NCBI GenBank assembly: GCA_014859345.1
Contig: JACUUL010000005.1
Span: forward strand, 1,072 to 65,071
Direction of reading: 5' to 3'
Length of the DNA stretch: 64,000 nucleotides
DNA from: Thermoleophilia bacterium
GTDB lineage: Bacteria > Actinomycetota > Thermoleophilia > BMS3ABIN01
Shown here: positions 1 through 64,000 of the stretch, piece by piece
Layout of the letters: each line of letters starts with the position of its first letter
How positions within the stretch are numbered: the first letter of the stretch is position 1
Position numbers and translations under genes: made by a program
Notes under the pieces: generated by a model
The model's database searches: none
Told to the model about the DNA's origin: nothing
What the model saw: the letters and a program-made list of their open reading frames with translations, nothing else

Positions 1-37
1 TCACCTGTCCGGCCGCGGCGTCTTTCTTTCGAAGCCC

Positions 38-1048
38 TTGATATTCCCCCCTGTGAAAATCTCAGCCGTCGGCACATACGTGCCGGAACGGGTCATGACC
101 AATGATGAGCTGTCGCTCAGCCTCGACACTTCTGACGAGTGGATATCCTCCCGCAGCGGCATCCGCGAGCGCCACATCGCGGAGAACGGACAGGCGGCGT
201 CCGATATGGGCGCGATTGCAGCGCGGCGGGCCTTGGCGGCGGCGGAAGCCAGTCCCGGCGACATCGATCTGATCATCGTCGCCAGCCTTTCACCGGACAT
301 GATTTTCCCGCCCACCGCCTCTTTCATATCTGGCGCGATAGGGGCCAACGGGACACCGGCCTTTGACCTCTCCGCCGCTTGCACCGGATTCATTTACGCC
401 CTGGCGGCCGGAAGCTCATTTATTGCTTCAGGACAGGCAGAGAGAGTGCTGGTAGTGGGTGCGGAGGCGGTGTCCAAGATGATAGACTGGGCGGACCGCT
501 CCACGGCGGTCCTTTTTGGGGATGGCGCCGGGGCGGTGCTGCTGGAGCCGGCCTCCGGGGAAGGAGAGGGCATAATAGGCTTCGACCTGGGAAATGATCC
601 CGAGGGGGCGGATCTGCTTGATTTGCCGGCGGGAGGGTCCCGCCTGCCGGCGAGCCGGGAAACGATTGAGAATCGCCTGCATTTTCTGAAAATGAACGGA
701 CGTGAGGTTTTCAAATTTGCCACCAGGATCATAGTATCCTCCGCGAGAAAGGTGCTGGCCGAACACGGGCTGCGGGTGGAGGACGTCGACCTCTTCGTGC
801 CCCATCAGGCGAATATACGCATCATTGATACCGCGGCGAGGAAGCTGGGCATTCCCCCGGAGCGGGTCTTTTCCAACCTTGAGCGGTATGGCAATACTTC
901 CTGCGCCTCGATTCCGCTTTGCCTGGACGAGGCAGCGGCCGCGGGCCGCCTGGGAGGCGGCAGCCTGGCCCTCATGGTGGGATTCGGAGCGGGACTGTCC
1001 TGGGGGTCATGCCTGGCTCGGTTTGACGAACTGAAAAGGGCTACCTGA
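38..1048 (+). CDS. fabH: 3-oxoacyl-ACP synthase III (FabH); TTG start at 38, may extend upstream of window
   Basis: Track ORF. N-terminus 'KISAVGTYVPERVMTNDELS' and the C-terminal Cys/His/Asn region are typical of KAS III. Heads a fab operon. Confidence 0.8.
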   Translation: MIFPPVKISAVGTYVPERVMTNDELSLSLDTSDEWISSRSGIRERHIAENGQAASDMGAIAARRALAAAEASPGDIDLIIVASLSPDMIFPPTASFISGAIGANGTPAFDLSAACTGFIYALAAGSSFIASGQAERVLVVGAEAVSKMIDWADRSTAVLFGDGAGAVLLEPASGEGEGIIGFDLGNDPEGADLLDLPAGGSRLPASRETIENRLHFLKMNGREVFKFATRIIVSSARKVLAEHGLRVEDVDLFVPHQANIRIIDTAARKLGIPPERVFSNLERYGNTSCASIPLCLDEAAAAGRLGGGSLALMVGFGAGLSWGSCLARFDELKRAT

Positions 1049-1179
1049 GGCATCATCCGGCACTCCGGCTTAAGCAATGCAAGCGCGACACGACTTTAAT
1101 ATGCCGAAGATCTCGAACGTCAGGCTCTTCGCCACGCAGGTCTTCAACCTGACAAGTGGAACGAGAACTGGAGGATGCG

Positions 1180-2142
1180 ATGCCTAACCGCATCTGCGAG
1201 CTGCTCGATATAGACCATCCCATCATCCAGGGCGGCATGACCTGGGTAAGCGATGCTTCCCTGGCGGCAGCCGTCTCAAACGGAGGCGGCCTGGGAATCA
1301 TCGGCGCCGGAGCCATGCCGGCCGACGTGCTGCGTGAGGAGATTGGCAAGGCCCGCACGCTTACCGACAGGCCATATGGCGTCAACCTGATAATGATCAC
1401 CCCCAATCTTGACGAACAGCTGGAGGTGGTTGTGCGGGAACGGCCGCCAGTGGTCTCACTGGGCGCCATTCAGAGTACGTCGGTAATACCGGTGCTAAAG
1501 GAGGCCGGCATCAAGGTCGTGCCCGTCGTGGCGGCCGTATCCATGGCCCGGCGCTGCCAGCAGCAGGGCGCCGACGCCATTGTCGCAGAGGGCGCGGAAG
1601 CAGGGGGGCACATAGGAGAGACTACCACCATGGTTCTGACACCGCTGGTGGCCAGAGCGGTGGAGGTGCCGGTGGTGGCGGCCGGCGGGATCGTGGACGG
1701 CGCCAGCCTGGTGGCCGCGTTCGTTCTGGGTGCGGAAGGCGTCCAGATGGGCACCCGCTTCGTCTGCGCAACCGAATGCACCGTGCACGAAGCTGTCAAG
1801 GAGAAGTTTGTTAAATCCGGAGACCGGGCCACGGTTGTGACCGCGCGCTCCATCGGCTACCCCGTCCGCTCCTTAAAAAACAAGCTCGCCAAGCTCTACG
1901 ACGAGTGGGAAAAGAAATTCATAGCGAGCGAGTGCACCGCCATGGAAGTGGAGAACCTGGGGCTGGGCAAGCTGCGCGAGGCCATGCGCGAAGGCAACGT
2001 CAGGGACGGTTCCATGATGGCAGGCCAGTGCGTGGCCCTGGTGGAGAACGTGCAGCCGGCGGCGGAGATTATAGCCGGGATCATCGCTGAGGCGGAGCAG
2101 GTGGCCGGGGAGCTGCCGGCCAGGCTGGTGCTCAGGAGATAA
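1180..2142 (+). CDS. fabK: enoyl-ACP reductase II, FMN/NMO-type (FabK)
   Basis: Nitronate monooxygenase-like fold ('IIQGGMTWVSDASLAAAVSNGGGLGIIG'). Lies inside the fab cluster. ATG at 1180 is preceded by GGAGGA; the track ORF starts at 1156. Confidence 0.7.
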   Translation: MPNRICELLDIDHPIIQGGMTWVSDASLAAAVSNGGGLGIIGAGAMPADVLREEIGKARTLTDRPYGVNLIMITPNLDEQLEVVVRERPPVVSLGAIQSTSVIPVLKEAGIKVVPVVAAVSMARRCQQQGADAIVAEGAEAGGHIGETTTMVLTPLVARAVEVPVVAAGGIVDGASLVAAFVLGAEGVQMGTRFVCATECTVHEAVKEKFVKSGDRATVVTARSIGYPVRSLKNKLAKLYDEWEKKFIASECTAMEVENLGLGKLREAMREGNVRDGSMMAGQCVALVENVQPAAEIIAGIIAEAEQVAGELPARLVLRR

Positions 2143-2222
2143 AGGGCCTATGGCGGGAATCTTTGAACCAGACAACGATACGGGCGCGCAGGGCGGCAGG
2201 CCGGCGGTGAGCGCGTAGAGTC

Positions 2223-3140
2223 ATGGGCAAGCTGGCGTTGGTATTTCCCGGCCAGGGCTCCCAGGCGGTTGGCATGGGGGTGGAAATGGCCTTAAAGTAT
2301 GAGTCTGCTGCGGAGGTTTATCAGCGCGCTGACCGGTCGCTGGGCTGGAATATAAGCGACCTCAGTTTTTCGGGCCCCGCCGAGAAATTGAACCTGACGG
2401 AAAACGCCCAGCCGGCGCTTTATGTCAACAGCCTGGCTGCCATGGCGGTGCTCAGGGAAAAGGGCATCCGGGCTGATGTTGTTTCCGGCCACAGCCTCGG
2501 AGAGTACAGCGCCCTGGCTGCTGCGGGCGCGGTCGGGTTCGAAGAAGGACTGAAACTTGTGCGGCGGCGGGGAGAGATCATGGGAAGGACGGCCGCGGAG
2601 CGCCCCGGCTCGATGGCGGCCATCCTGGGCCTCGAGGACAGGCAGGTAGAGGAGATTTGTTCGCGGACGGGGAGAGTCTGGCCGGTCAATTACAACTCCC
2701 CGGGCCAGCTGGTGGTCAGCGGCGAGGCCGAAGCGGTGCAGGCTGCCATGCAGGCTGCGGAGGATGCGGGGGCCCGAAAAACGGTGAGACTGGCGGTTGG
2801 CGGCTCGTTTCACAGCCCGCTCATGCAGGCCGCCTCTGAAGAAATGGAGGAGCTGCTAAAGGAAACCCGGTTTGCCGAACCGGCGCCGCCGTTTCTTTCA
2901 TCGATAAGCTGCGGCTACGAGGGCGCCGCCGCCCTGGCAGGCCTGCTCACCCGACAGATCGTGGCTCCCGTGCGCTGGCGCCAGGCGGTGGAGAAGCTGG
3001 TCGCCGATGGAGTCGACCGCTTTATCGAGGCAGGCAGCGGCAAGGTGCTTTGCGGGCTGATAAAGAGAATCAGCCCGGATGTTGCCGCGGTAAACGTCTC
3101 GGATGAGGCCAGCCTCAAGAAGGCGATGGCCACGGTATAG
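2223..3140 (+). CDS. fabD: malonyl-CoA:ACP transacylase
   Basis: 'LVFPGQGSQ' and the 'GHSLGEYSALAAAG' active-site serine motif. Confidence 0.9.
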   Translation: MGKLALVFPGQGSQAVGMGVEMALKYESAAEVYQRADRSLGWNISDLSFSGPAEKLNLTENAQPALYVNSLAAMAVLREKGIRADVVSGHSLGEYSALAAAGAVGFEEGLKLVRRRGEIMGRTAAERPGSMAAILGLEDRQVEEICSRTGRVWPVNYNSPGQLVVSGEAEAVQAAMQAAEDAGARKTVRLAVGGSFHSPLMQAASEEMEELLKETRFAEPAPPFLSSISCGYEGAAALAGLLTRQIVAPVRWRQAVEKLVADGVDRFIEAGSGKVLCGLIKRISPDVAAVNVSDEASLKKAMATV

Positions 3141-3183
3141 AGACTCCTGTTTACTGCCAGATTAATCTATCAAAGGACGGGAA

Positions 3184-3951
3184 TTGAACACTGGTGACGA
3201 AACTCGCAGCACGCTCGAGGGCCAGGTGGCCCTGGTCACCGGCTCGGCAAGAGGCATAGGCCGCGCCACGATCGAGGCGCTGGCGGCGGCCGGGGCCGCC
3301 GTGGCCATAAACGATCTAGGGAACATGACAGGCGCCCAAAAGCTGGCGGCCGGCCTGGGCGAAGAGGGGGTCAAGGCCACGGCCTACGAAGCTGACATAT
3401 CCGATGCCGGCCAGGTGAAGGCCATGATCGAGCATGTGGAAAATGAGCTGGGAGGGATTTCCATACTGGTAAACAACGCCGGCATCACCCGCGACGGTCT
3501 GGTGATGCGTATGAGCGAAGCCGACTTTGACGCTGTTATCGCCACCCACCTTCGCGGATCATTTCTCTGCTGCAAGGCGGTCGCCCGGGGCATGATGAAA
3601 GCCCGGGGCGGCGTCATCATCAACATGGCCAGCGTCGTCGGCAGGCGCGGCAATCCCGGCCAGGCAAATTATGCCGCCGCCAAGGCCGGCATCATCGGCC
3701 TCACCAAATCACTGGCGCGTGAATTGGGGCCGCGCGGCGTCAGGGTAAACGCGGTGGCCCCGGGCTACGTGGCCACCGAAATGACCGCGGCTCTATCGGA
3801 AGCGCAACAGGAGTCCATCCTGAAAAATACGCCTCTGGGCCGGCTGGCTACGCCGGAGGAGGTGGCCGGCGTCATAGCTTTTCTGGCTTCACCTGCGGCT
3901 TCCTATATCACTGGAGCAGTGATTCCGGTAGATGGAGGACTGGGTATATGA
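3184..3951 (+). CDS. fabG: 3-oxoacyl-ACP reductase (short-chain dehydrogenase/reductase)
   Basis: 'VALVTGSARGIGRA' Rossmann motif, 'NNAG', and the 'YAAAKAG' catalytic Y-x3-K. TTG start with AAGGA upstream. Confidence 0.85.
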   Translation: MNTGDETRSTLEGQVALVTGSARGIGRATIEALAAAGAAVAINDLGNMTGAQKLAAGLGEEGVKATAYEADISDAGQVKAMIEHVENELGGISILVNNAGITRDGLVMRMSEADFDAVIATHLRGSFLCCKAVARGMMKARGGVIINMASVVGRRGNPGQANYAAAKAGIIGLTKSLARELGPRGVRVNAVAPGYVATEMTAALSEAQQESILKNTPLGRLATPEEVAGVIAFLASPAASYITGAVIPVDGGLGI

Positions 3952-3998
3952 AAACATTGCAGATTTGCAGACTGGTTCTTCATGGAGAGAGATAAAAA

Positions 3999-5234
3999 AT
4001 GAGCGGCCGCCGCGTGGCCATAACAGGAATTGGCGTGATTTCGCCGCTGGGCATCGGTCTGGAAACCTTTTGGGATGCGCTGGTGTCGGGCAGGTCTGGC
4101 GCTGGTCCCATCACCCAGTTTGACGCGTCCGAATTCCGCGTGCGCATCGCCGCGGAAGTCAAGGATTTCGATCCTGCGGAATGGATGGAAAAAAAGAAGG
4201 CTCGCCGCATGGACCGGTTCGCGCAGTACTCGGTGGCCGCGGCCAGGATGGCCGTGGAGGACGCCTCCCTGGATGTCGCCGGGGACGCTGAAAAAATCGG
4301 CGCCATGGTAGCCAGCGGCATAGGCGGGGTAAAAACCTTTGAGAAGGAGACCGGAAACCTGATCAGAAAGGGGCCGGACCGGGTTAGCCCCCTGTTCATC
4401 CCCATGGAGATCGCAAATATGGCCTCCGCGCAAGTATCCATCGAGCTGGGCGTCAAGGGACCGGTAAGCACCGTATGCACGGCATGCGCCGCCGGCAACA
4501 ACGCCATCGGCGACGCGTTCGAGATAGTCAAGCGCGGCGCGGCCGACGTCATGCTGGCCGGGGGCAGCGAAGCCTCGGTGTCGCCCGTAGGAATAGCCGC
4601 CTTTGCCGCCATGCGGGCCTTGTCGGAAAGGAATGACGAACCTGAGCGGGCGAGCCGGCCCTTTGACCGCGACCGAGACGGTTTTGTCATGGGCGAAGGA
4701 GCGGCCATTCTGGTGCTGGAGGAAATGGAGAGAGCCAAAGACCGGGGCGCACGAATCTACGCGGAGATTTCCGGTTACGGCATGAGCTCGGACGCGTATC
4801 ACATCAGCGCCCCGGAGCCCGGAGGAGAAAATGCGGCCCGGGCCATGACTGCGGCGCTAAAGGAAGCGCAGCTATCAGCCGCGGACCTCGACTATATCAA
4901 CGCTCACGGCACCTCTACCCCGCTGGGCGACGAGATCGAGACGCGAGTGATCAGGACGGCCCTCGGAGAGCACGCGGACAGGGTGGCTGTCAGCTCAACC
5001 AAGTCAATGACAGGGCACTGCTTGGGGGCGGCCGGGGCGCTGGAGGCGGCGGTGTGCGTTCTGGCAATCGAGCGTGGAGTCATTCCCCCGACCATAAATC
5101 TCGACAATCCCTGTCCAGGATGCGACCTGGATTATGTCCCCAATCAGGCCAGGGAACGGCAGGTCACGGTGGCGGCATCCAACTCCTTCGGTTTTGGCGG
5201 CCACAACGTTACCCTCATCTTTCGCGCTCACTGA
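3999..5234 (+). CDS. fabF: 3-oxoacyl-ACP synthase II
   Basis: 'RRVAITGIGVISPLG' and the KAS II catalytic Cys/His/His regions. Starts 48 nt after fabG with no acpP between. Confidence 0.9.
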   Translation: MSGRRVAITGIGVISPLGIGLETFWDALVSGRSGAGPITQFDASEFRVRIAAEVKDFDPAEWMEKKKARRMDRFAQYSVAAARMAVEDASLDVAGDAEKIGAMVASGIGGVKTFEKETGNLIRKGPDRVSPLFIPMEIANMASAQVSIELGVKGPVSTVCTACAAGNNAIGDAFEIVKRGAADVMLAGGSEASVSPVGIAAFAAMRALSERNDEPERASRPFDRDRDGFVMGEGAAILVLEEMERAKDRGARIYAEISGYGMSSDAYHISAPEPGGENAARAMTAALKEAQLSAADLDYINAHGTSTPLGDEIETRVIRTALGEHADRVAVSSTKSMTGHCLGAAGALEAAVCVLAIERGVIPPTINLDNPCPGCDLDYVPNQARERQVTVAASNSFGFGGHNVTLIFRAH

Positions 5235-5247
5235 GCCTGAGATTGTC

Positions 5248-6195
5248 ATGGCACATGTCTCCGTCGACATCAGCAGACGCAACGGCACTCCGGACGCTGT
5301 TGGCTGTCCCTCCTGCAAGGAGCTCCTCAACAGGGCCGAGCTGGCGAAAAATCTCCAGGTCTGCCACCATTGCGGCCATCACTTCCGAGTCGGTGCCCGG
5401 GAACGAGTCGGGCAGCTTGCCGACGTCGGCACATGGTCCGAGATCGCCGGAAGCCTGCGCTCGGCAGATCCACTTGAATTTTACGATCTCAGGCCTTACC
5501 CCGAGCGAATCGAGGAGGCCGAGTACGATACCGGCCTTTCCGAAGCCATCCTGGTTGGGACCTGCAAGCTTCACAAGATGGATGTCGTGCTCGCGGCCAT
5601 GGATTTCGCTTTTTTAGGAGGAAGCATGGGCAGCGTCGTCGGCGAAAGGTTCTGGCGGGCGGCCGAGACCGCAGCGGAGTCCCGCTTTCCACTTGTCGTG
5701 GTGTGTGCTTCAGGCGGCGCCCGCATGCAGGAAGGCATCCTCTCGTTGATGCAGATGGCCAAGACCACCTGCGCGGTGGAGATGTTGGGCGAGGTGCCGG
5801 TCCCCTTCGTAACGGTGCTTACCCATCCCACTACCGGCGGAGTGATGGCAAGCTTCGCCACGCTCGCCGATGTCATCATCTCGGAGCCCGGGGCCCTCCT
5901 TTGTTTCACAGGACCCCGCGTCATCGAGCAGACGGTCAAGGAGGCGCTGCCGGAAGACTTCGGCAGGGCTGAGTCCAACCTGGCTCATGGCCAGATCGAC
6001 ATGATTGTATCCCGTCCGGAGCTCAAAGACCGGCTCGTGCAAATACTGGGCATGATGGAAGGGGGTGTCGCCTGTGCCCTCGAACCGATCTGGGAAGCAG
6101 AAGCGCGCCGTGGAAGACGAGGAGGGCCGTTTGCGGAAGCGCTTAAGCGAATTAAAGCGCTTGCCAACCCTTCCGGGCGTCCATCTAAAAGATGA
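5248..6195 (+). CDS. accD: acetyl-CoA carboxylase carboxyltransferase beta subunit
   Basis: N-terminal C4 zinc ribbon (CPSCKELLNRAELAKNLQVCHHCGHHFR) followed by a carboxyltransferase domain. ATG at 5248. Confidence 0.85.
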   Translation: MAHVSVDISRRNGTPDAVGCPSCKELLNRAELAKNLQVCHHCGHHFRVGARERVGQLADVGTWSEIAGSLRSADPLEFYDLRPYPERIEEAEYDTGLSEAILVGTCKLHKMDVVLAAMDFAFLGGSMGSVVGERFWRAAETAAESRFPLVVVCASGGARMQEGILSLMQMAKTTCAVEMLGEVPVPFVTVLTHPTTGGVMASFATLADVIISEPGALLCFTGPRVIEQTVKEALPEDFGRAESNLAHGQIDMIVSRPELKDRLVQILGMMEGGVACALEPIWEAEARRGRRGGPFAEALKRIKALANPSGRPSKR

Positions 6196-7063
6196 AATAA
6201 CAAAAATTAGCCAGCGCATTAAGGAGCTGGGCAGCGGCCGGCGTGTCGACAGGCATGTCTGGGACAAGGTGGAGCTGGCCAGGCATCCCAAGCGGCCCTA
6301 CTCTCTCGATTACATCCAGCATATGTTTTCCGGCTTCATCGAGTTGCGCGGAGACAGGCTTTTCGCGGACGACCCGGCCATCATCGGGGGGCTGGCCTCC
6401 TATCATGGCCGCACCATAATGGTTGTCGGCCACCAGAAGGGCAGGGATCTGGCGGCACGGACACGCCGCAACTTTGGCATGCCGCGGCCGGAAGGATACC
6501 GCAAGGCCCAGCGGCTGATGAATCTGGCCAGCAAATTCGGCATCCCGGTCCTTACTCTGATAGACACTCCGGGCGCTTATCCGGGAGTGGCTGCCGAAGA
6601 GCGCGGCCAGGGCGGCGCCATCTCCAGCACCCTTATGTGCATGGCGCGCCTGGACGTGCCTACTGTTTCGGTGATAATTGGAGAGGGAGGGAGTGGCGGC
6701 GCTTTGGCCCTGGCCCTGACTGACCGGGTGCTGATGCTGGAAAACTCGATCTATTCGGTTATCTCCCCCGAGTCTTGCGCCGCAATCCTCTGGAAGGACT
6801 CCGATGAGGCGCAGCTGGCGGCCCAGACGCTCAGGCTAACGTCTGCTGAACTGCTGGATCTCGAAATCATCGATGGAGTACTCCCGGAGCCGCGCGGCGG
6901 CGCCCATCGCGATCACGCATCAGCCGCGCGCATCCTGAAGGATGCTCTTGAGGAAAACCTGCGGGACCTGGAAACGGCGCATCCGCGGCGAAGAAAAAAA
7001 GAGCGCCACGAAAAGTTCAGAAGGATGGGGGTCTGGCGGGAACACGGCCTGACGCTCTTTTAG
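6131..7063 (+). CDS. accA: acetyl-CoA carboxylase carboxyltransferase alpha subunit; start uncertain, overlaps accD 3' end in another frame
   Basis: 'ARHPKRPY...GDRLFADDPAIIGGLA...IMVVGHQKG' AccA motifs. Candidate TTG at 6131 with GGAGGG upstream. The track ORF opens at GTG 6065. Confidence 0.7.
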   Translation: MRKRLSELKRLPTLPGVHLKDEITKISQRIKELGSGRRVDRHVWDKVELARHPKRPYSLDYIQHMFSGFIELRGDRLFADDPAIIGGLASYHGRTIMVVGHQKGRDLAARTRRNFGMPRPEGYRKAQRLMNLASKFGIPVLTLIDTPGAYPGVAAEERGQGGAISSTLMCMARLDVPTVSVIIGEGGSGGALALALTDRVLMLENSIYSVISPESCAAILWKDSDEAQLAAQTLRLTSAELLDLEIIDGVLPEPRGGAHRDHASAARILKDALEENLRDLETAHPRRRKKERHEKFRRMGVWREHGLTLF

Positions 7064-7123
7064 GAGCCGGCTTTTAGCAAGCTGTCGGAAATCCGCGCCT
7101 CAGCTGGCAGCGACAGCCGGCGC

Positions 7124-7603
7124 TTAAACCACATCGCTGTTCCCGATCTCCCGGTCGTGATAATCATGATAAGCAAAATAGCCGGCTATCTCTCCCGAGA
7201 TGAACGCGTCTCCCAGCCGGTTCAGGGTCAGAATTCCCTGAAGCAGCTGGTTCTCCTCCCAGCTGTCGACCGCGAGCAGGTGGTTTATCAGGGTTTCCTC
7301 CAGCGCTCGCCGCAGGGCCATGCCGGTGGATATGATATCCGGAAGGCCGAATCCGACGGCACTTCGCCGATAAGACGTCTCCTGGGCGGCTGACCGCACC
7401 CGGCGGAGGACATCAGTACGCTGATATTCCTCGGCCTCGAAAAAAGCGATTGTGAGCGACAGCAGGCCGGAGGCGAAGTTCGTCCCCATGGATGTTTTAA
7501 GCATCTGCTCGAAGTCCTCGGCGATAATGCCGTTCAGATTATCGAGCCAGCGCCTGATGACCTCTTCCTGATTTTCTCTGAGGGTATTTGCAAGTAAATA
7601 CAT
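7124..7603 (-). CDS. hypothetical protein, RsbRD_N-like (RsbT co-antagonist N-terminal-like) domain
   Basis: The track ORF is longer with a low-complexity Arg/Gly-rich N-terminus. The conserved part starts at ATG 7603 ('MYLLANTLRENQEEVIRRWLDNL'). Confidence 0.4.
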   Translation of the reverse strand: MYLLANTLRENQEEVIRRWLDNLNGIIAEDFEQMLKTSMGTNFASGLLSLTIAFFEAEEYQRTDVLRRVRSAAQETSYRRSAVGFGLPDIISTGMALRRALEETLINHLLAVDSWEENQLLQGILTLNRLGDAFISGEIAGYFAYHDYHDREIGNSDVV

Positions 7604-7704
7604 ATAAACGTCCCGGTCAGAGACTATTTTTGCTATCGGAGGATAGATGCAGAAACTTAATTTGCAGGGAAAACAGGAGCCATGCGAGGGCGCGCCCCGG
7701 AGTG

Positions 7705-8469
7705 TTAAACGGCTTGGTTGGCGATGAGCGCGGCGGTCGCGCCTGCCCCGATGCCGTTGTCGATGTTCACCGCGACCAGTCCGGGACAGCAGCTCTGCAG
7801 CATTGAAAGCAGGGCAGTTACGCCTTCGCCACCCAGACCGTAGCCGGTTGAGGTGGGCAAGCCTATAACCGGGACGGCAACCAGGCCGGCAACCACCGAC
7901 GGCAGCGCCCCCTCCATCCCCGCCGCCACGATCATCACAGCCACTCCCGCGTCCACCATTTCGCTGAGAGGTTCCGCCAGCCGGTGCACGCCGGCGACCC
8001 CGACGTCGTAAGCCCTGAACACATCGCAACCCATCTCTTCAGCCATTATTCGGGCCTGCTCGGCTACGGCCACATCGGCAGTGCCGGCCGTGAGAATGCC
8101 CACTTTGCCGCCCCCGGCAGGTTTTTCATAGTCACGGCCTCTCACGACCAGTGTTCCGGCCGCCTCGTTTCCAGCCGCCACCATGCCGTCGAATTCGGTG
8201 GCCAGATCTTGCCAGCCCTCCCTGTCGAGGCCGCTGATGATGGCCCTGCCGGAGTGTTCAATCAGGCCGGCCGATATCTTCCTGACCTGTTCGGCTGATT
8301 TACCCGGGGCATAGACGACCTCGGGCACGCCCTTGCGGCCGTGGCGGCCCAGGTCCAGGCGGGCGAACTCGCCGATGTGCGCTACTGAAAGCAGGGCCAG
8401 CCGGGAGTCAGCCTCGTCCAATGAAATTTCCCCCCGGGCCAGCTGGCCGAGTATCTCGCGTATCTTCAT
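7705..8469 (-). CDS. larB: LarB-family PurE-like carboxylase (pyridinium-3,5-biscarboxylic acid mononucleotide synthase-like)
   Basis: ~250 aa with an N-terminal LarB-specific domain plus a PurE-like fold ('VGILTAGTADVAVAEQARIMAEEMGCDVFRAYDVGVAGVHRL'). Overlaps the upstream amidohydrolase gene by 4 nt. Confidence 0.7.
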   Translation of the reverse strand: MKIREILGQLARGEISLDEADSRLALLSVAHIGEFARLDLGRHGRKGVPEVVYAPGKSAEQVRKISAGLIEHSGRAIISGLDREGWQDLATEFDGMVAAGNEAAGTLVVRGRDYEKPAGGGKVGILTAGTADVAVAEQARIMAEEMGCDVFRAYDVGVAGVHRLAEPLSEMVDAGVAVMIVAAGMEGALPSVVAGLVAVPVIGLPTSTGYGLGGEGVTALLSMLQSCCPGLVAVNIDNGIGAGATAALIANQAV

Positions 8470-9392
8470 GCCCCCACCATCCTCAGCAGTTCCTGGCCGC
8501 TGCCGCCCAGGATAGCCTCCCGGTCCGCAGCCGGCAGGCCGGATTTTTCTATGTCCCCGAAGTAGCGGTCCATGGGAATGAGCGGGTAATCGCTGCCAAA
8601 GAGTATTTTTCGTGAGCCCACCGCCTCCGCCGCCAGGCGATATACGGAGGCGTCGTACAGGTAGGGACTGGCCGAACAGTCATACCAGACATTCGCCAGC
8701 GCCTCCCTGACGTCGGGCATCAGTTCGAAGAAGGCCAGGCCGCCACCCCAGTGGGAGTAAATCAGTCTCAGCTCCGGATGTCTCAACGCAAGGTTGTAGC
8801 CCTTGCGGGGGCTGGTGGGGCCCTTCCCCGGGTATTTGCGGCCCACCGGCTCGCTCAGATGGACCATGACCGGGAGATCGTGGGCAGCGGCGAACTCCCA
8901 GAACGGCTCCAGCCCTGCCTCATCGTCCAGGTCGAAATGTTGTCCCAGGGGCTTGAGCTCACCGACTCCCTTGAGGCCCAGGCCCAGGCAGCGATCGAGT
9001 TCCCTTATAGCTTCGGGATGCAGGGGAGGGACATTGGCCAAGCCAACCAGGCGCTCCGGATAACGCGCCGCGGCATCGGCAATATAGCTGTTGGTCTCGA
9101 CGTAAAGATCGAAGCTTTTCCAGGCGAAGCCGCACACCACCGCCCGGTCCACGCCGCAGCGGTCCATCTCCCCGATAAGCTCGGACACCCGTGCCATGCG
9201 GGCCTGGGGAGAGCCGTAGAGCCGGGCAAACCACTCCTCCCGGGCCAAATAGGCCTCGCGGTTGGCGATCACATCCGGCGAGAACACGTGAGTGTGGAAG
9301 TCGATGATCATTAGCTGGCGGCCAGCGTTGGAAATTCGGGCAATGACTCGACAGAGGAGGGCATCGCGCATGTTCCGCACCGCCTGGAGCAC
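8466..9392 (-). CDS. amidohydrolase-2 family metal-dependent hydrolase/decarboxylase
   Basis: 'IIDFHTHVF' metal-binding start and a TIM-barrel amidohydrolase_2 pattern ('FGSDYP'). Confidence 0.65.
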   Translation of the reverse strand: MLQAVRNMRDALLCRVIARISNAGRQLMIIDFHTHVFSPDVIANREAYLAREEWFARLYGSPQARMARVSELIGEMDRCGVDRAVVCGFAWKSFDLYVETNSYIADAAARYPERLVGLANVPPLHPEAIRELDRCLGLGLKGVGELKPLGQHFDLDDEAGLEPFWEFAAAHDLPVMVHLSEPVGRKYPGKGPTSPRKGYNLALRHPELRLIYSHWGGGLAFFELMPDVREALANVWYDCSASPYLYDASVYRLAAEAVGSRKILFGSDYPLIPMDRYFGDIEKSGLPAADREAILGGSGQELLRMVGA

Positions 9393-9423
9393 GGTCCAGG
9401 CGGTGCGGAAGGACGAAACGGGT

Positions 9424-10374
9424 TCAGCTCTGCAGCGTCAGGCACTTGTCACCCTGGTAGATATGGGCAGCCTCCTCCACGGACATGTTGGCCAGCGTGA
9501 TCGCCGAGATGGCGTCGCACATGCGAACGGCCTCGTCGAGTGGCTTCTGGTGGATATTGCGCCCCGTGGCATTGCCCTGGGCGCCGGCGATGTGTATCTG
9601 GTCATGGAGGCGCTGCAGGAAGGCGGTTGCGTCGGTGGAAGAGCCGCCTGCAGCCACCACCCGGGTGCGTCCGGCCGCCACGACGGCCTCCTTGAATATT
9701 TCGGCCGAATTCTCTCCTTCTTTCTTGGGGTAGTTGACCTTGACGAAGTCCGCTCCCAGCGCCAGAGCCACGCCACAGGCTCCGGCGATCAGGTGCGGAT
9801 CCTTTTCATCGGACACATCCTTGCCCCGAGGGTAAATCCAGAGCACGACCAGCAGGCCTTGGCCGTGGGCGTCCGCAATCAGCTGAGCCGCCTGCTGGAG
9901 CATGCGGTCCTCGAAGGTGCTGCCCAGATAGATGGTGTAGCCCACGGCCGGAATCTTCAGCCCTGCTTCGCGCTTGACGTCGATAACATTCCGGACGCCC
10001 AGCCACTGATTGCTGAAGGGATCCTGTGTGGATTTCTTCACCAGATGTGTTTTTGAGTTAAGCTTGACAAGATAGGGGATATCAGGATAGTCGCCGCCGT
10101 ACATCGAGATCAGGCCCAGCTGGGTGGCGAAGACGCCGATGGTGCCCTTGCTGGCGATCCGGAACATATGCTCGGGGTCGGCGTCGTCCTCGGGGATCCG
10201 TCCCAGCTCATATTCGCCGAAAAAGTCGTCGTTTAGATGCTCAACTTTCTGGTCGCCGGCGAAAAGCATGAGGCGCCCGGTCGACTTTGTCATCAGTCGG
10301 AAGTTTTTAACATACTCTTCCCGCGCCGACTGGGGTACGTCGAGCGGTATCTTGATTTCTGCGGCATCGGACAT
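9424..10374 (-). CDS. class I (DhnA/FbaB-type) aldolase
   Basis: DhnA-family length and motifs ('GADFVKVNYPKK', Schiff-base lysine region). Confidence 0.6.
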   Translation of the reverse strand: MSDAAEIKIPLDVPQSAREEYVKNFRLMTKSTGRLMLFAGDQKVEHLNDDFFGEYELGRIPEDDADPEHMFRIASKGTIGVFATQLGLISMYGGDYPDIPYLVKLNSKTHLVKKSTQDPFSNQWLGVRNVIDVKREAGLKIPAVGYTIYLGSTFEDRMLQQAAQLIADAHGQGLLVVLWIYPRGKDVSDEKDPHLIAGACGVALALGADFVKVNYPKKEGENSAEIFKEAVVAAGRTRVVAAGGSSTDATAFLQRLHDQIHIAGAQGNATGRNIHQKPLDEAVRMCDAISAITLANMSVEEAAHIYQGDKCLTLQS

Positions 10375-10505
10375 GGTTCTCCCTACCTTCCTTTCTCTCT
10401 AACTGGACAGTCTGCTCGAATATCGATCGCCGGGCGAACCCGCCCCGGAAGCGACCACCCGGATAATATATAATAAGCAGGTCGTATCCGCACCAATACG
10501 GATTA

Positions 10506-11759
10506 TTGCCATTGACTTCAGTGACGGAAAAAGCCGGGGCGGCACGGCTTGCATTTTATGAACTGGCTGTCCTGCCCACTAAAGCCAAAAACGCGGCGCT
10601 GCTGGCTATGGCCGACGCCCTGATGGAGAATGTGACCGAGGTAGAGGAAGCCAACGCCAAGGATCTGGGCGCCGGGAAGGCCAAGGGGCTCACGACCGCG
10701 ATGCTCGACCGGCTGATGCTTGACCGGGATCGCGTGGAACTGATGGCCGGAAATCTACGGGAAATGGCGGCCCTGGATGACCCGGTGGGAACCGTCATCA
10801 ACGCCTGGACAGCGCCAAACGGCATGAGTGTGTCACGGGTGAGATCGCCCATCGGCGTCATTGGAATAGTTTACGAAGCCCGTCCCAATGTGACCACCGA
10901 TACGGCGGGCCTGTGCTTGAAGGCCGGCAACTGCATAATCCTCAGGGGCGGCTCCGAGGCCATTCACTCAAACCGGGTGCTGGCCCGCCTGATGGCAGAA
11001 GCCGGCTCAAGAGCTGGCATGCCGGACGGGGTCATCCAGTTCGTGGAGACCACGGACCGGGCTGCCGTAAGCGAGCTGCTGGGCCTGGCGGGGATGGTCG
11101 ACCTGGTGATCGCCAGGGGCAGCCACCGTCTTATCAAGACCGTAACCGGCGAATCGAAGATACCCGTCATGAAACATTACCGGGGCCTTTGCCATATATA
11201 TATCGAGAAGTCCGCCGACCGCGAGATGGCATTGCGGGTAGTCCTGAACGCCAAGACCAACAGGCCCAGCACCTGCAACTCCGTGGAGACGGTGCTGGTG
11301 GACGAAGCCCGGGCGGAAGACATACTGCCCCAACTGGCGGCTTCTCTGAAAGGGGCCGGTGTCGAAGTACGCGCTGATGGCCGGGCCCGCGCCATCGTTC
11401 CGGAATGGTCCGAGGCCACAGAGGCGGACTGGGACACCGAGCACCTGGACCTCATCCTCTCTCTCAAGATCGTCAGCGGGTTCGATGAAGCCATCGAGCA
11501 TATCCGCCGCCATCACTCGGGGCTGGCGGACGCGATCATAACTGAAACCGAGCAACAGGCCGAGAAGTTTCTGGCCATGGTCGACAGCGCCGCGACCTAC
11601 TGGAACGCCTCCACCCGGCTGACCGACGGCCTGCCTTTCGGCATGGGCCCGGCCAGCGGCATCAACACCGACCGGGTTTATCCCCGCGGACCCATGGGCA
11701 TCGAGGAGATGACCGGATCCAGGTTCGTGATCAGGGGAACGGGACAAGTACGCTCTTAA
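10506..11759 (+). CDS. proA: gamma-glutamyl phosphate reductase
   Basis: 'TKAKNAALLAMADAL' plus the aldehyde dehydrogenase fold over 417 aa. Confidence 0.85.
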   Translation: MPLTSVTEKAGAARLAFYELAVLPTKAKNAALLAMADALMENVTEVEEANAKDLGAGKAKGLTTAMLDRLMLDRDRVELMAGNLREMAALDDPVGTVINAWTAPNGMSVSRVRSPIGVIGIVYEARPNVTTDTAGLCLKAGNCIILRGGSEAIHSNRVLARLMAEAGSRAGMPDGVIQFVETTDRAAVSELLGLAGMVDLVIARGSHRLIKTVTGESKIPVMKHYRGLCHIYIEKSADREMALRVVLNAKTNRPSTCNSVETVLVDEARAEDILPQLAASLKGAGVEVRADGRARAIVPEWSEATEADWDTEHLDLILSLKIVSGFDEAIEHIRRHHSGLADAIITETEQQAEKFLAMVDSAATYWNASTRLTDGLPFGMGPASGINTDRVYPRGPMGIEEMTGSRFVIRGTGQVRS

Positions 11760-11842
11760 AGCAGCGAAAAACCCCGCGACCCCCGGAAAAAGCCTGACTC
11801 CCGGCTGCGTTCTACCGCGGCAGCGTCAGGACCCGCGACGCG

Positions 11843-12901
11843 TCAGACCAGCACGTCGATCCGGCCGGTGTCGTCCTCCGCCTCCATGATTCCGATCTTC
11901 GCGTGCACGATCGTGCCCGCCTCCTTAAGCGCCGACTCCAGCTCATCGGCTTTTTCGGGCGGGCAGGAAATGAGCAAGCCTCCGGATGTCTGGGCGTCAG
12001 CTAGCAGCAGCCGTTCCGCCTGAGAGAGCCCCGGATCGAAATTGGTGAACGCCTGGACGAATTCCAGGTTGTTTTTAGTTCCGCCGGGGACAATGTTCAG
12101 GTCTTCGAAAACGAGGTCGCGCGCAGCCTGGATCGTAGGGACCGCCCGCGCGTGGATCCTGGCGCCTACGCCGCTACCCTGGGTCATCTCGCCCAGATGC
12201 CCCAGCAGGCCGTAGCCGGTAACGTCGGTGCAGGCGTTGACACCCACCTTCACCATTGCCTCCGCCGCCGCCCGGTTGAGCGTGGTCATGATCTCGGTCA
12301 CGCGCCTGATGGCTGCCTCGCTGGCAATGCCCCGCTTGATGGCGGTGGCGATGATTCCGGTGCCGATCGGTTTGGTCAGAAAGAGGACATCTCCTGCCTG
12401 CGCTGTGGAATTGTAGACGATCGCGGCCGGGTCGAGCACGCCGGTGACGGCAAGGCCGTACTTGGGCTCCTTGTCATCGATGGTATGGCCGCCCACGATC
12501 TCGATACCGGCCTCACGGGCCTTGTCGGCGCCGCCTTTCATCATCCTGGTCAAGATCTCCAGCGGCATGCCCCGGGTATGGAAACCGACTATATTAAGCG
12601 CGAACATCGGGCTGGCTCCCATGGCGTAGATATCGCTTAACGAATTGGCAACCGCTATGGCTCCGTAATCGTAGGGATCGTCGACGATAGGAGTGAAATA
12701 ATCGACTGTCTGAATGATTGCCAGATCGTCGGTTATCTGGTAAACAGCGCAATCATCGCCGGTGTTTATGCCCACCAGCACGTTGGGATCGCGCACCGGA
12801 GGCAGCTCCCTGAGAATCTTTTGCAAGTCCGACGGACTTATCTTGCAGGCTCAGCCGGCGCCGTGGGCCAGCTGGGTGAGCCGGATTTCCTGCTCTTCCA
12901 T
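11843..12901 (-). CDS. selD: selenide, water dikinase (selenophosphate synthetase); selenoprotein with in-frame UGA (Sec) at 12851-12853
   Basis: The track ORF (TTG start at 12826) has all SelD core motifs but lacks the catalytic N-terminus. Reading upstream in frame gives ATG (12899-12901), then MEEQEIRLTQLAHGAG-TGA-ACKISPSDLQKILREL. This matches the E. coli motif HGAGCGCKISP with Sec in place of Cys17. RBS GGGAGAGG lies upstream of the ATG. A hairpin starts 11 nt after the UGA. Confidence 0.85.
12822..12846 (-). ncRNA. candidate SECIS hairpin inside the selD coding sequence
   Basis: mRNA: UGA-GCCUGCAAGAU(11 nt)-AAGUCC-GUC-GGACUU. Inverted repeat AAGUCC/GGACUU, extended by GCAAG/CUUGC. Confidence 0.55.
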
Positions 12902-12948
12902 GAACCTCTCCCTTCTATGACGGTTTGTAATACTTAAGTATAATAGTT

Positions 12949-13734
12949 TTAAACGCCTGCCAAATCCAGAGCCATGCCCACCGCCGTGGCGGCTATCACG
13001 AGCGCCAGGACCTGCCGCAGCCGGCGTCTTCTGGTGATCTGCGATAAATATCCGCCTCCCTGAGCGCCCAGGAGAGCGCCTGCGATTAGAAAAACCGCCA
13101 TGGCCATCTCGACCTGTCCGGTCACCACTTTGCCGGCTGACCCTGCAAGGGCCGCCAGAAACACGATGCCGAGCGAACTGCCTATTGTCGTCCGGGTGGG
13201 GATTTTCAGCACATAAAGCAGGACCGGGATGATGATAAAGGCCCCCGATTGGCCCACCAGCCCTCCCACCAAGCCCAAGATTAACGCGCAGGCCGCCGCC
13301 AGGGGCCGGCTGAAATCGATCTCGGACGCGTGCGGTTCCTCAGAAGGCTCCTTTTTTGGAATGAGCATCATGACGGCGGCTATCAATGCCAGCACGACGA
13401 ATACACCCATCAACGCGCCGGCGGAGGCGAACCTGGAAAGCACGGCCCCGGTCAGCGAGGCAACAGCAATGATACCGCCCATCCACAGGACCAGTTCCCT
13501 GCTGACAAATTGGAACCGGCGATGGACGATGACACCGGAGCCGGTCGCGAACAGGCTCTGCACCATGGTGAGTCCGGCGACCACCTTCATGTCAGGATTT
13601 GCGACTCCGAGGGCCGGGGGTACGTACAGAAGCAGGGGGGCCATGATGATGCCGCCGCCGATTCCCAGCCAGCCGGAAAAGAAGCCTCCAACGAGGCCGA
13701 GGCCGAGCAATGTTATGGCCAGCTCGATGGTCAT
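12949..13734 (-). CDS. TauE/SafE (DUF81) family anion permease
   Basis: 261 aa, 7-8 TM helices, Gly-rich internal repeats typical of TauE/SafE. Lies 47 nt upstream of selD on the same strand. Confidence 0.65.
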   Translation of the reverse strand: MTIELAITLLGLGLVGGFFSGWLGIGGGIIMAPLLLYVPPALGVANPDMKVVAGLTMVQSLFATGSGVIVHRRFQFVSRELVLWMGGIIAVASLTGAVLSRFASAGALMGVFVVLALIAAVMMLIPKKEPSEEPHASEIDFSRPLAAACALILGLVGGLVGQSGAFIIIPVLLYVLKIPTRTTIGSSLGIVFLAALAGSAGKVVTGQVEMAMAVFLIAGALLGAQGGGYLSQITRRRRLRQVLALVIAATAVGMALDLAGV

Positions 13735-13772
13735 AAAATGGTTGCTTGTTCCTGGGGAGGAGAACCGGCCTG

Positions 13773-14327
13773 TCAGTCCTTGTCTGTCAGGAGTTCATCC
13801 AGATAGGCCACGTGGCTGGAAAATCCGAGGGCTGAGGTATATGCCAAAGCCTCGCTCAGAGTCCGGCCCACCACATAGGAGCCGTGACCGCGGATGACGG
13901 CGGCCACGTGAGTCTGCAGCACCTGGGGGATACGGCTGTTGGTCTGTTCCGGATCCACCACAGGAACCTCCCGGAGAAACACAGAGCCTTCGAGATCCCT
14001 TGGAGCAATCATATCACTTCTGAGGGAGAGGGCAATGGCGTGTGGCGGGTGGGCATGGATGATGGCCGCGGCCGGAGTAAACCTGTAAATGAGCTGATGC
14101 AGGCCGGCATCACTGGACGCGCCGCCGGCGATGCGGTCCGGTTCTTCCCGAAGGGGGATTTCCACCAGGTCGCCCGGACCCAGGCGGCCCAGCATGGCGA
14201 AATGAGTGGTCACGATCATGTGGCCCGCGTGACGGACGCTCATGTTGCCGCCGTGGGACGTAGAAAGGCCCAGCCAGAGAAGATCTTTCCCTACCTGCTG
14301 AAATTGCTCGAAGATCAGGTCCTGCAT
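13773..14327 (-). CDS. class II aldolase/adducin-family protein (FucA/MtnB-like)
   Basis: 'LSTSHGGNMSVR' and the conserved His metal-ligand region. Confidence 0.65.
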   Translation of the reverse strand: MQDLIFEQFQQVGKDLLWLGLSTSHGGNMSVRHAGHMIVTTHFAMLGRLGPGDLVEIPLREEPDRIAGGASSDAGLHQLIYRFTPAAAIIHAHPPHAIALSLRSDMIAPRDLEGSVFLREVPVVDPEQTNSRIPQVLQTHVAAVIRGHGSYVVGRTLSEALAYTSALGFSSHVAYLDELLTDKD

Positions 14328-14342
14328 GATCGTGAACTCCGT

Positions 14343-15698
14343 TCAGCTTGACTTTCCGGCGCCGCCCGCTTCACCTGGCAGCTCCACCGTATGCACAATC
14401 CGGGCCCGGGAGCCCGCCCGGGCAAGCATGTCTGTCAAGTGCATGCGGCACGAGGGGCAGCCGGTAACCACTGCCTGGACGCCGCTGGCTGCAATCTCCT
14501 CGGCCTTGCGGAGCCCTATTTCGAGAGCCATGTCATAATGCTTGAGGCTGAAGAGGCCTCCGCCGCCGCAACAGGATTGCCCGCCCGGCATCTCGATGTA
14601 TCTTACCCCGGGGATGGAAGCGATAATCTCCCGGGGCCCGTCGGTCATGTCCAGCCCGTGGCGGAGATGGCAGGGGTCGTGCCAGGTCACGGTGATCTCG
14701 TCTTCGCCCGCCCCCTTGTCTCCCGGGGACATGCCGGCCCGGGCGCGGGCCGCGCGCTTTTCTTCAGGCCCGGCGACCGCCCCGGTCTTGGCAGGCGTGC
14801 CGTATCCGGCCATAGAGCCCGAAGCAAGGAATTGATGGATGTCCAGCACTTTGGCAGCCAGCTTCCTTGCGTCCGACCGGTCCGGGCCCAGCAGCCTCGG
14901 CAGCTCCTCCCTGAGGGACAGGGCGCAGGACGGACAGGGGGTGACGACGGCATCGGCGTCGAGAACGCCAAGAATGTGAAGATTGTTCTCGAGCATCAAG
15001 CGGGCGGCGCCTTCTTCCCCCAGCGACAGCAGTGGCATGCCGCAACACTTAAGGCCACGCGGGCTGAGGACATCGTTTCCGGATCTGTTCAGCGCCGCGA
15101 CGGCGGCGAGACCCGTTTCCGGATAAAAGGCAGTCGTACTGCAACCAGGAAAGAGGATCACCCGGGAGGCGCCTGCTTCCGGGCCGCCTGACGCGTGCGA
15201 GATCTCCGGCAACATATCCAGAAGAGATCTCCCGGGCGGCGCGGGAAGTACGCGTTTGCGGCCCGAGCGGCAATAAGGCAGGTAACTCGCGGCCGGGGCC
15301 TTTTGGTAAAGGGCAGCCTCCAGGAGGCCCGCCAGCCTTAAACCGGCTTGGGGGCGGCCGCCTGTTCCGGCCAGGGCCGCAGTGGCGGACCGGGACAGCT
15401 TCCAGAACCCGCCTTCCGCGGCCAGAAACGCTTTCGCGGCCGCGATGATCCGGTGTGGGTCGATGCCACTGGGACAAACCCCTGCGCAGGCGCGGCAGCC
15501 CAGGCAGCGGGAGAAGCGGCCGGCCAGTCCGCGGGTCAGGCCCAGACGATCATCGAGCACCGCCTCCAGGAGGCTGACGCGGCCTCTGGCCGCCAGCGAT
15601 TCGTCGCCAGAAACCTGATAGGAAGGGCATGCCTCCAGGCAGGCGCCGCAGCGGGTGCAGCGGCGGATCTGGTCCTCGATCTGTCGGGGAAGGGTCAT
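14343..15698 (-). CDS. (Fe-S)-binding oxidoreductase, GlcF/GlpC-like with two CCG domains
   Basis: N-terminal 2x[4Fe-4S] ferredoxin motifs (CTRCGACLEACP...CLGCRACAGVCP) and C-terminal CCG motifs (CCG...CPSC). Confidence 0.65.
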   Translation of the reverse strand: MTLPRQIEDQIRRCTRCGACLEACPSYQVSGDESLAARGRVSLLEAVLDDRLGLTRGLAGRFSRCLGCRACAGVCPSGIDPHRIIAAAKAFLAAEGGFWKLSRSATAALAGTGGRPQAGLRLAGLLEAALYQKAPAASYLPYCRSGRKRVLPAPPGRSLLDMLPEISHASGGPEAGASRVILFPGCSTTAFYPETGLAAVAALNRSGNDVLSPRGLKCCGMPLLSLGEEGAARLMLENNLHILGVLDADAVVTPCPSCALSLREELPRLLGPDRSDARKLAAKVLDIHQFLASGSMAGYGTPAKTGAVAGPEEKRAARARAGMSPGDKGAGEDEITVTWHDPCHLRHGLDMTDGPREIIASIPGVRYIEMPGGQSCCGGGGLFSLKHYDMALEIGLRKAEEIAASGVQAVVTGCPSCRMHLTDMLARAGSRARIVHTVELPGEAGGAGKSS

Positions 15699-15722
15699 GA
15701 ATGATCCCGTTGTTTATCTGGC

Positions 15723-16736
15723 CTATTGCGGAGAGACTGCCCGCAACAGCCTGGCAGCGCTCTCGGGCGCCACGATGTTCACCCAGACACCCGCCCCCAT
15801 CTCCAGGCCTCCCAGCATGGTCGTGCGCGGCAGGATCTCCAGATGCCAGTGGAAGGGCCGGAGCTCTCCATGCAGCGGATAGGTGTGGATCCAGTAGTTG
15901 AATGCGGGATCGCCAAGCCGCTCGTGGTAGCGCATGAGCAGGCCGGTCATCATCTCGGCCATCTCAGGAAGATGTTCGCATTCCTCGAATCTCATCTCGT
16001 GACGGCGCGGCACGATCCAGCTTTCGTAGGGCAGGCGGGAGGCAAATGGGCTGAAGGCAATGAAGTTTTCGCTGAGGCTTATCAGCCGCTCCCCGGATTC
16101 GATCTCCTTCAGGACGATGTCGCACAGAATGCAGCTTAGCTCGCCGGGCCGAGACTGGGCGAAGCCGTCCAGTTCCATGTCTATCAAAGACGGAATGAAG
16201 GGCAAACCGTAAAGCTGCGAATGCGGATGCGGCAGCGAAGACGCGGCCGCGAGACCGTGATTGCGGATGATGTGGACATAGGCGGTGCGGCCCTCTTCTT
16301 TCATGGCCAGGATACGGTCGCGGTACGTGTTGAGCATGTCAAGAACCTGAGCCGGCCCCCGCATCCAGGGAGGCTCTCCATGCTCCGGGGTGTCGACGAT
16401 GACCTCGCTGGTGCCCAGAGCGGGCTTTAGGTCCGGCGAAAATGACTGTTCGGCGCCGGCGCCTGGAACCTGGCTGACCAGGATAGGGAACTTGTTGGGA
16501 AAGACGCGCACAGTCCAGCCGGGGCAGTCGCGGCCCTCCTCTTCACGGCAGGCACTTATTTCCGGAGGAGTCTCCATCTCGTGCCCAGGACAGAAAGGGC
16601 ATTGCTCTTCGGGCTGGGTTTCCGTCACTGCCGGCTCGGGGGCCCCGGGCCGCTTGCCTCGCCCGGCGGCCAGCACCACCCATTCCGAGGTGATCGGATC
16701 TCGCCGGAATTCCGGACTGAATCTCTCTTCGCTCAT
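15723..16736 (-). CDS. galT: galactose-1-phosphate uridylyltransferase-like HIT-family nucleotidyltransferase
   Basis: 'CPFCPGHE' zinc site and an HxHxQ-type motif ('HPHSQLYG'). Confidence 0.65.
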   Translation of the reverse strand: MSEERFSPEFRRDPITSEWVVLAAGRGKRPGAPEPAVTETQPEEQCPFCPGHEMETPPEISACREEEGRDCPGWTVRVFPNKFPILVSQVPGAGAEQSFSPDLKPALGTSEVIVDTPEHGEPPWMRGPAQVLDMLNTYRDRILAMKEEGRTAYVHIIRNHGLAAASSLPHPHSQLYGLPFIPSLIDMELDGFAQSRPGELSCILCDIVLKEIESGERLISLSENFIAFSPFASRLPYESWIVPRRHEMRFEECEHLPEMAEMMTGLLMRYHERLGDPAFNYWIHTYPLHGELRPFHWHLEILPRTTMLGGLEMGAGVWVNIVAPESAARLLRAVSPQ

Positions 16737-16742
16737 GACCGG

Positions 16743-17078
16743 CTACGTCCGCGGCTGTTTTTTTTCACGGCCAGCGAAGGGCTCCAGTGTCCACTGTCCG
16801 GTGCCTTCGTCAAGGGCAATGTCGTACATGCGGCCGTTGTGGGCGTATACGCGGAAGAAGGTCTTGCGCCGCCTGCTCTTGCTCGATTCCTCCTGCCAGG
16901 TCTTCTTGACCTGCAGGATGGTTAATTTTTTTCCCTCTATCTCGAATGAGCGGGGTCGTTCATCGCTTTTGAAGCCGGAATATGAATGCACGGTGATGGG
17001 CCGGCCTTCGCTCTTTTTTTTGGAGCCGCTGGCGCTCGCCTTTCCTCCGGCTGGCTGATGTTTCTTTTCAATGGACAT
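16743..17078 (-). CDS. hypothetical protein (basic N-terminus)
   Basis: Track ORF, 111 aa. Has its own upstream region containing a tandem direct repeat. Confidence 0.4.
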   Translation of the reverse strand: MSIEKKHQPAGGKASASGSKKKSEGRPITVHSYSGFKSDERPRSFEIEGKKLTILQVKKTWQEESSKSRRRKTFFRVYAHNGRMYDIALDEGTGQWTLEPFAGREKKQPRT

Positions 17079-17144
17079 CGATTCGATTATATGAAACTCG
17101 CGGGCGCCGTACTAAATTAATTTTAGGTTCCAGGCCCACTGCCG

Positions 17145-17176
17145 CGAAAATCGGGGACAGCGAAAATCGGGGACAT
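17145..17176. repeat. tandem direct repeat 2 x 16 nt (cgaaaatcggggacaG / cgaaaatcggggacaT)
   Basis: Read directly from the sequence. Lies 67-98 nt upstream of the 16743..17078 gene start, next to an AT-rich near-palindrome (ctaaattaattttag). Confidence 0.8.
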
Positions 17177-17364
17177 AATACAATTTTTTGGCAATCCCGG
17201 GAACGAAACTGATGTTCGCGCATTCATGTGGGCTTGCTTGGGGAGTGTGCTGTTGTCCCTGGAGTTTTCGCTCTCGGTTTTCTTCGTACTGGCCTCTTAT
17301 TGATGTTCCCTCCGCCCGCGTCGGGAGCTTTGCAAGCCGGGACTGCGTACCTGCGAATATGGAT

Positions 17365-18072
17365 TTAAATCGGAGGTTCGGCGGCGTGGCGCAGGATATA
17401 GGCCAGCTGGTCGCGCACGAGATCATCAAGCGGCAAAGCAAGTGTCCTGGCTACCGCCTTTTCGACGTCATAATCGGCCCGTTTCAGCTCGACCTTTCCA
17501 TCCTCGATCAGCGCGTAGCCGGCCCGGGGGATGCCGTCCCGGGGCTGGCCGACGCTGCCCACGTTCACCAGTAGCCGGGCACCATACTCCCTGACAAACG
17601 GCTGGTGGGAGTGGCCCGTTAGGATGATGTCGGCATCGGCCATGGCGGCCTCCGCCTCCAGCTCCGCGGCCGGGGTAGACGGCCTCAGGTACTTGAACAG
17701 GTGGTTGCTGGGGGCCGCGTGCACGGCAAAGATGCGCCCGCTGTCGATCTCCGTCTCGAGGCTGGTTGCCGGCTTGCCGATCCAATCGAGATGCTCCCGG
17801 CCGAGGATCTGCCACATATATTCCCTTGTGGCGACGGAGAGGTGCCGGAAGGCCTCGCCGCATTCGCAATCAACCCGGAAGGCGACAGCGTTGTCATGGT
17901 TGCCCCGCACGCGCAGCAGGTCAGGCTGCTGCTTCAGCAGCTCGATACAGGCGGCAGGCTCCGGCCCATAATCGACGATGTCGCCCAGGCAGATAAGAGC
18001 GTCGCGGGGCTCGTCGATGGCCCTCAGCGCGTCGATGTTGCCATGGATGTCGGAGATGACCAGGATCCTCAT
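17365..18072 (-). CDS. metallophosphoesterase (YfcE/MJ0936-like)
   Basis: 'ILVISDIHGN' and 'GDIVDYGP' metallophosphatase motifs. Confidence 0.7.
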   Translation of the reverse strand: MRILVISDIHGNIDALRAIDEPRDALICLGDIVDYGPEPAACIELLKQQPDLLRVRGNHDNAVAFRVDCECGEAFRHLSVATREYMWQILGREHLDWIGKPATSLETEIDSGRIFAVHAAPSNHLFKYLRPSTPAAELEAEAAMADADIILTGHSHQPFVREYGARLLVNVGSVGQPRDGIPRAGYALIEDGKVELKRADYDVEKAVARTLALPLDDLVRDQLAYILRHAAEPPI

Positions 18073-18257
18073 TTTGCTTCACCGGAAATCTCGCCCTCCT
18101 CGTCAAGCATGGTAATATTTTTCAGCCGCTCCCTGAGGACGCCCTCCTCCCGGGTTAAAAATTCATTGAACGTGTCATGGATTTGCGGATGAACAAAAAG
18201 GTTAAACTCGCCGGCCAGCGCCTTATCGGTCACCACCTCGTTTGCCTCCGCCCGCAC
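18069..18257 (-). CDS. small hypothetical protein (62 aa)
   Basis: Overlaps the downstream metallophosphoesterase start by 4 nt (ATGA), suggesting coupling. No recognisable domain. Confidence 0.3.
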   Translation of the reverse strand: MRAEANEVVTDKALAGEFNLFVHPQIHDTFNEFLTREEGVLRERLKNITMLDEEGEISGEAK

Positions 18258-18335
18258 GAGATGGCTGCTGTCCCGCCGCTCCTGGGCGATTTTCTTTTTT
18301 CGCGTCCAGGCATCCGGAGAAATCCGCTATTGATT

Positions 18336-19826
18336 TTACTGCGTGACGTAATGGATGATCATCTGGTCGGTGAGCCACTCCACCGGCGCCTTGTCGTCTG
18401 TGAGGATACGGCCGCCTGGCTTGACCTCCGTGACCCTGGGGATTATTTCCAGGGCCAGTTCCTGAACCTCGGGCGGCATCAGTGCCATCCTTTCTTTCAT
18501 GTCTATGGTCCGCGAGGGCTCCCTCGTGCCGATCAGCAGCAGGTTGAACGATCCGGCTCTTATGGAATAGACAGAGGGGAACACCTCCCGCATGGTGGCC
18601 CCGATGGCGTCGGCCAGCCTCTCGTCGCCGGGCGCGTGGGCGACGTTGATCATTACGGAGCCGCCCGCGTTTAAACTGTCGCGTGTTTCCTGGAAAAACT
18701 CCCTGGTGGTCAGGTAAAAGGGGATGTACGGCTGCCGGTAGGCATCCACAGCGATGAAATCATAGCTCCTGGCGCTGGTTTTCAGGAAGGGACGGCCGTC
18801 GGCCACGAAGACTTCCAGGTTGGGGAAATCCATGTCGAAGAACCGCTTTCCGGCCTCCACCACATCAGGGTCGAGCTCCACGCCGTCCACCAAGGTGTCC
18901 GGGTAGAAACGGGAGTACTGGCGCGCCATGGTGCCGGCGGCGCTGCCGATGTTGAGCACGCGGCCGGGCTCCCGGTCGTTGCCGAACCAGGGACCCACCA
19001 GGAAGTAATCCCAATAGGCCGCCGTAAAGATCTCATCCGGGTTATAGATCGAATGCACCGCCCAGCCCTCGTTGAGTTTTAGATAAGTGGTGTTTCCCCG
19101 CTTGACGACCTGTACGTATTGATAAGGTGAATCAATCTCGAACAGGGTGTCCGGGTCAGGCTTGATGGCTCCCTGGGGGATCATCAGCCCCGCCAGGATG
19201 ACCATGGGCGCGCCGGCATAAAAGCCGCGACCCAGGCCCACCGCCGATACCGCCGCCAGCAAGCCGGCAAAGAGCAGCATGGTGTTCCTGGTGCCTATCA
19301 GGGGAATCAGCAGCAGCACAGGCAGGAAGGTTCCGATGATGCTGCCTACTGTGGAAAGTGCGTACATGCCTCCGGCGACATTACCGGCGGTCTCGATGCC
19401 GGTCATCCGCAGGCGGATAGCGAACGGGGTCACCATGCCCAGGATGGTAATCGGCAGGGCGAACAGAAGCACGGTAATCGTGAACGACCCTAAAAAGGCG
19501 CCGGCTGAAACCTGCTCCAGGCCCCTGACGGCGACGCGCATTATGGGGCGCGCCACGAAGGGAAGAAGAGCGATGGTGACTGCGGCTGTCATTGTGAGTG
19601 AAAAGAGCAGCCGCGGCTCCGGGCGGCGGTCGGCCAGCTTGCCGCCCAGGTAATAGCCGAGCGTCAGATAGATAAGGATGAGCCCTATGAGATTGGCCCA
19701 GATAAACAGCGAGTTGCCGAAGAACGGGGCCAGCAGGCGGGAGCCCGCCATCTCTGTGGCCATGGTGGTCATGCCTCCGGCAAAAACCAGCGGGTATAGT
19801 ATCTTCCCCGGGGGGGTTCCGGTCAT
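18336..19826 (-). CDS. fused polytopic membrane domain + spermidine synthase-like aminopropyl/methyltransferase
   Basis: N-terminal half has ~7 TM helices. C-terminal half carries the spermidine synthase fold ('NVLNIGSAAGT', 'DFIAVDAY'). Confidence 0.6.
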   Translation of the reverse strand: MTGTPPGKILYPLVFAGGMTTMATEMAGSRLLAPFFGNSLFIWANLIGLILIYLTLGYYLGGKLADRRPEPRLLFSLTMTAAVTIALLPFVARPIMRVAVRGLEQVSAGAFLGSFTITVLLFALPITILGMVTPFAIRLRMTGIETAGNVAGGMYALSTVGSIIGTFLPVLLLIPLIGTRNTMLLFAGLLAAVSAVGLGRGFYAGAPMVILAGLMIPQGAIKPDPDTLFEIDSPYQYVQVVKRGNTTYLKLNEGWAVHSIYNPDEIFTAAYWDYFLVGPWFGNDREPGRVLNIGSAAGTMARQYSRFYPDTLVDGVELDPDVVEAGKRFFDMDFPNLEVFVADGRPFLKTSARSYDFIAVDAYRQPYIPFYLTTREFFQETRDSLNAGGSVMINVAHAPGDERLADAIGATMREVFPSVYSIRAGSFNLLLIGTREPSRTIDMKERMALMPPEVQELALEIIPRVTEVKPGGRILTDDKAPVEWLTDQMIIHYVTQ

Positions 19827-20332
19827 CTCTCCAGCCCTTTGCGGTGTCTCTCGGGCTCGGCCGCCCCGTCCCCGCTGTTGTAAGGCCTCTCCGGTTCGCC
19901 GGCCTGGCCGCCGTATCGGGCGCCCCGTCCGCCGCCTGGCCAGAAAACGATAGTGCCCATGGTGCGCCGCTCGACGGCCTGACGTAACCTCTTCTCAAGC
20001 CAGGCTCTGAATGGCCTGCGGGTCAGCGGCAGGATCACCGCCAGGCCCGCGGCATCAGTAAGGAAGCCCGGGGTCAGCAGGAGCAACGCTCCCGCCAGGA
20101 CCAGGAAGCCGTCCAAAAGCGCGTTCCCGGGCATCCGGCCCTGCCTTATTTCCTCCTGGATGCGCAGCGCAGCCTGGTATCCCTGCTGTTTTGCCAGGGC
20201 GGCTCCGGCCACGCTGACAAGCACAAGCGCGGCGAAAGTCGGCAGGTAGCCGGCCGCGGATCCGATCTGGATGATGAGCCAAAGCTCGAGCAGGGGGACT
20301 ATGATGAATAAAGCCAGGATAAAGAGGAACAT
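19823..20332 (-). CDS. fxsA: FxsA family cytoplasmic membrane protein
   Basis: 'PLLELWLIIQIGSAAG' signature. Overlaps the downstream gene by 4 nt. Confidence 0.7.
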   Translation of the reverse strand: MFLFILALFIIVPLLELWLIIQIGSAAGYLPTFAALVLVSVAGAALAKQQGYQAALRIQEEIRQGRMPGNALLDGFLVLAGALLLLTPGFLTDAAGLAVILPLTRRPFRAWLEKRLRQAVERRTMGTIVFWPGGGRGARYGGQAGEPERPYNSGDGAAEPERHRKGLER

Positions 20333-20381
20333 ATACTTATTATTTTGTATGGAGAAGAGGCTGATTACAAGTTAGCGAAGG

Positions 20382-20813
20382 TTAACGTGCTTCAGTTCCG
20401 GGACACGTCAATTCCTTTTCAATCAGTCCGCGCACCCGGATAGCCGCCGCCGCGACTTCGGCCGAGAGCCCGCCGTCCCGGGGCATGACATTTCCTACCT
20501 GCACGGCGAATACGAGGACCTCTGGATCGATTCCTTTCAGGCGGGCGCTGGTGATCAGGTAAGGCAGGCCCATGCCATGGATATTGTTGGAACGCAGATT
20601 CATGATGCCAGCCTCGTCGGGATGGAATTTGAAGATGGCGCCCGGACTGGCTCCGCAGTCGATGGCGTCCACCGCGATAACCAGGTCATAATCCAGGAAA
20701 TATCTGATCAGCGCCATGCCGGCCGTGGCCCCGGTGACAAGCTCGACTCCGGGAGGCACCGATCCGGGATCGAACCCCTCAACCACCGCCACGCCCACTC
20801 CGTCATCGGCCAT
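20382..20813 (-). CDS. hydrogenase maturation endopeptidase (HyaD/HybD/HycI family)
   Basis: 143 aa with 'DDGVGV' and 'AVDAIDCG' motifs. Last gene of the hydrogenase operon. Confidence 0.7.
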   Translation of the reverse strand: MADDGVGVAVVEGFDPGSVPPGVELVTGATAGMALIRYFLDYDLVIAVDAIDCGASPGAIFKFHPDEAGIMNLRSNNIHGMGLPYLITSARLKGIDPEVLVFAVQVGNVMPRDGGLSAEVAAAAIRVRGLIEKELTCPGTEAR

Positions 20814-20875
20814 AAGGGTGTTGCCGATGCCCAGGACGGCTATCTTGTTTGGAGGACGTATCTTCTCTCAGCCTC

Positions 20876-21538
20876 TCAGCCCTGGCTGGAAGCCCGGGAC
20901 TCCGGAGCTTTCGGCTCGCGCCAGGCGAACATCATACGCCACTCTCTCAGCACCTCCGCCATTGTCAGGTAGATATGTACGCCCACTGTGATGATGAAGG
21001 CCCACATGATCAGATAGTGATACGTGCGCATGGCGGCCAGGCCGCCCAGGACGTTCGTCATCGGCGCGAACAACCCCCTTGTCGGAGCCCATAGAGCCAG
21101 GCCCGTGAGAAATGACAGGGGGATGAGGATAAAGGCCCAGAGCAGGTAAGTGTACTTCTGCAGCGGATTGAATTTGTAGACGCTGGGATATGTGTCCCGC
21201 AGGAACAGGTAATACTTGATCGTTTCCCTGGGCTTTGATTCCCCGGTCCTCCTGAGCGGGCTGAACCACTTGTAATCGGGCCCCTTGACCCTCCCGCCCG
21301 GAGGCGCGGAGCCGGCGCCAAAGAAAGCCCAGTAGAGGCGAGTCACCGTGGTGAGGACGAAGGTCCACATGGCGATCTGGTGGATCGTGATCATGTAGCC
21401 CATGGCGCCTCCGAAAAACGGGCTGTTGATGTAGAAACCCGTGAAGACCAGCAGGATCAGAGACGTCAGGTGTACGCCGTGCATGATTATCGCGGGCAGC
21501 GGATGCTCTTCTCTTGTCGGCGGTATCCGTCCGGCCAT
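20876..21538 (-). CDS. Ni/Fe-hydrogenase b-type cytochrome subunit
   Basis: 'HPLPAIIMHGVHLTSLILLVFTGFY' HyaC/HydC signature, 4 TM helices with His ligands. Start taken at 'MAGRIP'. The coordinate is +/-1 because my hand reading of 21480-21541 disagreed with the track. Confidence 0.65.
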   Translation of the reverse strand: MAGRIPPTREEHPLPAIIMHGVHLTSLILLVFTGFYINSPFFGGAMGYMITIHQIAMWTFVLTTVTRLYWAFFGAGSAPPGGRVKGPDYKWFSPLRRTGESKPRETIKYYLFLRDTYPSVYKFNPLQKYTYLLWAFILIPLSFLTGLALWAPTRGLFAPMTNVLGGLAAMRTYHYLIMWAFIITVGVHIYLTMAEVLREWRMMFAWREPKAPESRASSQG

Positions 21539-21548
21539 GTCAGACCTC

Positions 21549-23180
21549 CTAGCGCACCTGGAACTTGAGGACCTGGTTGTTTTTCGGTTCAATCACGTGA
21601 ACCGCGCAGGCCATTCATGGGTCGAATGTGTGTACCGTTCTCAGTATTTCCAGCGGTCTGGCCGGATCGGCGACCGGAGTGCCTACCAGCGCCTCTTCCA
21701 CCGGGCCGCGCACCCCGTCGTCGTCCCGGGGCGAGAGGTTCCAGTTGGAAGGAGGCACCGCCGCATATGAGTCGATCTTCCCCCCGCTGATGCGCGCGTA
21801 GTGGGCCAGGGCTCCCCGGGAAGCGTCCCAGCCGCTGTGGCCGTCACCCTCGCGGCCGTAGTCCGGCTCCCTGTAGACCTCCTTGTTGCCGGCGCCGATA
21901 TTTTCCAGCAGCTCGTCGGCCCACCTGACGGCGTTGTCCGAGTTGACCTTGGCCTTTATGACACGGGCCGCCACCCGGCCCAGATCTGACAGGAGTATCT
22001 CCGGCTGGCCGGCCGCTCCGACAGCCGCCAGGGTGTCGTCGACCAGCTGTACCACTTCCGGCCGGCCGGTCAGATAAGCCACCAGAACCTGGGCGAGGGG
22101 GCCGACCTCCATGGGCCGGTTCTGGTCGCCGTAGCGGACCGCCTGGGTCCAGTCGTACTTGCCCTCGGGCAGCTCTTCGCCTTCCATCGGCGGCAGCTCC
22201 GTGAACTGGATCGGCTCCTGGCCCGAGTCCAACGGGTGTTTGCCGTCGCCCACGCTGTCATCGAACCAGGAAGACTTGGTGTACATCCTGGTCTCGTCCG
22301 GATGAACCTCCTGAAGCTCAAGCTGGCCATCGAAAATGGCGCCCCGGGGGAAGAGACGGTCGTAAGGATCCTGGCTCGCCTCGTCCAGGACACCCCAGGA
22401 AAGGAAATTGCCGACTCCCTGGCCGGTACCGGCCAGGTCCTCGCCGTAGATGGGCGCGATCGCCAGCAGGTCAGGAACCATGACCGTGTCTATGAAGTTC
22501 TTGACCTCTTCCATGCGCGACTTGTAGAAGGCGATCTCGTCCAGCGCAGGAAGCTGAGTGACCCCGCCGGGTATGTAGTGGTGGATCATTGGGAAGCGGC
22601 CGCCCAGTATCGCGTTGCACTCATTGGCCTTCGACTGAATGTCGATGGACTGCAGGTAATGCGCGGTGAGCTCGAGATCGAGCTCCGGCGGCAGCTTGTA
22701 TGCGGGATGATCCCAGTACATGTTCGCGAACGGTCCCAGCTGTCCGGAATCCACAACCGCCCTTACCTGGTCCTGCACCGCCTGCAACGAAGGAGTTTCC
22801 GGACTGGCATTAAGGGCGTTGGGAACGTTGACATAATCGAAAGCGTTGAGCACATAGAACCAGAGTATGTGGTCGTAGCCGATCTGCGCCGCCTCGGTCA
22901 TGTTGCGGATGAGTCGGGCGTTGTCGTCCACCGTCTCCATACCCAGGGCGGTCTCCACCGCCCGTACTGAGTTAAAAGCATGCGGGTTGGGACAGACGCC
23001 GCAGATGCGCTGGGCGAACTGCCAGATGCTTTTGGGGTCGCGCCCTTTCATGAAAATCTCGAAGCCGCGGAAGAGGGTGGCGGTGTTCCAGGCGTCTGTG
23101 ATAACGCCGTCCTCCACCTGGCAGGTAATGCGAAGATGGCCTTCGATGCGGGTTATTGGGTCGATGACTACTTTCGGCAT
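21549..23180 (-). CDS. [NiFeSe] hydrogenase large subunit; selenoprotein with in-frame UGA (Sec) at 21615-21617
   Basis: N-terminal 'RIEGH' and 'RICGVC' Ni-binding motif. The track ORF stops after '...RTVHTFDP'. That stop is TGA, and continued reading gives U-MACAVHVIEPKNNQVLKFQVR then TAG (21549-21551). 'DPUxxCxxH' is the [NiFeSe] C-terminal Ni-ligand motif (DPCxxCxxH in [NiFe] enzymes). Confidence 0.85.
21586..21603 (-). ncRNA. candidate SECIS hairpin in the hydrogenase large-subunit mRNA
   Basis: UGA-AUGGCCUGCGC(11 nt)-GGUUCA-CGUGAU-UGAACC. Perfect 6-bp stem, 6-nt loop. Confidence 0.55.
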
Positions 23181-23224
23181 CTATAACCTCCTATTTCCAG
23201 AGGACAAAACCGTTCCTGCCACGT

Positions 23225-24328
23225 TCATTCTTCTGTCTCTTCCTTGCCCGCCACCGGGCCTCCCCTGCCGAACCGTCCCTTGGCGACCTGTCCCACTGCA
23301 TGGGCGCCAATGCCGATGGCCGTGGCCGCGCCCAGGGTCACGCCGATCTGGGTGGGCGTGATGTCGCCCGGCAGCCGGATTCCCGATTCCTTGTCGTAAA
23401 ACGGAGTCAGCTTGTCCCAGAAATCCGGCTCGGAACAACCGATGCAGGGACCGGCCTCAACCGGCCAGCTTATCTCACCGTTCCACTTGGTCTTGGGGCA
23501 GGGGGCATGGGTGACCGGACCCTTGCAGCCCACTTTGTACAGGCACCACCGTTTTTCCGATGCCTCGTCACCGAAGCGCTCCACAAATCTGCCGTTGTCA
23601 AAATGGCCGCGGCGCTCGCAGTTGTCGTGCACGGTCTCGTCGAAAAGGAACAACGGGCGGCCAAAAGAATCCAGCTCGGGCAGCTCGTTGTGCACCAGCA
23701 CATAGGCCAGAATGGCGATAGTGTCCTCGGCGTTGCCGGGGCAGCGCGGCGAGTTGATCACGGTGACGTCGGACAGCCCGGCGTCCTGGCGCAAATAGTC
23801 GGCCACTCCCTTGGCGCCGGTGGGATTTGGCGCAGCCGCCTGGATGTTGCCGTAGCAGGCGCAGGAGCCGATGGCAATAGTCGCGTTGGCTCTCTGGTAA
23901 GCCTCCAGCACTATATCGGCGGCGGTCCGGCCGTGGATGGTGATAGCCTCGGGTATCTCGGTGGCGACGGCCCCTTCGACGATATAAAAGAAATCATCGG
24001 TGGCAAGCGTGTCCTGAAAGCTTTGCTCAGCCTCGTCTCCGGCGGGCGCCATAACCGCCTCGTGATAATCGAGGGAGATCTGCTGCAGGATAAGCTGGGC
24101 CGGAGTCGGCTTGCGACTCTGAAGCAGGTTGACCGAACAGCCCAGGCATTCCTGGAAGAGGGACCAGATTACCCGCGGTCTCATGGCTACCTCCTCAAAG
24201 GCCTGGGCGACTCGCGGAGCCGCCAGCGGTCCGCTCAGGCCTATGAGGGCCGCCAGGGTGCCGCAGCTTTTGAGAAAATCCCGTCGCGACAATCCTGGAA
24301 AAATGGACAGTTCCCGGTGATCTTCCAT
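23225..24328 (-). CDS. [NiFe(Se)] hydrogenase small subunit with twin-arginine signal
   Basis: 'SRRDFLK' Tat motif and Fe-S cluster cysteine patterns. ATG at 24328 is preceded by GGGAGG; the track ORF has a 27-aa upstream extension. Confidence 0.8.
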   Translation of the reverse strand: MEDHRELSIFPGLSRRDFLKSCGTLAALIGLSGPLAAPRVAQAFEEVAMRPRVIWSLFQECLGCSVNLLQSRKPTPAQLILQQISLDYHEAVMAPAGDEAEQSFQDTLATDDFFYIVEGAVATEIPEAITIHGRTAADIVLEAYQRANATIAIGSCACYGNIQAAAPNPTGAKGVADYLRQDAGLSDVTVINSPRCPGNAEDTIAILAYVLVHNELPELDSFGRPLFLFDETVHDNCERRGHFDNGRFVERFGDEASEKRWCLYKVGCKGPVTHAPCPKTKWNGEISWPVEAGPCIGCSEPDFWDKLTPFYDKESGIRLPGDITPTQIGVTLGAATAIGIGAHAVGQVAKGRFGRGGPVAGKEETEE

Positions 24329-24592
24329 ATCCTGCCTCCCTGCCTCGTTTTTTTGCGGCATGCCAGCAAGTTTCTTAATCCATTCTGTGCCGGTGGGGTC
24401 ATTGGCCATGTTTTACCCCGCCGGCTTACTTTTTTCCGCCAAGCCCTGTCTTTAATCTTTTCGCAATCATATCACGTTCTTCTTTTCTGGCTCTTCATTC
24501 CTGTTTCCTGTTTTTCCATCCGGTTCCGGTGATAACTTTGCCGGCGGGACAGGCGAGGCTCAGCGGCGGTAGAATAAACGGACATTGCGGAG

Positions 24593-26326
24593 GTGGAAAT
24601 GGACGCGGCCAGGTTGAAAGAATTGCTTGGGCGGATAGACGGCCGGGGCTACAAGGCTTACCGGGAGATTTCCGGCTCATATGCTCTTCCGGGGTTTACT
24701 CTTTTCATAGATTACGTGCAGGGCGATCCGTTCGCGGCCCCGTCGAGGCTGCGGGCCGCCGTGGAGCAGCCGTTGGCTGGTTTCGACCGTTCTCTTTACA
24801 GCAGCCCGACGCGGCGGATGGCTCTGGAAGACTACCTTGCGCGCGCCTTCGACCGGGCGATCCGCAGCCATGTGAGGGGCGGCCGCGGCACCGGGAAATC
24901 CGGTCTGATAGCTGTGGACGCCGGCGGCCAGGAGATCCTTGAGCGCACAGCCGCCGTGGTGAATGACCGATTCGTGGAAGCGCGCTTCATGGCCGGGCTG
25001 CCGGCCTCCGGCCGGCGCTGCCTCGGAAGGGAAGCGGCCGCCATGCTGCTTGAGGAGGTTCCGAGGGTCGTGAGGCAGGCCCTGTTCTACGAGGCTCTGG
25101 ATGCCAGGGAGCTTTCCGCCCATATCGAAGCCGCCGAGGACCAGGAATGGCTGCGGGAGCGCCTTCAGGAAATGAGGCTGGTGGCTTTCGTGGCGGACGG
25201 TTCCGTGTTGCCCCGGGCCAGCGGCGTCAGCGACCTGCCCTTGAAAGGCGGCCAGGTAGTGAGATTCGTCTCTCCTCCCGAGCTGAAGTTGGAGGTTTCA
25301 CTTCCAAATCGCGGGCGGATAACCGGCATGGGCATCCCTGAAGGGGTGACCCTGGTGGCGGGAGGCGGATATCACGGCAAGTCAACGCTGCTGGAAGCGC
25401 TTATGCGGGGGGTCTGCTGCCACATCCCCGGCGACGGCCGCGAACTGGTCGTGGCCCGGGCCGATGCCGTCAAGATCCGGGCCGAGGATGGCCGGCGGGT
25501 GGAAAAGGTCAACATCAGCCCCTTTATCTCCAACCTGCCCTTCGGCGTTGACACGGTGGCTTTTTCCACGGAGAACGCCAGCGGCAGCACCTCTCAGGCG
25601 GCCAACATCGTCGAGGCGCTGGAGGCCGGCGCCCGGGTGCTGCTGATGGATGAGGACACCTCGGCCACGAACTTCATGATCAGGGACGAGCTCATGCAGC
25701 GGCTCATCCCCAAGGAGAAAGAGCCGATCACGCCATATATCGATCAGGTACAAAATCTTCACAGGGAATACTCCGTATCAACGATCCTGGTGATGGGGGG
25801 CTCGGGGGACTATTTCGAAGTCGTCGATAACGTGATTGCCATGGATAACTATCTGCCCCGGATGGTCACGGAGCAGGCCAGGCGCATCGCCGGCGAGCGC
25901 CGGGATGCCCGGTCCCGCGAGGGCGGCGAAAGGTTTGGCCCCCTGGTCCGGCGGGCGCCCCTGGCCGAAAGCATCGACCCTTTGCGAGGCGGCAAGGAGC
26001 GGGTCCTGGCCAGGGAACCAGGTTTCCTGTTATTTGGCCGGCAGACAGTCGACCTGAGCCAGGTCGAGCAGTTGTTGGACATCAGCCAGACCCGGGCCAT
26101 TGGCGACATGATGTCCTATGCCCGGCGGCGGGGATATTTCGACGGCCGCACGGCTCTGCCCCAGGCGATCACGCGAGTCTTCGATGAAATCGCTCGCGAG
26201 GGCTTGGATGTGATATCTTCTTTCCCCGGCGCCGATCATGCCCTGCCCAGGCCTTTCGAGGTGGCCGCCGCGCTGAACCGCCTGCGGAGCCTGAAAGTAA
26301 AACAGATCCGTGAGAAGGAAATGTAA
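24593..26326 (+). CDS. predicted ABC-class ATPase (COG3044/PF09818-like)
   Basis: 577 aa. Walker A-like 'GGGYHGKST' and Walker B-like 'VLLMDEDTSATNF'. The N-terminal architecture matches the 'predicted ATPase of the ABC class' family. Confidence 0.5.
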   Translation: MEMDAARLKELLGRIDGRGYKAYREISGSYALPGFTLFIDYVQGDPFAAPSRLRAAVEQPLAGFDRSLYSSPTRRMALEDYLARAFDRAIRSHVRGGRGTGKSGLIAVDAGGQEILERTAAVVNDRFVEARFMAGLPASGRRCLGREAAAMLLEEVPRVVRQALFYEALDARELSAHIEAAEDQEWLRERLQEMRLVAFVADGSVLPRASGVSDLPLKGGQVVRFVSPPELKLEVSLPNRGRITGMGIPEGVTLVAGGGYHGKSTLLEALMRGVCCHIPGDGRELVVARADAVKIRAEDGRRVEKVNISPFISNLPFGVDTVAFSTENASGSTSQAANIVEALEAGARVLLMDEDTSATNFMIRDELMQRLIPKEKEPITPYIDQVQNLHREYSVSTILVMGGSGDYFEVVDNVIAMDNYLPRMVTEQARRIAGERRDARSREGGERFGPLVRRAPLAESIDPLRGGKERVLAREPGFLLFGRQTVDLSQVEQLLDISQTRAIGDMMSYARRRGYFDGRTALPQAITRVFDEIAREGLDVISSFPGADHALPRPFEVAAALNRLRSLKVKQIREKEM

Positions 26327-26519
26327 TTCTCGCCCGCGGTTTTGTACCTTTTCTCAGAATAAACACCAGGGAACCGGACACCAGGGTGCAGAAACGACGT
26401 GGATTAAAAAAATTAACCGGAAATGCCAGAACGATTCCGGTAAAATATTGTTTACGTGTAAGACGAACGGATTTGCATGGTCCGCGACGCATCGGGAACG
26501 TGTGAATCCAACAGGAGGG

Positions 26520-27218
26520 ATGGATATGGAACGGGAAGACACCGGCAACTGGACTCTGGAGCAAAAAGAAGAAAAGAGCATCGATGTGCTGAAAAATGCT
26601 CTGGAGCGCTTTGACGGCCGGATTGCAACGACTTTCACAGGGGGGAAGGACTCCCTGACGGTTCTGCATCTTCTTAAACGCGTTGGTGACGGCAAGGTAA
26701 AAGTGCCGGTACTGAACCTCGACACCACCGTCAAGTTCAGGAAAGTCATCGAGTTTCGTGACCACATGGCTCGTGAATGGGATCTGGACCTGGTCATCGC
26801 CACCAACCATGAAGGGCTTAAAAAAATCAACATCGCCGTGGATCACGAGGAGTGCTGTCTGGTGATGAAGGCCCAGGCAATAGACATGGCGATGGAGAAA
26901 CATGAATGGAAAGCCCTTGTGACAGGTGTTCGTTGGGACGAGCAGCCAGCCCGGATAACAGAGGAATATTTTTCCGAGCGGCCCGGACACACCCGCGTTC
27001 AGCCCATACTGCATTTCAGCGAGCTGGACATCTGGTCCTATATCGACAAGTATCAGCTCCCTTATTGTGAGCTTTATGATCAGGGATACCGCAGTCTCGG
27101 GTGCGAGCCCTGCACGGTAAAGAGCGTCCGCCCCCGCGGTGACGGGCCCGAGCGCGAAGGACGGGCCCAGGAGAAAGAGCAGATCATGGCCCAGTTGAGG
27201 GATCTCGGATACTTCTAG
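26520..27218 (+). CDS. APS/PAPS reductase family protein with [4Fe-4S] cysteines (CysH-like)
   Basis: PP-loop 'FTGGKDS', 'VTGVRWDE', a Cys pair 'EECC' and C-terminal 'GYRSLGCEPCT' (the CC...CxxC cluster motif of APS reductases). ATG at 26520 with AGGAGG upstream; the track ORF starts earlier at 26310. Confidence 0.6.
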   Translation: MDMEREDTGNWTLEQKEEKSIDVLKNALERFDGRIATTFTGGKDSLTVLHLLKRVGDGKVKVPVLNLDTTVKFRKVIEFRDHMAREWDLDLVIATNHEGLKKINIAVDHEECCLVMKAQAIDMAMEKHEWKALVTGVRWDEQPARITEEYFSERPGHTRVQPILHFSELDIWSYIDKYQLPYCELYDQGYRSLGCEPCTVKSVRPRGDGPEREGRAQEKEQIMAQLRDLGYF

Positions 27219-27365
27219 CTCCGGCTCCACTTCCCGTCGGACATGATTTAAAGGAGCGGGTCCGCGGCGTTCGCCTTCGGGGAAACAGACTCCTGTCCCT
27301 GGTTCGGGTCCAGGCCGGGCCCTGAGCAACCAGCGAGCCGGGAAAGACTCAGGCAGGCAAAAAGC

Positions 27366-27578
27366 ATGTCAAAATCCCATCAGAATCTCATAATCGTATG
27401 GTCTGTAGTTTGCGCCTCGGGCCTCGGCATATTCCTGTTTCAGATCTTCACGCCGGCGGTGCCGCCGCAGACGGGATATGATTCCGGGAAGCTGGCGTTG
27501 GCCATTGGCTTTTTTTTCCTTTTGTGGAGCGTTCCAGCCGGCCTGATCTGGGCAGCCGGCCGCCGGCAGAAGGAGTAG
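27366..27578 (+). CDS. small membrane protein (2 TM)
   Basis: Track ORF, 70 aa, two hydrophobic helices. Confidence 0.35.
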   Translation: MSKSHQNLIIVWSVVCASGLGIFLFQIFTPAVPPQTGYDSGKLALAIGFFFLLWSVPAGLIWAAGRRQKE

Positions 27579-27582
27579 GCGC

Positions 27583-28182
27583 TTGAAGGACTTAATGCAG
27601 AATCATCCCAAAATCACCACTCTGGCGATGATCGGCCTCGCCTCCCTCGTGGTGCTTTTTCTGTACTACCTGTCCATACAGGAGCCATCGCTCCCTTCCT
27701 CCTCCGAGCCGATCATAGCGCACGGCAGGTCCGGACCGGTGGCGACCGGAGAGGGAATTGGCTCTGGCGCCGGCAGTCCGTCATTTTTCCCCCAGGGAAT
27801 CAGGGATTTGGACTTTGAGTCTCTTCTCGATGATGCCGTCTCCGGCGGCTGGATTCTGGAAAACGTGATATACACCGATATCGACGGGAACGGCACGGAG
27901 GAGGCGGTGGTGTTGCTGCGTGGCAAAGGTGACAGCCGTCCCTTGAACTGGTCTCTTTACGGGCTCCGGGGCGACCTCGTCGAGCTTTTTTATGAACGCA
28001 GCAATGTAGCCCACGGAGAATTGACGGCCGCGGGCCCGCAGCTGGTGGAGCGTGAAGGCGTTTTCGCGGAAGGCGATGCCCCCTGCTGTCCCTCATCCAT
28101 GAAGGAAACCCATTACGTATGGAAGGGCGACTGGTTGGTGGTATCCAGGATCGAGACCGGCCCGGTATCGCCAACGCCATAA
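27583..28182 (+). CDS. LppP/LprE-like membrane-anchored protein
   Basis: N-terminal TM/signal anchor, then 'YTDIDGNGTEEAVV' and a 'CCPS' motif reminiscent of LppP/LprE lipoproteins. Confidence 0.4.
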   Translation: MKDLMQNHPKITTLAMIGLASLVVLFLYYLSIQEPSLPSSSEPIIAHGRSGPVATGEGIGSGAGSPSFFPQGIRDLDFESLLDDAVSGGWILENVIYTDIDGNGTEEAVVLLRGKGDSRPLNWSLYGLRGDLVELFYERSNVAHGELTAAGPQLVEREGVFAEGDAPCCPSSMKETHYVWKGDWLVVSRIETGPVSPTP

Positions 28183-28266
28183 TTACAGGCCGCTGGCATG
28201 GCCGCGGCGGCCAGGCGCCTTCCCGACAGGATCGGCTCTCTTGCCGCTTACCGGCTCGGCTTGCCC

Positions 28267-29433
28267 TTAAAAACTGCCGGGAGCCACGCAGTCCGCCGCC
28301 CAGAGGGAAAGCTGCACTTTTCTGGCCGGCACCGGCCGTCTCCCTCCAAGCAAAACATAGGATTCCGCCCGGCGGGCGGCGGCGCCGGCGCGCTTGAGGT
28401 CGTCCAGGGACTTGATCCGGCCATCCCGGCGGCGCCTGAGGATGCGGCCGGCGGACACCGGTCCTATCCCGGGGACCCGCAGCAGCTCCTCCCGGGTGGC
28501 CGTATTGACCTCTACGGGAAAGAATTCCGGATGTCTTGAAGCCCATGCTGATTTGGGATCAACGCCCGGGGGAAGATTACCGTTCTCATCGAGCACGAGC
28601 TCGTTGGCAGAGAAGCCGTATTTTCTCAACAGGAAATCAGCCTGGTAAAGACGGTGCTCGCGCTCGAAGGGAGCCGGCGGGCGCCCCTCGAGCGGCGTTG
28701 CCCTGACCGGCTGAAAAGCGCTGAAATATATCCTGGAAAGCCCCAGCCGCCCGTAAAGGTCGCCCATAAGTCGGATGAACTCGCCATCGGTTTCCTCTCC
28801 CGCGCCCACCACAAACTGTGTGGTCTGCCCGCGGCAGCGGCCCGCCCTGCTGTCAACCAGGTTCTGGATCCAGGCCATGCGCTCGTAGATGTGTGAATGA
28901 AAGCTCTTCTGCGGAGAGAGCGCCGCCAGCCGGGACGGAGAAGGGGCTTCCAGATTGAGCGACAGGCGGTTTGCCAGCTCTGCTGCCCGCCCTACCTGCT
29001 CACGGGAGGCCCCCGGCAGGATCTTCAGATGCACCCAGCCTCGATAGCCGTGACGGAAACGGACGATCTCCACGGTTTTGATCATCCTAGCCATGGCCTC
29101 ATCGACCGTGCCGCTGATGGCCGAGCTCAGGAACAGTCCGGTGACCTGGCCCCTGCGGTGCATTTCCACGAAGGCGGCGGCAAGCTCCTCCGGAATAAAA
29201 CCGGCCCGGGGGAAGCCGCGGCCTCGGCGCTGGGCGCAGTAGGCGCAGTCCCGGGTACAGGCGTTGGAAAGCAACACCTTGAGCAGGTTGGCGCGCTTCC
29301 CCCCGGGCAGAACGGCCGGATAAATCCAGCGACCCAGCGGTCCCCGGACTCGCGGCTGGGAAGGTCCGCAGGCACATGCCAGGTCATAACGGGCTTCGGC
29401 CGCGAGGATGTCAAGTTTTTGGGCGACGTGCAC
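28267..29433 (-). CDS. putative DNA modification/repair radical SAM protein with C-terminal helix-hairpin-helix
   Basis: 'CTRDCAYC' radical SAM cysteine triad, and C-terminal 'LLRVPGIGPVSAGRIL' HhH. Confidence 0.65.
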   Translation of the reverse strand: MHVAQKLDILAAEARYDLACACGPSQPRVRGPLGRWIYPAVLPGGKRANLLKVLLSNACTRDCAYCAQRRGRGFPRAGFIPEELAAAFVEMHRRGQVTGLFLSSAISGTVDEAMARMIKTVEIVRFRHGYRGWVHLKILPGASREQVGRAAELANRLSLNLEAPSPSRLAALSPQKSFHSHIYERMAWIQNLVDSRAGRCRGQTTQFVVGAGEETDGEFIRLMGDLYGRLGLSRIYFSAFQPVRATPLEGRPPAPFEREHRLYQADFLLRKYGFSANELVLDENGNLPPGVDPKSAWASRHPEFFPVEVNTATREELLRVPGIGPVSAGRILRRRRDGRIKSLDDLKRAGAAARRAESYVLLGGRRPVPARKVQLSLWAADCVAPGSF

Positions 29434-29644
29434 CAGATTCAGCCTTTTTTCGGGTAGAGGCCAGGATAAGGCTATCAGTTCCGGCGGACGGAGCCTGACA
29501 CAGGTTACGGTTGCCGTTCCCGGTCCGCAAAAAACGGAAAATCCGAGAACCGCGCCAAAACCTTGTCAAGCCCGATGGCTGATATGATTGAGTTACATTT
29601 TAGCAGGCATCTGCCAGTGAAAGGATCCTCTGTACATCGTCACG

Positions 29645-30202
29645 ATGGCGCTCGTTATCATCCACAAATTCGGAAAGACGCCGGGAATTTCTCTGGGTGA
29701 GCTGGCTGAGGAGCTAGGCAGCGCATTTCAGGTCCCCGTCTCAGCCGGCGCTCCGCAGCCGCTCCCCCCGGATGGGTACGACCGGCACCGCCACCAGTAC
29801 AGTGCGGCTGTTTTTATCCAGCGCCTGTTACAAATAAAGGAACGATCGCCCATGGATCAGCGGTCGGCCGTGCTCCTGGGATTGACGGGCGCCGACCTTT
29901 TCGTTCCGCAACTTACCTTCGTATTTGGCCTGTCCGACAGAAGGGCCGGAGCGGCCGTTGTTGCCACGAGCCGCCTGAGGCCAGAATTTTATGGCGAAGA
30001 ACCAGATCAGGCTTTTTTTGGCGAACGGGTGCTAAAGGAAGCGACTCACGAGCTGGGCCATGTCTTCGGCCTGCCCCACTGCGGCGATGCGCTTTGTATC
30101 ATGCATTTCTCCAACTCCATCGCCGACACCGACCGCAAGGGCCCCGGCTTCTGCCGGAAGTGCCGGGCGCGGCTGGCCGAACTCGGTATCGTCGGAAACT
30201 GA
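29645..30202 (+). CDS. amzA: archaemetzincin-like zinc metallopeptidase
   Basis: 'HELGHVFGLPHC' followed by a CxxC zinc-binding pair. 185 aa. Confidence 0.7.
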   Translation: MALVIIHKFGKTPGISLGELAEELGSAFQVPVSAGAPQPLPPDGYDRHRHQYSAAVFIQRLLQIKERSPMDQRSAVLLGLTGADLFVPQLTFVFGLSDRRAGAAVVATSRLRPEFYGEEPDQAFFGERVLKEATHELGHVFGLPHCGDALCIMHFSNSIADTDRKGPGFCRKCRARLAELGIVGN

Positions 30203-30230
30203 CGGTCCCCTTTTTCCCGCTTTCCCTTCC

Positions 30231-31086
30231 CTAGAAGAAAGCCTGGATCTCGCCGGCCACGTCCTCGATTGAATATGGCTGCTTCACAAGCGGATCCGTG
30301 GCGATGACCGGCAGGCTGTCCTCAAAAACAGGACGGTCGTTCCTGTAGATGACCCCGGTGGGGATGCGTTCGCCAAACTCCAGCGCCAGTTGGAAGGCCG
30401 CCTCCCTGTCGGTGGGGTCGTGCTCATCAGCTTTTATGTGGTAGACACGCTCCTTGTACCATTTGCTCGTATTGATCTTGTTGAAAACAACGCAATTCTG
30501 TAATATATCAACCAAGGCGAATCCCCGGTGCTCCATCGCCCGCTTCAGGAGTTCCTTGAGAAAATCTGTGTCACCCGTGAACCCCCTGGCTACGAAGCTG
30601 GCATTCATGGCCACCGCCAGGGCCACCGGATTCAGGTTCTCCGGAAGCACGCCGAAAGGTTGGGTCTTGGTCATCATGCCCTGGCCGCTGGTGGGCGAGG
30701 CCTGCCCCTTGGTGAGTCCGTAAATCTGGTTGTCATGCACGAAGAGCTTGACATTGATGTTGCGGCGCATGGCGTGCAGGAAATGGTTGCCGCCCTCGCC
30801 ATAGCAGTCCCCGTCCCCGGCTTCGGCGATTACCGGCATGCCGTGGTTCACCAGCCGGATGGCTGTGGCCACCGGCAGTGTCCGGCCATGCAGGCCGTTG
30901 AAGGTATTGCAACGCGTGTAATGCGGCAGTTTGCCGGCCTGCCCGATGCCGGAGACCACTATCAGCCCGTGAGGCTCCACGCCCAGCTCAACCATGGCCT
31001 GCTTGAAGGCTTTTAGCAACTGGAAATTGCCGCATCCCGGACACCAGGCCGGAATCTGTCCCCTGTAGTCCTCGAGCTCAGGCACG
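30231..31086 (-). CDS. korB: 2-oxoacid:ferredoxin oxidoreductase beta (TPP-binding) subunit
   Basis: 'WCPGCGNF' and the TPP-binding 'GDGD' region. GTG at 31086 overlaps the korA stop by 8 nt. The track ORF extends to 31157 in overlap. Confidence 0.7.
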
Positions 31087-32793
31087 CAGTTTTTCCACCA
31101 CCTCTTCCAGCAGGAACGGCCTGCCATCGTAGCGATTAATCCGCTCATCGAACTCAAAGCCGGTCTCCATGCGAATCAGGCGGGCAAACTGGGAGGTGGC
31201 GTTATTCTCCAGGCAGATGGTGCGCCCGGCGCCGTCAAGAAGATTCATCCAGTCAAACTCCTCCATGCACGGCAGCGGCCAGATTTCATTGAAGTGGAGC
31301 ATGCCGATGCTTTGCCCGTCCCTGAGCGTCTTTACCGCTTCGCCCACAACTCCGAGATTGGAGCCCCAGCAGGCCACGAGGGTCTCGGGGCGCTCGGGTC
31401 CGTAATATCTGGGCGGCGACATTTCGGATTTGATCTGCAGCAGTTTTTTCAGCAGGCGCTTCTCGACCATCTTTATGCGCGTTTCCGCATCCTCCACGAT
31501 ATGGCCCTCCTCGTCGTGCTCGTCACTGTCGGTGACCACCAGGTGCCGTGAGGCCCCCGGCTCGGCCAGCGGCGTGACGCCCGAATCTGTGAACTCGTGC
31601 CTTTTGTACGCCTTCAGCGTGTCCAGCTCCTCCGTGCGCAGCCGGTAATCCCGGTAAACGAGCTTTGACGTTTCAAGCTCTGGCAGGCTCCACTCCGAGT
31701 CGGCCAGGTACTGATCCATGAGGATAATTGCCGGGACCTGGTACTTCTCAGCCAGATCAAAAGCCTTGTTGGTAAGATAGAAAGCCTCCGCCGGCGTTCC
31801 CGGCGCCATGATCACCCGGGGAAACTCCCCGTGGGCGGCATGGGTCACGTAAAGCAGGTCGCCCTGCTCGGTGCGGGTGGGAAAGCCGGTCGCCGGCGCC
31901 GGCCTCATTCCCACGTATATGACCACGGGCGTTTCGGTCATGCCCGCCAGCGAGAGCCCCTCGACCATGAGAGCGAAACCGCCTCCGGCTGTGCCGGTCA
32001 TGGCGCGCACTCCCGCGTAGGAGGCGCCGATGGCCATGTTGATGGCGGCGATCTCGTCCTCGGCCTGCTCCACCACCAGGCTGTGTTTCTTGCTGGCGGC
32101 CGCCAGGTAGGTGAGGATTCCCGTGGAGGGAGTCATGGGATAGGCGGCATAGAAGCGGCAGCCGCTGAGCAATGCGCCCAGCGCCACAGCCGTGGCTCCG
32201 TCCAGAAACATGAGCCGTCCTCCCTCCCCGGGCTCGGTCACGGTAAACTCACAACGCTCGCAGTATTTTTCCGCGTAGTCGGAGCCGGCCTTCGCGGCGG
32301 CTACGTTCCGGTCGACGATATCCTGGCCTTTGCGAAGGAATGTATCGGACAGCAGCTTTTCAAGCGGCTTCAGGTCCATTCCCATAATTCCCATGACCGC
32401 GCCTACAGCCACTGTGTTCTCCATCAACCGGGAACCCGCAGCTTCCTCCGCCAGTTGCCGGAATGGAACGTCCAGGAATACAGGAGATTCGTATTTCTCC
32501 TTGACCGCCTCGGAATCGTAAATTACCAGGCCGCCCGGATTCAGCTCGTGCTCGTGTCTTTGTACCGTCGTCTTGTCCAGGGCGATGAGGATGTCTATTC
32601 CCCGGCGCGAGCAGCTGATCGGGGAATCCGAGAAGCGCACCTGATAGAAATTATGGCCGCCCCGGATACGGGACTCGTAATCCTGGTGCGAGAAGACCTG
32701 GTAGCTCATCCGGGCAAAAAGCTTTCCCAGCACGCTGCCTATGGTCTGCAGCCCCTGCCCTGCCTGCCCGCCTATCATGATGGTGTAATCCAT
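31078..32793 (-). CDS. korA: 2-oxoacid:ferredoxin oxidoreductase alpha subunit (2-oxoglutarate or pyruvate type)
   Basis: 571 aa with 'MIGGQAGQG' N-terminus and KorA/PorA domain order. Confidence 0.75.
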   Translation of the reverse strand: MDYTIMIGGQAGQGLQTIGSVLGKLFARMSYQVFSHQDYESRIRGGHNFYQVRFSDSPISCSRRGIDILIALDKTTVQRHEHELNPGGLVIYDSEAVKEKYESPVFLDVPFRQLAEEAAGSRLMENTVAVGAVMGIMGMDLKPLEKLLSDTFLRKGQDIVDRNVAAAKAGSDYAEKYCERCEFTVTEPGEGGRLMFLDGATAVALGALLSGCRFYAAYPMTPSTGILTYLAAASKKHSLVVEQAEDEIAAINMAIGASYAGVRAMTGTAGGGFALMVEGLSLAGMTETPVVIYVGMRPAPATGFPTRTEQGDLLYVTHAAHGEFPRVIMAPGTPAEAFYLTNKAFDLAEKYQVPAIILMDQYLADSEWSLPELETSKLVYRDYRLRTEELDTLKAYKRHEFTDSGVTPLAEPGASRHLVVTDSDEHDEEGHIVEDAETRIKMVEKRLLKKLLQIKSEMSPPRYYGPERPETLVACWGSNLGVVGEAVKTLRDGQSIGMLHFNEIWPLPCMEEFDWMNLLDGAGRTICLENNATSQFARLIRMETGFEFDERINRYDGRPFLLEEVVEKLRA

Positions 32794-32957
32794 GTGAGCT
32801 TAATTACCCTTAATGACAAGTGGGGAAACAAGGAGGCGAGAACGAGGATTATGTCCCCGTTTGGCCTGCGTTTCCCCGCTTTATGGGTAACGGTCTCCGG
32901 CAAGCGGGATTATGTTCCCGAAGCGGCCCGAAAAAGGAGACCTCTCACACTCGGAGG

Positions 32958-33515
32958 TCATGTTCCCGGAAACAGCTCGCTATACCTGAAAAGCGGCTCG
33001 AACGGCACCCCGGTTTTGGCAACGTTCTCGGCTCCGCCCTCACCGCGGTCCACGAGGGCGTATGCTACCAGCGGTTCCAGCATCTCCTGCCGGGAAATAT
33101 CGATGGCCCTGATGAGGGAGCCGCCGCTGGTCACGACGTCATCGATTACGGCAACGCGCATGCCCGCTTCGACAGGGCCTTCGATCCACCCGGTGGTTCC
33201 GTGTTTCTTCGGCTCCTTGCGGGCGATATAGCCGCCGATGGGATACCCGAGCCTGTAGCCGGCATCGACTACGCCGGCCACCAGGGGATCGGCGCCCAGG
33301 GTAAGGCCGCCAATGACTTTGATTCCGGCGGCTCTCATTTTTGCCACAATCAAATCCGCGCAGAGCGGCAACCCTTCCCCGTCGAGCGTCACCTGTTTGG
33401 TATCGAAATAATGGCTGCTGCGTTTGCCCGAGGTCAGGACAAAATCTCCGGTGAGATAGGCCTTCTCGATCAGAAGATTCCGAAGCCTTTCGCGAATGGC
33501 GTAAGTTTCCGTCAT
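32958..33515 (-). CDS. pyrE: orotate phosphoribosyltransferase
   Basis: 185 aa with a PRPP-binding motif ('VAVIDDVVTSGGS'). Confidence 0.8.
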   Translation of the reverse strand: MTETYAIRERLRNLLIEKAYLTGDFVLTSGKRSSHYFDTKQVTLDGEGLPLCADLIVAKMRAAGIKVIGGLTLGADPLVAGVVDAGYRLGYPIGGYIARKEPKKHGTTGWIEGPVEAGMRVAVIDDVVTSGGSLIRAIDISRQEMLEPLVAYALVDRGEGGAENVAKTGVPFEPLFRYSELFPGT

Positions 33516-33766
33516 TTCCCTCCCTGGGCGGCAAAATTTCTTCCAGACTATTTATACCCCGGCGGAGCAGATTCCGCCAGCTTGGAATGAAGATGACGGT
33601 TTCCAGCGTCGCGGTTTAAAAAACGGGAAAACGGAAACGGGAGCCTGAAATAAGAATGAAGCAAAAAAAGCGATCGGGAATCCGAAGCAGGTCGAACAGT
33701 TCATGATTCAGGGGGAGGATAAGGACGTCCGTCTGAGAATAATCATTACAGCCGGAAGGAGGAAAG

Positions 33767-34003
33767 ATGAAAAGCGAACAACCAGCCCGGGACCGCGGCG
33801 ATAAAGGCAGCCTCGGGGAAAGGGCGGCCGGCGCCGGCCGCGCCAACATCATGGCCGCCGCCCAGATTATTTTCGGGATTGTGATTTTTTCTGCGGCCTG
33901 GTGGGTGCCGGAAGAAAGCCGCCAGACGGCTTTCTATATTTTCGGATTCATCACCGTGCTGATTGGAATCCTGTCTGCGGTTATGCTGGCGCCCAAATCT
34001 TGA
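33767..34003 (+). CDS. small membrane protein (2 TM)
   Basis: Strong RBS (GGAAGGAGG) 8 nt upstream of the ATG. Hydrophobic C-terminal two-thirds. Confidence 0.4.
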   Translation: MKSEQPARDRGDKGSLGERAAGAGRANIMAAAQIIFGIVIFSAAWWVPEESRQTAFYIFGFITVLIGILSAVMLAPKS

Positions 34004-34050
34004 CACTTTCTGAAACAGCGTGTGATAATACCTTATACCCATAGGGGTAA
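34000..34050 (+). promoter_or_regulatory. sigma70-type promoter plus CsoR-type operator: TTGACA (34000-34005), 17-nt spacer, TGtGATAAT (34021-34029), inverted repeat TACCC-ATA-GGGGTA (34036-34049)
   Basis: Read directly. The GC-rich pseudo-palindrome sits just downstream of the -10, upstream of the CsoR-like gene. Confidence 0.6.
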
Positions 34051-34116
34051 AGCTCCCTTCTTTAATTCGTTTGATTTCTCACGGGTGTTTCCTGTCCGTT
34101 CGCGAAGGCAAGGTTT

Positions 34117-34407
34117 GTGATGGCTTCAGTCGAGAAGACAGATACTGAAAAGGCATTAAACAGGCTGCGCCGGATAGAGGGTCAGGTCCGGGGCCTGCAG
34201 CGCATGATTTCGGAAGACAAGCGTTGCGAAGATGTGCTCACCCAGCTGGCGGCCACCAGGGCGGCGCTTGACCGGGTAGGCGTCTTTCTCATCAGCAACC
34301 GCATGAAAGAGTGTCTGAAGCACAGCTCGGTCGAGATCAAGATGAACGACGAAGCCGTAGAAGAGGCTTTCGAAGTTTTCATGAAGTACATTCAACATGT
34401 AAAGTAG
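34117..34407 (+). CDS. CsoR/RcnR/FrmR-family (DUF156) metal-sensing transcriptional repressor
   Basis: 96 aa, 'LNRLRRIEGQVRGLQRMISEDKRCEDVLTQLAA' helical-bundle signature with conserved Cys/His positions. Confidence 0.75.
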   Translation: MMASVEKTDTEKALNRLRRIEGQVRGLQRMISEDKRCEDVLTQLAATRAALDRVGVFLISNRMKECLKHSSVEIKMNDEAVEEAFEVFMKYIQHVK

Positions 34408-34431
34408 ACAGCGGGCCGCATGTAAATATGC

Positions 34432-34460
34432 AAGGGGACATGATTCGTGTCCCCTTTATT
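34432..34460 (+). terminator. intrinsic terminator: GGGGACA-tgattcg-TGTCCCC-TTTATT
   Basis: Perfect 7-bp GC-rich stem followed by a T-run, 25 nt after the csoR-like stop. Confidence 0.75.
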
Positions 34461-34579
34461 CGTTTCCGTTCCTGATACCGGAGGTTCCTGAATAAGCTCC
34501 GTTATCCGATGGAGTTCCGGGTATTTATGAAAATTCTTTTTACTATAGAATTGTAAGCCGGAATTTTGAGATTTGTTAA

Positions 34580-36577
34580 ATGACCCGTCGTCGAAAACAA
34601 AAACAGCGAAAGAGGGCGCGGCGGTCGATTCTGGTATTCGGAGCCGGATGCTTGACCCTGATTCTGGCTGTCGGGGTTCTGGCCGGGAACCAGACGGTCA
34701 TGGCCCTGATCAATGACCTGCCGAAACTCGACGAGGAGAACTTCCTTTCGCTGGGGCAGACTTCACGGATCTATGCGGCTGACGGCTCCCTGCTGGCCGA
34801 GATCTACAATGTCGAGAACCGCACCGTCATGCCCCTCGCGGCCATTCCCAAATATCTGCAGGATGCTACCATCGCCATTGAGGATGCGCGGTATTTCGCC
34901 CATAGCGGCCTGGACTACCGGGCTATCGGACGCGCCGCGGTAATCGATGTCACCGAGGGCAGGCTGGTCGAGGGCGGCAGTACCATTACCCAGCAGCTGA
35001 TCAAAAATGTCTACATGTCGGATGAACGATCATTTAACCGCAAGATGGTTGAGGCGGTAATGGCGGTACAGCTGGAGCGCAGCGCCGGCAAGGATCAGAT
35101 CCTGGAGCGGTATCTGAACACGATCTATTATGGCGAAGGCGCCTATGGTGTTGAGGCGGCCGCCCAGACTTATTTTGGCAAGAGCGTGACCGAACTGGAT
35201 CTGGCCGAATCCGCCATGCTGGCCGGTCTGCCCGTTTCCCCGTCAACGTTCTCTCCGAGGCGCGACATGGCCTCGGCAATTCAGCGCCGCAACCTGATTC
35301 TGCAGAAGATGGCGGATCAGGGATATATCAGCCAGGCCATCGCCGATGGAGCGGCCTCGCTACCCGTCAACCTGAAGACTTACCATGCCACACTGAATGA
35401 ACCGTATTTCGTAGAATATGTCAAGGAACAGCTTGTGGAGAAGTATGGTGCCAAGACGGTTTTCGAGGGGGGGTTGCGCGTCGACACCAGCATCGAGCCG
35501 GGATTGCAGGCTGCCGGACTCGATGCCATTCGCAACACCCTCAATGAGGAGGGTGATCCCGCCGCGGCGCTGGTCGCGATCGATCCTGCCACTGGTTTCA
35601 TCAGGGCGATGGTGAGCAGCCAGGATTTTCAGCAGTCTCAATTCAATCTGGCGGTGCAGGCCCGCAGACAGCCAGGTTCGACATTCAAGCCCTATGTGCT
35701 TACCGCTGCCGTGGAACTGGGCGCCGATCCTGCCAAGACCTATTACATGTCGAAGCAGGTCGACATCCCCATGCCCGGCGGGCCTCCATGGCGCGTGTCT
35801 ACCTATGATTTCCGGTATTTCGGAGTCTCGAGCCTGGAGCAGGCGATGCTGCGTTCTGACAATACGGTCTACGCCCAGCTGGTAATGGACGTGGGTCCCG
35901 AAAAGACGCGAAATGTTGCCGAACGGCTGGGCATCAAGAGTCCCATCACGCCGAATCCTTCGATTGCCCTGGGAGGGCTGGGGCAGGGCGTGTCACCGCT
36001 GGAGATGTCTTCCGCCTATGCCACCCTGGCGGCAAACGGCCTCTATGTGGAGCCGACCGCCATCACCAGAGTGGAGATGCCCGATGGCACAGTTGACTAC
36101 CAGGCTGACCCATACCCGCGGCGGGTGGTCGCCGACGGCGTTGCCTGGACGGTCACCCAGGTGCTGAAGGCGGACATGGAAAGAGGCACCTCATCAAAAG
36201 CCAACCTAGGCCGTACGGCGGCTGGCAAGACCGGATCGACCGAGAATCTCCAGGACGCATGGTTCGTTGGTTATACGCCAGAACTGTCTACCGCGGTCTG
36301 GATAGGCTATCCGGACGGCTCGATTCCAATGACCAACGTTCACGGCGGCAGCGTCTGGGGCAGCGGATTTCCCGCCACCATCTGGAGGATCTTTATGCAG
36401 GAAGCCTTAAAAGATGTCCCTGTCAGGGATTTTCCCCCTCCCAGGGAAATGCCCGAGTTCAAGAAATTGAGCGGTACATACGTGCTGTATTCGGGTGGGG
36501 AAGCCCCGGTCTCAACCACTCCTCGCGATGACGCTTACGGACCAGGCAACGCATCGAACCAGCCGCATGGCGATTAG
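34580..36577 (+). CDS. class A penicillin-binding protein (transglycosylase + transpeptidase; PBP1A family)
   Basis: N-terminal TM, GT51 motifs ('EDARYFAHSGLDY', 'GGSTITQQL') and transpeptidase motifs ('STFKP', 'KTGST'). Confidence 0.85.
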   Translation: MTRRRKQKQRKRARRSILVFGAGCLTLILAVGVLAGNQTVMALINDLPKLDEENFLSLGQTSRIYAADGSLLAEIYNVENRTVMPLAAIPKYLQDATIAIEDARYFAHSGLDYRAIGRAAVIDVTEGRLVEGGSTITQQLIKNVYMSDERSFNRKMVEAVMAVQLERSAGKDQILERYLNTIYYGEGAYGVEAAAQTYFGKSVTELDLAESAMLAGLPVSPSTFSPRRDMASAIQRRNLILQKMADQGYISQAIADGAASLPVNLKTYHATLNEPYFVEYVKEQLVEKYGAKTVFEGGLRVDTSIEPGLQAAGLDAIRNTLNEEGDPAAALVAIDPATGFIRAMVSSQDFQQSQFNLAVQARRQPGSTFKPYVLTAAVELGADPAKTYYMSKQVDIPMPGGPPWRVSTYDFRYFGVSSLEQAMLRSDNTVYAQLVMDVGPEKTRNVAERLGIKSPITPNPSIALGGLGQGVSPLEMSSAYATLAANGLYVEPTAITRVEMPDGTVDYQADPYPRRVVADGVAWTVTQVLKADMERGTSSKANLGRTAAGKTGSTENLQDAWFVGYTPELSTAVWIGYPDGSIPMTNVHGGSVWGSGFPATIWRIFMQEALKDVPVRDFPPPREMPEFKKLSGTYVLYSGGEAPVSTTPRDDAYGPGNASNQPHGD

Positions 36578-36864
36578 AACCTGGCCGCGCCTGATAAAAC
36601 AGGCATAAAGGATTCGCGCCCTCCCGCGGTGAAAAAAATCAAAGAACGGTCAGCAGTCCCCGTACCGCGAGCGCCGGTTATGGGCCTGCCTACGGGACCG
36701 GCGTCCCTCTTCGCGGCAGCCGGGGTGAATGTCCCTGAAGAGGCCCGGCATAACCGGCAGCGCCTGCTGGAAACAGGCATCTTGTCCCCGGAATGGGAGC
36801 AGTTCCGGGGTGACTCTGCTGGAGCGCCCGGCGGCGCCGCAGAGGAGCCTCGGCAAATGGAGCA

Positions 36865-37218
36865 TCAGACAGAGGCGCGGACTTTCCCGGTCAATTTACC
36901 GATGGCATCCTTCCGTCCCACGAGGATGAGCACCAGATCGCGGTTAAGGGGAGCCAGAATCAGATCGTGGCCGGTCAGCTCCAGGTTCAGCAGCCGAGGC
37001 AGGGTGGTGCCCAGTTCCTCGGCCATCGTTTTGAAAGACGCCAGCATGGAAGCGGCATGCGCGGCTATGACTTCCGGATCGGGGCCATTATCTCCCGACC
37101 ACGCCACCAGCAACCCGTCCAGGGATGAAAGACCGGCGGCGTCTATCCCTTCTATCTCGGTGTAGGGCCTGATAATGGCCTCAAGCTCATCCCTCTCAAT
37201 GCGGTTTTTTTCCATCAA
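36865..37218 (-). CDS. Roadblock/LC7 (MglB-like) domain protein
   Basis: 117 aa with the Roadblock fold pattern. Overlaps parB by 4 nt. Confidence 0.55.
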   Translation of the reverse strand: MMEKNRIERDELEAIIRPYTEIEGIDAAGLSSLDGLLVAWSGDNGPDPEVIAAHAASMLASFKTMAEELGTTLPRLLNLELTGHDLILAPLNRDLVLILVGRKDAIGKLTGKVRASV

Positions 37219-38099
37219 TATGATTCCTCCAGTGTATCGATGATCTTGCGCAGCTGTTCCTCGCCGGAGAACTCGATCTCGATCCGGCCGGCTTTCCCGG
37301 CCCAGCGCACCTTTACCGGCAGCCGGAAAGCTGAATAAAGAGCATCAGTGGCTTCGTCCATGACCTCTTGCCTCACCGGCGGCGCCTGAGGCCGGCGATT
37401 GTCGCCTCCGGCTGTTTCCTTGCGGGCGAGGTCCTCTGTCTGCCGCACGGACAATCCACGCGCCGCCGCCCGGGCTGCCAGCTTTTTCTGTTTCAGGCGG
37501 TCAGGAACCGAGAGTAACGCCCGCCCGTGTCCCTCCGACAGCTGTCCATGTTCGATCAGCTTCTGAACCTCGTCCGGTAAGTCAAGCAGCCGGATTGTGT
37601 TGGCTATCGCGGAGCGGCTGCGCCCCAGCCGGGTGGCCAGATCCTCCTGGGTGGTGCCGAACTCCTCTTGCAGGTTGGCGTAGGCCCGCGCCGTGTCCAT
37701 TGGATTCAGGTCCTCACGATTAATGTTCTCGATCAAGGCCAATTCAAGGGATTCGGCATCGCCCGCCGATCTGACAATAGCCGGCACGGTTTCCAGGCCG
37801 GCGATCCGCGCCGCCCGCCAGCGGCGCTCCCCAGCCACCAGTTCGTAGCCGCCTCCCTTTTTTCTGACGATCACGGGCTGCACCAGGCCCACGGCGGCAA
37901 TGGAGCGGGCCAGCTCGTGCAGCTTCTCATCGTCAAAAAAAGTGCGGGGCTGTGAAGGGTTCACGGAAATTTGATTAATGGACAATTCCTGGTAGGATTC
38001 CGCGGCGCTTGCCGCCTCGCTTTCAGAGGCCACGCTCCCGCTCTCCCCGATCAGCGCCGATAGGCCTTTGCCCAGACCCTTGGTGTTTTTACTACTCAC
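37215..38099 (-). CDS. parB: chromosome partitioning protein ParB
   Basis: 'KGLGKGLSAL' and 'GERRWRAA' ParB box. Overlaps parA by 8 nt. Confidence 0.9.
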   Translation of the reverse strand: MSSKNTKGLGKGLSALIGESGSVASESEAASAAESYQELSINQISVNPSQPRTFFDDEKLHELARSIAAVGLVQPVIVRKKGGGYELVAGERRWRAARIAGLETVPAIVRSAGDAESLELALIENINREDLNPMDTARAYANLQEEFGTTQEDLATRLGRSRSAIANTIRLLDLPDEVQKLIEHGQLSEGHGRALLSVPDRLKQKKLAARAAARGLSVRQTEDLARKETAGGDNRRPQAPPVRQEVMDEATDALYSAFRLPVKVRWAGKAGRIEIEFSGEEQLRKIIDTLEESY

Positions 38100-38892
38100 G
38101 CTCTACCACCTCCGTCGCCAGATCGAAATAGGCATCCGAGCCCGCGCAGGCCGGATCATAATGGGAAATAGGTTTACCAAAACTGGGAGCTTCGCTCAAC
38201 CTGACATTGCGGGGGATGACGGTGCGGTAGGTCAGGTTGGGGAAATGGGACCGCACTTCGCCGATAACCTGAGCCGAAAGCCTGGTGCGGGGGTCGTACA
38301 TGGTCATGAGAAGGCCGGCTATCTGGAGGCGGGGATTGAGCCCGGACTGAACCGCTGCCACCGTCTTGAGCAACTGACCGAGGCCCTCCAGGGCGAAGTA
38401 CTCGCATTGGACCGGCACTATCAGCTTGTCTGCGGCAACCAGTGCGTTTACGGTCAGCAGGCAAAGCGAAGGCGGGCAATCAATGAATATATATGCGAAG
38501 TCACGGGAGATGGCGTTAATTGAATCGGCGAGGATGAACTCCCGCCTTTCCCGCTGTGGCAGCTCCACGGCAGCGCCCGCCATTTCCGGGGTCGAAGGGA
38601 TTATGTAAAGATTGGAAATGCTGGCGGACGCGATGGCAGATTCCGAGGTTACGTTTCCGGATAGCACATCGTAGGAAGTCCCCGGCGCCTGCGATTCATC
38701 CAGACCAAGGCTGTGCGTTGCGTTGCATTGGGGGTCGAGGTCGATCAGGAGGGTCGTTGCTCCGGCCTCGGCAAGGCAAACCGCGGTGTTAACGCAAGTG
38801 GTTGTCTTGCCGACGCCGCCCTTCTGGTTGGCGACAGCATAGACGAGACCGGAGCCGTTAGCCCGCGACGCTGATGAAGGCATATCGTGCAC
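38092..38892 (-). CDS. parA: chromosome partitioning ATPase ParA/Soj
   Basis: 'ANQKGGVGKTTT' deviant Walker A. Confidence 0.9.
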   Translation of the reverse strand: MHDMPSSASRANGSGLVYAVANQKGGVGKTTTCVNTAVCLAEAGATTLLIDLDPQCNATHSLGLDESQAPGTSYDVLSGNVTSESAIASASISNLYIIPSTPEMAGAAVELPQRERREFILADSINAISRDFAYIFIDCPPSLCLLTVNALVAADKLIVPVQCEYFALEGLGQLLKTVAAVQSGLNPRLQIAGLLMTMYDPRTRLSAQVIGEVRSHFPNLTYRTVIPRNVRLSEAPSFGKPISHYDPACAGSDAYFDLATEVVERE

Positions 38893-39034
38893 GGAGGAAT
38901 TCTAACACGGTGCGGGACAGGTGACCAGAGAAGGTCAAGGAAGCAGGGTTGCGCAGCATGGCGTTATTTGGCCTGGTGGCGGCGTAATCGGCGATCATTT
39001 CACCGCCGTCCGGAGCCGCAGACACGCAATTTTC

Positions 39035-39739
39035 TTAACCGCTCAGCGGCCGTTTTCGGGGGATTCCGGGACGGCGGGGGTATGCGGACGGCGTGTCCGC
39101 CGTCTTTTTGAATATCCAGACATGCAGGTTTTTAGCCTCTGGGTAGGGTTTAGCTGTTTCGACGCGGACCAGCTCGCCTCCGAGTGCTTTGCCGGCTGTT
39201 TTCGCAGCGGCGTCATCACCCGGCTCGCGGGCACCTCTTTGCAACAGGGCATAGCCTCCCAGCCGTAACAGCGGAATAGAATACTCGAGCACTTCCGGCA
39301 ATGAGCCCACCGCGCGTGCCAGGGTCGCATCAAACGATTCCCGAAGGTCGGACCGCGCGGCTTCCTCGGCGCGGGCCGGCAGAACGCGGACGTTATCCAG
39401 GCCAAGCGCGGAGGCCGATCGCGAGACGAAATCGCTTTTCCTGCGGTTGGCCTCAATGAGAACGAATCTGCTCTGAGGCCTGGCTATTGCCAGCGGCAGG
39501 CCCGGGAAACCGGCGCCGCTGCCTATATCCGCCACTGCGGTTGCCTCAGCCAGCTCCGGCAACCGCAGCAGCCACAGGCTGTCATTGAAATGTACCCTGA
39601 CGATGTTCCGGGTGCCGGAGACCGCAGTCAGCTTGCTGTTTTTTTCCACGGCGACAAGGTCAAGGAGCTTTTCGAGCTGCGATATCTGACCGTCATTTAA
39701 GCGGCACTCTTTTTTTAGCTCTTGTTGCCAGTCGCTCAA
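39035..39739 (-). CDS. rsmG: 16S rRNA (guanine527-N7)-methyltransferase
   Basis: GidB family, 'DIGSGAGFPGLPLAI'. Overlaps mnmG by 4 nt. Confidence 0.85.
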   Translation of the reverse strand: MSDWQQELKKECRLNDGQISQLEKLLDLVAVEKNSKLTAVSGTRNIVRVHFNDSLWLLRLPELAEATAVADIGSGAGFPGLPLAIARPQSRFVLIEANRRKSDFVSRSASALGLDNVRVLPARAEEAARSDLRESFDATLARAVGSLPEVLEYSIPLLRLGGYALLQRGAREPGDDAAAKTAGKALGGELVRVETAKPYPEAKNLHVWIFKKTADTPSAYPRRPGIPRKRPLSG

Positions 39740-41595
39740 TGCCGGGCCTGGATATAAAGCGAAAGAACCGATACGTCGGCGGGAGAGACGCCGGCGATGC
39801 GCGAAGCCTGGCCCAGCGACGAGGGCCGGATGCGGGTCAGCTTTTCCCGGGCTTCGCTGGCGATACCCTTGAGGCTCATATAGTCAAGATCGTCCGGTAT
39901 ATATGTGGATTCCAGATGGTGCCAGCGTGAGATTTCGGCAAGCTGGCGCTCGATGTAACCTTCGTATTTGATTTCTATGCCGGCGCGCCGGACGGCGCCG
40001 CCGTCAGTAGCAAGGGATGTACTGCAGCCCGCCAGGGAAAGAACGGCAGAAATCGTCATTTCCGGCCTTTTTAGAATTTGCGCCGCGGATTGAGGCTCGG
40101 TCAGCGGGGAACTGCCTGCTTTCGCAAGAAGATCATTAGCCGTTGCTGACGGCCTTATTATTTTCGTTTTCAACATCATCAGAAGGCTTTTCATCTGGAT
40201 ATTTTCTTCCCTGACAGACTCCATGTTGCCGTCCGGAACCAGACCGAGCCGGTGCCCTATCGGTGCCAGGCGTTCATGAGCATTGTCGTGACGGAGCAAC
40301 AGGCGATATTCCGCGCGGGAAGTAAACATGCGATACGGTTCGTCGACATCCTTAGTGACCAGGTCATCGATCAAAACGCCGATGTACGCCTGGTCGCGCC
40401 GCAGGATCAGCGGATCCTCGCCGCGTACATAACGAGCGGCATTGATACCGGCGATCAAACCCTGGGCGGCGGCCTCCTCATAGCCGCTGGTGCCGTTTAT
40501 CTGGCCCGCCAGGAAGAGTCCCTCAATGGGTTTGGTCTCGAGACTGAGCTTGAGTTGGCTGGGGGGAGCGTAATCATATGCCACGGCATACCCGGGCCGC
40601 ATCAGCCGGGCATTTTCCAGGCCAGGCGTCGCCCGGATAATCTTCTCCTGCACCCATACTGGCATACTGGTAGTCAATCCCTGAAGGTAAAGCTCTTGTG
40701 TGTGCCGCCCCTCAGGCTCCACGAATACGGGATGGCGGTCCCTATCGGGGAATTTGACAACCTTGCGATCGATGGAAGGGCAATAACGGGGGCCTTTGCC
40801 GCTTACTGATCCCGTTCTGATAGGGGAAAGATGCAGATACTTCCTCACGACCTCATGGGTTTTTGCGGTAGTGTAGGTGAGGTAACAGGGAATCTGCTCG
40901 AATTTTTTTTGGCGCGAAAAAGGCGAGAAGGTTTCAGGATTCTCATCTCCCGGATCGACGGTCATCCGGTCAGGATCGATCGAACGGGCGTCGATCCGCG
41001 GCGGCGTAGCCGATTGGAATCGCTCAAGTTTCAGGCCGGTGTCCTCAAGGCTGCCTGAAAGCTCGAGCGAGGGCGGTTCGCCCATCCTTCCGGCAGGGAA
41101 ACGCTGATCACCCACGACGATGTTTCCCCGAAGAAAGGTGCCGCAGGCCAGTACGACGGCGCCGGCGGTGATCATGCTGCCATCAGTGAGTTCGATTCCC
41201 GTGGCTGTTTCACGTGAAACAACAAGCTTGGCGGCTGCGCCCTCGAGGATCTTCAGTGATGGCGCCGATGACAGAACCCGTTTCATATTGTCCTCGTAAA
41301 GTTTTTTATCCGTTTGCGCCCTCAATGCCCGGACCGCCGGGCCTTTGCCGGTATTGAGCATCTTCATCTGGATGAATGAGCGGTCGGTGTTGCGGCCCTG
41401 CTCGCCACCCAGGGCGTCGATCTCCCGTGTGAGCTGACCTTTGCCAACGCCGCCGACAGCGGGATTGCAGGGCATGAGCGCGATCTTCTCCAGGTTCAGG
41501 GTGATCAACAGAGTAGAGCGGTCCATGCGGGCAGCCGCTAGCGCCGCCTCACAGCCGGCATGGCCGCCTCCGACTACGACGACATCGAAAAACAT
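39736..41595 (-). CDS. mnmG: tRNA uridine-5-carboxymethylaminomethyl synthesis enzyme MnmG (GidA)
   Basis: 619 aa, 'DVVVVGGGHAGCEAA' FAD site. Full-length GidA. Confidence 0.9.
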   Translation of the reverse strand: MFFDVVVVGGGHAGCEAALAAARMDRSTLLITLNLEKIALMPCNPAVGGVGKGQLTREIDALGGEQGRNTDRSFIQMKMLNTGKGPAVRALRAQTDKKLYEDNMKRVLSSAPSLKILEGAAAKLVVSRETATGIELTDGSMITAGAVVLACGTFLRGNIVVGDQRFPAGRMGEPPSLELSGSLEDTGLKLERFQSATPPRIDARSIDPDRMTVDPGDENPETFSPFSRQKKFEQIPCYLTYTTAKTHEVVRKYLHLSPIRTGSVSGKGPRYCPSIDRKVVKFPDRDRHPVFVEPEGRHTQELYLQGLTTSMPVWVQEKIIRATPGLENARLMRPGYAVAYDYAPPSQLKLSLETKPIEGLFLAGQINGTSGYEEAAAQGLIAGINAARYVRGEDPLILRRDQAYIGVLIDDLVTKDVDEPYRMFTSRAEYRLLLRHDNAHERLAPIGHRLGLVPDGNMESVREENIQMKSLLMMLKTKIIRPSATANDLLAKAGSSPLTEPQSAAQILKRPEMTISAVLSLAGCSTSLATDGGAVRRAGIEIKYEGYIERQLAEISRWHHLESTYIPDDLDYMSLKGIASEAREKLTRIRPSSLGQASRIAGVSPADVSVLSLYIQARH

Positions 41596-41802
41596 CTCAC
41601 TGCTCCAGGCGGCGCCGCGCCAGGAAGCCTTTTCTGTTGTAACTACTTGTCATAATTTAATAATTGTGGTGGTACGACACCGTCCGGTTCGGGCCGATCT
41701 ATCGTTTTCGGCGCCGGCTTTTCTTAACTGTTTTTTGTTCGGCCGCGGCGCCTGATGGCTAGCTCACTCGAAGATGACACCCGGCGCACCAAACCAACAT
41801 AT

Positions 41803-42777
41803 TTATATTAGGTTGTCAAAAAATGCATCTTTTTCCAGAGACGTTGCCGCCGCGTTTATGCCTGCCATCAGCCCCTGCAGGGCAGCTTCGACGTAGCTGC
41901 CGGCGCCTGCCGCGCGGCCGGCGATGAACAGGCCGGGCCGCGAGATCGCTTCCATGCGCGCGTCCAGCTGGCCACTGCCAAGCGCCAGATAGCTGACCGA
42001 ATAAGAGGCGCGGGTCATCCACGCCCCGGGTTCCCGCATCTTTGACCTGATCCCGGTCAGCTGTTGACGGCGGTTGCCACTCGTTGAAATTTCCTGAACG
42101 AACAGCTCGCCGGTCAGGCAGCCATCAGCCACCCGCGTGTGATTGGCGGCAACGCTGCGCGAATCAACGCGGGGAAGGCCGGACGCGTAAACGGGGACGA
42201 GTTCCAGGCCCAGGTTTCGCAGGCATACCGCCAAAGAATTGGCGGGTATCTCGCCGCGCCGGCCGCCAGGATGCTTATGGCCGGCATCGTCCACCTCGCC
42301 CTTGAGGAAGGTTCCGGCGGCAACCACCACGGCGCCTCCCCGGAATTCCTCGCCCAGATTCGTGCCCACGCGCCACGCCGGTTCATCGTCCGCCTTATTG
42401 CCCGGCTCCAGCAAGGAGACCAGCGATTGCCGCGGCTCGAGACCGGCCGCTGACTCGATAGACTCCTTGTAAGCGAGCCCCAGCTGGCGCCGGTCGATGA
42501 CAATCTTTCCGGGAACATGCCCGCCGGCGTCGGCGGTCACTTTTTCCAGGGAGAGGAATTCCGGAAGCTTTCCCCCCAGGCGCCGCATCACACGAAGCCT
42601 CTCAGTTCTCATATCTTTCAGGTCGCCCGCCAGTATGGGCGTACCGGGAGGGTATCCGGCAGTATCCAGGCTGATAGTCAGGCAAAGGGTGCGGGCGCCG
42701 GCTTTCGCCGCGGCCAGGGCGGCCTCACATCCTGCCGGTCCGGCGCCTATCACGATTACGTCATATTCCGGGATCAT
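41803..42777 (-). CDS. truncated, divergent GidA/MnmG-like FAD-dependent oxidoreductase paralogue (~325 aa)
   Basis: 'YDVIVIGAGPAGCEAALAAAKAG' mirrors the MnmG N-terminus, but the protein lacks the MnmG C-terminal tRNA-binding half. ATG at 42777 (track TTG at 42795). Confidence 0.55.
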   Translation of the reverse strand: MIPEYDVIVIGAGPAGCEAALAAAKAGARTLCLTISLDTAGYPPGTPILAGDLKDMRTERLRVMRRLGGKLPEFLSLEKVTADAGGHVPGKIVIDRRQLGLAYKESIESAAGLEPRQSLVSLLEPGNKADDEPAWRVGTNLGEEFRGGAVVVAAGTFLKGEVDDAGHKHPGGRRGEIPANSLAVCLRNLGLELVPVYASGLPRVDSRSVAANHTRVADGCLTGELFVQEISTSGNRRQQLTGIRSKMREPGAWMTRASYSVSYLALGSGQLDARMEAISRPGLFIAGRAAGAGSYVEAALQGLMAGINAAATSLEKDAFFDNLI

Positions 42778-42960
42778 GTACGGCAGGGAATCCAAGCACA
42801 GTCACCCATATAATGAATGTTCCTCATTTTTAAGTTCCTTGCTCACGGCGCCCCGGCTTGGTTTTTCAGTGCTGGCGGCCTCTGACACAGCCTGTCACGG
42901 AAGGCTGATCCCGGGGGCTCCAGCAGGAGAAGAATCAACAACAAAGCGGCTGCCAAAGCC

Positions 42961-44343
42961 TTACTTTCCTATGCAGAACTCCTGGAAGATGACATCCAGA
43001 AGATCCTCCAGCATCTCCTCGCCGGTGATCTCGCCCAGCGAACCGGTCGCGGAGCGCAACTCCTCAGCGATCAGCTCCGGGCCCAGTCCCACCCGAAAAC
43101 CCTGAGCGGCCCGGGAAACCGAGGCGGCCGCCCGTTCCAGCGCCAGCTTGTGGCGCTCGTGAGTGACTATGGGCCCCTCCAGCGGAGGCAGGCTGCCCCC
43201 CAGCACGAAGTCGGCAATCTTCTCCTTGAGCTCCGTAAGGCCCTGGCGCGTCAACGCGGATATCAAGACCGGTCTGGCTGGCAGCAATCCCTGATTGAAC
43301 GCCGCCGGCCGGCCCCTTAACATATCCGACTTGTTGATAATATATATCGCCCTGTCGGCCGGCACCGAGGTCAGCAGCGTCCGGTCGTGGTCGTCCTCCC
43401 GCAAGCTGCCGTCAAACAAACAGAGGATCAGATCCGCCTCCTCGAGGGCGCGGTGGGCACGCTCAATCCCTATCTGCTCCACCTCATCGCCCGCAGGCCT
43501 CAGGCCTGCCGTGTCAATGAGCCGAAGCGGAATGCCGCACACGTTGATAATCTCCTCGATGGTATCGCGGGTGGTGCCGGGCGTTTCAGTCACGATCGCC
43601 CTTTCGCGCATCAGCAAGGAATTCAGCAGGCTGGATTTGCCCACGTTCGGCTTCCCGACGATTGCCGTGCGAACTCCCTGGCTTATGACCCTGCCCACGA
43701 AAGCGGAGTCGATCAGCTCACCAATGCTGGCTTCGATCTCCTCCAGCTGTTCCTTGTTGACGGCAAAGTCCGGCTCGCCGGGATCCTCATCGGCAAAGTC
43801 GATCTCCGCCTCGACGCCGGCCATCACGCGCAGGAGGCTCTGCCTGAGCGCCTTGACCTCCCGGGAGATCGACCCCTCCAGCTGGGCCATGGCCACCTTC
43901 AGGCCGGCTTCGGTTTTGGCGGAGATTATCTGGGCCACGCTTTCGGCCTGGGCCAGATCGATGCGGCCGTTCAGGAACGCCCTGCGGGTGAACTCTCCCG
44001 GCGAAGCCAGAGCCGCCCCCTGCTTCAAAAACAGGGAAAGGATTTTTTGCTGGGCTACCGTGCCGCCATGACAGTTGACCTCGACGATGTCCTCCCGGGT
44101 ATAGGTTCCCGGACCCCGCATGACGCTCACCAGCACCTCATCCACGAGGGAACCGCTGTCAGGTTCAAAAACCGCCCCGTAGTGAATCGTGTGGGAGTCG
44201 GCGTCCGCCAGCCGCAGTCCCTTGACCGACCGGAATACCGCGTCACAGATGCCGACGGCCGCCGGTCCGGTCATGCGCACGATGCCGATCGCGCCGGTAC
44301 CGAGGGGCGTGGAAATGGCGGCGATTGTAGGAATTTCCTGCAT
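42961..44343 (-). CDS. mnmE: tRNA modification GTPase MnmE (TrmE)
   Basis: G-domain motifs ('GKPNVGKSSLLN') and C-terminal 'CIGK'. Start taken at 'MQEIPTIAAISTPLG'; the track ORF has a 25-aa extension. Confidence 0.85.
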   Translation of the reverse strand: MQEIPTIAAISTPLGTGAIGIVRMTGPAAVGICDAVFRSVKGLRLADADSHTIHYGAVFEPDSGSLVDEVLVSVMRGPGTYTREDIVEVNCHGGTVAQQKILSLFLKQGAALASPGEFTRRAFLNGRIDLAQAESVAQIISAKTEAGLKVAMAQLEGSISREVKALRQSLLRVMAGVEAEIDFADEDPGEPDFAVNKEQLEEIEASIGELIDSAFVGRVISQGVRTAIVGKPNVGKSSLLNSLLMRERAIVTETPGTTRDTIEEIINVCGIPLRLIDTAGLRPAGDEVEQIGIERAHRALEEADLILCLFDGSLREDDHDRTLLTSVPADRAIYIINKSDMLRGRPAAFNQGLLPARPVLISALTRQGLTELKEKIADFVLGGSLPPLEGPIVTHERHKLALERAAASVSRAAQGFRVGLGPELIAEELRSATGSLGEITGEEMLEDLLDVIFQEFCIGK

Positions 44344-44538
44344 AGGGCGTATTATAGCAGCGCCAACCATGGCAGGGAGAAAACAGAACAGGTGATTCAG
44401 AATCACCATCAGCGGCATCTAATCAATGGCAGCGCGAGGGCCGGATGCAAGTTACCGTAAAGCCATGGAAACGATAGCGGGCTGACTTCTTTTCTCCGGA
44501 ACGGGTAAAATAACCGGGTTCCCTATCGAGGAGGCAAA

Positions 44539-46356
44539 TTGGCGAAGGACGAGGCACCCGGGAGCGCAAAATTCTTTTTCTCTCCCCGCCCGAACAGAGC
44601 CCATGAAATCGATTGGATGGAATGGGGGGACGAGGCCTTCCGGCGCGCCCGGGAGGAGAAGCGGCCCATTCTTCTGTCGGTCTCCGCTGTGTGGTGTCAT
44701 TGGTGCCACGTGATGGACGAGACCACATTTTCCGATGGCCAGGTGATCCAGGTGATAAACAGCCGGTTTGTCGGCGTCAGGGTTGATAGCGACAGGCGGC
44801 CCGATATCAACAGCCGCTACAACCAGGGAGGATGGCCGACCGTTGCGTTTCTTACCCATGAGGGAGAAATCATCGCCGGCACAACCTATGTGCCGCCGGA
44901 CCAGATGGGACGCCTGCTGAACGACGTGGCGGATGTCTTCGAGCGCAGCGCCGCAGATCTCGACGCGGCGATTGAATATGTCCGTGAGCGCCGTAACGCG
45001 CCGGCGCCCGTGCCCGGAGGCGGTTTCGACGCGTCCATGGTGGATTATGTCGTGGATGTGGCTGAAAAGGCCTATGATTCCGAAGCCGGCGGCTTTGGGA
45101 ACGAGCCGAAGTTTCTCTATGCCGGCATGCTGGGCCTGTTGCTGTCGCGCCTGGCTGCGGACGCTCCCGGGAACATCGCCGGTATTTTGCGTCACACCCT
45201 GGAAAAGATGGCCTATGGCAACATCTATGATCAGTCGGAGGGAGGCTTCTTCAGATATTCCACCACGCGGGACTGGTCGGTCCCTCACTATGAGAAGCTG
45301 CTGGAGGACAACGCGGCCATGATGACCGTTTATGCCGATGCGTTCAACCTGAGCGGCGAGGCTGATTATGCCAGGACAGTTTATGGCATTCATGATTATC
45401 TGACCAAGACACTGCTGGACCCGGGGACGGGAGCTTTCGCGGGCAGCCAGGACGCCGACGAGGAGTACTACCGGCTGGCGGCAGATGAAAGGACAGCCCG
45501 GAAGCCGCCTCTGGTTGACCGCACTGTATACTCCGGGTTAAATGCGCGGACGGCCTCGGCGCTCCTGCGGGCTTTTCAGGTGCTGGAAGAGGTGGAGTTC
45601 AGGTCCCAGGCGATCAAAGCCCTGGAATTCGTCTATGAACATCTGTGGGACGATGATGCAGGTCCATATCACTATTTCAATGGCGAGGCCAACCTGCCGG
45701 GATTGCTGACCGACGCTGCCTGGATCCTCAGCGCCTGCCTGGACGCGTACGAAAGCGGCGCCGGCGAGAGGTGGCTAGACCGCGCCCTCCGGGTCGCCGG
45801 CTGGATGCTTGGCCATCTGCAGGACCACGGCTCGGGGGCCTTCCTTGACTGTGTCCATCCTCCCGGCTCCCGAGGGCTGCCATCGGAGAAAACCAGGCCG
45901 CCCGTGGATAACAGCGTCGCTGCTGACGGGCTCATCAGGCTGGCTCAAAACTCGGGACAGAAAAAATATGACGAAGCAGCCCGCAGAGCGCTCTTGTATT
46001 TCTCCGGCACCTTCCAGGAGTATGGAATGTTCGCCGCCGAATACGCCGTATCTGTTGCCCGCCTCCTGGATCCGCCGGTGCGCGTGACCGTCGTTGGCAC
46101 TCCGGATGACGCTGCCACCGTGGAACTGATCAGGGGAGCCCACCGGGCGCGAATCCCCTTCAGATCGGTGGAGGTCATCGATCCCGAAGCTTACGGCGAT
46201 GAGCTCGAGGAGACCGGTTATGGTTATACCGGCACTCCGGTGGCCTACGCCTGCATCGGCACGGCCTGTCAGCCTCCGGTCTCGGATCCGAAGGAGCTGT
46301 CGGCGCGGCTGGAAGCCGGGTGGACGGATGCGACCGCGAGATGGGGTCAAGCATAG
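44539..46356 (+). CDS. thioredoxin-domain protein, YyaL/DUF255 family (N-terminal CxxC thioredoxin fold + C-terminal alpha/alpha barrel)
   Basis: 'LLSVSAVWCHWCHVMD' motif. 605 aa. Confidence 0.7.
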   Translation: MAKDEAPGSAKFFFSPRPNRAHEIDWMEWGDEAFRRAREEKRPILLSVSAVWCHWCHVMDETTFSDGQVIQVINSRFVGVRVDSDRRPDINSRYNQGGWPTVAFLTHEGEIIAGTTYVPPDQMGRLLNDVADVFERSAADLDAAIEYVRERRNAPAPVPGGGFDASMVDYVVDVAEKAYDSEAGGFGNEPKFLYAGMLGLLLSRLAADAPGNIAGILRHTLEKMAYGNIYDQSEGGFFRYSTTRDWSVPHYEKLLEDNAAMMTVYADAFNLSGEADYARTVYGIHDYLTKTLLDPGTGAFAGSQDADEEYYRLAADERTARKPPLVDRTVYSGLNARTASALLRAFQVLEEVEFRSQAIKALEFVYEHLWDDDAGPYHYFNGEANLPGLLTDAAWILSACLDAYESGAGERWLDRALRVAGWMLGHLQDHGSGAFLDCVHPPGSRGLPSEKTRPPVDNSVAADGLIRLAQNSGQKKYDEAARRALLYFSGTFQEYGMFAAEYAVSVARLLDPPVRVTVVGTPDDAATVELIRGAHRARIPFRSVEVIDPEAYGDELEETGYGYTGTPVAYACIGTACQPPVSDPKELSARLEAGWTDATARWGQA

Positions 46357-46570
46357 GTCTTTTTCTGTCCTGACCAATCCCTGCCGCGGCTGGCGAAACC
46401 ATTTCTTATACCCGCAGATTGTAATCTAAACACATCTTTCTCACGGAAACAGTAAGGCTAAACTAGAGGGTCATACTTTCCCTTTTTTCAAATGTTGCAA
46501 ATTGCGCAATAAACTTTTCGGACACTCTTTACGCCGGCCGCGAGACTGGACTATCATATTTAACCAGTTG

Positions 46571-46640
46571 CAGGATTTGGCCAGCAAACCCACGAAATAT
46601 AGTATGTTCGTAATTAAGAGTCACAATATCTAGTTAGTCG
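46571..46640 (+). promoter_or_regulatory. two NrdR-box-like palindromes (cacgaaatatagtatg; cacaatatctagttag) in an AT-rich island upstream of nrdR
   Basis: Resemble the NrdR box consensus acaCwAtATaTwGtgt. The ~300-nt region is markedly AT-rich for this genome. Confidence 0.45.
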
Positions 46641-46652
46641 TGTGATGGCTCC

Positions 46653-47096
46653 GTGAAATGCTTCTATTGTGGATCAGCAGAGACCAAGGTGGTCGATTCA
46701 CGCGACACCGAGTCGCGGGATGCGGTCAGGAGGCGGCGTGAATGCCTGCGTTGCCGGAAACGGTTTACCACCTACGAGCGGGTTGAGGAATTGACGCTGA
46801 CGGTCATCAAGCGGGGCGGCGAGCGGGAGGTTTTTTCTCATGCAAAGCTGCTCACGGGACTGTTGAGAGCATGCGAGAAGCGCCCTATCGAGTCCGTGAC
46901 GCTTGAGCAGCTGGTGGAAGGGCTGGAGGCGGAGCTGCGTAACGAATTCAAAACCGAGGTGCCGGCGGCGGAGATAGGCGAGAAGGTGCTGAGCCGCCTG
47001 AAGGAGCTCGACAAAGTGGCATACGTGCGCTTCGCTTCGGTATACCGCCAGTTCGATAACATAGAACAGTTCAAAAACGAGCTGACCGGTCTTTAG
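46653..47096 (+). CDS. nrdR: transcriptional repressor NrdR
   Basis: 'MKCFYCGS...CLRCRKRFTTYE' zinc ribbon followed by an ATP-cone. Confidence 0.9.
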   Translation: MKCFYCGSAETKVVDSRDTESRDAVRRRRECLRCRKRFTTYERVEELTLTVIKRGGEREVFSHAKLLTGLLRACEKRPIESVTLEQLVEGLEAELRNEFKTEVPAAEIGEKVLSRLKELDKVAYVRFASVYRQFDNIEQFKNELTGL

Positions 47097-47217
47097 AAAA
47101 TTTTCGGTTTCTTGATTTTTGCGGGCGGGGGCCCCGGCAGGCAGCTACAATTAACAGGCGATCATCTGTCCGGCTGACTGCTTATAATCCGGGACAAGAC
47201 GCAGAAAGGGGAATCAA

Positions 47218-49500
47218 ATGCTGGTCAATCAGCCTCGCCGATCCGAAAAAAATTCCCGCGTGGCAGCCCTGCCCTTGCAGCCCCAACTCTCTCCCAACGC
47301 TCTCAAGGTCCTGGAAAAGAGATATCTGAAAAAAGACCACGACGGCAACCCGGTGGAAACACCGGCTGAAATGTTCCGGCGGGTGGCCCGCACCATCGCA
47401 GAAGCCGAACGGATTTATGACCCAGATGCCGACGTCGAATCCCGGGAGGAGGAGTTTTACCGGCTCATGGCGCGGCTGGAATTTCTGCCCAACTCGCCCA
47501 CTCTGATGAACGCCGGCCGGGAGCTGGGCCAGCTCTCCGCCTGCTTCGTTCTGCCCGTAGGCGACTCCATGGAGAGCATCTTCGACGCAATCAAGCATAC
47601 GGCGCTCATTCACAAAAGCGGCGGGGGCACCGGTTTCTCATTCTCCAGGGTGAGGCCGGGCAACGACGTCGTCCTCTCCACCAAGGGGGTATCCAGCGGA
47701 CCCATCTCTTTTATGACGGTCTTCGATGCGGCCACCGAAACCATCAAGCAGGGCGGCACCCGCCGCGGAGCCAACATGGGCATCCTGCGGGTGGACCATC
47801 CGGACATCCTCGATTTTATAGTTTGCAAGCAAAGCAACGACAAGCTCAACAATTTCAACATCTCGGTGGCCCTGACGGAGGATTTCATGCGGGCGGTGGA
47901 AGATGACAGCCAGTACGAGCTGCGCAATCCGCGGACCGGCGAGGTTACCAGAAGCCTGGATGCCCGCCGGGTTTTCGAGATGATCGTGAACCTTTCCTGG
48001 AAGAATGGAGATCCCGGCATCATCTTCCTGGACCGGATCAATCGTGATAATCCCACACCGCATGTGGGTGAGATCGAGAGCACCAATCCCTGCGGCGAGC
48101 AGCCACTGCTGGCTTACGAATCCTGCAATCTGGGATCGATAAACCTTTCCCGGATGCACGATGGGGCCGGCGGCATTGATTACGAGCGGCTGGGCCGGGT
48201 AGTCGACAGCGCGGTGCGCTTTCTGGATAACGTCATAGACGTTAACCGGTATCCGCTGCCTCAGATCGCGGAAATGACCAGGGCCAACCGCAAGATCGGC
48301 CTGGGAGTCATGGGATACGCGGACCTGCTCATCGAGATGGGTATCCCGTATAACTCCGAGGGCGCGGTGGAGGTGGCGGAAGAGGTAATGTCGTTCATTC
48401 AGGACCGCTCGAGGCAATACTCCGTGAAGCTGGCCGAGCAGCGTGGCGTCTTCCCGAATTTCGCGGGCAGCGTTTACGACCGCGAGGGAGGTCCCAGGGT
48501 CAGGAACGCAACGTCGACCACCATCGCTCCCACCGGGACGCTCAGCATCATCGCCAACTGCTCCAGCGGCATCGAGCCCCTGTTCGGAATCTCATATATC
48601 CGGAACGTGCTGGACAATACGGAAATGGTAGAGGTGCATCGCCTTTTCGAACAGATGGCCCGGGACGGAGGTTTTTACAGCGAGAAACTGATGAAAGAGA
48701 TCGCCAGGAAGGGCAGCGTCGCGGACCTTCCCGAGATTCCGGAAGAGATGCGGACACTCTTTGTGACGGCCCATGATGTTACTCCCGAGTGGCACGTGCG
48801 TATGCAGGCAGCCTTTCAGAAATATACCGATAATGCTGTTTCCAAGACGGTGAACTTTCCTCATGACGCGAGCGTGGCTGATGTGGATCAGGTTTACATG
48901 CTGGCCTTCAAGACCGGCTGCAAGGGCGTCACGATCTATCGCGATGGCAGCCGTGAGTCGCAGGTGCTCAACATCGGCGGCGTCGGAAAGGCAGCGGCGC
49001 CCGAGATCCTGCCCGGCCAGGTCAAACCACGGCCCAGGCCCAATTACATCTCAGGAGGCACCCACAAGCTCGCGTCCGGTTGCGGGAACATCTACGTGAC
49101 CATAAATCAGGACGAGTATGGTCTCTTCGAGGTCTTTTCCTCCATGGGCCGCGCCGGAGGCTGCAAGGGCGCTCAGTCGGAGGCGATCGCCCGGCTGGTG
49201 TCGCTGGCGCTCAGGTCCGGCGTGGCCGTGGACGCGGTGATCAAGTCGGTAAAAGGGATCCGTTGCCCGACTCCGGGATTCGGTGAGAACGGAAAGGTCA
49301 ATTCCTGTCCCGACGCTATCGCCCAGGCGCTGGTGGCGCACCTGGAGGCGATGCCGGAGCTCGGGCAGGATCTCACCGCCGAACTGCCCTCTTCGGCTGA
49401 GCTGGGGCTGTGCCCGGAATGTCCGGATTGCGGAGACCGGGTGGAGTTCGGAGAAGGCTGTGTCTTCTGCCGCTCCTGCGGATTTTCCAAATGCGGTTGA
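47218..49500 (+). CDS. nrdJ: adenosylcobalamin-dependent ribonucleoside-diphosphate/triphosphate reductase (class II)
   Basis: 'LSPNALKVLEKRYL', active-site 'NPCGEQ', a C-terminal Cys pair, and a CxxC...CxxC tail. 760 aa. Confidence 0.85.
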   Translation: MLVNQPRRSEKNSRVAALPLQPQLSPNALKVLEKRYLKKDHDGNPVETPAEMFRRVARTIAEAERIYDPDADVESREEEFYRLMARLEFLPNSPTLMNAGRELGQLSACFVLPVGDSMESIFDAIKHTALIHKSGGGTGFSFSRVRPGNDVVLSTKGVSSGPISFMTVFDAATETIKQGGTRRGANMGILRVDHPDILDFIVCKQSNDKLNNFNISVALTEDFMRAVEDDSQYELRNPRTGEVTRSLDARRVFEMIVNLSWKNGDPGIIFLDRINRDNPTPHVGEIESTNPCGEQPLLAYESCNLGSINLSRMHDGAGGIDYERLGRVVDSAVRFLDNVIDVNRYPLPQIAEMTRANRKIGLGVMGYADLLIEMGIPYNSEGAVEVAEEVMSFIQDRSRQYSVKLAEQRGVFPNFAGSVYDREGGPRVRNATSTTIAPTGTLSIIANCSSGIEPLFGISYIRNVLDNTEMVEVHRLFEQMARDGGFYSEKLMKEIARKGSVADLPEIPEEMRTLFVTAHDVTPEWHVRMQAAFQKYTDNAVSKTVNFPHDASVADVDQVYMLAFKTGCKGVTIYRDGSRESQVLNIGGVGKAAAPEILPGQVKPRPRPNYISGGTHKLASGCGNIYVTINQDEYGLFEVFSSMGRAGGCKGAQSEAIARLVSLALRSGVAVDAVIKSVKGIRCPTPGFGENGKVNSCPDAIAQALVAHLEAMPELGQDLTAELPSSAELGLCPECPDCGDRVEFGEGCVFCRSCGFSKCG

Positions 49501-49770
49501 TAGACAAGATGCATTGTCATCAACTGTTTGAGAGCGCTTCCGGAGTCGGACCGGCGCAGGAAATTTCCAGGCAACTGGGGAAAAGTAGCAGAAAAACAGC
49601 AGGAAATAGATGACGGGGACAGATTCATGACATTTGAGCAAATCGGATAACTGCTCGTGACCTCGACGCATGAAACCTCGCAGATAGGGGGAGGGCGCGG
49701 ACGCCGCCACCGCCGGATTGCGGCAATTGATCCGGCGGCCTGGCTGAAGAAAAGAGTCCATCACCTCGAT

Positions 49771-50601
49771 ATGCGGCGGAACAATCGAAAGCTGACCGTG
49801 CTGGCTCTGGTTTGTTTCAGCTTCTTCTTTCTCTGGCTGTCGCTGAAGGTGTTTGCCCAGACCGATCTCTGGCCTCTGCTGGCGGCGCCCATTTTGGTTT
49901 CCGCCTGGTTTTTTTACGAAGCAGGAGTCCTGGCAACTGTTGCCGTCACCGGTCTGTTGCTGACTCAGACTTCATTCGAGAAGTCGGAGCCGGTCACCAC
50001 CGCTGTATTCACCTTCGCGGCGATTGGCCTGGGGATATCCTGGGCGCTCAGGCGCCAGCGTCGGGTTCATAGGCAGATACTCAGATGGTCGCTTACGGAT
50101 ACCCTGACCGGGCTTTATAATTACGGCTATTTTGAGGAAGCTCTGGACCGGGAAATGCACCGGGCCCATCGATACGGGGGCGAGATTACCCTGATCATGT
50201 TCGATATCGATCACTTCAAGATGTTCAATGACCATTTCGGCCACCAGACCGGCAACGAAGCGCTCCGGATGGTGGCCGATGTCATCCGCGGTCAGAAACG
50301 CGAGTCTGATATCGCTGCCCGTTTTGGAGGAGAGGAGTTTGTGCTGCTGCTTCCGGGAGGCGAGGCGGGAGGCCTGGAAATCGCCGCCCGGCTCAGTCAG
50401 GCAATTGCTAGTACGCCTGTGCCGGTGGGCGGCGGCGCGACAGCAGCCATCACCGTTAGCGCCGGTGTGGCCAGCTATCCCCGGGGAGCTGTCTCAAAAC
50501 AGGAGTTGCTTGACCGGGTGGATCAGCTTCTGTATCAATCAAAAAGAAACGGACGCAACCGTGTGAGCTCAGCCCCCTCCTGGCGCCGCCTGGCGGTGTG
50601 A
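49771..50601 (+). CDS. diguanylate cyclase (GGDEF) with N-terminal membrane segment
   Basis: 3 TM helices then 'RFGGEEFVLLL' GGEEF active site. ATG at 49771; the track ORF starts at 49657. Confidence 0.75.
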   Translation: MRRNNRKLTVLALVCFSFFFLWLSLKVFAQTDLWPLLAAPILVSAWFFYEAGVLATVAVTGLLLTQTSFEKSEPVTTAVFTFAAIGLGISWALRRQRRVHRQILRWSLTDTLTGLYNYGYFEEALDREMHRAHRYGGEITLIMFDIDHFKMFNDHFGHQTGNEALRMVADVIRGQKRESDIAARFGGEEFVLLLPGGEAGGLEIAARLSQAIASTPVPVGGGATAAITVSAGVASYPRGAVSKQELLDRVDQLLYQSKRNGRNRVSSAPSWRRLAV

Positions 50602-50656
50602 AGACTCCGCTGCTTCGAAAAGGGCCTTGCACGTTGCAATCGGAAGGAGAGAGAGT

Positions 50657-50926
50657 ATGGCGCAGTCCAGGCCCCACGTTGCCAGCACCGAAAGAATAAA
50701 AGTGAGCATCGAAACACGCACCAGCACTATCGTGGGCACTGTGCATCTGCCGGCGGTCGAGTACCGCAGCCGGCTTTCCGATTTGCTCACCCAGCAGGGC
50801 ACAGTGTTTCTTAATGTTACCGATGCGACTGTTTACACACCCAGGGACGCGGAGAATCCATCCTACAAGACCTCGTATCTGGCAGTAAACCTGGGCGGCA
50901 TCGAAATCGTCAGGCCGTTGGATTAA
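50657..50926 (+). CDS. small hypothetical protein (89 aa)
   Basis: Excellent RBS (GGAAGGAGAGAGAG) before ATG 50657, 55 nt after the GGDEF gene. No domain recognised. Confidence 0.45.
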   Translation: MAQSRPHVASTERIKVSIETRTSTIVGTVHLPAVEYRSRLSDLLTQQGTVFLNVTDATVYTPRDAENPSYKTSYLAVNLGGIEIVRPLD

Positions 50927-51060
50927 GACCCGCCTGCGCGAACCTTTGGCAATCATTGCGGCGGGTATTTAAATCCAGGACGGCGGAAACCACAAAACAG
51001 GATACGGAACCACAGGCCGCAGGCACGAAGATCGCGATATCGGAAGCAGGTACGACACGC

Positions 51061-51489
51061 CTATATCAGAAGCACGTACAGCACGCCTGCCAGGAAAACA
51101 ATTTCCACCGAGGTAAGAACAGCCGTCAGCCAGATGAACAGCCGGGCCGCGCCGGTGCCGTCCCCGGTCCTTTTCAGCCTGTTCCTCTCGAAACGGCCGA
51201 CCACCAGGTAAACGATATGGATTAAACCGAAGGCCGCCGCTCCCCAGAAGAGCTGCCAGCGATCTGTGTAAGCAAGCAAAAGGTAATAATAGAGAATCTC
51301 TGCCAGCAACAGGAGGATATTCATCCGGTAACCTGCTTCAACCATCTGTTCGAAGCGGGCTTCCGGATACGATTCCTTCAGCTTCTGGCGCTCCCGCCCC
51401 AGGTCCCTGAGGGCGCGGGGAACCAGTCTGAGGGTCAGGGCGCTGCCGGCCAGCACGAACAAAGTATATATAAACAGGAAGATCCTCAA
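51061..51489 (-). CDS. hypothetical membrane protein (4 TM)
   Basis: Track ORF with four hydrophobic helices. Confidence 0.4.
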   Translation of the reverse strand: MRIFLFIYTLFVLAGSALTLRLVPRALRDLGRERQKLKESYPEARFEQMVEAGYRMNILLLLAEILYYYLLLAYTDRWQLFWGAAAFGLIHIVYLVVGRFERNRLKRTGDGTGAARLFIWLTAVLTSVEIVFLAGVLYVLLI

Positions 51490-51548
51490 GGCTCTTCTAC
51501 GGCCGGTCCCAGCGAATTCTCACTTCACCGGATTGATTATTCAGGCCA

Positions 51549-52466
51549 TCAACGGTTGTTCTTTTCTGGCTTTTCATCCCTCTTCCCTGAATCCGGTTCT
51601 TGAAGAAACCTCCGATACAACAGGTCTGCGTTGACGGCGACAAAAAAGATTGAAAGCAAAGGCAGGGCCGGAACGCCGATGTCGAGGCTTACTCCGATCA
51701 TCATTGTGGCCACAAACGACACGGCCATAGCCAGCGAAGTCAGAACGCGGCGCAGCCGGAAGGTCAGAGCGCAGCCGATGAAGATGGAAAAAAAGATGAA
51801 GTCGGCGATTCCTAACCGGGAAGTGGCGTCCACAGCGATAACCGGCAGGCTGACCGTCAGGTAGTCAATCCAGGGCCCGCTGCTTTCCACCATCTTTTTT
51901 GTGGGCCCGAAAAACACGCTGTAGAAGTCGACGGCGATGATCAGGACCGCGATCAGAAGCACCTGGCTGATCGAGGTAAGCATCAGAGAGATCCAGAGGC
52001 CGGCGGCGCAGGCGAAGACAATTTTTGCCAGGCTTTCCAAAGGAGTCAGCCCCAGCGCGGCGGCGGCGGCTGCGGCAAAGGCGGCGGCCGGCACCAGCGC
52101 CAGCAAAAGGTGCCGCAGCCTGATCAGGAAAGTCAGCCCGGATGCCAGGGCGCTGGCTGCCATCAGTCCCAGAGCCAGAGAAAGGACCGCCCTGCCGTTG
52201 GAATCCGGACCAGGAATGCCGGTAAGGAGCGCGGCGGCCAGGGCTGCCGAAAGAGCAGTCAGGACCACGCCAAAAATTACCAGCGACCTGGTTTCGGTTC
52301 TGGAATCGAGGCGCGGATTCAGGATAGCGAATTCTTTTCTGGATTCCTGACGGCGTTTCAGCCGGGAGATCCGGCTTTCCGCCTCGCCGCTTTCGTTGTT
52401 GGCGGCGCGGCGGGCACGCTCCCGGGGGCGTGCTGGATATTTATCCGGACGGTCATCCAATTCCAC
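51549..52466 (-). CDS. hypothetical polytopic membrane protein
   Basis: Track ORF, 305 aa, ~7 TM helices with a basic N-terminus. Confidence 0.4.
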   Translation of the reverse strand: MELDDRPDKYPARPRERARRAANNESGEAESRISRLKRRQESRKEFAILNPRLDSRTETRSLVIFGVVLTALSAALAAALLTGIPGPDSNGRAVLSLALGLMAASALASGLTFLIRLRHLLLALVPAAAFAAAAAAALGLTPLESLAKIVFACAAGLWISLMLTSISQVLLIAVLIIAVDFYSVFFGPTKKMVESSGPWIDYLTVSLPVIAVDATSRLGIADFIFFSIFIGCALTFRLRRVLTSLAMAVSFVATMMIGVSLDIGVPALPLLSIFFVAVNADLLYRRFLQEPDSGKRDEKPEKNNR

Positions 52467-52529
52467 TCAGGCTTCCAGAAAACAGGAGACAGAAAACCAG
52501 CACCCTGCGGGCGCCAGGTGTTTGTCATT

Positions 52530-53132
52530 TTAATACGGGGGCAATGACTCGTACCACTCGCTCAGCACCTTGAAGGCTTTCCAGAAGTCAGTCTTCTGGC
52601 GCTGGTCGCTTAGAGACTCATCTATTTCGGGAGTGATCAGCGCTTCGATTGTGGGGGTCATCTGCTGGATCTCTCCGGGCCTGAATTCGAGCCTGCCAGC
52701 CAGAGGAAAGTCCAGTTCGTTAATGGCCTCCAGGGTTTCCTCGCCCATTACCACGACCAGTTTGGGCTGGACGATCATGAGCTCCCGCTTAAGATACTGC
52801 GGGCAGTGGCGCCGGCCTTCCGGCTCGTTCACGTTGGCGCACTTGATAACATTGGTCCCGTAAAGGATCAAGGAATCGATGGAGAGCTTCTGGCAGCCCT
52901 TAATAACCGCTTCTCCGGAGCGGCCAAAAAACGCGACACCCTCAGAGGCTTCGCTGGGATGGGTTCGGTACTTGACCAGAAAGATGTCCGCCAGCGGATG
53001 CCCCGAGCCTATCACCGGCACTGCCTTGCCGTGGGCACACCGTTCGCAGTGAGTCAGCTCACGGCAAAGCTCGTTGATTTCTGAGATGGCGCGGGTCATG
53101 TGCTTGTCGTATATGTCTTCCGGTTTTGACAA
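52530..53132 (-). CDS. udg: uracil-DNA glycosylase, family 4 (Fe-S)
   Basis: 'CERCAHGKAVPVIGSGHPLADIFLV' and 'GPVKD' motifs. TTG start with AGAGG upstream. Confidence 0.8.
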   Translation of the reverse strand: MSKPEDIYDKHMTRAISEINELCRELTHCERCAHGKAVPVIGSGHPLADIFLVKYRTHPSEASEGVAFFGRSGEAVIKGCQKLSIDSLILYGTNVIKCANVNEPEGRRHCPQYLKRELMIVQPKLVVVMGEETLEAINELDFPLAGRLEFRPGEIQQMTPTIEALITPEIDESLSDQRQKTDFWKAFKVLSEWYESLPPY

Positions 53133-53391
53133 TTAGCCTCTGGAATCAAAGGTCGTGGTTCCGTTTATTTTTCCTGCGGCCGGCCGCAGGGCTGTGGGTG
53201 CGTCCTCAAGGCAAAAAACCACCCGCGCGAAGGGCAGATCTTCCCCCCTGCTTTTAGCTGGACCACAGCCCTTTTCCCGATAAGGTCAGGTGTAAAATTT
53301 TTTTAAGACAGGCTCTTAGTTATTAGCCACAATCGTAAAAAATCCTGCTACTGACGTATTTATGGCCTGACTCAAGGCAGCGGCACAGCGT

Positions 53392-54756
53392 TCAGGCGAC
53401 CTCGAAAAGGGCGACCACCTCGATATGTGGAGTGTGCGGGAACATATCGACAGCGCCGGCTCCAAGGAGACGGTAACCGCCCTCGACCAGTTGGGCGGCG
53501 TTGCCGGCCAGCGTAGACGCGTTACAGGAAACGTAAACGATCCGGGACGGCATGATTTCCAGGATCCGCTGGACCTCTTTTTTGCTGGCTCCGGCTCTTG
53601 GAGGATCCATAACCACCACGTCCGGCCGCCGCCGAAGGCCAAGGTCCTTTAGCACCTTGCGCACCTTGCCGACGGCAAAGCCGGCGTTTTCGGCGCCATT
53701 AGCGCGGGTGTTCTCCCGGGCCAGGATGACCGCTTCCTCCATTATCTCTATTCCGAAAACCTCGCGGCATCCGCGGGCCAGCAGCAATGAAATGGAGCCG
53801 ATTCCGCAGTAAAGGTCAAATACAAGCTCCTCGCCCCGGAGGCCGGCATAACCGACCGCCTTCCGGTAAAGGCGCTCGGCCATGTGAGTGTTCGTCTGCA
53901 GGAACGACGAAGGAGATACTTTCAACCTGAGGCCCCGGATCTCCTCAAATATGTGATCCCGGCCGGCCAAAACCTGAAAGGGAAAACCGGTCGCCACCGA
54001 CGCTTTCGTGCTGTTGACGCTCCATACAAGGGAGGCGATCTCGGGATGGTCCGTCGTCAGCCTGCGCGCGAAATCCTGCTTTTCCGGGAACTCTCCCGGC
54101 GCAGTCACCAGGTTGACCATCACCTCGCCGGTATTGGCCCCCTCCCTGAGGACCAGATGCCGGAAAAAACCGGCTCCGGAGCGCGGGTCATAGGCTTCCA
54201 GGCCGCTTTCACGGACAAGCTCGCGGGTCAGGTTCCGGATCTTATTGGTAAGCTGCGAATGAAGCACGCAGTCATCGATATTAATTACGCGCTGCCACTC
54301 GCCCGGCCGGTGGAAGCCAAGATCGATACCGGCGCCGGGCGCCGGCGCGAAAGAGAACTCCACCTTGTTGCGGTAACGCCACAAGGGAGCGGCGCCGAGC
54401 GGCTCATCAAGCGGCGGTTCCTCCACCCCGCCGATGCGTTTCAGGCAGTCGCCCACCTGTTTCTGCTTGAACTCCAGCTGGGTTTCATAAGGAAGGGATT
54501 GCCATGAGCAGCCGCCACAAACCCCGAAGTGCGCGCAGGCAGGCTGGATGCGCTGGCGGGATGGGGCCAGAACCTCAACCGACCGCGCCTCGGCATAGGA
54601 ACGCTTTGATGCGGTGACCAATGCCCTTACGACATCGCCGGGCACGGCGCCCTCAACAAAAACCACGAATCCGTTTACGCGCGCCACGCCCCGGCCACCG
54701 AAAGCGAGACTGTCAATGGAAACCTCGATCTCCTGGTTTTTTACCGGTTTGTTCAT
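53392..54756 (-). CDS. rlmD: 23S rRNA (uracil-C5)-methyltransferase RlmD/RumA (TRAM + Fe-S + SAM MTase)
   Basis: N-terminal TRAM, a Cys cluster ('CAHFGVCGGC'), and the C-terminal MTase motif 'DLYCGIGSIS...DPPRAG'. Confidence 0.8.
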   Translation of the reverse strand: MNKPVKNQEIEVSIDSLAFGGRGVARVNGFVVFVEGAVPGDVVRALVTASKRSYAEARSVEVLAPSRQRIQPACAHFGVCGGCSWQSLPYETQLEFKQKQVGDCLKRIGGVEEPPLDEPLGAAPLWRYRNKVEFSFAPAPGAGIDLGFHRPGEWQRVINIDDCVLHSQLTNKIRNLTRELVRESGLEAYDPRSGAGFFRHLVLREGANTGEVMVNLVTAPGEFPEKQDFARRLTTDHPEIASLVWSVNSTKASVATGFPFQVLAGRDHIFEEIRGLRLKVSPSSFLQTNTHMAERLYRKAVGYAGLRGEELVFDLYCGIGSISLLLARGCREVFGIEIMEEAVILARENTRANGAENAGFAVGKVRKVLKDLGLRRRPDVVVMDPPRAGASKKEVQRILEIMPSRIVYVSCNASTLAGNAAQLVEGGYRLLGAGAVDMFPHTPHIEVVALFEVA

Positions 54757-54847
54757 GCTAACGCCGCGGCCGACTACAGGCGGCCACTTTTTTATAATTC
54801 TTGCATTTACAGGGAAAAAGTGGCAACTTCAAGGGGATCCAGTCCAA

Positions 54848-54876
54848 TTGACACATGCTATAGGGTATCCTAGAAT
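54848..54876 (+). promoter_or_regulatory. sigma70-type promoter for tatAC: TTGACA, 17 nt, TAGAAT
   Basis: Read directly. Lies 60 nt upstream of the tatA ATG, which has an AAGGAG RBS. Confidence 0.55.
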
Positions 54877-54935
54877 GGCAGATGGGGTATAAGTACGAAG
54901 TATCCTCACATCCGTTCCCGATTTTCAAGGAGTAA

Positions 54936-55223
54936 GTGATCATGCCATCAATCGGCTGGCAGGAGTTAATCATAGTGCTGGTCATTATTCTGGTCATCTT
55001 CGGTCCCAAGCGGCTGCCGGAGGTCGGGCGCTCTCTGGGCAGGGGCATCAGGGAGTTTAAAAAGTCCACGACCGAGATTCAGGAACAGCTGACCAAGGAA
55101 GAACCGGCCACACCCACCGTTGAAAAGACGGTGGCCGAGCCGAAGACGGCTCCCGAGCCGGCTGCCGCGCCCGAGCCCAAGAGCGCCCCGGAGGCCGGCA
55201 GCACCGAACCCAAAGCCTCCTGA
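54936..55223 (+). CDS. tatA: twin-arginine translocase subunit TatA/E
   Basis: 'IGWQELIIVLVIILVIFGPKRLPEVGRSLGRGIREFKK'. Confidence 0.9.
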   Translation: MIMPSIGWQELIIVLVIILVIFGPKRLPEVGRSLGRGIREFKKSTTEIQEQLTKEEPATPTVEKTVAEPKTAPEPAAAPEPKSAPEAGSTEPKAS

Positions 55224-55271
55224 TCGTCATAAGGGCCGGCCGCTTTGTCCACCCTCTGACCTTCTCCGGCC

Positions 55272-56051
55272 TTGTCAGAATCTAACGACAGACCGATGTC
55301 CCTGATCGAGCATCTGGATGAGTTGCGCAGACGCATCATCATCTCGGTGGTGGCGATCGCCGTGGGCACGATCGGTTGCTTCATCTTCAAAGGCCCGCTG
55401 CTCAGGCTGCTGATCGCTCCCCTGAGCGACATGGAAATGCGGCTGATCACTCTCTCCCCCACCGAATCGTTCATGACCGTCTTCAAAGTGGCTATCTATG
55501 GTGGCCTGATAGTGGCCTCCCCGGTCATCATCTACCAGATTTGGGCCTTTGTCGCTCCGGGTCTGAAAAAACGGGAGCGGCGGATAACGCTGACGGCCGC
55601 TTCTTTCACCACACTGCTGTTTTTTGCGGGTGTGGCTTTTGCCTGGTTCCTGGTGCTGCCCAGAGGCCTGGAATTCCTGCTAAATTACGAGTCTGGGATC
55701 TTCGATCAGCAGGTTCAGGCCAGCCGCTACTTCTCATTTGTGGCCATGTTCCTGTTTGCTTTCGGGCTCGTGTTCGAACTGCCGGCGATGATCGTGACTC
55801 TTTCCTGGGTGGGGATAGTTAACGCCCGCACGCTGAGCACCAAGCGCAAGTACGCCATTCTTCTCGGCGCTGTCATCAGCGCCTCCCTGACTCCTGCAGA
55901 TGTTTTCTCGATGGTGGCTCTATTTATGCCGTTTCTTCTGCTATATGAGATCAGCCTCGTGCTGGTGCGTCTTATCGAACGCTCCCGGCGGCGCAAGCAA
56001 TCAGAGGCAGACATCGACAGCGGCCAGGATGTTGGGCAGACGGCCGGATAA
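55272..56051 (+). CDS. tatC: twin-arginine translocase subunit TatC
   Basis: 'SLIEHLDELRRRI' and 6 TM helices. Confidence 0.9.
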   Translation: MSESNDRPMSLIEHLDELRRRIIISVVAIAVGTIGCFIFKGPLLRLLIAPLSDMEMRLITLSPTESFMTVFKVAIYGGLIVASPVIIYQIWAFVAPGLKKRERRITLTAASFTTLLFFAGVAFAWFLVLPRGLEFLLNYESGIFDQQVQASRYFSFVAMFLFAFGLVFELPAMIVTLSWVGIVNARTLSTKRKYAILLGAVISASLTPADVFSMVALFMPFLLLYEISLVLVRLIERSRRRKQSEADIDSGQDVGQTAG

Positions 56052-56066
56052 GATCCTTTCTTTCTC

Positions 56067-56969
56067 CTATGCGGGCGGGCCTGAGAGTGCCGCCTGGGAG
56101 GGGGCTCTTAAAATGGGAATGAGCATGTCGGCGGTGGTCTTGAAACCGTAGGTGCCTTTTTCGCCGCTGAGTGCGTAGATCAGCGAGATCTGCCCGATGC
56201 GGCTGTCGATGTTGTCGACTGAGGAGACGTCCAGGCTCAGAAACAGGGGTATCTCCGAGCGGGGGGCATCCGAGGGCTCGGCGCCCACCGCCAGTATCCC
56301 CAGCTCTCTCAGGCCCAGCAGAAGCCGTTTTTGAAGCTCTGAGTAATCTGGTGACTGTTCGTCATTTGCCCGGGCCACCAGGACTACCGCGTCAACCGGG
56401 GATTCGTAATTGCCGCTCATCGAGTCGACCAGTATGTTCTGGAGAGCCGTCAAAGCTTTGGGGTTGTCCGCCCTGCCGCCAATCTCCGCGGCCAGCTGAC
56501 GGCCGAGCGCCGGCACGACAGAGGATTCATCAGCGTCAGCGAAGGCCGGGTTGTTCCGCAGGCCGCTCTTCAGTCCGGCAGCCACAGGTCCCGGATCCAG
56601 GCCCGGACTCAGGATTGTGGTGGTGACCACCTGGCCGCCGGCGCTGTTAATCGACGATGAAAGCCTGCGAAGGATATCGTCACCCACCGCGCCGGACGCA
56701 ACCAGGGCAATCCTGGTGCCCTGCAGCCGCCCGCTGATGATGAAAGGGAAGGCATCGTCCTGGAAGCGGAGGTTGAGGGAGCGTTCCCTTTCCAGATCCG
56801 TATTCCGGGAGCGAAGATCGTCAATATCGCGCAGTATCTCATCCGTGAGGCCGGAGCGTCCTGTCTCTACCACACCATTGTCTGACAGGCTGATTCCTAC
56901 CAGGACTCCCAGTCCCAGGGCAAGGAAGACCGCGACCAGCGAAAGCAGGTGATATCTCCAGGTAAGCAT
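56067..56969 (-). CDS. MctB-like (DUF3186) copper-transport-associated membrane-anchored protein
   Basis: N-terminus 'MLTWRYHLLSLVAVFLALGLGVLVG' resembles MctB/Rv1698-family proteins. Overlaps the upstream gene end. Confidence 0.45.
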   Translation of the reverse strand: MLTWRYHLLSLVAVFLALGLGVLVGISLSDNGVVETGRSGLTDEILRDIDDLRSRNTDLERERSLNLRFQDDAFPFIISGRLQGTRIALVASGAVGDDILRRLSSSINSAGGQVVTTTILSPGLDPGPVAAGLKSGLRNNPAFADADESSVVPALGRQLAAEIGGRADNPKALTALQNILVDSMSGNYESPVDAVVLVARANDEQSPDYSELQKRLLLGLRELGILAVGAEPSDAPRSEIPLFLSLDVSSVDNIDSRIGQISLIYALSGEKGTYGFKTTADMLIPILRAPSQAALSGPPA

Positions 56970-58732
56970 CAGCCGGCCAGTAGTCGCAGTTTAAGAAGGA
57001 CGAGTTCCGCCAGCGATCTGAGCTGGGGGGAAGTGGCTATGACGACCGCCATGGGCACCATCGCCGCTGTCACGAGCACGCTTATTTCCACGGCCAGCCT
57101 CAGTGGCGTCGGATCGCAGATATTGATGGCAGCCGGGTCCGGGCCAGCCCTTCGCAGAACCCGGGCTCTCGTCGACTGCTGCTCGAGGGTCCAGGCCATG
57201 AGCCTGCTCCAGGCCCGGGGCAGAGACTCGCGCCCCTTGAGCACGGCCAGCAGGGCCAGCGGTGGTCCGAATACGACCAAAACCCTGAGCGGTTTCTGAA
57301 TATCCATGGAAACAGGCGCGTTCCACCAGAAGCTGTCGAAAAAGGTGACGCTGAACGAAAAGGCCAGCGCGGCCACCAGCATCAGCCGGTGGGGCCTGAG
57401 CGCGATCAGTCCCAGCGCCAGAGTCAGATACCATGGTTGAAACCAAAAAAGCGCAAAGGGGGTGAGAAAAGCAACTCCCGCGGCGGCCGACAGCATTCCG
57501 CCGAAGTGCCTGACACCGGCGATATGCCAGAGCAGGTAAAGGGCCAGTACGCCCGCGAGTGAACCCTGGACGATGGTATTGGACATGGAGAGCTCGATAT
57601 GGCCGGCGGCGGCATCCCTGATGAGCATCGATATCGTGAAGTTGGTCTTCTGGCCGACCGTGGTGAGATAGTAGAAGGTTTCGCGGCCGACCCAGAGAGG
57701 GAAGTAGCTCAGCACCGAGACCGCGGAGCACAGGGCCAGGATGCCCGCGCCCAGGCCCAGCCTGCGGGACAGGCCCTCCTGCTGCCGGATGGCGAGGGCC
57801 AGGTAGATCAACAGGATGGGCAGGGTGATGAACTTCACCAGCGTCGCCAGAGTTATGAAAAGGGCCCCGATGACCACCCGCTTTTCCAGATACATGAGAA
57901 AACCGGCTAGCACCAGCGTCAGCATGAGAATGTCGTTGTGGGCGTTGGCCACCACGAATGTCAGGATGAACGGGTTCCAGCCATAAAAGACGAGGGCCTT
58001 GTTTTCAAGTCCTGGTTTGAGCCTCCTGGCGAGTTTCCAGATCAGCCACAGATTGGTGAGGTTCAGGCCGATAAAGAATCCCTTGAAAATGAAGAAGTTG
58101 GCAGTGAAGCTATCGCCTGCGACCCGGGCCAGCAAGGCCATGAGGTAAACATGAAGAGAGCCATAAACAGAACCGGTGCCGACCCAGCCACCGGCAGTAA
58201 AGAACGGGTCATGAGGAAAGTACGTGGCCGGGATCACCAGTGGATTCTCACCATAGAAAGCCAGGATCCTTCCGTGACGGATATAATCGAAAATATCGGT
58301 CGAGAGCAGGAAAGGGGTAGCCAGCATTATCAGGTGGAACAGTACTGAAAAAACGACGATGACGCGGACCAGGCTCCTGCCGTATACGGGGCCATTCCGC
58401 AGGTGCGGCGGGTTGCCGGCAGGACCGCCGGCTGCCGCGCCGGCGGACCTTAAGGCGAACAGGTAGAGCCCGAACAGGGCCACTGCGTTTATGCTTAAAA
58501 AGACATAAAGAAGAAAATAGCTGGAAAATTTAAAACCGCCCTCCGTGGGCAATGCCAGGTAAGGCGGGAAACGGGTCCAGTCCGTGCCGGGTACCAAAAA
58601 AGGCATCGCAGCGAACTTGACATAAGCCAGAAGCAGGATGAACCCGGTCGCCACGATAACCTGCCGGGGCTTCTGCAAGCCGGCGGCCCAACAATCATTT
58701 ATGATTTTGCGGACATTCACGGGATTTCTCAT
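56969..58732 (-). CDS. large polytopic membrane protein, putative GT-C-type glycosyl/mannosyltransferase (DUF2029-like)
   Basis: 587 aa with ~14 TM helices, typical of lipid-linked-sugar-dependent glycosyltransferases. Confidence 0.4.
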   Translation of the reverse strand: MRNPVNVRKIINDCWAAGLQKPRQVIVATGFILLLAYVKFAAMPFLVPGTDWTRFPPYLALPTEGGFKFSSYFLLYVFLSINAVALFGLYLFALRSAGAAAGGPAGNPPHLRNGPVYGRSLVRVIVVFSVLFHLIMLATPFLLSTDIFDYIRHGRILAFYGENPLVIPATYFPHDPFFTAGGWVGTGSVYGSLHVYLMALLARVAGDSFTANFFIFKGFFIGLNLTNLWLIWKLARRLKPGLENKALVFYGWNPFILTFVVANAHNDILMLTLVLAGFLMYLEKRVVIGALFITLATLVKFITLPILLIYLALAIRQQEGLSRRLGLGAGILALCSAVSVLSYFPLWVGRETFYYLTTVGQKTNFTISMLIRDAAAGHIELSMSNTIVQGSLAGVLALYLLWHIAGVRHFGGMLSAAAGVAFLTPFALFWFQPWYLTLALGLIALRPHRLMLVAALAFSFSVTFFDSFWWNAPVSMDIQKPLRVLVVFGPPLALLAVLKGRESLPRAWSRLMAWTLEQQSTRARVLRRAGPDPAAINICDPTPLRLAVEISVLVTAAMVPMAVVIATSPQLRSLAELVLLKLRLLAG

Positions 58733-58958
58733 TATTCTGCAGGGAACCTCCGGGCGCGAACGGCCCGCATGGCAATTGAGGGAAGGACTCTCTCATGAGC
58801 CTTACTATCCTATAGAAAGAACTTTAAATGCTCAAGACGCCAAAAGTTTTGCAGCGGGCCGCGGCTAAATTATACTTAACGCGCACAGCGATTGCTCGGA
58901 AGTGCCTGTGACTGGCGGACAGACGCACGCACGGGTAAACAGTTCAGGAGGACAAGAC

Positions 58959-60332
58959 ATGGCAGAAACAGGCGCACCAGAAGAAATACAGGTCTACCGG
59001 GCAACTTGGGTAATGCCCATCACGTCTGATCCCATTTACGATGGCGCCGTCGCCGTCAAGGGTGACAGCATCGTGGCGGTGGCGCCGTTTGACAAGGTTT
59101 CGGATGCCTTCCCCGGAGCCAGAGTCATCGATTTTCAGGATGCGCTTCTTCTGCCCGGATTTGTCAACTGTCACAGCCATCTCGAATACGCCTGCTTCCG
59201 AGGGCTTATCGACAATCATAATTTTGGTCCCTGGATCCTGGAGTTCATCGGCTTCAAGGCCAGGCTCAACGGCCCTGATTATGCCGCCAGCGCCTATCTG
59301 GGCGCTGCGGAGTGCATTACCTCGGGAATAACGACCGTGGGTGACGCCATGTACTCCGGCGAGAGCCTCAAGGCCATCCGGCAATCCGGCCTGAGGGCGC
59401 GCGCCTATCAGGAGGCACTGGGCATCGATGACGCCCATCTGGACGATACCATGGCCCGGCTCTCTGAAAAGCTGGACGAGCTCAGGGAACAAACCGGAGA
59501 TCTGATCGAAATCGGTTTATTCCCTCATGCCACGTACACGGTGAGCGCCAGCCTCTACCGGGCCATAGCCGAGTATGCCCGGGAAAGGGGCATGATGGTC
59601 GCGTCACATGTGGCTGAGAGCAACGAGGAGACAATTTATATCCGCTCGGGCACCGGCATGCTGGCGCTGGACCTGCGGGAAAAGGTGGGATGGGATCACC
59701 TGAGCCGCCAGCCTTTCGGCGTGACGCCGGTCAAGTATCTGCAGCAATGGAATGTTTTCGGACCGGATTTCATGGCGGTTCATTGCGTGCATGTGGGGCC
59801 CCGCGACATCGACGTCATGGCCTCGCATGATGTGTCCGTGGCCCACTGCCCCAAGAGCAACGCCAAGCTGGGTTGCGGCATCGCGCCGCTGCCGGCCCTC
59901 CTCGAGGCGGGCATGCGGGTTGGCTTCGGCACTGACAGCCCCGCCAGCAGCAACATCATGGACATGTTCGGGGAGATGCGAACCGCTATTTTCTTGCATC
60001 GCGGCGTGCGCCGCGATACCAGGGTGCTCAATGCTGCCGACTGCGTTCTGATGGCCACCCTGGGAGGGGCGCGGGCCATGAGGATGGATGACCGCATCGG
60101 CTCCCTGGAGCCGGGGAAGCAGGCCGACATGATTGCTGTGGATATCAAGTTCAACCACTTCACGCCGGTTCACGATCCATATTCGGCGCTGGTTTACGGG
60201 GCCAACCAGGAGGATGTATTCTTCACGATGGTCGACGGCCGGGTCGTATACGACCGCAAGGTACTGAAGACCCTGGATAACGAGAAAATGACCGCGGATG
60301 CGCTCGAAGTAAAAAACAAGCTGCGCTCTTAG
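58959..60332 (+). CDS. amidohydrolase-family nucleoside/nucleobase deaminase (MtaD/SsnA-like)
   Basis: 'VNCHSHLEY' HxH metal site and 'HCV...D' downstream motifs. ATG at 58959 with AGGAGG upstream. Confidence 0.7.
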   Translation: MAETGAPEEIQVYRATWVMPITSDPIYDGAVAVKGDSIVAVAPFDKVSDAFPGARVIDFQDALLLPGFVNCHSHLEYACFRGLIDNHNFGPWILEFIGFKARLNGPDYAASAYLGAAECITSGITTVGDAMYSGESLKAIRQSGLRARAYQEALGIDDAHLDDTMARLSEKLDELREQTGDLIEIGLFPHATYTVSASLYRAIAEYARERGMMVASHVAESNEETIYIRSGTGMLALDLREKVGWDHLSRQPFGVTPVKYLQQWNVFGPDFMAVHCVHVGPRDIDVMASHDVSVAHCPKSNAKLGCGIAPLPALLEAGMRVGFGTDSPASSNIMDMFGEMRTAIFLHRGVRRDTRVLNAADCVLMATLGGARAMRMDDRIGSLEPGKQADMIAVDIKFNHFTPVHDPYSALVYGANQEDVFFTMVDGRVVYDRKVLKTLDNEKMTADALEVKNKLRS

Positions 60333-60373
60333 GCCCGCCGCCGGCGCTTTTTTAGAATTTTCAAAGGGCGCAG

Positions 60374-61462
60374 CTAGTTCGTATATTCCACCGGCCAGAA
60401 CTCGCCAGGCCTCATATCCTTCTTCATCTCGCCGTAAAGAAATTTAATGGCGGGGCAATATTCCCTGATGGGCTGAAAAATATCGCCGGTCCACTGGAAA
60501 GTTGTCCCCAGACAATGTCCGCAGCATTGATAGCGTATCTCACAATCGCTGCACTCTTCCATATTTTCCACCCGGCGGCTGCGCAGATTATCCATCCTTT
60601 CGGGGAAGTAGTCGATCTCTTTCCTCTGCGCGTCCCACTTGCCGTAAATGAGATCCTGTATAGGCGTGTCGCCGGAAAAGGCCCGGTCGCAACTGGAGAC
60701 AAAACCATCCGGAGTCAGATGGGGCGTGGGCTCACAGGCGCGGCAATAAAATGAGCTGTGTCCATCGAAGTTGAAGACGAGATCGTTGGTGTAATGCACT
60801 CCCAGCTCCCTGGCATGCCGCCATGCTTCCACAAACTCGCGGGCGTAATCGATGATGTCCACCGCGTAGATATCATCAACCGTCTTGCCAACGGGATTAA
60901 GAACCGCCTTGGAGATAACGCAGTCGATGCCCAGCTCATGAATTTCGTCTATTATCTCCTTCTGGCGCCGCAGGTTGAACAGGCTAACGGTTAGACCGAT
61001 GCCCACGGAGGTCATGTCTTTAAGTCTCTCGACGGTTTTCAGAATCCTGCCGGTGCTGGGCGTATCTTCCGGTGTTACGCGAATCTGGTCGCAGACATCC
61101 CGGGGACCATCATAAGAGACCCAGACCCGGTGAATATGGTTGCCGATCCATTCGGCGACTTCATCATCGAAGCAGCCATTGGTCAGCAGCTCGAAATAAA
61201 CCCCCTCTCCGCCGGCCAGATCACAGGCGATCTCCCGCACTTTCTTGATGCCTTCAATGTTTTGCGTGGGCTCGCCGACGCTGTAAAATCTCACCTTGAA
61301 GTTGCGCGTCTTTTCGAAATATTCCTGCATGGCGGCGCGGACAAAATCGGTATCGATGTGAATGTTCTTCCTTTCCATCGATGAAGTGATGCAATATTTG
61401 CACCGCAGGTTGCAGGCGGTGGTCATCAGGCAGGTAATGAACTTCTTGTTGTAGTGGGCCAT
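60374..61462 (-). CDS. radical SAM protein with C-terminal Cys-rich (SPASM-like) domain
   Basis: 'CNLRCKYC' radical SAM site, and C-terminal CxxC...CSDCEIRYQCCGHC cysteine clusters. Confidence 0.65.
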   Translation of the reverse strand: MAHYNKKFITCLMTTACNLRCKYCITSSMERKNIHIDTDFVRAAMQEYFEKTRNFKVRFYSVGEPTQNIEGIKKVREIACDLAGGEGVYFELLTNGCFDDEVAEWIGNHIHRVWVSYDGPRDVCDQIRVTPEDTPSTGRILKTVERLKDMTSVGIGLTVSLFNLRRQKEIIDEIHELGIDCVISKAVLNPVGKTVDDIYAVDIIDYAREFVEAWRHARELGVHYTNDLVFNFDGHSSFYCRACEPTPHLTPDGFVSSCDRAFSGDTPIQDLIYGKWDAQRKEIDYFPERMDNLRSRRVENMEECSDCEIRYQCCGHCLGTTFQWTGDIFQPIREYCPAIKFLYGEMKKDMRPGEFWPVEYTN

Positions 61463-61497
61463 GATTCAACCCCTCCTTTCTGTTCAATCGAACCGAT

Positions 61498-61899
61498 TCA
61501 GACCGGGTTTTCCTGCACCTCTTCCAGGGGATAGGCGCCATTTTCGTCGTGCACTTCCTGGCCGGTGCATGGCGGATTGAAAACACAGGCCATGCGCATG
61601 TCTGTCTTCGCCCTCAGTATGTGGTGGTCATGCCGGTCGAGAGCATAGATGGTTCCGGCCCTGACGGCATATATTTTTCCATCCTCGACGGTTTCCACCT
61701 CGCCATCGCCCTCGATGCAGTAGACCGCCTCCAGATGGTTTAAATACCGCATGTGCGTCTCCGTACCGGCATGGATTATCGTCTCGTGAAAAGAGAAACC
61801 CATACCATCCTGCTGAAGCAGCAGGCGCCGGCTTGTCCAGTTGGGGGTCGAGACCTCGGCCTCGGTGCCCATGATCTGTTCCACGCTCCTGACTATCAC
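61498..61899 (-). CDS. ectC: L-ectoine synthase
   Basis: 133 aa cupin with an EctC signature ('MIVRSVEQI', 'GDGEVETVEDG'). Overlaps ectB by 4 nt. Confidence 0.8.
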   Translation of the reverse strand: MIVRSVEQIMGTEAEVSTPNWTSRRLLLQQDGMGFSFHETIIHAGTETHMRYLNHLEAVYCIEGDGEVETVEDGKIYAVRAGTIYALDRHDHHILRAKTDMRMACVFNPPCTGQEVHDENGAYPLEEVQENPV

Positions 61900-63173
61900 C
61901 CGATACCTCCCGCCAGCAGGTTTTTCTTATGTTTGAGGACCGTGTAGAGGCACTCCTCGATTACGTCCAGGCCCCTGTACAGCAACTTGTCTTCGATGAT
62001 CAGCGGGGGGAGAAACTTGAGGACATTTTCCTCGGCTCCCGCCACCTCGATGACCATGCCTTTGTTAAACGCCTCTTTCGAGATCTCCGTTGCCAGGCCC
62101 TTGGGAGAGATATCCAGGCCATAGATCAGGCCGCGGCCTCTGACCTCCATTTCCAGCTCCGGAAACTCCTCCACCATCCTTTCCAGCTCCTCCTGGAGGA
62201 TTTCCGATTTCCGGAAGACCTCATCGGATAAACGGTCATCATCCCAGTAACGCAGCGCTTCCGTGGCGATTACGAATGCCAGGTTGTTGCCGCGGAAAGT
62301 GCCTGTATGCTCCCCCGGCTTCCACTGGTCGATTTCCGGTTTCAACAACACCAGCGACAGTGGCAGGCCGCCACCTATGGACTTTGACAACAATATGATA
62401 TCGGGATCGAGGCCGGCCTCTTCAAAGCTGAAAAAGTCGCCGGTGCGGCCGTTGCCCACCTGGATGTCGTCGATAATCAGAAGGATGTCCAGCTCCCGGC
62501 AGACCAGCTCGAGACCCTTCAGCCACCGGCTGCTCGCCACGTTGACCCCGCCTTCGGCCTGAATGGTTTCGACGATGATCGCCGCCGGCAGATCCACGCC
62601 GCTGCTTTTGTCCATCAGCGAGGCTCTCAAGTATTCGATGGTGTCGAAATCACCGTTCAGATAACCCTCGTAGGGCGCAAATGATACATTGATGCGGTTG
62701 ATAAAGGCCTCATCGCGGTAAAATGAGTTTCCCGTCAGGGCCATGGAGCCCATGGTAAGCCCGTGGAAGCCATTGGTAAAGGAAATGACGTTGGACCGTC
62801 CTTTTACCATCCGCGCCAGTTTCAGGGCCGTTTCCACGGCGTTGGTGCCGGTGGGGCCGGGGAACTGCACCTTGTAGTTCATGTTGCGAGGAACCAGGAT
62901 GGTGTCCCGGAGTTTTTCCAGAAACTCCTTTTTTGCCGCCGTGGCTTTATCCAGGCCATGGATGATTCCGTCGCTCTTTATGTACTCGATGAGCGCTTCG
63001 CTGAACCGGGGATTATTGTGTCCGTAATTAAGGGTCCCGGCTCCCGCGAAGAAATCCAGATATTCCCTGCCCTGTTCATCGTAAACCATACATCCCTTGG
63101 CTTTTTCAAACACCGTGGGAAACATGCGGATGTAACTTCGCACGTTCGATTCAATCTCTTCAAAAATACGCAT
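61896..63173 (-). CDS. ectB: diaminobutyrate--2-oxoglutarate transaminase
   Basis: 'IFEEIESNVRSYIRMFPTVFEKAKG' EctB N-terminus and a class III aminotransferase fold. ATG at 63173 with AAGGAGAGG upstream. Confidence 0.85.
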   Translation of the reverse strand: MRIFEEIESNVRSYIRMFPTVFEKAKGCMVYDEQGREYLDFFAGAGTLNYGHNNPRFSEALIEYIKSDGIIHGLDKATAAKKEFLEKLRDTILVPRNMNYKVQFPGPTGTNAVETALKLARMVKGRSNVISFTNGFHGLTMGSMALTGNSFYRDEAFINRINVSFAPYEGYLNGDFDTIEYLRASLMDKSSGVDLPAAIIVETIQAEGGVNVASSRWLKGLELVCRELDILLIIDDIQVGNGRTGDFFSFEEAGLDPDIILLSKSIGGGLPLSLVLLKPEIDQWKPGEHTGTFRGNNLAFVIATEALRYWDDDRLSDEVFRKSEILQEELERMVEEFPELEMEVRGRGLIYGLDISPKGLATEISKEAFNKGMVIEVAGAEENVLKFLPPLIIEDKLLYRGLDVIEECLYTVLKHKKNLLAGGIG

Positions 63174-63194
63174 AAGAAATAACACCTCTCCTTT

Positions 63195-63926
63195 CTATCG
63201 GGGTAACGGACCCAGGCTGAGAAGAATTTCTTCTTCATGCCTTTCCTCTTCAGGAAAAATATTCCGGCCTAAAAAAGGCCTTTCCTCGCAGGCTGTTTCC
63301 AGCTCGGACGCCAGAGATAGAAACAGGCTTCGGGAAGCCTGGTTTGATGGCGTTACAGTTGCTTCGATATACCTCGCGCCGCTGCCTGCCCGGCGCAGCA
63401 GTTCGCGCAACAGGGTTCTGCCAAGTCCCTGCTTTCTGGCGTCCGGAAGGACGGCTATCTGCCAGACAAAGATGACGCTCTCAGCTTGGGGCGGCCTGTA
63501 GGCAAGAACAAACCCGAGCAAGTGGGAATTTTTTTCAGCAATCAGGCATGTCCTGGAAAAATGCCTGCAAAAAAGGAGATAAAAGTAAGGGGAGTTAAGG
63601 TCCAGCGGCTTGCTCAGGCAGGCCAGGCTCCAGATGCGGGAGCCGTCTTCAATGCCGGGATTTCTGATTACGATCGGATTTTCGGCCGCTCGTTCGGAGA
63701 TGTCGAACAGTCCTTTCAGAAAATAACGAGCATATATGTTCCACTTTCTGGAAGTGAATGTCAAATCTGTTGACCAGGAAGATGTCAAGTAATAAAAATC
63801 TACCGATGTGTCAATGGAGCTGCAGGCCGGGAAATTGGAATCGGGAGGCGGCGATCTCCATCGGCCCGGCCGGGGGGTTGGCTTATCCTGTGCACATTGA
63901 TATAATACGCGCAATACAAAGTCCAC
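63195..63926 (-). CDS. ectA: L-2,4-diaminobutyrate acetyltransferase; true start probably internal near 63710
   Basis: The conserved EctA block 'IRNPGIEDGSRIWSLA...LDLNSPYFYLLFCRHF...VWQIAVLPDARKQGLG' covers only the C-terminal ~170 aa. The 5' part of the track ORF is AT-rich and looks like leader. Confidence 0.65.
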   Translation of the reverse strand: MDFVLRVLYQCAQDKPTPRPGRWRSPPPDSNFPACSSIDTSVDFYYLTSSWSTDLTFTSRKWNIYARYFLKGLFDISERAAENPIVIRNPGIEDGSRIWSLACLSKPLDLNSPYFYLLFCRHFSRTCLIAEKNSHLLGFVLAYRPPQAESVIFVWQIAVLPDARKQGLGRTLLRELLRRAGSGARYIEATVTPSNQASRSLFLSLASELETACEERPFLGRNIFPEEERHEEEILLSLGPLPR

Positions 63927-64000
63927 GAAAGACCCGGTTGTCCCTCGCGTTCCTTTTCTGAAACCTTACGGATCAACTGTGTCTGCAAGCGCAGTGCGAT

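Follow-up and report, generated by a model that had tools for sequence, protein, structure and literature searches.

A Short-Form Amidohydrolase Gene Overlapping larB in Thermoleophilia: a Candidate Accessory Enzyme in a Possibly Dispersed lar System

Gene Content of the Locus

The locus described here lies in a 64-kb stretch of a contig from a Thermoleophilia MAG, hereafter called the window, and consists of four co-oriented genes encoding a class I aldolase, an Amidohydro_2 metalloenzyme (hereafter the amidohydrolase), LarB and a small RsbRD_N-like protein (table 1). All four are coding-like, with GC3 of 0.75–0.77. The stop codon of the amidohydrolase and the start codon of LarB share the letters ATGA at 8466–8469, so the 4-nt overlap between minus-strand genes reported in the initial annotation is real; the small ORF, which that annotation began at 8029, actually has the span listed in table 1.

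Table 1. Features of the locus (positions in the window)
Feature	Position	Strand	Evidence or remark
Class I (DhnA/PRK06852-type) aldolase	9424..10374	-	PF01791 3e-51; NF005321 507 bits
Perfect 16-bp hairpin	9373..9410	-	Spacer fold, 13 nt past the aldolase stop codon
Amidohydro_2 metalloenzyme, 281 aa, MBE0428539.1	8466..9311	-	PF04909 3.5e-37
LarB, 254 aa, MBE0428538.1	7705..8469	-	NF033503 234 bits
RsbRD_N-like small ORF, 159 aa	7124..7603	-	PF14361 sub-threshold, E 5.8e-4

No LarA, LarC or LarE domain was found in the approximately 59 ORFs of the 64 kb (PF01969, LarE and Lar_N being sought), and validated LarC and LarE sequences used as tblastn probes gave zero matches in the window at E <= 0.01, which bears out the earlier observation that LarB stands here without larA, larC and larE. 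Rfam searches detected no riboswitch or other RNA, either in the 64 kb at the gathering score or between 6900 and 10700 at E <= 1, scans for consensus promoters and terminators yielded none exceeding the shuffled background, and the PADLOC models of anti-phage defence matched neither the four locus proteins nor the ThpR phosphoesterase considered below. The window organism has a [NiFe] hydrogenase operon, indicative of nickel use.

The aldolase is of class I (DhnA type), as annotated initially, with an NF005321 score above the cutoff of 420 bits and with 4moz, a fructose-bisphosphate (FBP) aldolase, as its best PDB match (2e-104). ADH synthase (AroA') was rejected as its identity, the TIGR01949 score being 90.3 bits against a cutoff of 299.45. 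The hairpin that follows the gene, TTCCGCACCGCCTGGA-CCGTGC-TCCAGGCGGTGCGGAA, has a GC-rich stem, and the 126-nt spacer folds at -49.2 kcal/mol (z = -3.8 vs shuffles); the structure has no U tract and is likely to be a terminator or mRNA-end element. Upstream of the amidohydrolase, relatives have a TATACT box.

Judging from the sequences, the most likely start of the amidohydrolase is ATG 9311 and not GTG 9392, because MIIDFHTH is the N-terminus of each of the 49 homologues and of the NCBI model, and the GTG, which we rejected as a start codon, falls inside the hairpin loop. The spacer separating the aldolase therefore measures 112 nt instead of the 31 nt first reported. The aldolase adjoins the amidohydrolase only in the loci of the window's own clade (hereafter context A). 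Its FBP aldolase type, the intervening hairpin and this single genomic context suggest that it is probably a housekeeping enzyme and a bystander. The three-gene set of aldolase, amidohydrolase and LarB proposed in the initial annotation is thus not supported as one unit and was set aside; the locus is best read as a two-gene module of amidohydrolase_2 and LarB, followed by the RsbRD_N-like gene and lying beside a probably unrelated aldolase.

LarB Retains the Features of Its Family

The window LarB exceeds the cutoff of its family model (NF033503, 234.2 bits vs 175) and falls far below that of PurE (TIGR01162, 38.5 bits vs 149.6), whereby the PurE identity, a grouping that would have spoken against the original assignment, was rejected. 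Over its full length the protein is homologous to LpLarB, the enzyme encoded in the larABCDE system of Lactiplantibacillus plantarum, residues 4–251 aligning to residues 5–245 of PDB 8soq (E 9.6e-48), and also matches a second LpLarB structure, 7mj0 (1e-47). It has the same two-domain architecture as solved LpLarB, with the AIRC domain at residues 122–250. Cys221 and Glu180 of LpLarB, reportedly the catalytic residues, of which the cysteine forms an adduct with pyridine C4, align with Cys227 of the window protein (in the motif QSCCPG) and with the Glu of the motif AAGMEGAL; their equivalents are at least 95% conserved over 77 LarB loci, in which 57 positions are at least 95% identical to LpLarB. 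In contrast to the L. plantarum gene, the window gene is not clustered with larA, larC or larE, but overlaps the Amidohydro_2 gene and precedes the RsbRD_N-like gene.

On these alignments, the window protein is a true LarB of the P2CMN synthase family with an intact active site. As shown by homology, it is expected to carboxylate NaAD at C5 of its nicotinic acid ring and to release AMP by hydrolysis, yielding pyridinium-3,5-biscarboxylate mononucleotide (P2CMN). Its sequence identity is equivalent with LarBs linked to LarC/LarE (46–56%) and with other actinobacterial LarBs (47–56%), hence there is no sign of neofunctionalization; no change in active site or evolutionary rate was seen.

A Short-Form Amidohydrolase Related to ACMSD and LigW

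The amidohydrolase matches PF04909 with 129 bits (gathering score 26.4), and no NCBIfam model covers its family. Among 49 sequences, H6 and H8 are nearly invariant (at least 90%), whereas E118, H151, H187, D241, K163, R18, R87 and R107 are invariant. The AF2 model (pLDDT 93.6) has a (beta/alpha)8 fold in which all the metal ligands, namely HxH (beta1), His (beta5), His (beta6) and Asp (beta8), lie at strand ends, with Lys163 in a mobile loop. Profile searches against the PDB retrieved only Amidohydro_2 enzymes, and Foldseek with the model gave E values of 1e-15 to 1e-16 for 3nur, LigW, gamma-RSD and ACMSD; combining fold and profile searches, the nearest structures are ACMSD, LigW, gamma-RSD and 2,3-DHBD. 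A grouping with decarboxylases such as ACMSD and LigW, which had been suggested as a check of the initial annotation, is found by sequence as well as fold, and extends to gamma-resorcylate decarboxylase.

With these decarboxylases, including those of 2,3-DHB and iso-orotate, the protein shares the TIM barrel (TM 0.7–0.77) and the HxH/His/His/Asp ligand set. It differs in showing only about 20% identity, in having motifs of its own (SEPVGHxYPGKG, HWGGG and Glu118) and in its length of 281 aa, compared with approximately 330 in the characterized decarboxylases, whose insertion of about 50 residues it does not have; its best full-length PDB matches are the short uncharacterized forms 3cjp and 3irs. 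We consequently describe it as a predicted short-form ACMSD/LigW-like metalloenzyme with a full ligand set. A TatD-like binuclear phosphoesterase was retained only as a minor rival, since Glu118 (beta4) and weak PF01026 matches stand against profile matches restricted to Amidohydro_2; weak TatD_DNase matches occur in some members of the family. A glycosylase domain of MUG/UDG type is joined to one of the members, the sole fusion among 150 representatives, none of which joins the amidohydrolase with LarB or ThpR.

Conservation of the Amidohydrolase–LarB Pair

In 35 related loci the amidohydrolase gene immediately precedes larB. The median distance between the two is -1 nt, and in 19 loci the stop and start codons overlap by 1 or 4 nt. 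The pairing holds down to approximately 40% identity of the amidohydrolase and occurs in two surroundings, proA/aldolase/acc and Ddl/epimerase, in both of which the overlaps are kept over about 40–68% protein identity. Contexts B and C share Ddl (NF002378, 370 bits) as a LarB neighbor, and the Thermoleophilia contexts may not be fully independent. D-Ala-D-lactate ligase was rejected as the identity of this Ddl (D_ala_D_lac, 170 vs cutoff 550).

Besides the amidohydrolase, LarB has two further conserved partners, namely the RsbRD_N-like ORF and, in Rubrobacteraceae, the ThpR phosphoesterase. The RsbRD_N-like ORF follows LarB in context A and in two loci of context C (L040 and L061). The 159-aa protein of the window covers the full length of the PF14361 profile but scores only 21 bits where the gathering score is 24.3, and 10 of its 16 homologues match the same profile; the likeness reported initially is thus upheld as a weak one, even if the window protein itself stays under the threshold. 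The match to RsbR in the PDB (7b0u) has an E value of 0.64, and AF2 run on the single sequence yielded a poor model (pLDDT 62), with which Foldseek gave no match at E <= 1e-3. These sequence data weakly suggest an all-helical, stand-alone protein resembling the N-terminal, sensor-globin-like domain of RsbR.

ThpR as a Gene Neighbor of the Amidohydrolase and of LarB in Other Lineages

Chloroflexota possess orthologues of the amidohydrolase (45–50% identity, with the SEPVGHxYPGKG and HWGGG motifs kept) that are followed directly by ThpR in 57 of 81 metagenome loci (69 when tblastn is used); at least three contexts unrelated to one another are represented. They do not adjoin LarB, and their neighbors include a ComF-type PRTase, a SLOG protein, PRPP synthetase, L25 and HPF. 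In 32 loci of the Rubrobacteraceae type, it is LarB that is directly followed by ThpR, here scoring 142–160 bits with TIGR02258, the RNA 2',3'-cyclic phosphodiesterase equivalog (cutoff 65.7), and having both HxT/S motifs intact. ThpR/LigT is therefore a recurrent partner of the amidohydrolase in Chloroflexota and of LarB in Rubrobacteraceae, but was not found in the 64-kb window. A LarB>LarC operon is present at a separate locus in Dehalococcoidales, so that all four families coexist at the class level. The literature searched contained no paper linking LarB with Amidohydro_2 or 2H phosphoesterases, nor one describing the three-way network, and we know of no physiological role for ThpR.

Distribution of LarC and LarE

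Around approximately 75 actinobacterial LarB loci, tblastn found no LarC or LarE within 10 kb on either side. LarC is adjacent or within 5 kb in the Dehalococcoidales loci and in L007, L039, L085 and L171; these last four are all the non-actinobacterial LarB relatives whose contigs have sufficient length for a judgement. The relatives at 46–56% identity that have LarC/LarE nearby belong to archaea and Chloroflexota, and a search with the LarC of L085 as query returned only Chloroflexota among its named matches.

Since lar genes are already known to be dispersed in some cyanobacteria and haloarchaea (Haloferax), the local orphanhood of LarB is not unusual by itself; according to the literature, approximately 15% of genomes have larBCE without larA. 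The window resembles these dispersed sets in having LarB alone at its locus, but differs from them in that LarB of the window type has conserved partners (the amidohydrolase, ThpR and the RsbRD_N-like protein). Users of NPN beyond LarA, namely the AKR NphT and ornithine cyclodeaminase, have been found by the logic of gene neighborhood, and the known ones derive from NAD(P)-binding scaffolds of hydride transfer. NphT is an NPMN-dependent TIM-barrel AKR that was found by its vicinity to larBCE and binds the cofactor via His and Lys (Nat Chem 2026, PMC13524815). The published pipeline for such users is anchored on LarC and requires LarB and LarE nearby, and would consequently miss the locus of the window. 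The amidohydrolase is comparable to NphT as a non-LarA TIM-barrel protein with a genomic tie to nickel-pincer biosynthesis genes, but belongs to the metallohydrolase superfamily instead of an NAD(P) scaffold and is tied to LarB only, not to LarC/LarE.

Possible Functions of the Module

The likeliest explanation is a dispersed lar system with a new accessory enzyme coupled to LarB. Its specific form, in which the amidohydrolase acts on the pool of pyridinium-carboxylate nucleotides, the aldolase is unrelated and the lar genes are unclustered, is held tentatively, at somewhat less than an even chance. Gene linkage suggests that the lar genes of this lineage of actinobacteria would be unclustered, with LarE and LarC, if present, encoded elsewhere, and that LarB would be translationally coupled to the ACMSD/LigW-like enzyme. 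In the model, the full set of metal ligands, the invariant Arg and Lys residues and the flexible loop could fit an anionic nucleotide. The substrate might then be the LarB product or a close derivative, the chemistry a decarboxylation of the ring or a hydrolysis, and the role one of control, recycling or extra maturation, while the 2H phosphoesterase of ThpR type may be a member of the same extended pathway. Against this reading, decarboxylation of P2CMN would only regenerate NaMN, a futile cycle unless regulated; the enzyme is without the insertion of characterized decarboxylases; its substrate need not be the LarB product, because the Chloroflexota enzyme is not beside LarB; and the MUG/UDG fusion points towards nucleic-acid or nucleotide repair.

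The absence of LarB next to the Chloroflexota amidohydrolase would equally suit an ordinary dispersed lar system, with LarE and LarC elsewhere and the amidohydrolase, RsbRD_N-like ORF and aldolase merely inherited as neighbors. The precedents of Haloferax and cyanobacteria, the fully canonical looks of LarB and the Ddl common to contexts B and C, which suggests shared ancestry of the arrangement, are also consistent with this possibility. We nevertheless consider it unlikely, since gene overlaps retained over such sequence divergence in two surroundings, and independent amidohydrolase–ThpR and LarB–ThpR pairs that close a triangle, are poorly explained by chance synteny. Of similarly low probability is a pathway independent of LarC/LarE in Thermoleophilia and Rubrobacteria, in which LarB, with the amidohydrolase and/or ThpR, would make or recycle a pyridinium-dicarboxylate nucleotide other than the nickel pincer, which might serve as a variant cofactor or as a signal, or be an intermediate of salvage. 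The lack of LarC/LarE around the actinobacterial LarB loci and in the window, the vicinity of LarC in four of four judgeable non-actinobacterial relatives and in Dehalococcoidales, and the gain of other tightly linked partners by actinobacterial LarB argue for it; yet absence within 10 kb does not equal absence from the genome, the active site and rate of LarB are unchanged, the organism uses nickel and the Chloroflexota with the amidohydrolase–ThpR pair also have LarC.

Another reading is that amidohydrolase and ThpR would, by phosphoesterase chemistry, process cyclic phosphates at RNA or DNA ends or of ADP-ribose, with LarB linked only through the shared metabolism of NAD-derived nucleotides. 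The equivalog assignment of ThpR, the weak TatD_DNase matches, the glycosylase fusion and the Chloroflexota neighbors would agree with such a pair, which we regard as improbable given that profile and fold searches indicate the ACMSD/LigW type and not TatD, and that the translational coupling to an intact LarB is left without reason. More improbable still, by analogy with NphT, is that the amidohydrolase represents a new scaffold using NPN or NPMN and co-expressed with the first biosynthetic enzyme. Discovery of NphT and ornithine cyclodeaminase by the same neighborhood logic, the TIM barrel of NphT with its His and Lys cofactor contacts, the invariant Lys163 and His residues of the amidohydrolase, and a locus that the LarC-anchored pipeline would not have caught are compatible with this idea. 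The intact classical metal ligands point instead to an ordinary metallohydrolase or decarboxylase, the fold is not of the NAD(P)-binding hydride-transfer type, and the ThpR pairing would be unexplained.

Significance

The pairing of amidohydrolase and LarB may mark a step of pyridine-nucleotide cofactor metabolism that has not been described. A metalloenzyme coupled to LarB across an actinobacterial clade is a concrete candidate that can be cloned, and ThpR ties it to a network extending to Chloroflexota and Rubrobacteraceae. The enzyme could be a new step in biosynthesis, control or salvage of the pincer cofactor, a new cofactor-using scaffold, or part of a use of P2CMN independent of LarC/LarE. 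If LarC and LarE are elsewhere and its substrate is unrelated, the locus would be that of an ordinary dispersed lar gene. It is rather doubtful that the LarB of Thermoleophilia and Rubrobacteria, without LarE/LarC and with the amidohydrolase and/or ThpR, defines a new pathway leading to a nickel-free variant cofactor or NAD-derived metabolite; were such a pathway true, it would provide the first physiological role for ThpR and for this amidohydrolase family. The amidohydrolase–LarB–ThpR network in itself offers a lead on the cellular role of ThpR.

Identity and Layout of the LarB Locus

The window derives from an uncultured Thermoleophilia bacterium (Actinomycetota), and its locus at 7124-10374 (-) comprises four genes, all in the same orientation on the minus strand, whose coordinates and best family matches are collected in the table below together with those of the other features discussed. 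The LarB protein scores only 38.5 on the PurE model against a cutoff of 149.6 and aligns over its full length with the LarB of Lactiplantibacillus plantarum (LpLarB; 1e-47), so that at the sequence level it is identified, in line with the initial annotation, as a true LarB rather than PurE. Across an alignment of LpLarB and 77 related LarBs, identity reaches at least 95% at 57 positions, among them the counterparts of Cys221 and Glu180, residues with roles described by Rankin et al. 2021. The same alignment contains no group-specific substitutions in the active site, and the window LarB resembles LarBs encoded beside LarC and LarE (46-56%) no less than it does other actinobacterial LarBs (47-56%). 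The window LarB is therefore unaltered.

The window amidohydrolase and LarB, deposited at NCBI as MBE0428539.1 and MBE0428538.1 (each 100% identical) on a 66.7-kb MAG contig, overlap as first noted, with the stop codon of the former and the start codon of the latter sharing the bases ATGA. NCBIfam has no model for this amidohydrolase. The aldolase matches the solved FBP aldolase 4moz (2e-104), and ADH synthase was rejected as its identity on a score far under the family cutoff. The distance of 31 nt previously given for the aldolase upstream of the amidohydrolase needs correction: because the amidohydrolase most likely starts at ATG 9311 and a hairpin is present, the spacer is 112 nt long and structured (fold -49 kcal/mol, z = -3.8). 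The alternative start of a longer ORF, GTG 9392, is unlikely, since the sequence MIIDFHTH encoded from ATG 9311 begins 49 of 49 aligned homologues as well as the deposited protein; this GTG falls inside the loop of the hairpin, a perfect 16-bp, GC-rich structure that starts 13 nt past the aldolase stop and has no U tract. As for the small ORF, once given its true N-terminus it matches the entire RsbRD_N profile at a score under the gathering threshold, as do 10 of 16 homologues, and its top PDB match is RsbR (E 0.64); the RsbRD_N-like label is plausible but not proven.

Coordinates of the features discussed, in the window and in loci of relatives (L-numbers)
Sequence	Feature	Coordinates	Strand	Evidence or content
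Window	Fatty-acid synthesis block abutting the LarB locus	38-7063	+	fabH, NMO-type enoyl reductase, fabD, fabG, fabF, accD, accA
Window	RsbRD_N-like small ORF, 159 aa	7124-7603	-	Pfam RsbRD_N, E 5.8e-4
Window	LarB	7705-8469	-	NF033503, 234 bits (cutoff 175)
Window	Amidohydrolase, Amidohydro_2	most likely start ATG 9311	-	PF04909, 3.5e-37
Window	Hairpin	9373-9410	-	
Window	Class I aldolase, DeoC/DhnA-type	9424-10374	-	NCBIfam NF005321, 507 bits (cutoff 420)
Window	selD row	11843-15698	-	selD (selenide, water dikinase), TauE/SafE exporter, class II aldolase/adducin-family protein, CCG/4Fe-4S protein
Window	[NiFe] hydrogenase operon	20382-24409	-	small and large subunits, cytochrome b, HycI protease
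Window	CsoR/RcnR-type metal-sensing repressor	34117-34407	+	
Window	parB-mnmE block	36865-44418	-	parB, parA, rsmG (gidB), mnmG (gidA), second truncated GIDA-like ORF, mnmE
Window	Ectoine genes, near edge	61498-63185	-	ectoine synthase (EctC), class III aminotransferase (EctB-like)
L169	Genes 3' of amidohydrolase-ThpR	6001-9103		SLOG/LDcluster4 protein, PRPP synthetase; nucleotide-salvage-type
L172	LarB-LarC pair (Dehalococcoidales)	9146-11179		beside alaS, no LarE nearby
L173	LarB-LarC pair (Dehalococcoidales)	302-2363		beside alaS, no LarE nearby

Pfam searches of about 59 ORFs spanning the 64 kb found no Lar_N, Ni_insertion (LarC) or LarE-type PP-loop protein, and tblastn with LarC and LarE probes from the canonical L171 cluster (LarE probe: TIGR00268, 261 bits) gave no match in the window at E<=0.01, which upholds the claim that other lar genes are absent here. 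LarB is thus an orphan locally, as first described, and this state is systematic across the lineage: neither LarC nor LarE occurs within 10 kb on either side of LarB in any of about 75 actinobacterial loci. By contrast, two Dehalococcoidales loci and the loci L007, L039, L085 and L171 have LarC adjoining LarB or within 5 kb of it, with LarE also near in L039 and L171. The adjacent LarB-LarC pairs of L172 and L173 are another partially dispersed lar arrangement. The literature documents dispersed larBCE sets, and also genomes that have larBCE while lacking larA.

Conserved Neighbourhoods of LarB

A survey taking one genome per species gave 80 LarB loci, mainly from Thermoleophilia, Gaiellales and Rubrobacteraceae, which ORF clustering resolved into four arrangements. 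In context A, the window's clade (about 22 loci), the aldolase, amidohydrolase, LarB and RsbRD_N-like genes follow each other in one orientation between proA and accA, both in the opposite one. Context B has Ddl, amidohydrolase and LarB in series, with no aldolase and with other flanks; context C lacks the amidohydrolase and has LarB, sometimes the RsbRD_N-like gene, and then Ddl, next to an L,D-transpeptidase-like gene of opposite orientation; in context D, which tblastn places at 32 loci of Rubrobacteraceae, LarB precedes a ThpR-type 2H phosphoesterase. The fatty-acid synthesis block has the same gene order in L003, L004 and L006.

By tblastn count, the amidohydrolase lies immediately 5' of LarB in 35 loci, separated by a median of -1 nt (overlap of 1 or 4 nt in 19, gap of at most 60 nt in 32), and the pairing persists down to about 40% amidohydrolase identity. 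LarB is thus coupled physically to a metalloenzyme that is conserved and intact. As the aldolase is confined to context A, it is a context-specific neighbour, and the three-gene set initially proposed, aldolase-amidohydrolase-LarB, finds no support in the comparison. A conserved TATACT or TATAAT box stands 6-8 nt before the amidohydrolase start in L003, L006, L008, L010, L011, L013, L015, L017, L021 and L026, and context A relatives with a long spacer carry strong hairpins 3' of the aldolase; together, these features suggest a separate, candidate leaderless-type transcript for amidohydrolase and LarB. The window spacer has no clean copy of either box.

Ddl (D-alanine-D-alanine ligase; NF002378, 370 bits) recurs by LarB in the Thermoleophilia of contexts B and C (L005, L027, L029, L038, L040, L045, L052, L061 and others), which also contain the L,D-transpeptidase-like protein and UDP-GlcNAc 2-epimerase, a cell-wall gene neighbourhood.

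The Amidohydrolase Family and Its Pairing with ThpR

The window amidohydrolase belongs to a distinct family with its own invariant motifs (450 clusters at E<=1e-30 in a 50%-identity representative library). Its AF2 model is confident, with a pLDDT of 93.6 and the invariant VGHxYPGKG loop as the sole disordered part, and has the classical ligands H6/H8, H151, H187 and D241 where strands 1, 5, 6 and 8 end; Glu118, Lys163 and three Arg are also invariant. LigW, 3nur, the gamma-resorcylate and 2,3-DHB decarboxylases, ACMSD, LigY/LigJ and, less closely, iso-orotate decarboxylase come nearest among solved structures and sequences (TM 0.7-0.77, about 20% identity). The check suggested at first thus finds the protein among the ACMSD/LigW-type enzymes, where it forms a separate and shorter subfamily; over its full length it is best matched by the uncharacterised short forms 3cjp and 3irs.

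Chloroflexota orthologues (45-50% identity) do not adjoin LarB and have a ThpR-type 2H phosphoesterase gene directly downstream, in many cases overlapping, as in Dehalogenimonas and in 57 of 81 Chloroflexota metagenome loci (69 by tblastn), many of the remaining loci being truncated; the pair recurs in two further unrelated neighbourhoods. ThpRs of Chloroflexota and Rubrobacteraceae pass TIGR02258 and retain both HxT/S motifs. In the Dehalococcoidia loci L088-L167 the gene order is L25/Ctc, amidohydrolase, ThpR, Zn-ribbon, ComF-type phosphoribosyltransferase and HPF, so that here, as in L169, genes of nucleotide-salvage type lie downstream of the pair.

No fusion of the amidohydrolase to LarB or ThpR was found among 150 representatives. 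One family member in the library, P0389 (461 aa), carries a C-terminal MUG/UDG-superfamily glycosylase domain (PF03167, 2e-20), either by genuine fusion or because two genes were called as one. A subgroup of the family (P0443, P0457, P0465, P0495) shares a C-terminal extension of about 100 aa that is conserved and matches nothing in Pfam.

Other Genes of the Window

From its [NiFe] hydrogenase operon and CsoR/RcnR-type repressor, the organism is predicted to handle nickel. The class II aldolase and TauE genes of the selD row are syntenic in L003. The parB-mnmE block is a typical origin-proximal gene set, and the GC skew shows no clear switch along the window. The EctC and EctB-like genes are probably part of an ectoine operon.

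Possible Function of the LarB-Coupled Amidohydrolase

Pairwise links join amidohydrolase to LarB, LarB to ThpR and amidohydrolase to ThpR in three lineages, and in Dehalococcoidales LarB is linked in turn to LarC, a pattern that we read as a sign of functional association and not of synteny by descent. We infer that LarB shares a nucleotide pathway with the amidohydrolase and, in other lineages, with ThpR. In the mechanism we prefer, LarB would make P2CMN from NaAD, the coupled amidohydrolase would provide control, recycling or an additional maturation step by decarboxylating or hydrolysing a pyridinium-carboxylate nucleotide, and LarE and LarC would be encoded elsewhere in the genome. Its weak points are that simple decarboxylation would be futile and that the Chloroflexota amidohydrolase stands apart from LarB. 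Pure synteny, with LarB and the amidohydrolase functionally unrelated, could accommodate the latter point, and is unlikely in view of the links across lineages. We give a similarly low probability to a LarB pathway independent of LarC and LarE, which the systematic orphan state might suggest and to which documented dispersed sets offer the ordinary counterpart.

The pairing with ThpR also raises a nucleic-acid or cyclic-phosphate repair function for the two enzymes, a rather improbable reading beside the tight coupling of the amidohydrolase to LarB. Users of the pincer cofactor have been newly found through larBCE neighbourhoods, among them the AKR NphT, whose discovery pipeline took LarC as anchor with LarB and LarE nearby (PMC13524815), and an NPAD-dependent ornithine cyclodeaminase; that the amidohydrolase is likewise a new NPN-using scaffold is nevertheless very improbable, its model retaining the classical ligands. 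In full-text literature searches, no publication turned up that connects LarB with Amidohydro_2 or with 2H phosphoesterases.

The initial finding is real and correctly located, with its gene set partly misframed; most likely, a dispersed lar gene sits here with a partner enzyme that is novel, conserved and coupled to LarB. At stake is whether the explanation is ordinary or whether pincer-cofactor or NAD-derived metabolism has a new branch here.

Follow-up and report, generated by a model that had tools for sequence, protein, structure and literature searches.

The locus raises the question of how a UGA codon that lies in frame near the start of a selD gene is read: as a stop, as selenocysteine (Sec), or as another amino acid. 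The gene is located in a 64,000-nt stretch of DNA (hereafter, the window), which belongs to a Thermoleophilia-like lineage of uncultured Actinobacteria. No other bacterial selenoproteins are as widespread as SelD and FdhA, and Rubrobacter xylanophilus is among the Actinobacteria possessing a Sec-containing SelD (PMC1794560). A survey of prokaryotic genomes put the share of SelD genes that carry Sec at about 19%, always at the position considered here, and RNAz recovered the bacterial SECIS elements (bSECIS) (PMC4561486). A Sec-containing SelD is well known and ordinary, and the case described below is a known phenomenon recognised in an undescribed, uncultured lineage, for which we found no specific description in the literature. 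Its biological import is accordingly small, the recoding site of Sec-SelD and its SECIS having been catalogued across prokaryotes.

A selD gene with UGA at the catalytic codon

Mechanical ORF calling on the minus strand gives an ORF at 11843-12826 that begins at TTG and encodes 327 aa, and, as the initial annotation had noticed, this ORF lacks the catalytic N-terminus. The public call for the gene on the same contig is 317 aa long and contains the PurM-like domains AIRS (PF00586) and AIRS_C (PF02769). Upstream of both, the frame reads from ATG (12901-12899) through MEEQEIRLTQLAHGAG to TGA (12853-12851) and continues with ACKISPSDLQKIL; the distance from ATG to the terminal stop is 1059 nt, corresponding to 352 aa. 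This ATG, this TGA and a ribosome-binding site had all been named in the initial annotation, and we recovered each of them at the same place (Table 1). The GGAG core of the Shine-Dalgarno-like sequence GGGAGAGG is 6 nt away from the ATG, and comparison of the loci revealed that the equivalent start position is used in the selD genes of relatives. A weak terminator-like hairpin with a T-run was found 3′ of the stop in a consensus scan, in which the number of such hairpins was not above the shuffle expectation.

Table 1. Positions of the selD, TSUP and hydrogenase features in the window
Feature	Position	Strand	Details and basis
selD, full-length CDS	11843..12901	−	352 codons including predicted Sec17 (translation); matches to TIGR00476 and NF002098
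selD start codon ATG	12901-12899	−	
Shine-Dalgarno-like GGGAGAGG before the selD ATG	12905..12912	−	Direct sequence reading
In-frame UGA of selD, predicted Sec codon, residue 17	12851..12853	−	Aligned with Cys17 of E. coli SelD
Candidate SECIS hairpin of selD, U-AAGUCC / GUC loop / GGACUU-G	12824..12840	−	Fold and comparison with relatives
selD terminal stop, ordinary TGA	11845-11843	−	
Terminator-like hairpin with T-run, 3′ of the selD stop (weak)	11772..11788	−	Consensus scan
TauE/SafE (TSUP) family membrane protein gene	12949..13734	−	PF01925, 139 bits
Group-1 hydrogenase large subunit, second predicted selenoprotein gene	21549..23180	−	543 codons; PF00374, 464 bits
In-frame UGA of the hydrogenase gene, in DP-U-MAC-AVH	21617-21615	−	Read-through translation
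SECIS-like hairpin of the hydrogenase gene, CGGUUCA / CGUGAU / UGAACCG	21585..21604	−	Fold and compensatory variant

To score the protein against SelD profiles, we used the 352-aa read-through product with Cys put in for UGA. It matched TIGR00476, the selD equivalog model, with 390.1 bits (cutoff 125), and NF002098 with 371.9 bits over residues 1-348 (cutoff 299), while the models of ThiL, HypE and PurM gave weaker matches, as the superfamily predicts. The best match among solved structures was E. coli SelD (3u0o), with which the protein is co-linear over residues 1-333 and shares HGAG-x-x-CKISP and the AIRS/AIRS_C fold; the enzyme of Aquifex aeolicus (2yye) came second. HGAG-U-ACKISP lies column for column over HGAGCGCKISP of 3u0o, so that the UGA coincides with Cys17 and Lys20 is kept; in the Aquifex enzyme, the position opposite residue 17 is the one derived from Sec. 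The scores of the full-length SelD models and the alignment with 3u0o therefore show that the gene is selD and that its UGA occupies the catalytic Cys/Sec position. The alignment check suggested for the extended 352-aa protein in the initial annotation has thus come out in favour of that annotation, the column of the UGA being that of Cys17 of the E. coli enzyme. E. coli SelD has Cys at this residue and needs no recoding, whereas Sec is predicted here. In comparison with the Sec-containing SelD/SPS2 proteins of Haemophilus influenzae, Aquifex aeolicus and Rubrobacter xylanophilus, the protein belongs to the same family (TIGR00476), in which Cys orthologues also exist, and the predicted Sec occupies the same site of the glycine-rich loop near the N-terminus, with x-C/A/G/S-K after it.

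We then collected relatives by a scan with one genome per species, which yielded 80 selD loci, the frame of each being anchored by tblastn. The homologous codon is TGA in 63 of the 80 loci and TGC or TGT in the other 17, a ratio that is no estimate for the population as the loci were picked by similarity to a Sec-type query. The loci with TGA span many phyla. The view of the initial annotation, that selD is recoded at a UGA where the ORF track had truncated it, is borne out by the placement of the UGA on Cys17, by its retention in these loci and by the scores of the full-length protein.

A candidate SECIS hairpin behind the UGA

A hairpin of AAGUCC and GGACUU, beginning 11 nt after the UGA at the spacing of bacterial SECIS elements, had been proposed in the initial annotation, and it is indeed present. 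Its arms are AAGUCC (12839-12834) and GGACUU (12830-12825), separated by the loop GUC; they form six Watson-Crick pairs, to which a U-G pair (12840/12824) adds a seventh. The UGA is followed by GCCUGCAAGAU and then by AAGUCC, which places the start of the hairpin exactly 11 nt past the UGA, at nucleotide 15 as counted from the U of UGA. The apical loop is opened by G21 and U22, with G first. When numbered from the U of UGA, the minimal SECIS of E. coli fdhF extends from nucleotide 15 to nucleotide 31 and has a bulged U17 and, in the loop, G23/U24 (PMC8659212). The two elements are alike in the start of the stem at nucleotide 15 and in the G-U that opens the loop; however, the hairpin of selD has no bulged U, its loop is 3 nt long, its six pairs are perfect, and a lower stem is not supported. 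Like the genes of the Sec-SelD/SPS2 proteins mentioned above, selD has its stem-loop in the coding region directly after the UGA, although the candidate SECIS here (6-7 pairs, 3-nt loop) is unusually small. As judged from these comparisons, the hairpin probably works like a bSECIS without being of the fdhF type in detail.

Folding of the 26-nt core gave z = -1.9, and in the window sequence the 54-71 nt around the UGA were no more stable than shuffles. Taken alone, the window's own hairpin is thermodynamically modest to weak, and we therefore used comparative tests. The first of these is unbiased, as it covers all distinct sites and scores the 48 nt after the codon against dinucleotide shuffles: mean z was -1.32 for 62 Sec-type sites and -0.37 for 16 Cys-type sites (Mann-Whitney p = 7e-5). 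The best local hairpin, defined as one starting 6-25 nt after the codon, had -8.3 kcal/mol at Sec-type and -4.7 kcal/mol at Cys-type sites (p = 0.001). A guanine at loop position 1 or 2, which is a hallmark of bSECIS (PMC13582414), was found at 54 of 62 Sec-type but only 6 of 16 Cys-type sites (Fisher p = 1.4e-4). Loss of SECIS structure in SelD genes that reverted to Cys is reported in work cited by PMC13582414.

Within the 29 sequences that have a GUCC-N3-GGAC core, the six-pair structure is 82% paired, a value inflated by the selection of this subset for carrying the motif, whereas sliding the partners gives 9-55%. Pair 16-28 covaries in the same subset (G-C in 17 sequences, A-U in 6). In the close clade, the synonymous sites of the core codons AGT CCG TCG GAC are all identical; this conservation is modest: with five sequences p is about 0.02, and as high a score is reached by 24 of 189 sliding windows.

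Both the window and one related locus (L006) suggested a longer SECIS, in which a lower stem (UGCAA/UUGCA) and a bulge of 5 nt are added to the upper stem. Across relatives, the lower helix was 59% paired and could not be told from shuffles, and we dropped the longer model. Rfam reported neither a SECIS nor another relevant family, be it at gathering score over the whole window or at E ≤ 10 within 12700-12960. No match was to be expected, as a single model does not capture the diversity of bacterial SECIS elements (PMC12013277). In many Sec-type selD loci of Planctomycetota and Chloroflexota, another hairpin, GGCGCAG-GUG-CUGCGCC, lies about 28 nt downstream and is stronger than the first. The clade of the window does not have it, which suggests that clades differ in where the SECIS is placed.

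Reading of the UGA and a second predicted selenoprotein

About 9 kb from selD lies the gene for the large subunit of a hydrogenase, in which we spotted another in-frame UGA because the match to the Pfam model ended short: the ORF, 21615-23180, stops at position 501 of the 508 of PF00374. Past the TGA at 21617-21615 the frame reads on as MACAVHVIEPKNNQVLKFQVR, and read-through gives the nickel-binding motif DP-U-xx-C-xx-H (...HTFDP-UGA-MACAVH...); the N-terminal RxCGxC is present as RICGVC at residue 58. UXXC is the motif of [NiFeSe] hydrogenases according to PMC13582414. The codon is TGA in 15 of 15 metagenome relatives of at least 64% identity and TGC in two distant ones. A SECIS-like hairpin of 7 pairs starts 10 nt after the UGA (z = -2.0 over 58 nt, z = -2.8 over 23 nt), and in relatives it shows the compensatory change CCGUCCA/UGGACGG with the loop conserved.

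The predicted enzyme has DP-U-xx-C-xx-H, with Sec as the first ligand, in common with the hydrogenases of Desulfomicrobium baculatum (1cc1) and Desulfovibrio vulgaris Hildenborough (2wpn). It also resembles the classical periplasmic [NiFeSe] enzymes in RxCGxC, in a small subunit with a Tat motif for export and in a gene for a HycI-type maturation protease, which lies downstream. A gene for a cytochrome b subunit follows as well, in which the locus differs from them. The medial cluster of the small subunit has a fourth Cys in classical [NiFeSe] enzymes, as seen in the Dm. baculatum structure, and these enzymes are all-[4Fe-4S]. The small subunit here has Pro at this place (WPVEAGPCIGC), as in standard [NiFe] enzymes, and its closest similarity is not to the Hys/Dm. 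baculatum type, which sets it apart from that class. The large subunit scored 422 bits with 1frf and 372 bits with E. coli Hyd-2, versus 254 bits with 1cc1 and 233 bits with 2wpn; 1frf and 1yq9, both standard [NiFe] enzymes, gave about 420 bits, and both subunits were far closer to the standard [NiFe] structures than to the classical [NiFeSe] ones. The hydrogenase thus looks like a group-1 [NiFe] enzyme that is standard except for its predicted Sec, and its switch from Cys to Sec may have been independent of the classical [NiFeSe] clade.

Decoding of Sec in the organism is very likely, because two unrelated genes have conserved UGAs at known Sec positions, each followed by a similarly spaced hairpin. 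ARAGORN found no tRNA at all in the 64-kb window, tRNA-Sec included; of 12 related loci, 11 likewise had none. In an Actinomycetota MAG (L065), tRNA-SeC directly follows a Sec-type selD. Pfam searches of the window's approximately 45 genes detected no selA, selB, selU/ybbB or fdhA and, apart from the hydrogenase, no other classical selenoprotein family. The selA, selB and selC genes that the initial annotation expected elsewhere in the genome find indirect support in the second gene with a conserved Sec-UGA and in the tRNA-SeC of L065. An all-frame scan for ORF pairs joined by TGA was too noisy at 60% GC to point out further selenoproteins.

Genes of selenoproteins are usually mis-annotated (PMC13582414). 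The initial annotation had held that ORF calling misses protein in this region, and the public calls for the contig do so twice, ending up with 317 instead of 352 aa for SelD and 521 instead of 543 aa for the hydrogenase large subunit and dropping the catalytic residue from both. The public contigs with these genes, of 33 kb and 11 kb (Logan assembly of SRR11917416), fall within the window. With both genes truncated, metabolic reconstruction would therefore miss Sec decoding in this lineage.

We consider it highly probable that full-length Sec-SelD is made by standard bacterial Sec insertion at codon 17. Translation would start at the ATG at 12901, and the ribosome would not terminate at the UGA (12853-12851); instead, SelB would bind the stem-loop 11 nt past it, with G first in the loop, and deliver Sec-tRNA(Sec), after which translation would run for another 335 codons to the ordinary TGA stop. 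In the product, Sec would replace Cys17 of the E. coli enzyme in the loop HGAG-U-ACK. The selenophosphate made by SelD would feed SelA for the synthesis of Sec-tRNA(Sec), and SelD would thereby support its own synthesis as well as that of the [NiFeSe]-type hydrogenase 9 kb away.

Sec at exactly this position of SelD is documented and common (PMC4561486, PMC1794560), a second gene of the window carries UGA at the place of the classical [NiFeSe] Sec ligand, and the purpose of SelD is to feed Sec synthesis, all of which makes it improbable that the UGA is instead recoded to Cys or another standard amino acid, by a tRNA of the tRNA(ReC) type or by near-cognate read-through. Such recoding has precedent in the decoding of UGA as Cys by tRNA(ReC) with a SECIS present, described in work that PMC13582414 cites. 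It would also be compatible with the 17 of 80 relatives in which Cys is functional at this position of SelD, and the window holds nothing that identifies the tRNA used.

Termination at the UGA, which would leave either a truncated SelD initiated internally (at TTG 12826 or later) or a pseudogene, is less probable still. It would agree with the mechanical ORF, which begins at this TTG, and with the 317-aa product of the public annotation; however, the short product would be devoid of the glycine-rich loop that bears the catalytic Sec/Cys17 and Lys20. The TTG (12826-12824) lies inside the 3′ arm of the candidate SECIS hairpin, and a good ribosome-binding site precedes the ATG but not the TTG. 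In the five nearest relatives (Thermoleophilia and Actinomycetes MAGs, 70-79% identity), all of which have TGA at the homologous codon, the selD alignment is gap-free, and in the codons 5′ of the UGA the amino acids are kept while synonymous sites vary (CAC/CAT, CTG/CTC, GCC/GCG/GCT), the same combination being seen 3′ of it. The 16 N-terminal codons of selD are therefore translated and under selection at the protein level. A nonsense mutation, moreover, would not be kept in 63 loci of many phyla, and the conservation of the UGA contradicts a pseudogene and an internal start as much as a sequencing error.

We regard two further readings as negligible: that TGA arose from TGC or TGT, only one base away, through a mistake of sequencing or assembly in DNA from metagenomic assemblies, and that UGA is reassigned (codes 4 and 25). 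TGA stands at the same codon in independent assemblies of five close and dozens of distant relatives. Ordinary stops in the window are most often TGA, which ends 19 of 45 family-confirmed genes, among them selD, and it follows that there is no general reassignment of UGA.

A TauE/SafE-family neighbour of selD

Standard Sec insertion thus remains our preferred reading for selD, and one of the genes next to it may bear on selenium as well. Upstream of selD, at a distance of 47 nt and in the same orientation, lies a gene of the TauE/SafE (TSUP) family, which is possibly co-transcribed with selD. TSUP-like ORFs were found in 7 of the 80 selD loci, in all seven directly beside selD and on the same strand, and these pairs come from three phyla (Thermoleophilia, Planctomycetota and Desulfosporosinus). 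Known selD-linked candidates are YedE, YedF, DUF3343 and LysR_Se; in the literature that we searched, no paper linked TauE, TSUP or DUF81 to selD or selenium. We tentatively suggest, as a possibility that we hold to be on the doubtful side, that the TSUP protein is a selenium transporter that has so far gone unrecognised. It would be co-transcribed with Sec-SelD and would either take up selenite or another Se oxyanion related to it, or move selenide. The added value of the region lies in two leads, the predicted Sec variant of a group-1 [NiFe] hydrogenase and the TSUP permease that recurs in the putative selD operon. In the closest relatives that have no TSUP gene, the other neighbouring genes are retained.

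A hydrogenase gene with an in-frame UGA

The window contains a second predicted selenoprotein gene, which encodes the large subunit of a group-1 hydrogenase and is cut to 521 amino acids in public gene calls. The predicted protein carries the motif DP-U-MAC-AVH, in which U corresponds to an in-frame TGA codon followed by a covarying SECIS-like hairpin (see table). The enzyme is far nearer to standard [NiFe] hydrogenases than to the classical [NiFeSe] clade and, like the former, has a cytochrome b partner and a proline at the medial-cluster position of its small subunit, a place taken by a fourth cysteine in the classical enzymes. Because of this greater likeness to the standard enzymes, the gene may, judging from sequence, represent a cysteine-to-selenocysteine switch independent of the classical clade.

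In a Cys-type relative of this gene (L106), a hairpin (GCCGUC...GACGGC) lies just past the TGC codon, where Sec-type genes have their SECIS. This hairpin is either vestigial or a structure that was there beforehand, a question discussed for Group 4 hydrogenases (PMC13582414).

Coordinates of features in the window and in related selD loci (L numbers)
Feature	Location	Strand	Remark
Hydrogenase large subunit	window 21549-23180	-	TGA at 21615-21617
SECIS-like hairpin of large-subunit gene	window 21585-21604	-	covarying
Hydrogenase small subunit	window 23225-24409
Cytochrome b	window 20876-21592		beside hydrogenase
HycI protease	window 20382-20867
TauE/SafE (TSUP) permease	window 12949-13734	-	directly adjoins selD, same strand
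TSUP-like ORF	L001 2-787		adjoins selD, same strand
TSUP-like ORF	L002 9132-9920		as L001
TSUP-like ORF	L006 2374-3282		as L001
TSUP-like ORF	L007 9151-9984		as L001
TSUP-like ORF	L009 9178-9984		as L001
TSUP-like ORF	L012 2610-3431		as L001
TSUP-like ORF	L054 7013-7819		as L001
GidA-like ORF, 330 aa	window 41803-42795	-	GIDA model positions 1-215 of 391 only
mnmG, full-length	window 39736-41595		adjoins GidA-like ORF
parB-parA-rsmG-mnmG-(GidA-like)-mnmE	window 37215-44418	-	gene cluster

SECIS position and the neighbours of selD

Many Sec-type selD genes (L007, L009-L012, L065 and many Chloroflexota loci) have a second, stronger hairpin, GGCGCAG-GUG-CUGCGCC, about 28-46 nt past the UGA, spanning codons A-Q-V-L-R. 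Since this hairpin is absent from the window's clade, the functional SECIS of selD appears to lie at a lineage-dependent distance from the UGA. In L065, an actinomycetotal MAG, tRNA-SeC (anticodon TCA, 4960-5058, plus strand) is directly downstream of a Sec-type selD.

Among the 80 selD loci, all seven TSUP-like ORFs adjoin selD, and this one-strand adjacency occurs in Thermoleophilia, Planctomycetota and Desulfosporosinus. The permease is a candidate selenium transporter; literature on TauE, TSUP or DUF81 with selD or selenium yielded no link of the family to selenium.

The mnmG region

The parB-parA-rsmG-mnmG-mnmE grouping is one typically found around the chromosome origin. dnaA was not observed within the 64-kb window, whose cumulative GC skew is without a clear turning point. 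Possible identities for the GidA-like ORF are a truncated paralogue, a TrmFO-like gene and a remnant.

Follow-up and report, generated by a model that had tools for sequence, protein, structure and literature searches.

The selD gene of this Thermoleophilia MAG lies in a composite block whose conserved unit is a TauE/TSUP permease together with a Sec-containing selD. The permease most likely moves inorganic selenium for SelD, a reading to which we assign a probability of roughly 60%. The remaining genes of the block (DUF6504, GalT-like, GlcF-like and aldolase) are lineage-specific neighbours outside any conserved selenium module.

The window, i.e. the whole stretch of 64,000 nucleotides that was analysed, carries the GalT-like, GlcF-like, class II aldolase, TauE and selD genes co-directionally on the minus strand, separated by 24, 15, 38 and 47 nt. 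The original prediction had described this five-gene block with the same genes and domain calls, all of which stand, and with a first gap of 25 nt, which is corrected here to 24 nt. A sixth co-directional ORF, absent from the earlier list, encodes DUF6504 and is located 6 nt upstream of the GalT-like gene. The features are as follows.

11843-12901, minus strand: selD, selenide water dikinase, Sec form, 352 codons (TIGR00476, NF002098)
12823-12842, minus strand: SECIS-like hairpin in selD (putative; nucleotide conservation in relatives, RNAalifold)
12902-12948, minus strand: TauE-selD spacer of 47 nt with ribosome-binding site
12949-13734, minus strand: TauE/SafE (TSUP) permease, 261 aa, selD-linked subfamily (PF01925)
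13773-14327, minus strand: class II aldolase/adducin-family protein, 184 aa, PRK08660-like (PF00596)
14343-15698, minus strand: GlcF/GlpC-like Fe-S protein, 451 aa (Fer4 dicluster and two CCG domains)
15723-16736, minus strand: divergent GalT-family HIT nucleotidyltransferase, 337 aa (PF01087, CPFC and HPHSQ motifs)
16743-17078, minus strand: DUF6504 small protein, 111 aa

The TauE-selD gap is 47 nt only when selD starts at the ATG at 12901 and the in-frame TGA at 12851-12853 is read through; the mechanical ORF list places the start at 12826. A ribosome-binding site, GAAGGGAGAGG, is found at 12904-12914 and ends 3 nt 5' of this ATG. No terminator-like sites were found on the minus strand in the intergenic gaps of the block, and one is present 3' of selD at 11788-11772. 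A scan for sigma-70 promoters gave 2 sites where 2.2 were expected, no more than background, and is uninformative on internal promoters. We infer that TauE and selD are co-transcribed and probably translated from a single transcript, and the DUF6504, GalT-like, GlcF-like and aldolase genes may be co-transcribed with them in this genome. Short gaps among co-directional genes are common in bacterial genomes and alone are not beyond chance. Within the block, non-randomness is demonstrated for the adjacency of TauE and selD only.

The identity of SelD is clear from full-length equivalog matches to TIGR00476 (390 bits, cut-off 125) and from NF002098 (372 bits, cut-off 299), both scored with U replaced by C, and from the AIRS and AIRS_C domains (PF00586, PF02769). 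Codon 17 is the in-frame TGA, which occupies the catalytic Cys/Sec position within GAG-U-ACK. The surrounding N-terminal glycine-rich loop, HGAG-U(TGA)-ACK at codons 13-20, fits the pattern G-[UC]-x-x-K with the catalytic Sec/Cys and Lys, and the open frame across the TGA is kept in seven relatives and about 40 other loci. A SECIS-like hairpin with a stem of 7-8 bp and a GUC loop is predicted to begin 9 nt 3' of the UGA. The evidence for this putative element is its conservation: its nucleotides, synonymous sites included, are invariant in the seven relatives and RNAalifold predicts the structure, with one-sided changes that retain pairing and no compensatory double changes, while the folding energy of the post-UGA region as a single sequence is about that of shuffled sequences (z = 0.56, not significant). 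No Rfam family matched anywhere in the window, hence no SECIS or riboswitch family, and ARAGORN found no tRNA-Sec within the window. The gene resembles known Sec-containing SelD with a bacterial SECIS in its N-terminal G-U-x-C-K loop and its AIRS/AIRS_C domains, and the putative hairpin just 3' of the UGA would be a further likeness. Nothing in it is unusual for the Sec form, which is well known.

A search with TauE as the only query, using no selD information, retrieved 80 genome loci. Of those whose TauE shares 38% identity or more with that of the window, 54 are informative and six more are truncated. selD is the immediate same-strand neighbour of TauE, before or after it, in 46 of the 54 informative loci, and is absent from the other eight, each of which has at least 1.1 kb of sequence to either side. 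A Rokubacteria locus is an example of the latter, with LysR and two TauE copies. More distant TauE loci have no adjoining selD (0/12; Fisher p = 2.6e-8 against 46/54, with loci that are not phylogenetically independent). The 38% threshold was set after inspection of the data and is supported by the tree. The linked pair occurs in at least nine phyla: Actinomycetota, Myxococcota, Gemmatimonadota, Desulfobacterota, Planctomycetota, Nitrospirota, Gammaproteobacteria, Acidobacteriota and Bacillota. The earlier proposal that TauE is a plausible candidate for selenium transport is credible in view of this linkage.

Nearly all TauE-linked SelDs are of the Sec form. In the SelD tree they fall in about five separate blocks interleaved with unlinked SelDs, which together with the two gene orders indicates that the adjacency has been maintained or regained and does not reflect one inheritance. 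One block mixes six phyla (L059, L051, L002, L058, L037, L003, L006), suggesting transfer of the cassette, and many TSUP genes are present per genome (PMC5840216), so it is conceivable that the pair is selenium-neutral and either travels together by horizontal transfer or contains a TauE carrying an unrelated anion. This is highly improbable because hitchhiking fails to explain retention in five SelD lineages and in both orders at 40-70% protein identity, and it leaves unexplained that none of the 12 other TauE loci adjoins selD.

From the side of selD the association is less common. Among 80 metagenomic selD loci, three have an adjacent TauE, which makes TauE about as frequent a neighbour as selA-like (4), selB-like (4), selU-like (5) and yedF-like (4) genes in the same loci, the latter clusters being identified by eye from sequence and not confirmed by HMM. 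About 95% of the selD genes in this sample have no TauE neighbour, and the permease is therefore at most an optional accessory.

PF01925 is the sole family matching the TauE protein (138.9 bits, gathering score 32.6), with residues 9-254 covering positions 1-237 of the 237 in the profile. The AF2 model (pLDDT 91.2) is polytopic with 4+4 helices, in which TM1 and TM5 are broken at G24-G28 and G161-G164, and the glycines of these Gly-rich motifs are conserved. The full-length Pfam match, the eight-helix 4+4 arrangement and the Gly-rich breaks are shared with the TauE/SafE exporters (TSUP, PF01925, TC 2.A.102), as is the presumed type of substrate, a small sulfur-group oxyanion analogue. However, the selD-linked TauEs form one separate clade (NJ tree, no bootstrap values) with subfamily-specific conserved residues (P39, T56, A116, A146, Q162, R181, S186 and I247), of which Q162 is within the helix-breaking motif of TM5. 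They also differ in gene context and proposed substrate: characterised TauE/SafE genes are near sulfonate-degradation genes, whereas the neighbours of TauE in the window are the aldolase and selD, and the substrate proposed for the selD-linked subfamily is selenium. Cys is absent from the positions conserved at 90% or more across the subfamily, which leaves no conserved Cys as a possible selenium ligand. A PDB sequence search gave nothing at E <= 1 and a fold search gave BacA/UppP only (TM 0.53), so that there is no solved TSUP structure on which the signature residues can be mapped. For annotation, there is reason to drop the name 'sulfite exporter' for selD-linked TauE genes.

In the proposed mechanism, the permease would carry an inorganic selenium species across the inner membrane and supply it to SelD. 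Selenite or hydrogen selenite would be the most plausible substrate, being the selenium counterpart of the sulfite for which the family is named; the other option is selenide. SelD would turn the supplied selenium into selenophosphate for selenoproteins such as the [NiFeSe] hydrogenase, a client selenoprotein encoded in the window 9 kb from the pair. The presence of this hydrogenase and of Sec-form SelDs indicates that the organism uses selenium. Both selenium as the substrate and the direction of transport are inferred for the permease. Membership of the family does not fix the direction, as roles both in export (TauE, SafE) and in import (TsaS, Corynebacterium CysZ) have been assigned to TSUP proteins. 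It is possible, at somewhat less than even odds, that the selD-linked subfamily is dedicated to importing selenite or selenide for the synthesis of selenophosphate and is itself regulated by selenium.

The opposite direction, in which TauE would export excess selenite, selenide or sulfite and protect the cell during selenium activation, is unlikely but has some arguments in its favour. Selenide is toxic, export of sulfite and sulfoacetate has been ascribed to the TauE-family namesakes (Weinitschke 2007, as cited in PMC3597751 and PMC5840216), and YedE has likewise been discussed as a possible exporter (PMC5322559). On the other hand, it is counter-intuitive to co-express an exporter of the substrate with an enzyme that needs it in trace amounts, and the link is mainly to Sec-type SelD, whose own synthesis requires a selenium supply. 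Other neighbours point to delivery and sensing and away from detoxification. A divergent LysR regulator gene is found in 13 loci, 11 of which have the TauE-selD pair, and LysR_Se offers a comparison (PMC5322559). In Geomesophilobacter the gene before selD is NifS-like, and Nitrospirota loci contain DsrE-like genes. These recurrent neighbours are of selenium- or sulfur-trafficking types. None of the points against export is decisive.

The reading of TauE as a selenium permease for SelD has a parallel in YedE/YedF, a candidate selenium transporter system from comparative genomics (Lin et al. 2015, PMC5322559). YedE, too, is a membrane protein that has relatives among transporters of sulfur compounds and is connected with selD through its genomic context, with the same proposed role in selenium supply, but it belongs to an unrelated fold and family (PF04143) with ten TM helices and an invariant Cys, which the TauE subfamily lacks. 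In Methanococcus maripaludis, deletion of yedE had no clear phenotypic effect; in that 2024 study of five candidate deletions including yedE none was required, and a dedicated selenium transporter was stated to be known in no organism (PMC11097638). Reviews from 2022 and 2026 also describe the high-affinity prokaryotic selenium transport system as still unidentified (PMC9312934, PMC13188914). How cells specifically take up trace selenium is an open question, and the TauE subfamily adjoining selD in at least nine phyla is a concrete and genetically testable candidate with cultured hosts. If the dedicated-importer reading is true, it would be the specific transporter that the reviews find missing. 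No report linking TauE, DUF81 or TSUP to selD or selenium transport was found in the searchable literature, where the sole pointer is a TauE/SafE gene close to a maize GWAS signal for selenium in the kernel (PMC11287846).

The original prediction extended the selenium function to all five genes as a module for uptake and activation. The expected conservation near selD holds for TauE; for GalT, GlcF and the aldolase it is confined to the Thermoleophilia class, and the gene set and order of the module are not kept in relatives. Even within the class TauE-selD is the only invariant pair. GlcF is reduced to pseudogene fragments (frameshifted, C-terminal) in four of the eight relative arrangements (L069, L081, L084, L086), and intact copies are 46-48% identical compared with 69-83% for SelD. 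In the class relatives GalT always accompanies DUF6504, and in L081, L083, L084 and L087 between one and three PMT_2 genes on the opposite strand cut it off from the part of the block that holds selD. The aldolase (PF00596, Aldolase_II, 95 bits) lies immediately before TauE in the majority of class relatives and was considered as a core partner; this was rejected since it is missing in one arrangement (L084/L085) and in all other phyla. No homologues of the GalT, GlcF, aldolase or DUF6504 genes were found near selD in the 45 other TauE-selD loci or the 80 metagenomic selD loci.

A single selenium operon of five or six genes, in which TauE imports, the CCG protein reduces and the aldolase and GalT-like enzymes process a selenium metabolite, agrees with the co-directional genes, their gaps of 6-47 nt free of terminator-like sites, and an identical gene order in L001. 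The reaction proposed for the CCG Fe-S protein is reduction of selenium (e.g. selenotrisulfide) to selenide, and in the Hdr and Dsr systems CCG domains perform reductions of the disulfide type. A weak match to the CCG protein is also found 2 kb from the TauE pair in one Rokubacteria locus (L010). The decay, loss and separation of the upstream genes in the class and their absence near selD elsewhere largely refute this model, which is very unlikely, and the nearest GlcF homologues outside the class are paired with a GlcD-like flavoprotein and not with selenium genes.

The GlcF-like protein has the Fer4 dicluster and the two CCG domains of GlcDEF and GlpC/COG0247 Fe-S oxidoreductases, but its score falls short of the curated thresholds for GlcF (NF008434, 122 bits, cut-off 333) and for GlpC, and it has no adjoining FAD_binding_4 gene in the window that could be GlcD or GlcE, and is decaying in sister genomes. 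The earlier remark that CCG-domain oxidoreductases are sometimes selenoproteins is generally right, as selenoprotein forms of the COG0247/GlpC type exist (PMC9312934), but it does not apply to the copy in the window, which is an uninterrupted Cys form with no in-frame TGA. The GalT-like protein has the HPHSQ and CPFC motifs, corresponding to the expected HxHxQ active site and Cys-rich Zn site. With PF01087 above the gathering score but scores below the equivalog cut-offs (TIGR00209, 87 against 102; NF008724, 109 against 448), it is by sequence a divergent member of the family.

Six co-directional open reading frames span 11843-17078 on the minus strand of the window. The original prediction had joined five of them, from GalT to selD, into a possible selenium uptake and activation module. 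The five co-directional genes and every domain assigned to them were confirmed with Pfam and NCBIfam, and a sixth open reading frame (DUF6504) and a Sec codon in selD can be added.

16743-17078, minus strand, DUF6504 protein, the sixth open reading frame, ending 6 nt ahead of the GalT-like gene
15723-16736, minus strand, GalT-family HIT protein
14343-15698, minus strand, GlcF/GlpC-like Fe-S protein with a ferredoxin dicluster and two CCG domains
13773-14327, minus strand, class II aldolase, 184 aa
12949-13734, minus strand, TauE/SafE permease (TauE)
11843-12901, minus strand, selD, starting at ATG 12901

From DUF6504 to selD the intergenic gaps are 6, 24, 15, 38 and 47 nt, the last being valid only with the selD start at ATG 12901. 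No terminator-like sites were found in these gaps; one lies 3' of selD at 11788-11772, and proA is on the opposite strand, convergent with the selD end of the block. The 286-nt gap upstream of DUF6504 contains a tandem direct repeat (17144-17174, minus strand, GTCCCCGATTTTCGC twice with a 16-nt period), and a TATAAT is located ~8 nt ahead of the DUF6504 ATG. These could be the operator and promoter of a leaderless transcript. In relatives an MFS transporter gene occupies this gap.

The selD frame runs for 16 codons from its ATG to an in-frame TGA (12851-12853), after which reading continues. The surrounding peptide, MEEQEIRLTQLAHGAG-U-ACKISP, places the TGA exactly at the catalytic Cys/Sec position, and with Cys in place of U the protein reaches 390 bits against the SelD equivalog model (cut-off 125). 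A hairpin at 12823-12842, 9 nt past the UGA, has identical nucleotides in seven relatives, synonymous sites included, and changes at its two variable flanking positions preserve pairing. Folding energy gives no support for a SECIS element and the hairpin has no SECIS match in Rfam, so the case for a putative SECIS is its conservation.

Context look-ups for close TauE relatives and a tblastn re-scan show a syntenic order across the class Thermoleophilia: spermine synthase, CrcB, metallophosphoesterase, MFS, DUF6504 and GalT on the left, and TauE and selD on the right, with proA, a DeoC aldolase and an amidohydrolase beyond selD. The interior between GalT and TauE, and that between selD and proA, is variable. 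All six genes are present in the window and in L001 (L-numbers denote loci retrieved as relatives of the window TauE). In L083 and L087, GalT is followed by 1-3 opposite-strand PMT_2 genes and then by GlcF, aldolase, TauE and selD. L081 has GalT, PMT_2, aldolase, TauE and selD, with GlcF only as frameshifted C-terminal fragments. L086 has GalT, a GlcF fragment, aldolase, TauE and selD, and L069 has GalT, GlcF fragments, aldolase and a TauE at the contig end. L084 and L085 have GalT, PMT, a GlcF fragment, TauE and selD but lack the aldolase. TauE-selD is the sole invariant part of the block among class relatives.

No gene of the block evolves faster than GlcF, which has repeatedly been lost; intact copies show 46-48% identity, compared with 69-83% for SelD. 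Its frameshifted C-terminal remnants (L081 7026-7332, L084 7654-7899, L086 7171-7392, L069 2931-3309) lie at the site of the intact gene and represent recurrent pseudogenisation in sister genomes. Outside the class, the genes for the nearest GlcF-like proteins (36-37% identity) neighbour one for a GlcD-like FAD protein, the arrangement of an ordinary 2-hydroxyacid dehydrogenase with two subunits; no GlcD-like partner is adjacent to the window gene. COG0247/GlpC-type proteins can be selenoproteins (PMC9312934), as had been remarked for this family, but the window copy has no TGA. Given the GlcF fragments, the loss of the aldolase and the PMT_2 insertions, the five-gene module does not hold by conservation of the neighbourhood, the measure chosen in the original prediction itself: the upstream genes vary, decay or drop out in relatives.

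All examined class relatives whose sequence reaches that side of the locus have the DUF6504-GalT pair, so DUF6504 may be the real functional partner of GalT. Other genes carried by relatives, besides the PMT_2 insertions between GalT and the selD side, are a HAMP-GAF-PAS histidine kinase of ~1,100-1,300 aa between selD and proA (L081, L083, L084, L086, L087) and, in some of these five, a GT4 glycosyltransferase in the same interval. The window locus has none of these genes.

Linkage beyond the class was analysed by scanning one genome per GTDB species with an alignment of TauE homologues, TauE being the sole query. The resulting 80 loci with 10-kb flanks were then searched for the window proteins by tblastn. 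Where TauE shares 38% identity or more with the window protein, selD is immediately adjacent on the same strand in 46 loci and not adjacent in eight that have at least 1.1 kb of sequence on both sides; six further loci are cut by a contig end. In contrast, none of the 12 informative loci with a more distant TauE has selD (Fisher exact p = 2.6e-8, only a guide because the loci are not phylogenetically independent). The apparent gaps in the 46 linked loci, ~25-390 nt between tblastn alignments, are approximate because alignments stop short of gene ends. Linked loci occur in Actinomycetota, Myxococcota, Gemmatimonadota, Desulfobacterota (including Desulfobulbales, Geobacterales and Deferrimicrobia), Planctomycetota, Nitrospirota, Gammaproteobacteria (Thiogranum), Acidobacteriota and Bacillota (Desulfosporosinus). 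Cultured carriers include Desulfosporosinus paludis SB140 (L059), Desulfopila aestuarii DSM 18488 (L031) and Geomesophilobacter sediminis Red875 (L051). TauE precedes selD in the window and selD precedes TauE in most other linked loci; in L007 (10001-12949, Thermodesulfovibrionales) paralogous subfamily copies flank selD on each side. Nearly all linked SelDs have an in-frame TGA, the Thiogranum group having Cys. In a neighbour-joining tree the linked TauEs form one clade apart from all unlinked distant TauEs, and P39, T56, A116, A146, Q162, R181, S186 and I247 are conserved in at least 90% of this clade and rare or absent in the outgroup. The TauE part of the module does hold by conservation of the neighbourhood. 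Interest shifts from the five-gene block to a cassette of two genes, TauE-selD(Sec); the original observation is confirmed and its interpretation partly supported.

The subfamily can also occur unlinked: two Rokubacteria loci (L010 1176-3998, L013 7833-10648) have a LysR gene divergent from two tandem TauE copies and no selD within 10 kb. This LysR clusters with the ones that accompany TauE-selD pairs.

In the converse direction, a SelD alignment used to scan metagenome contigs retrieved 80 selD loci that share 45-59% identity with the window SelD. TauE is a neighbour in three (same strand, alignment gaps 27-46 nt), and homologues of GalT, GlcF, the aldolase and DUF6504 are found in none of the 80. 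Among the neighbours, small clusters resembling the known selenium genes selU (5 loci), selB, selA and yedF (4 each) were identified by eye from representative sequences, without HMMs. TauE thus accompanies selD in a minority of loci, at a frequency close to that of these clusters. TauE-linked SelDs fall in about five blocks of a SelD tree, interleaved with unlinked ones, so several SelD lineages have kept the adjacency. Six phyla are mixed in one of the blocks, which suggests that the two genes are also transferred together as a cassette.

Other genes that recur beside the pair have functions in sensing and trafficking of selenium or sulfur. Thirteen loci have a divergently transcribed LysR-type regulator, and the TauE-selD pair is present in 11 of these; the regulator appears to resemble LysR_Se, a subfamily tied to Sec genes by Lin et al. 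(PMC5322559). Nitrospirota loci have ArsR-type regulators and, in a few cases, two DsrE-like small proteins (L026 2546-3267, directly after TauE; also L033, L055 and L063). An SQR-like Pyr_redox_2 flavoprotein of 396 aa is found in five loci (L012, L019, L025, L033, L063), and in Geomesophilobacter sediminis (L051 7639-10702) selD-TauE is immediately preceded by a gene for a NifS-like class V aminotransferase.

The AlphaFold model of the window TauE is of high confidence (pLDDT 91.2, pTM 0.87) and has the expected polytopic architecture, with TM1 broken at GIGGG and TM5 at GQSG. The second of these breaks is predicted to contain the subfamily-specific Q162, with R181 and S186 placed where the following helix begins; an anion could plausibly bind at these positions. 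A PDB sequence search found no solved TSUP structure for comparison, and among solved folds BacA matches best (TM 0.53). With sulfite as the family's namesake substrate, SelD as the constant partner and regulators and trafficking genes nearby, the best reading is that the selD-linked TauE would be a permease that carries selenite or hydrogen selenite (or selenide) and serves selenophosphate synthesis. Import would best fit co-expression with a Sec-dependent SelD, and an exporter is less probable, though both transport directions have been assigned to TSUP members.

[quoted passage not shown] Full-text literature searches turned up no paper linking this TauE subfamily to selD, though the link may be visible in context databases. 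DUF81, TauE and permeases go unmentioned in the comparative-genomics paper introducing YedE (PMC5322559), and the subfamily is not represented by an NCBIfam model. According to reviews no high-affinity selenium transporter is known in prokaryotes (PMC9312934, PMC13188914), and a 2024 mutagenesis study (PMC11097638) states the same of a dedicated one. Judged entirely from comparative genomics, the selD-linked TauE is probably a functionally new member of a transporter family already known.

The window has a second selenoprotein gene, which encodes a [NiFeSe]-type hydrogenase large subunit, with these genes alongside:

20382-20813, HycI-type protease
20876-21592, cytochrome b
21549-23180, minus strand, [NiFe] hydrogenase large subunit
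23225-24409, hydrogenase small subunit

The in-frame TGA (21615-21617) lies in the C-terminal nickel-binding motif of the large subunit (…HTFDP-U-MACAVH…), and reading goes on for 21 codons past it.

Follow-up and report, generated by a model that had tools for sequence, protein, structure and literature searches.

A predicted selenocysteine-containing, quinone-linked hydrogenase from a Thermoleophilia bacterium

A four-gene operon from a Thermoleophilia MAG very probably encodes a respiratory, H2-oxidizing [NiFeSe] hydrogenase. The enzyme would be bound to the cytoplasmic membrane, facing outward, in an anaerobic actinobacterium of the class Thermoleophilia. The operon is complete and runs on the minus strand from 24409 to 20382 of the window (the whole stretch of DNA that we analyzed, 64 kb). 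It encodes the small subunit, the large subunit, a cytochrome b, and a protease, with intergenic gaps of 44, 10, and about 14–32 nt, in that order. All four genes are kept together in 16 of 16 close loci, wherever the contigs extend far enough. The preliminary description had proposed that four tightly spaced minus-strand genes, in this order, encode a [NiFeSe] uptake hydrogenase that is exported by Tat, anchored in the membrane, and equipped with a b-type cytochrome and a protease of its own. The genes are all present where it placed them, and our sequence analysis supports every testable part of the proposal. The features of the operon are:

23225..24409, minus strand: hydrogenase small subunit (394 amino acids as the longest ORF; PF01058, PF14720, TIGR00391)
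24269..24289, minus strand: twin-arginine motif SRRDFLK, small-subunit residues 41–47 (from the translation and TIGR01409)
21549..23180, minus strand: predicted [NiFeSe] hydrogenase large subunit (543 amino acids including Sec522; PF00374)
21615..21617, minus strand: in-frame TGA, read as selenocysteine (Sec522, a terminal Ni ligand)
21585..21604, minus strand: putative SECIS hairpin (7-bp stem, (C)GGUUCA / UGAACC(G); loop CGUGAU)
21552..21596, minus strand: C-terminal extension of 15 residues, VIEPKNNQVLKFQVR, which the operon protease is predicted to remove by cleavage after His528
20876..21538, minus strand: di-heme b-type cytochrome membrane anchor of the HyaC/HydC type (220 amino acids; PF01292)
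about 20382..20861, minus strand: HybD/HyaD-type maturation endopeptidase (PF01750, TIGR00072)

The selenocysteine codon of the large subunit

The large subunit matches PF00374 with 489 bits (E = 3e-146). Its mechanical ORF ends at the TGA at 21617-21615, right after ...HTFDP. Past the TGA, the frame continues with MACAVH and 15 more codons, up to a TAG at 21551-21549. With the TGA read as selenocysteine (Sec or U), the protein has the motifs RICGVCPNPH (L1) and DPUMACAVH (L2), and an alignment with E. coli Hyd-1 shows that no catalytic residue of the group 1 enzymes is missing: E13, C60, C63, and D103 align with E28, C76, C79, and D118 of Hyd-1, and R455, U522, C525, and H528 align with R509, C576, C579, and H582. 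Sec522 occupies the same position as the Sec of natural HysA and C576 of Hyd-1.

The TGA is conserved in 15 of the 15 related loci in which we found the motif, and it is followed by (M/I)ACAVH in each. The loci that keep the TGA span 69–79% identity, and 14 of them (all but L016) also keep the 21-codon tail after it. A distant relative from Nitrospirae has TGC at this position. TGA is an ordinary stop codon in 19 of the 39 genes in the window, and the genetic code is standard.

The core stem (GGUUCA) of the putative SECIS hairpin begins 11 nt past the UGA, and the hairpin's sequence is invariant across 14 aligned loci. Codons +4 to +9 after the UGA do not differ among 11 genes (background, 8.1%); across these 11 genes, this six-codon block is the sole run of at least 4 identical codons in the large-subunit gene. 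Because the sequence never varies, there is no covariation in the hairpin among the aligned loci. The predicted fold (-9.4 kcal/mol) is thermodynamically unexceptional, with a z-score of only -1.2, and the Rfam SECIS families gave no match at the hairpin. As for the Sec machinery, the window contains selD, which is itself Sec-containing; selA, selB, and tRNA-Sec were not found within the 64 kb.

We also considered that the TGA might be a true stop, which would leave either a pseudogene or a 521-residue protein without two of its Ni ligands. The deposited protein (MBE0428554.1, named "nickel-dependent hydrogenase large subunit") does stop at the Sec codon, 119 relatives are likewise annotated as ending at DP, and the missing Rfam match would fit as well. 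However, a true stop is at odds with the retention of the TGA and the in-frame CAVH in all 15 loci, with the tail that all but L016 have kept, and with six consecutive codons over the hairpin that are invariant at the nucleotide level. Furthermore, the genes downstream are intact and conserved, and selD from the same window also requires UGA read-through. Together, these observations effectively refute a true stop, which we regard as next to impossible. Judged by its conservation, the TGA at 21615-21617 is a genuine selenocysteine codon.

The other subunits and the proposed mechanism

In a profile search, the small subunit scored 315 bits against TIGR00391 (cut-off 179.5). Its true start may be an internal methionine such as M28. 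The Tat signal model TIGR01409 matches residues 40–70 (21.8 bits, cut-off 16.7), and the twin-arginine motif is common to all of the small-subunit relatives that we aligned. In an alignment that included HyaA and HybO, the small subunit retains all 11 Fe-S ligands: C88, C91, C183, and C223; H261, C264, C289, and C295; and C304, C322, and C325. The fourth position of the medial cluster is a proline (SWPVEA). This ligand set fits a proximal [4Fe-4S], a medial [3Fe-4S], and a distal [4Fe-4S] cluster, which we predict from the alignment. A C-terminal anchor, which the preliminary description had suggested looking for, is present: a hydrophobic helix at about residues 354–376, located with a hydropathy scale only, aligns with the anchor of E. 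coli HyaA and includes His370, which is also found in HyaA.

The cytochrome b matches PF01292 (88 bits) and scores 102 bits against TIGR02125, below the cut-off of 121.5. Four of its histidines (His20, His53, His174, and His188) occur in all 20 sequences compared, E. coli HyaC among them, and are the predicted axial ligands of two hemes. The sequence AGGAGG lies 6 nt 5' of its ATG. The protease scores 106 bits against TIGR00072 (cut-off 47). Candidate starts for the protease gene are ATA at 20861 or 20843, CTG at 20834, and ATG at 20813. The listed ORF, from ATG 20813, is too short to include KIAVLGIGN, the conserved N-terminal strand. This strand is encoded in frame upstream, with no ATG, GTG, or TTG ahead of it, so, as far as the reading frame can tell, the gene begins before ATG 20813, at a non-canonical codon.

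In group 1 enzymes, a C-terminal extension is cleaved off once Ni is inserted. Drawing on this and on what is known of HyaABC/HydABC-type enzymes, we propose that SelB decodes the UGA via the hairpin just downstream, that the Ni-Fe site is assembled by Hyp proteins encoded elsewhere, and that the operon's protease then clips the 15-residue tail from the large subunit. (Neither hyp genes nor a terminal reductase were found within the 64-kb window.) The folded dimer of small and large subunits would be exported by Tat and would then dock on the cytochrome b. H2 oxidation would send electrons through the three clusters and the two hemes to menaquinone. Quinone reduction would draw protons from the cytoplasm, so the enzyme would act as a proton-motive redox loop.

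Could the enzyme work in reverse most of the time, or run both ways, spending the proton-motive force to release H2 from menaquinol, as has been proposed for E. coli Hyd-2? This would exploit the high H2-production activity that is typical of [NiFeSe] enzymes, and Sec at this position has been tied to altered catalysis (PMC8020662). Groups 1c and 1e are considered physiologically reversible in HydDB (PMC5037454), and a related NiFeSe/cytochrome b cluster from Firmicutes is expressed in H2-producing syntrophic conditions (PMC5113046). However, Tat export and a di-heme cytochrome b that feeds quinone are an uptake-type architecture; on general bioenergetic grounds, proton reduction driven by menaquinol is strongly uphill; and cultured Anaerosomatales with a group 1i cluster grow as H2 consumers (PMC9686372). 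We consider a mainly reverse or bidirectional role improbable, and H2 oxidation remains our preferred proposal.

Relationship to known hydrogenases

The window's operon has the same subunits in the same order as E. coli Hyd-1 (HyaABCD, group 1d) and as HydABC from Wolinella and Helicobacter (group 1b). These systems and ours have in common the Tat signal, the C-terminal anchor helix with a conserved histidine, the tail-cleaving protease, a proline at the medial position ([3Fe-4S]-type), and the four heme histidines. The window's large subunit is only 40% identical to HyaB, and natural Hyd-1 and HydABC use Cys at the position of Sec522. Sec522 is nature's equivalent of the Sec that was engineered into the C576U variant of E. 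coli Hyd-1 (PMC8020662). Also, unlike Hyd-1, the operon lacks HyaE/HyaF-type accessory genes, and its small subunit apparently lacks the extra cysteines of the O2-tolerant group 1d proximal clusters.

The classical [NiFeSe] enzymes are the HysAB proteins of Desulfovibrio and Desulfomicrobium (group 1a; PDB 1CC1 and 2WPN). Like our enzyme, HysAB is exported by Tat, has a Sec at the same Ni-ligand position, and is served by a HynD-like protease. But in the 1CC1 and 2WPN structures, the relay is an all-[4Fe-4S] chain and there is no membrane subunit. HysAB has Cys at the medial position where the window's small subunit has Pro, and it has neither the cytochrome b nor the small-subunit anchor that the window's operon encodes.

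To place the large subunit, we used a neighbor-joining tree with bootstrap. The Sec clade is monophyletic, and a Cys-type sister (P0122) groups with it, both with 100% bootstrap; the deep nodes are poorly supported (27–50%). Enzymes from Coriobacteriia MAGs, 62–65% identical to the window's large subunit, fall inside the Sec clade. From gut Coriobacteriaceae we recovered a single enzyme (P0123); it has Cys instead of Sec, is only 43% identical to the window's large subunit, and falls outside the clade. Among the 120 closest homologs of the large subunit (from Thermoleophilia, Aquicultor, and Coriobacteriia MAGs), 119 end at DP, so this Actinomycetota clade is apparently uniformly Sec-containing.

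We also asked if the window's enzyme could be a periplasmic [NiFeSe] hydrogenase of the classical HysAB type (group 1a) to which a cytochrome b gene has simply been added. The position of the Sec would fit. So would the original placement of the Coriobacteria-type enzymes in group 1a by HydDB (PMC5037454). Furthermore, the best NCBIfam match of the large subunit is NF033181 ("NiFeSe_hydrog"). But NF033181 is a broad model of old-group-1a large subunits, and our protein scores 478 bits against it, below the cut-off of 600, as does a representative of the clade (P0089, 400 bits); Nitrospirota Cys forms and HysA pass the cut-off. Against the models that are specific to HysAB, the scores are 341 bits for the large subunit (NF045518, cut-off 780) and 217 bits for the small subunit (NF045520, cut-off 470). 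The HysA chains in PDB score about 255 bits against our large subunit, versus about 420 bits for standard [NiFe] enzymes from Desulfovibrio. And a true HysA representative (P0162, 835 bits against NF045518) is the most distant labeled sequence in the tree. Together with the medial proline and the C-terminal anchor of the small subunit, these scores make a HysAB-type origin very unlikely. Instead, we propose to place the enzyme in a clade of Actinomycetota hydrogenases that is rich in members, apparently all with Sec, and that would have acquired this residue independently of classical HysA.

The Sec clade probably matches or sits beside group 1i of HydDB, where we set it by description and by its relatives from Coriobacteriia MAGs. 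Group 1i, the "Coriobacteria-type" [NiFe]-hydrogenase of Sondergaard et al. (2016), is known from Anaerosoma tenue and Parvivirga hydrogeniphila (PMC9686372). Its standard cluster encodes a small subunit, a large subunit, a cytochrome b, and a protease, with quinone coupling (PMC9686372; PMC5037454), which is the gene content that we see. Group 1i also resembles our operon in its predicted role (membrane-bound, quinone-linked H2 uptake) and in its Actinomycetota hosts. The differences are the Thermoleophilia host and the Sec: the published accounts of group 1i call it [NiFe], do not mention Sec, and confine it to Coriobacteriales (PMC9686372; PMC5037454). The HydDB table flags [NiFeSe] variants for groups 1a, 3a, and 3c only (PMC5037454).

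There are also precedents in Firmicutes. Clusters with a Tat-type small subunit, a Sec-containing large subunit, and a cytochrome b are found in the genomes of Syntrophaceticus schinkii (SSCH_30031-33033) and, in synteny, Thermacetogenium phaeum, Carboxydothermus hydrogenoformans, and Desulfosporosinus orientis (PMC5113046). Compared by description only, these have the same gene order as ours, but they are from another phylum and their maturation genes are elsewhere in the genome, while our operon includes the protease. The Firmicute cluster is probably from the old group 1a lineage.

These comparisons bear on the novelty that the preliminary description had seen in a cytochrome-b-coupled NiFeSe enzyme. 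The architecture is ordinary for its group, because a cytochrome b partner is standard in the matching or adjoining group 1i, and with the Firmicute precedents that part of the claim falls away. This is no new kind of machine: the parts are known, and so is their order. What stands is the Sec in this clade. The preliminary description would have yielded to a phylogeny that placed the enzyme in a group with a standard cytochrome b and already-cataloged Sec forms; we found such a group, matched or adjoined, but not the catalog of Sec forms. In searchable papers, we found no description of Sec in group-1i-like actinobacterial enzymes, or of this clade as [NiFeSe].

Possible selenium dependence across the clade

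We give an even chance to a broader proposal: that this respiratory clade of Actinomycetota (Thermoleophilia, Aquicultoria, and subsurface Coriobacteriia) is obligately dependent on selenium; that its Sec was acquired independently of the HysA of sulfate reducers, in a quinone-reducing, cytochrome-b-anchored framework; and that the medial cluster has switched between Cys ([4Fe-4S]) and Pro ([3Fe-4S]) within the clade. [NiFeSe] hydrogenases are prized for their high activity and their rapid recovery from O2. In the usual account, they are limited to sulfate reducers (group 1a) and methanogens (PMC8020662; PMC5037454). The clade would be a natural and populous Sec lineage on a membrane-bound, quinone-coupled framework. 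It appears to be a large group that has been overlooked, because databases carry its Sec enzymes in truncated form under the name of ordinary [NiFe] hydrogenases; annotation pipelines and hydrogenase surveys appear to truncate and mislabel hundreds of such genes.

Selenium supply may govern H2-driven respiration in subsurface Actinomycetota. If our broader proposal is correct, then H2 uptake by common bacteria of the subsurface and of sediments would be limited by selenium, and surveys that count the clade as "[NiFe] group 1i" would miss this limitation. The switching between Cys and Pro at the medial cluster would also be a natural experiment that separates the effect of selenium in the active site from the composition of the electron relay. 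The cultured Anaerosomatales strains offer a direct route to testing selenium dependence.

A four-gene hydrogenase operon

As the preliminary description stated, 20382-24409 contains an operon of four genes, all on the minus strand. Every gene has Pfam or TIGRFAM matches, and the description of the operon is confirmed. The spacing is also as tight as had been claimed (44, 10, and about 14-32 nt between successive genes). The features are:

24409..23225, minus strand: hydrogenase small subunit, 394 amino acids (PF01058 and PF14720; TIGR00391, 315 bits)
Small-subunit residues 41-47, minus strand: the predicted Tat motif SRRDFLK, which is recognised by the Tat-signal model TIGR01409
23180 to the TAG at 21551-21549, minus strand: hydrogenase large subunit (PF00374, 489 bits)
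From the ATG at 21538, minus strand: cytochrome b, 220 residues (PF01292)
From after cytochrome b to 20382, minus strand: HycI/HybD-family protease (PF01750; TIGR00072, 106 bits)

The AGGAGG ahead of cytochrome b's ATG overlaps the TAG of the large subunit. All 16 close loci have their genes in the same order as the window's operon, as far as their contigs reach. Scans for promoters and terminators gave results that were no better than for shuffled sequences.

The only correction to the preliminary description concerns the protease, which is present but begins upstream of the ATG (20813) chosen by the ORF finder. Between that ATG, the first in the frame, and an in-frame TGA further upstream (20868-20870, minus strand) lie the codons for the conserved N-terminal strand, KIAVLGIGN, and this interval contains no ATG, GTG, or TTG in the protease's frame. 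Unless the protein is missing its first strand, its translation must begin at a rare codon, for which the candidates are ATA at 20861 or 20843 and CTG at 20834. The related locus L013 also lacks a canonical start upstream of this strand; other relatives have one. In the small subunit, residues 1-27 of the longest ORF (24328-24409) are poorly conserved, and relatives' tblastn matches start at residues 5 to 34. The true start may be an internal methionine (M17 or M28), nearer to the Tat motif.

The selenocysteine codon of the large subunit

The ORF call for the large subunit stops at a TGA (21617-21615), immediately past ...RTVHTFDP. Beyond the TGA, the frame continues with MACAVH and 15 further codons before the TAG. 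If the TGA is read through, then the nickel-binding motif is DP-U-xxCxxH. Five independent lines of evidence agree that this TGA is a selenocysteine (Sec) codon, as had been proposed.

All 15 related loci from other genomes in which we found the motif, with 69-79% protein identity, have TGA as this codon, followed by (M/I)ACAVH. All of these loci except L016 also have a conserved tail such as VIEPKSNKVLKFQVR. A more distant relative from Nitrospirae (44% identical) has TGC in place of TGA.

The RNA just downstream is conserved as well. A hairpin, (C)GGUUCA-CGUGAU-UGAACC(G), which is 20 nt long and begins 11 nt past the UGA, is invariant in 14 loci. Across the 11 genes that we compared, 23 of the 283 codons for invariant amino acids (8.1%) are themselves identical; the six hairpin codons are all identical, and they form the gene's only such run of at least four. 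This is selection at the level of RNA, of the kind expected of a bacterial SECIS. Folding of the sequence after the UGA is not thermodynamically unusual when compared to shuffles (z = 0.0 for 81 nt and z = -1.2 for 43 nt), so the argument for a SECIS is solely the invariance of synonymous sites. No Rfam SECIS family matched, either in a scan of the whole window at the gathering threshold or in a permissive scan around the UGA.

We also considered that the genetic code might be reassigned. This is ruled out, as TGA is the normal stop codon of 19 of the 39 confident, Pfam-supported genes in the window; the code is standard. Furthermore, the window encodes a second selenoprotein, SelD (AIRS and AIRS_C domains; about 12901..11843, minus strand), with an in-frame TGA at 12851-12853 (minus strand) in the motif HGAG-U-ACK. 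A tRNA-Sec was looked for with ARAGORN, and none was found in the window; selA and selB are also absent from these 64 kb. A TauE/SafE-family permease gene (12949-13734) neighbors selD, as does the gene for an HdrD-like CCG/4Fe-4S protein (14343-15698).

Relatives and known groups

Up to the Sec codon, the large subunit has the same sequence as MBE0428554.1 (Thermoleophilia MAG), which was deposited as 521 amino acids, ends at the Sec codon, and is named as a plain nickel-dependent hydrogenase large subunit. Similarly, 119 of the 120 best homologues end exactly at DP. These homologues are from Thermoleophilia, Ca. Aquicultor, Coriobacteriia, and unclassified Actinomycetota MAGs, with identities down to about 60%. 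We will call these proteins, which public annotation truncates, the Sec clade.

In an exhaustive search of representatives at 50% identity, the Sec clade was a single representative (P0089). The next nearest have cysteine instead of Sec: P0121 from Nitrospirota (49% identical), P0122 (46%), and P0123 from a gut Coriobacteriaceae MAG (43%). In a bootstrapped neighbor-joining tree of 78 large subunits, the Sec clade was monophyletic and P0122 was its sister (both with 100% bootstrap); deeper nodes were unresolved, with bootstraps of only 27-50%. The locus of P0122 has a different order (cytochrome b, small subunit, large subunit, protease).

The only other representative with Sec, P0162, is a true HysA, the classical group 1a [NiFeSe] large subunit (NF045518, 835 bits; the cut-off is 780), and it is the most distant labelled sequence in the tree. 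When we compared the window's large subunit to the PDB, standard Desulfovibrio [NiFe] enzymes scored about 420 bits, Hyd-2 about 370 bits, and HysA about 255 bits. Since HysA is remote in the tree and has a low score, Sec most likely arose in this clade independently of the HysA lineage.

Two loci are irregular. L016 (JARRRH010000457.1, 2995 onward) is the same operon, at about 70% identity, in a MAG that is labelled as Deltaproteobacteria. Its motif is HTFDA-U-IACAVH (DA-U rather than DP-U), its tail is disrupted, with a frame that continues for ~250 codons past the histidine instead of 15, and its large-subunit match is in two pieces; mis-binning, horizontal transfer, or an assembly frameshift could account for this. 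In L014 (Ca. Aquicultor primus MELI01000084.1, about 5100-5120), the large-subunit match is two overlapping pieces and the translated cytochrome b has consecutive X residues (from masked or N bases), which is probably an assembly gap and not biology.

The Sec clade likely belongs to group 1i. HydDB separated this "Coriobacteria-type (putative)" group from group 1a, and the only groups for which its table marks [NiFeSe] variants are 1a, 3a, and 3c (PMC5037454). Two cultured Anaerosomatales strains, Anaerosoma tenue (JALNTY01) and Parvivirga hydrogeniphila (JAMCCO01), which grow on H2, have a cluster that HydDB classified as group 1i, with the same four genes as the window's operon (large subunit, small subunit, cytochrome b, and protease), and the enzyme was predicted to be quinone-linked (PMC9686372). 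For these four genes, that paper gives just three protein accessions. According to rumen studies, group 1i is functionally unresolved. Sec is mentioned in none of these accounts of group 1i. The Sec clade and group 1i are not identical, because a gut Coriobacteriaceae Cys form lies outside the clade. Homology searches with a Coriobacteriia member and with P0122 as queries found no sequence tied to cultured Slackia, Eggerthella, or Anaerosoma. The broad NCBIfam model NF033181 accepts sequences like the old group 1a and rejects the Sec clade, P0122, and P0123, which is consistent with a separate group for the Sec clade. (NF033181 is not a specific family of Sec hydrogenases, as it accepts Cys forms too.)

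A [NiFeSe] hydrogenase that is coupled to cytochrome b had been thought to be little described. There is precedent, at the level of annotation, in Firmicutes: like the window's operon, a cluster in Syntrophaceticus schinkii combines a Tat small subunit, a Sec large subunit, and a cytochrome-b-like subunit, and it is syntenic in three others (PMC5113046). Also, the tree places the operon in a lineage where cytochrome b is standard and Sec is the rule, so it is typical of its clade. What stands is that we did not find the Sec forms of this clade catalogued: in the literature that we searched, the large Actinobacterial clade is nowhere described as [NiFeSe], nor as a Sec lineage of its own whose relay, in the window's sub-branch, is of the standard [3Fe-4S] type. 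The mechanism is not new, but the finding is of use to those who classify hydrogenases, study selenium ecology, or engineer enzymes.

Cofactor ligands and proposed function

Sec522 aligns to C576 of E. coli HyaB. Natural [NiFeSe] enzymes have their Sec at this position, and it is also where Sec was engineered into Hyd-1 (PMC8020662). Furthermore, E13, C60, C63, D103, R455, C525, and H528 correspond to E28, C76, C79, D118, R509, C579, and H582 of HyaB. In the small subunit, all 11 Fe-S ligands are present, and the C-terminus has a Gly/Ala-rich helix (residues 354-376) that can be aligned to the HyaA anchor, histidine included, which supports the suggested membrane anchor. The cytochrome b is HyaC-like, as described: each of H20, H53, H174, and H188 is found in every one of the 20 sequences compared, HyaC among them, and H174 and H188 are 14 residues apart in the final helix. 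Homology to solved enzymes is unambiguous, and the functional reading as a membrane-anchored, Tat-exported [NiFeSe] uptake hydrogenase is sound.

We propose that the enzyme uses the standard HyaABC/HydABC pathway. H2 would be split outside the membrane, and electrons would travel to menaquinone by way of three clusters and two haems. Menaquinone would draw protons from the cytoplasm, so the enzyme would form a proton-motive redox loop. Maturation would involve Hyp proteins that are encoded elsewhere, the operon's protease would cut off the 15-residue tail, and the folded dimer would be exported via Tat.

The residue at one small-subunit position (Pro319 in SWPVEA, 23453-23455) decides between a [3Fe-4S] and a [4Fe-4S] medial cluster. 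Proline is found in the window, L001, L002, L004-L008, L015, and L016, most of which are from Thermoleophilia-labelled MAGs. Cysteine is found in L009 and L011-L014 (the Aquicultor loci plus L012 and L013) and in both outgroups with Cys large subunits (the comparison set included L020 and L021). This suggests a switch from cysteine to proline within a lineage whose large subunits all have Sec.

At 37215-44418, parB, parA, mnmG, a second GIDA-like gene, and mnmE are clustered; grouping of parB, parA, mnmG, and mnmE is typical near bacterial replication origins. The window also contains housekeeping genes (fatty-acid synthesis, ACC, POR, and RNR), so the hydrogenase operon lies in a core chromosomal region and not in an island.
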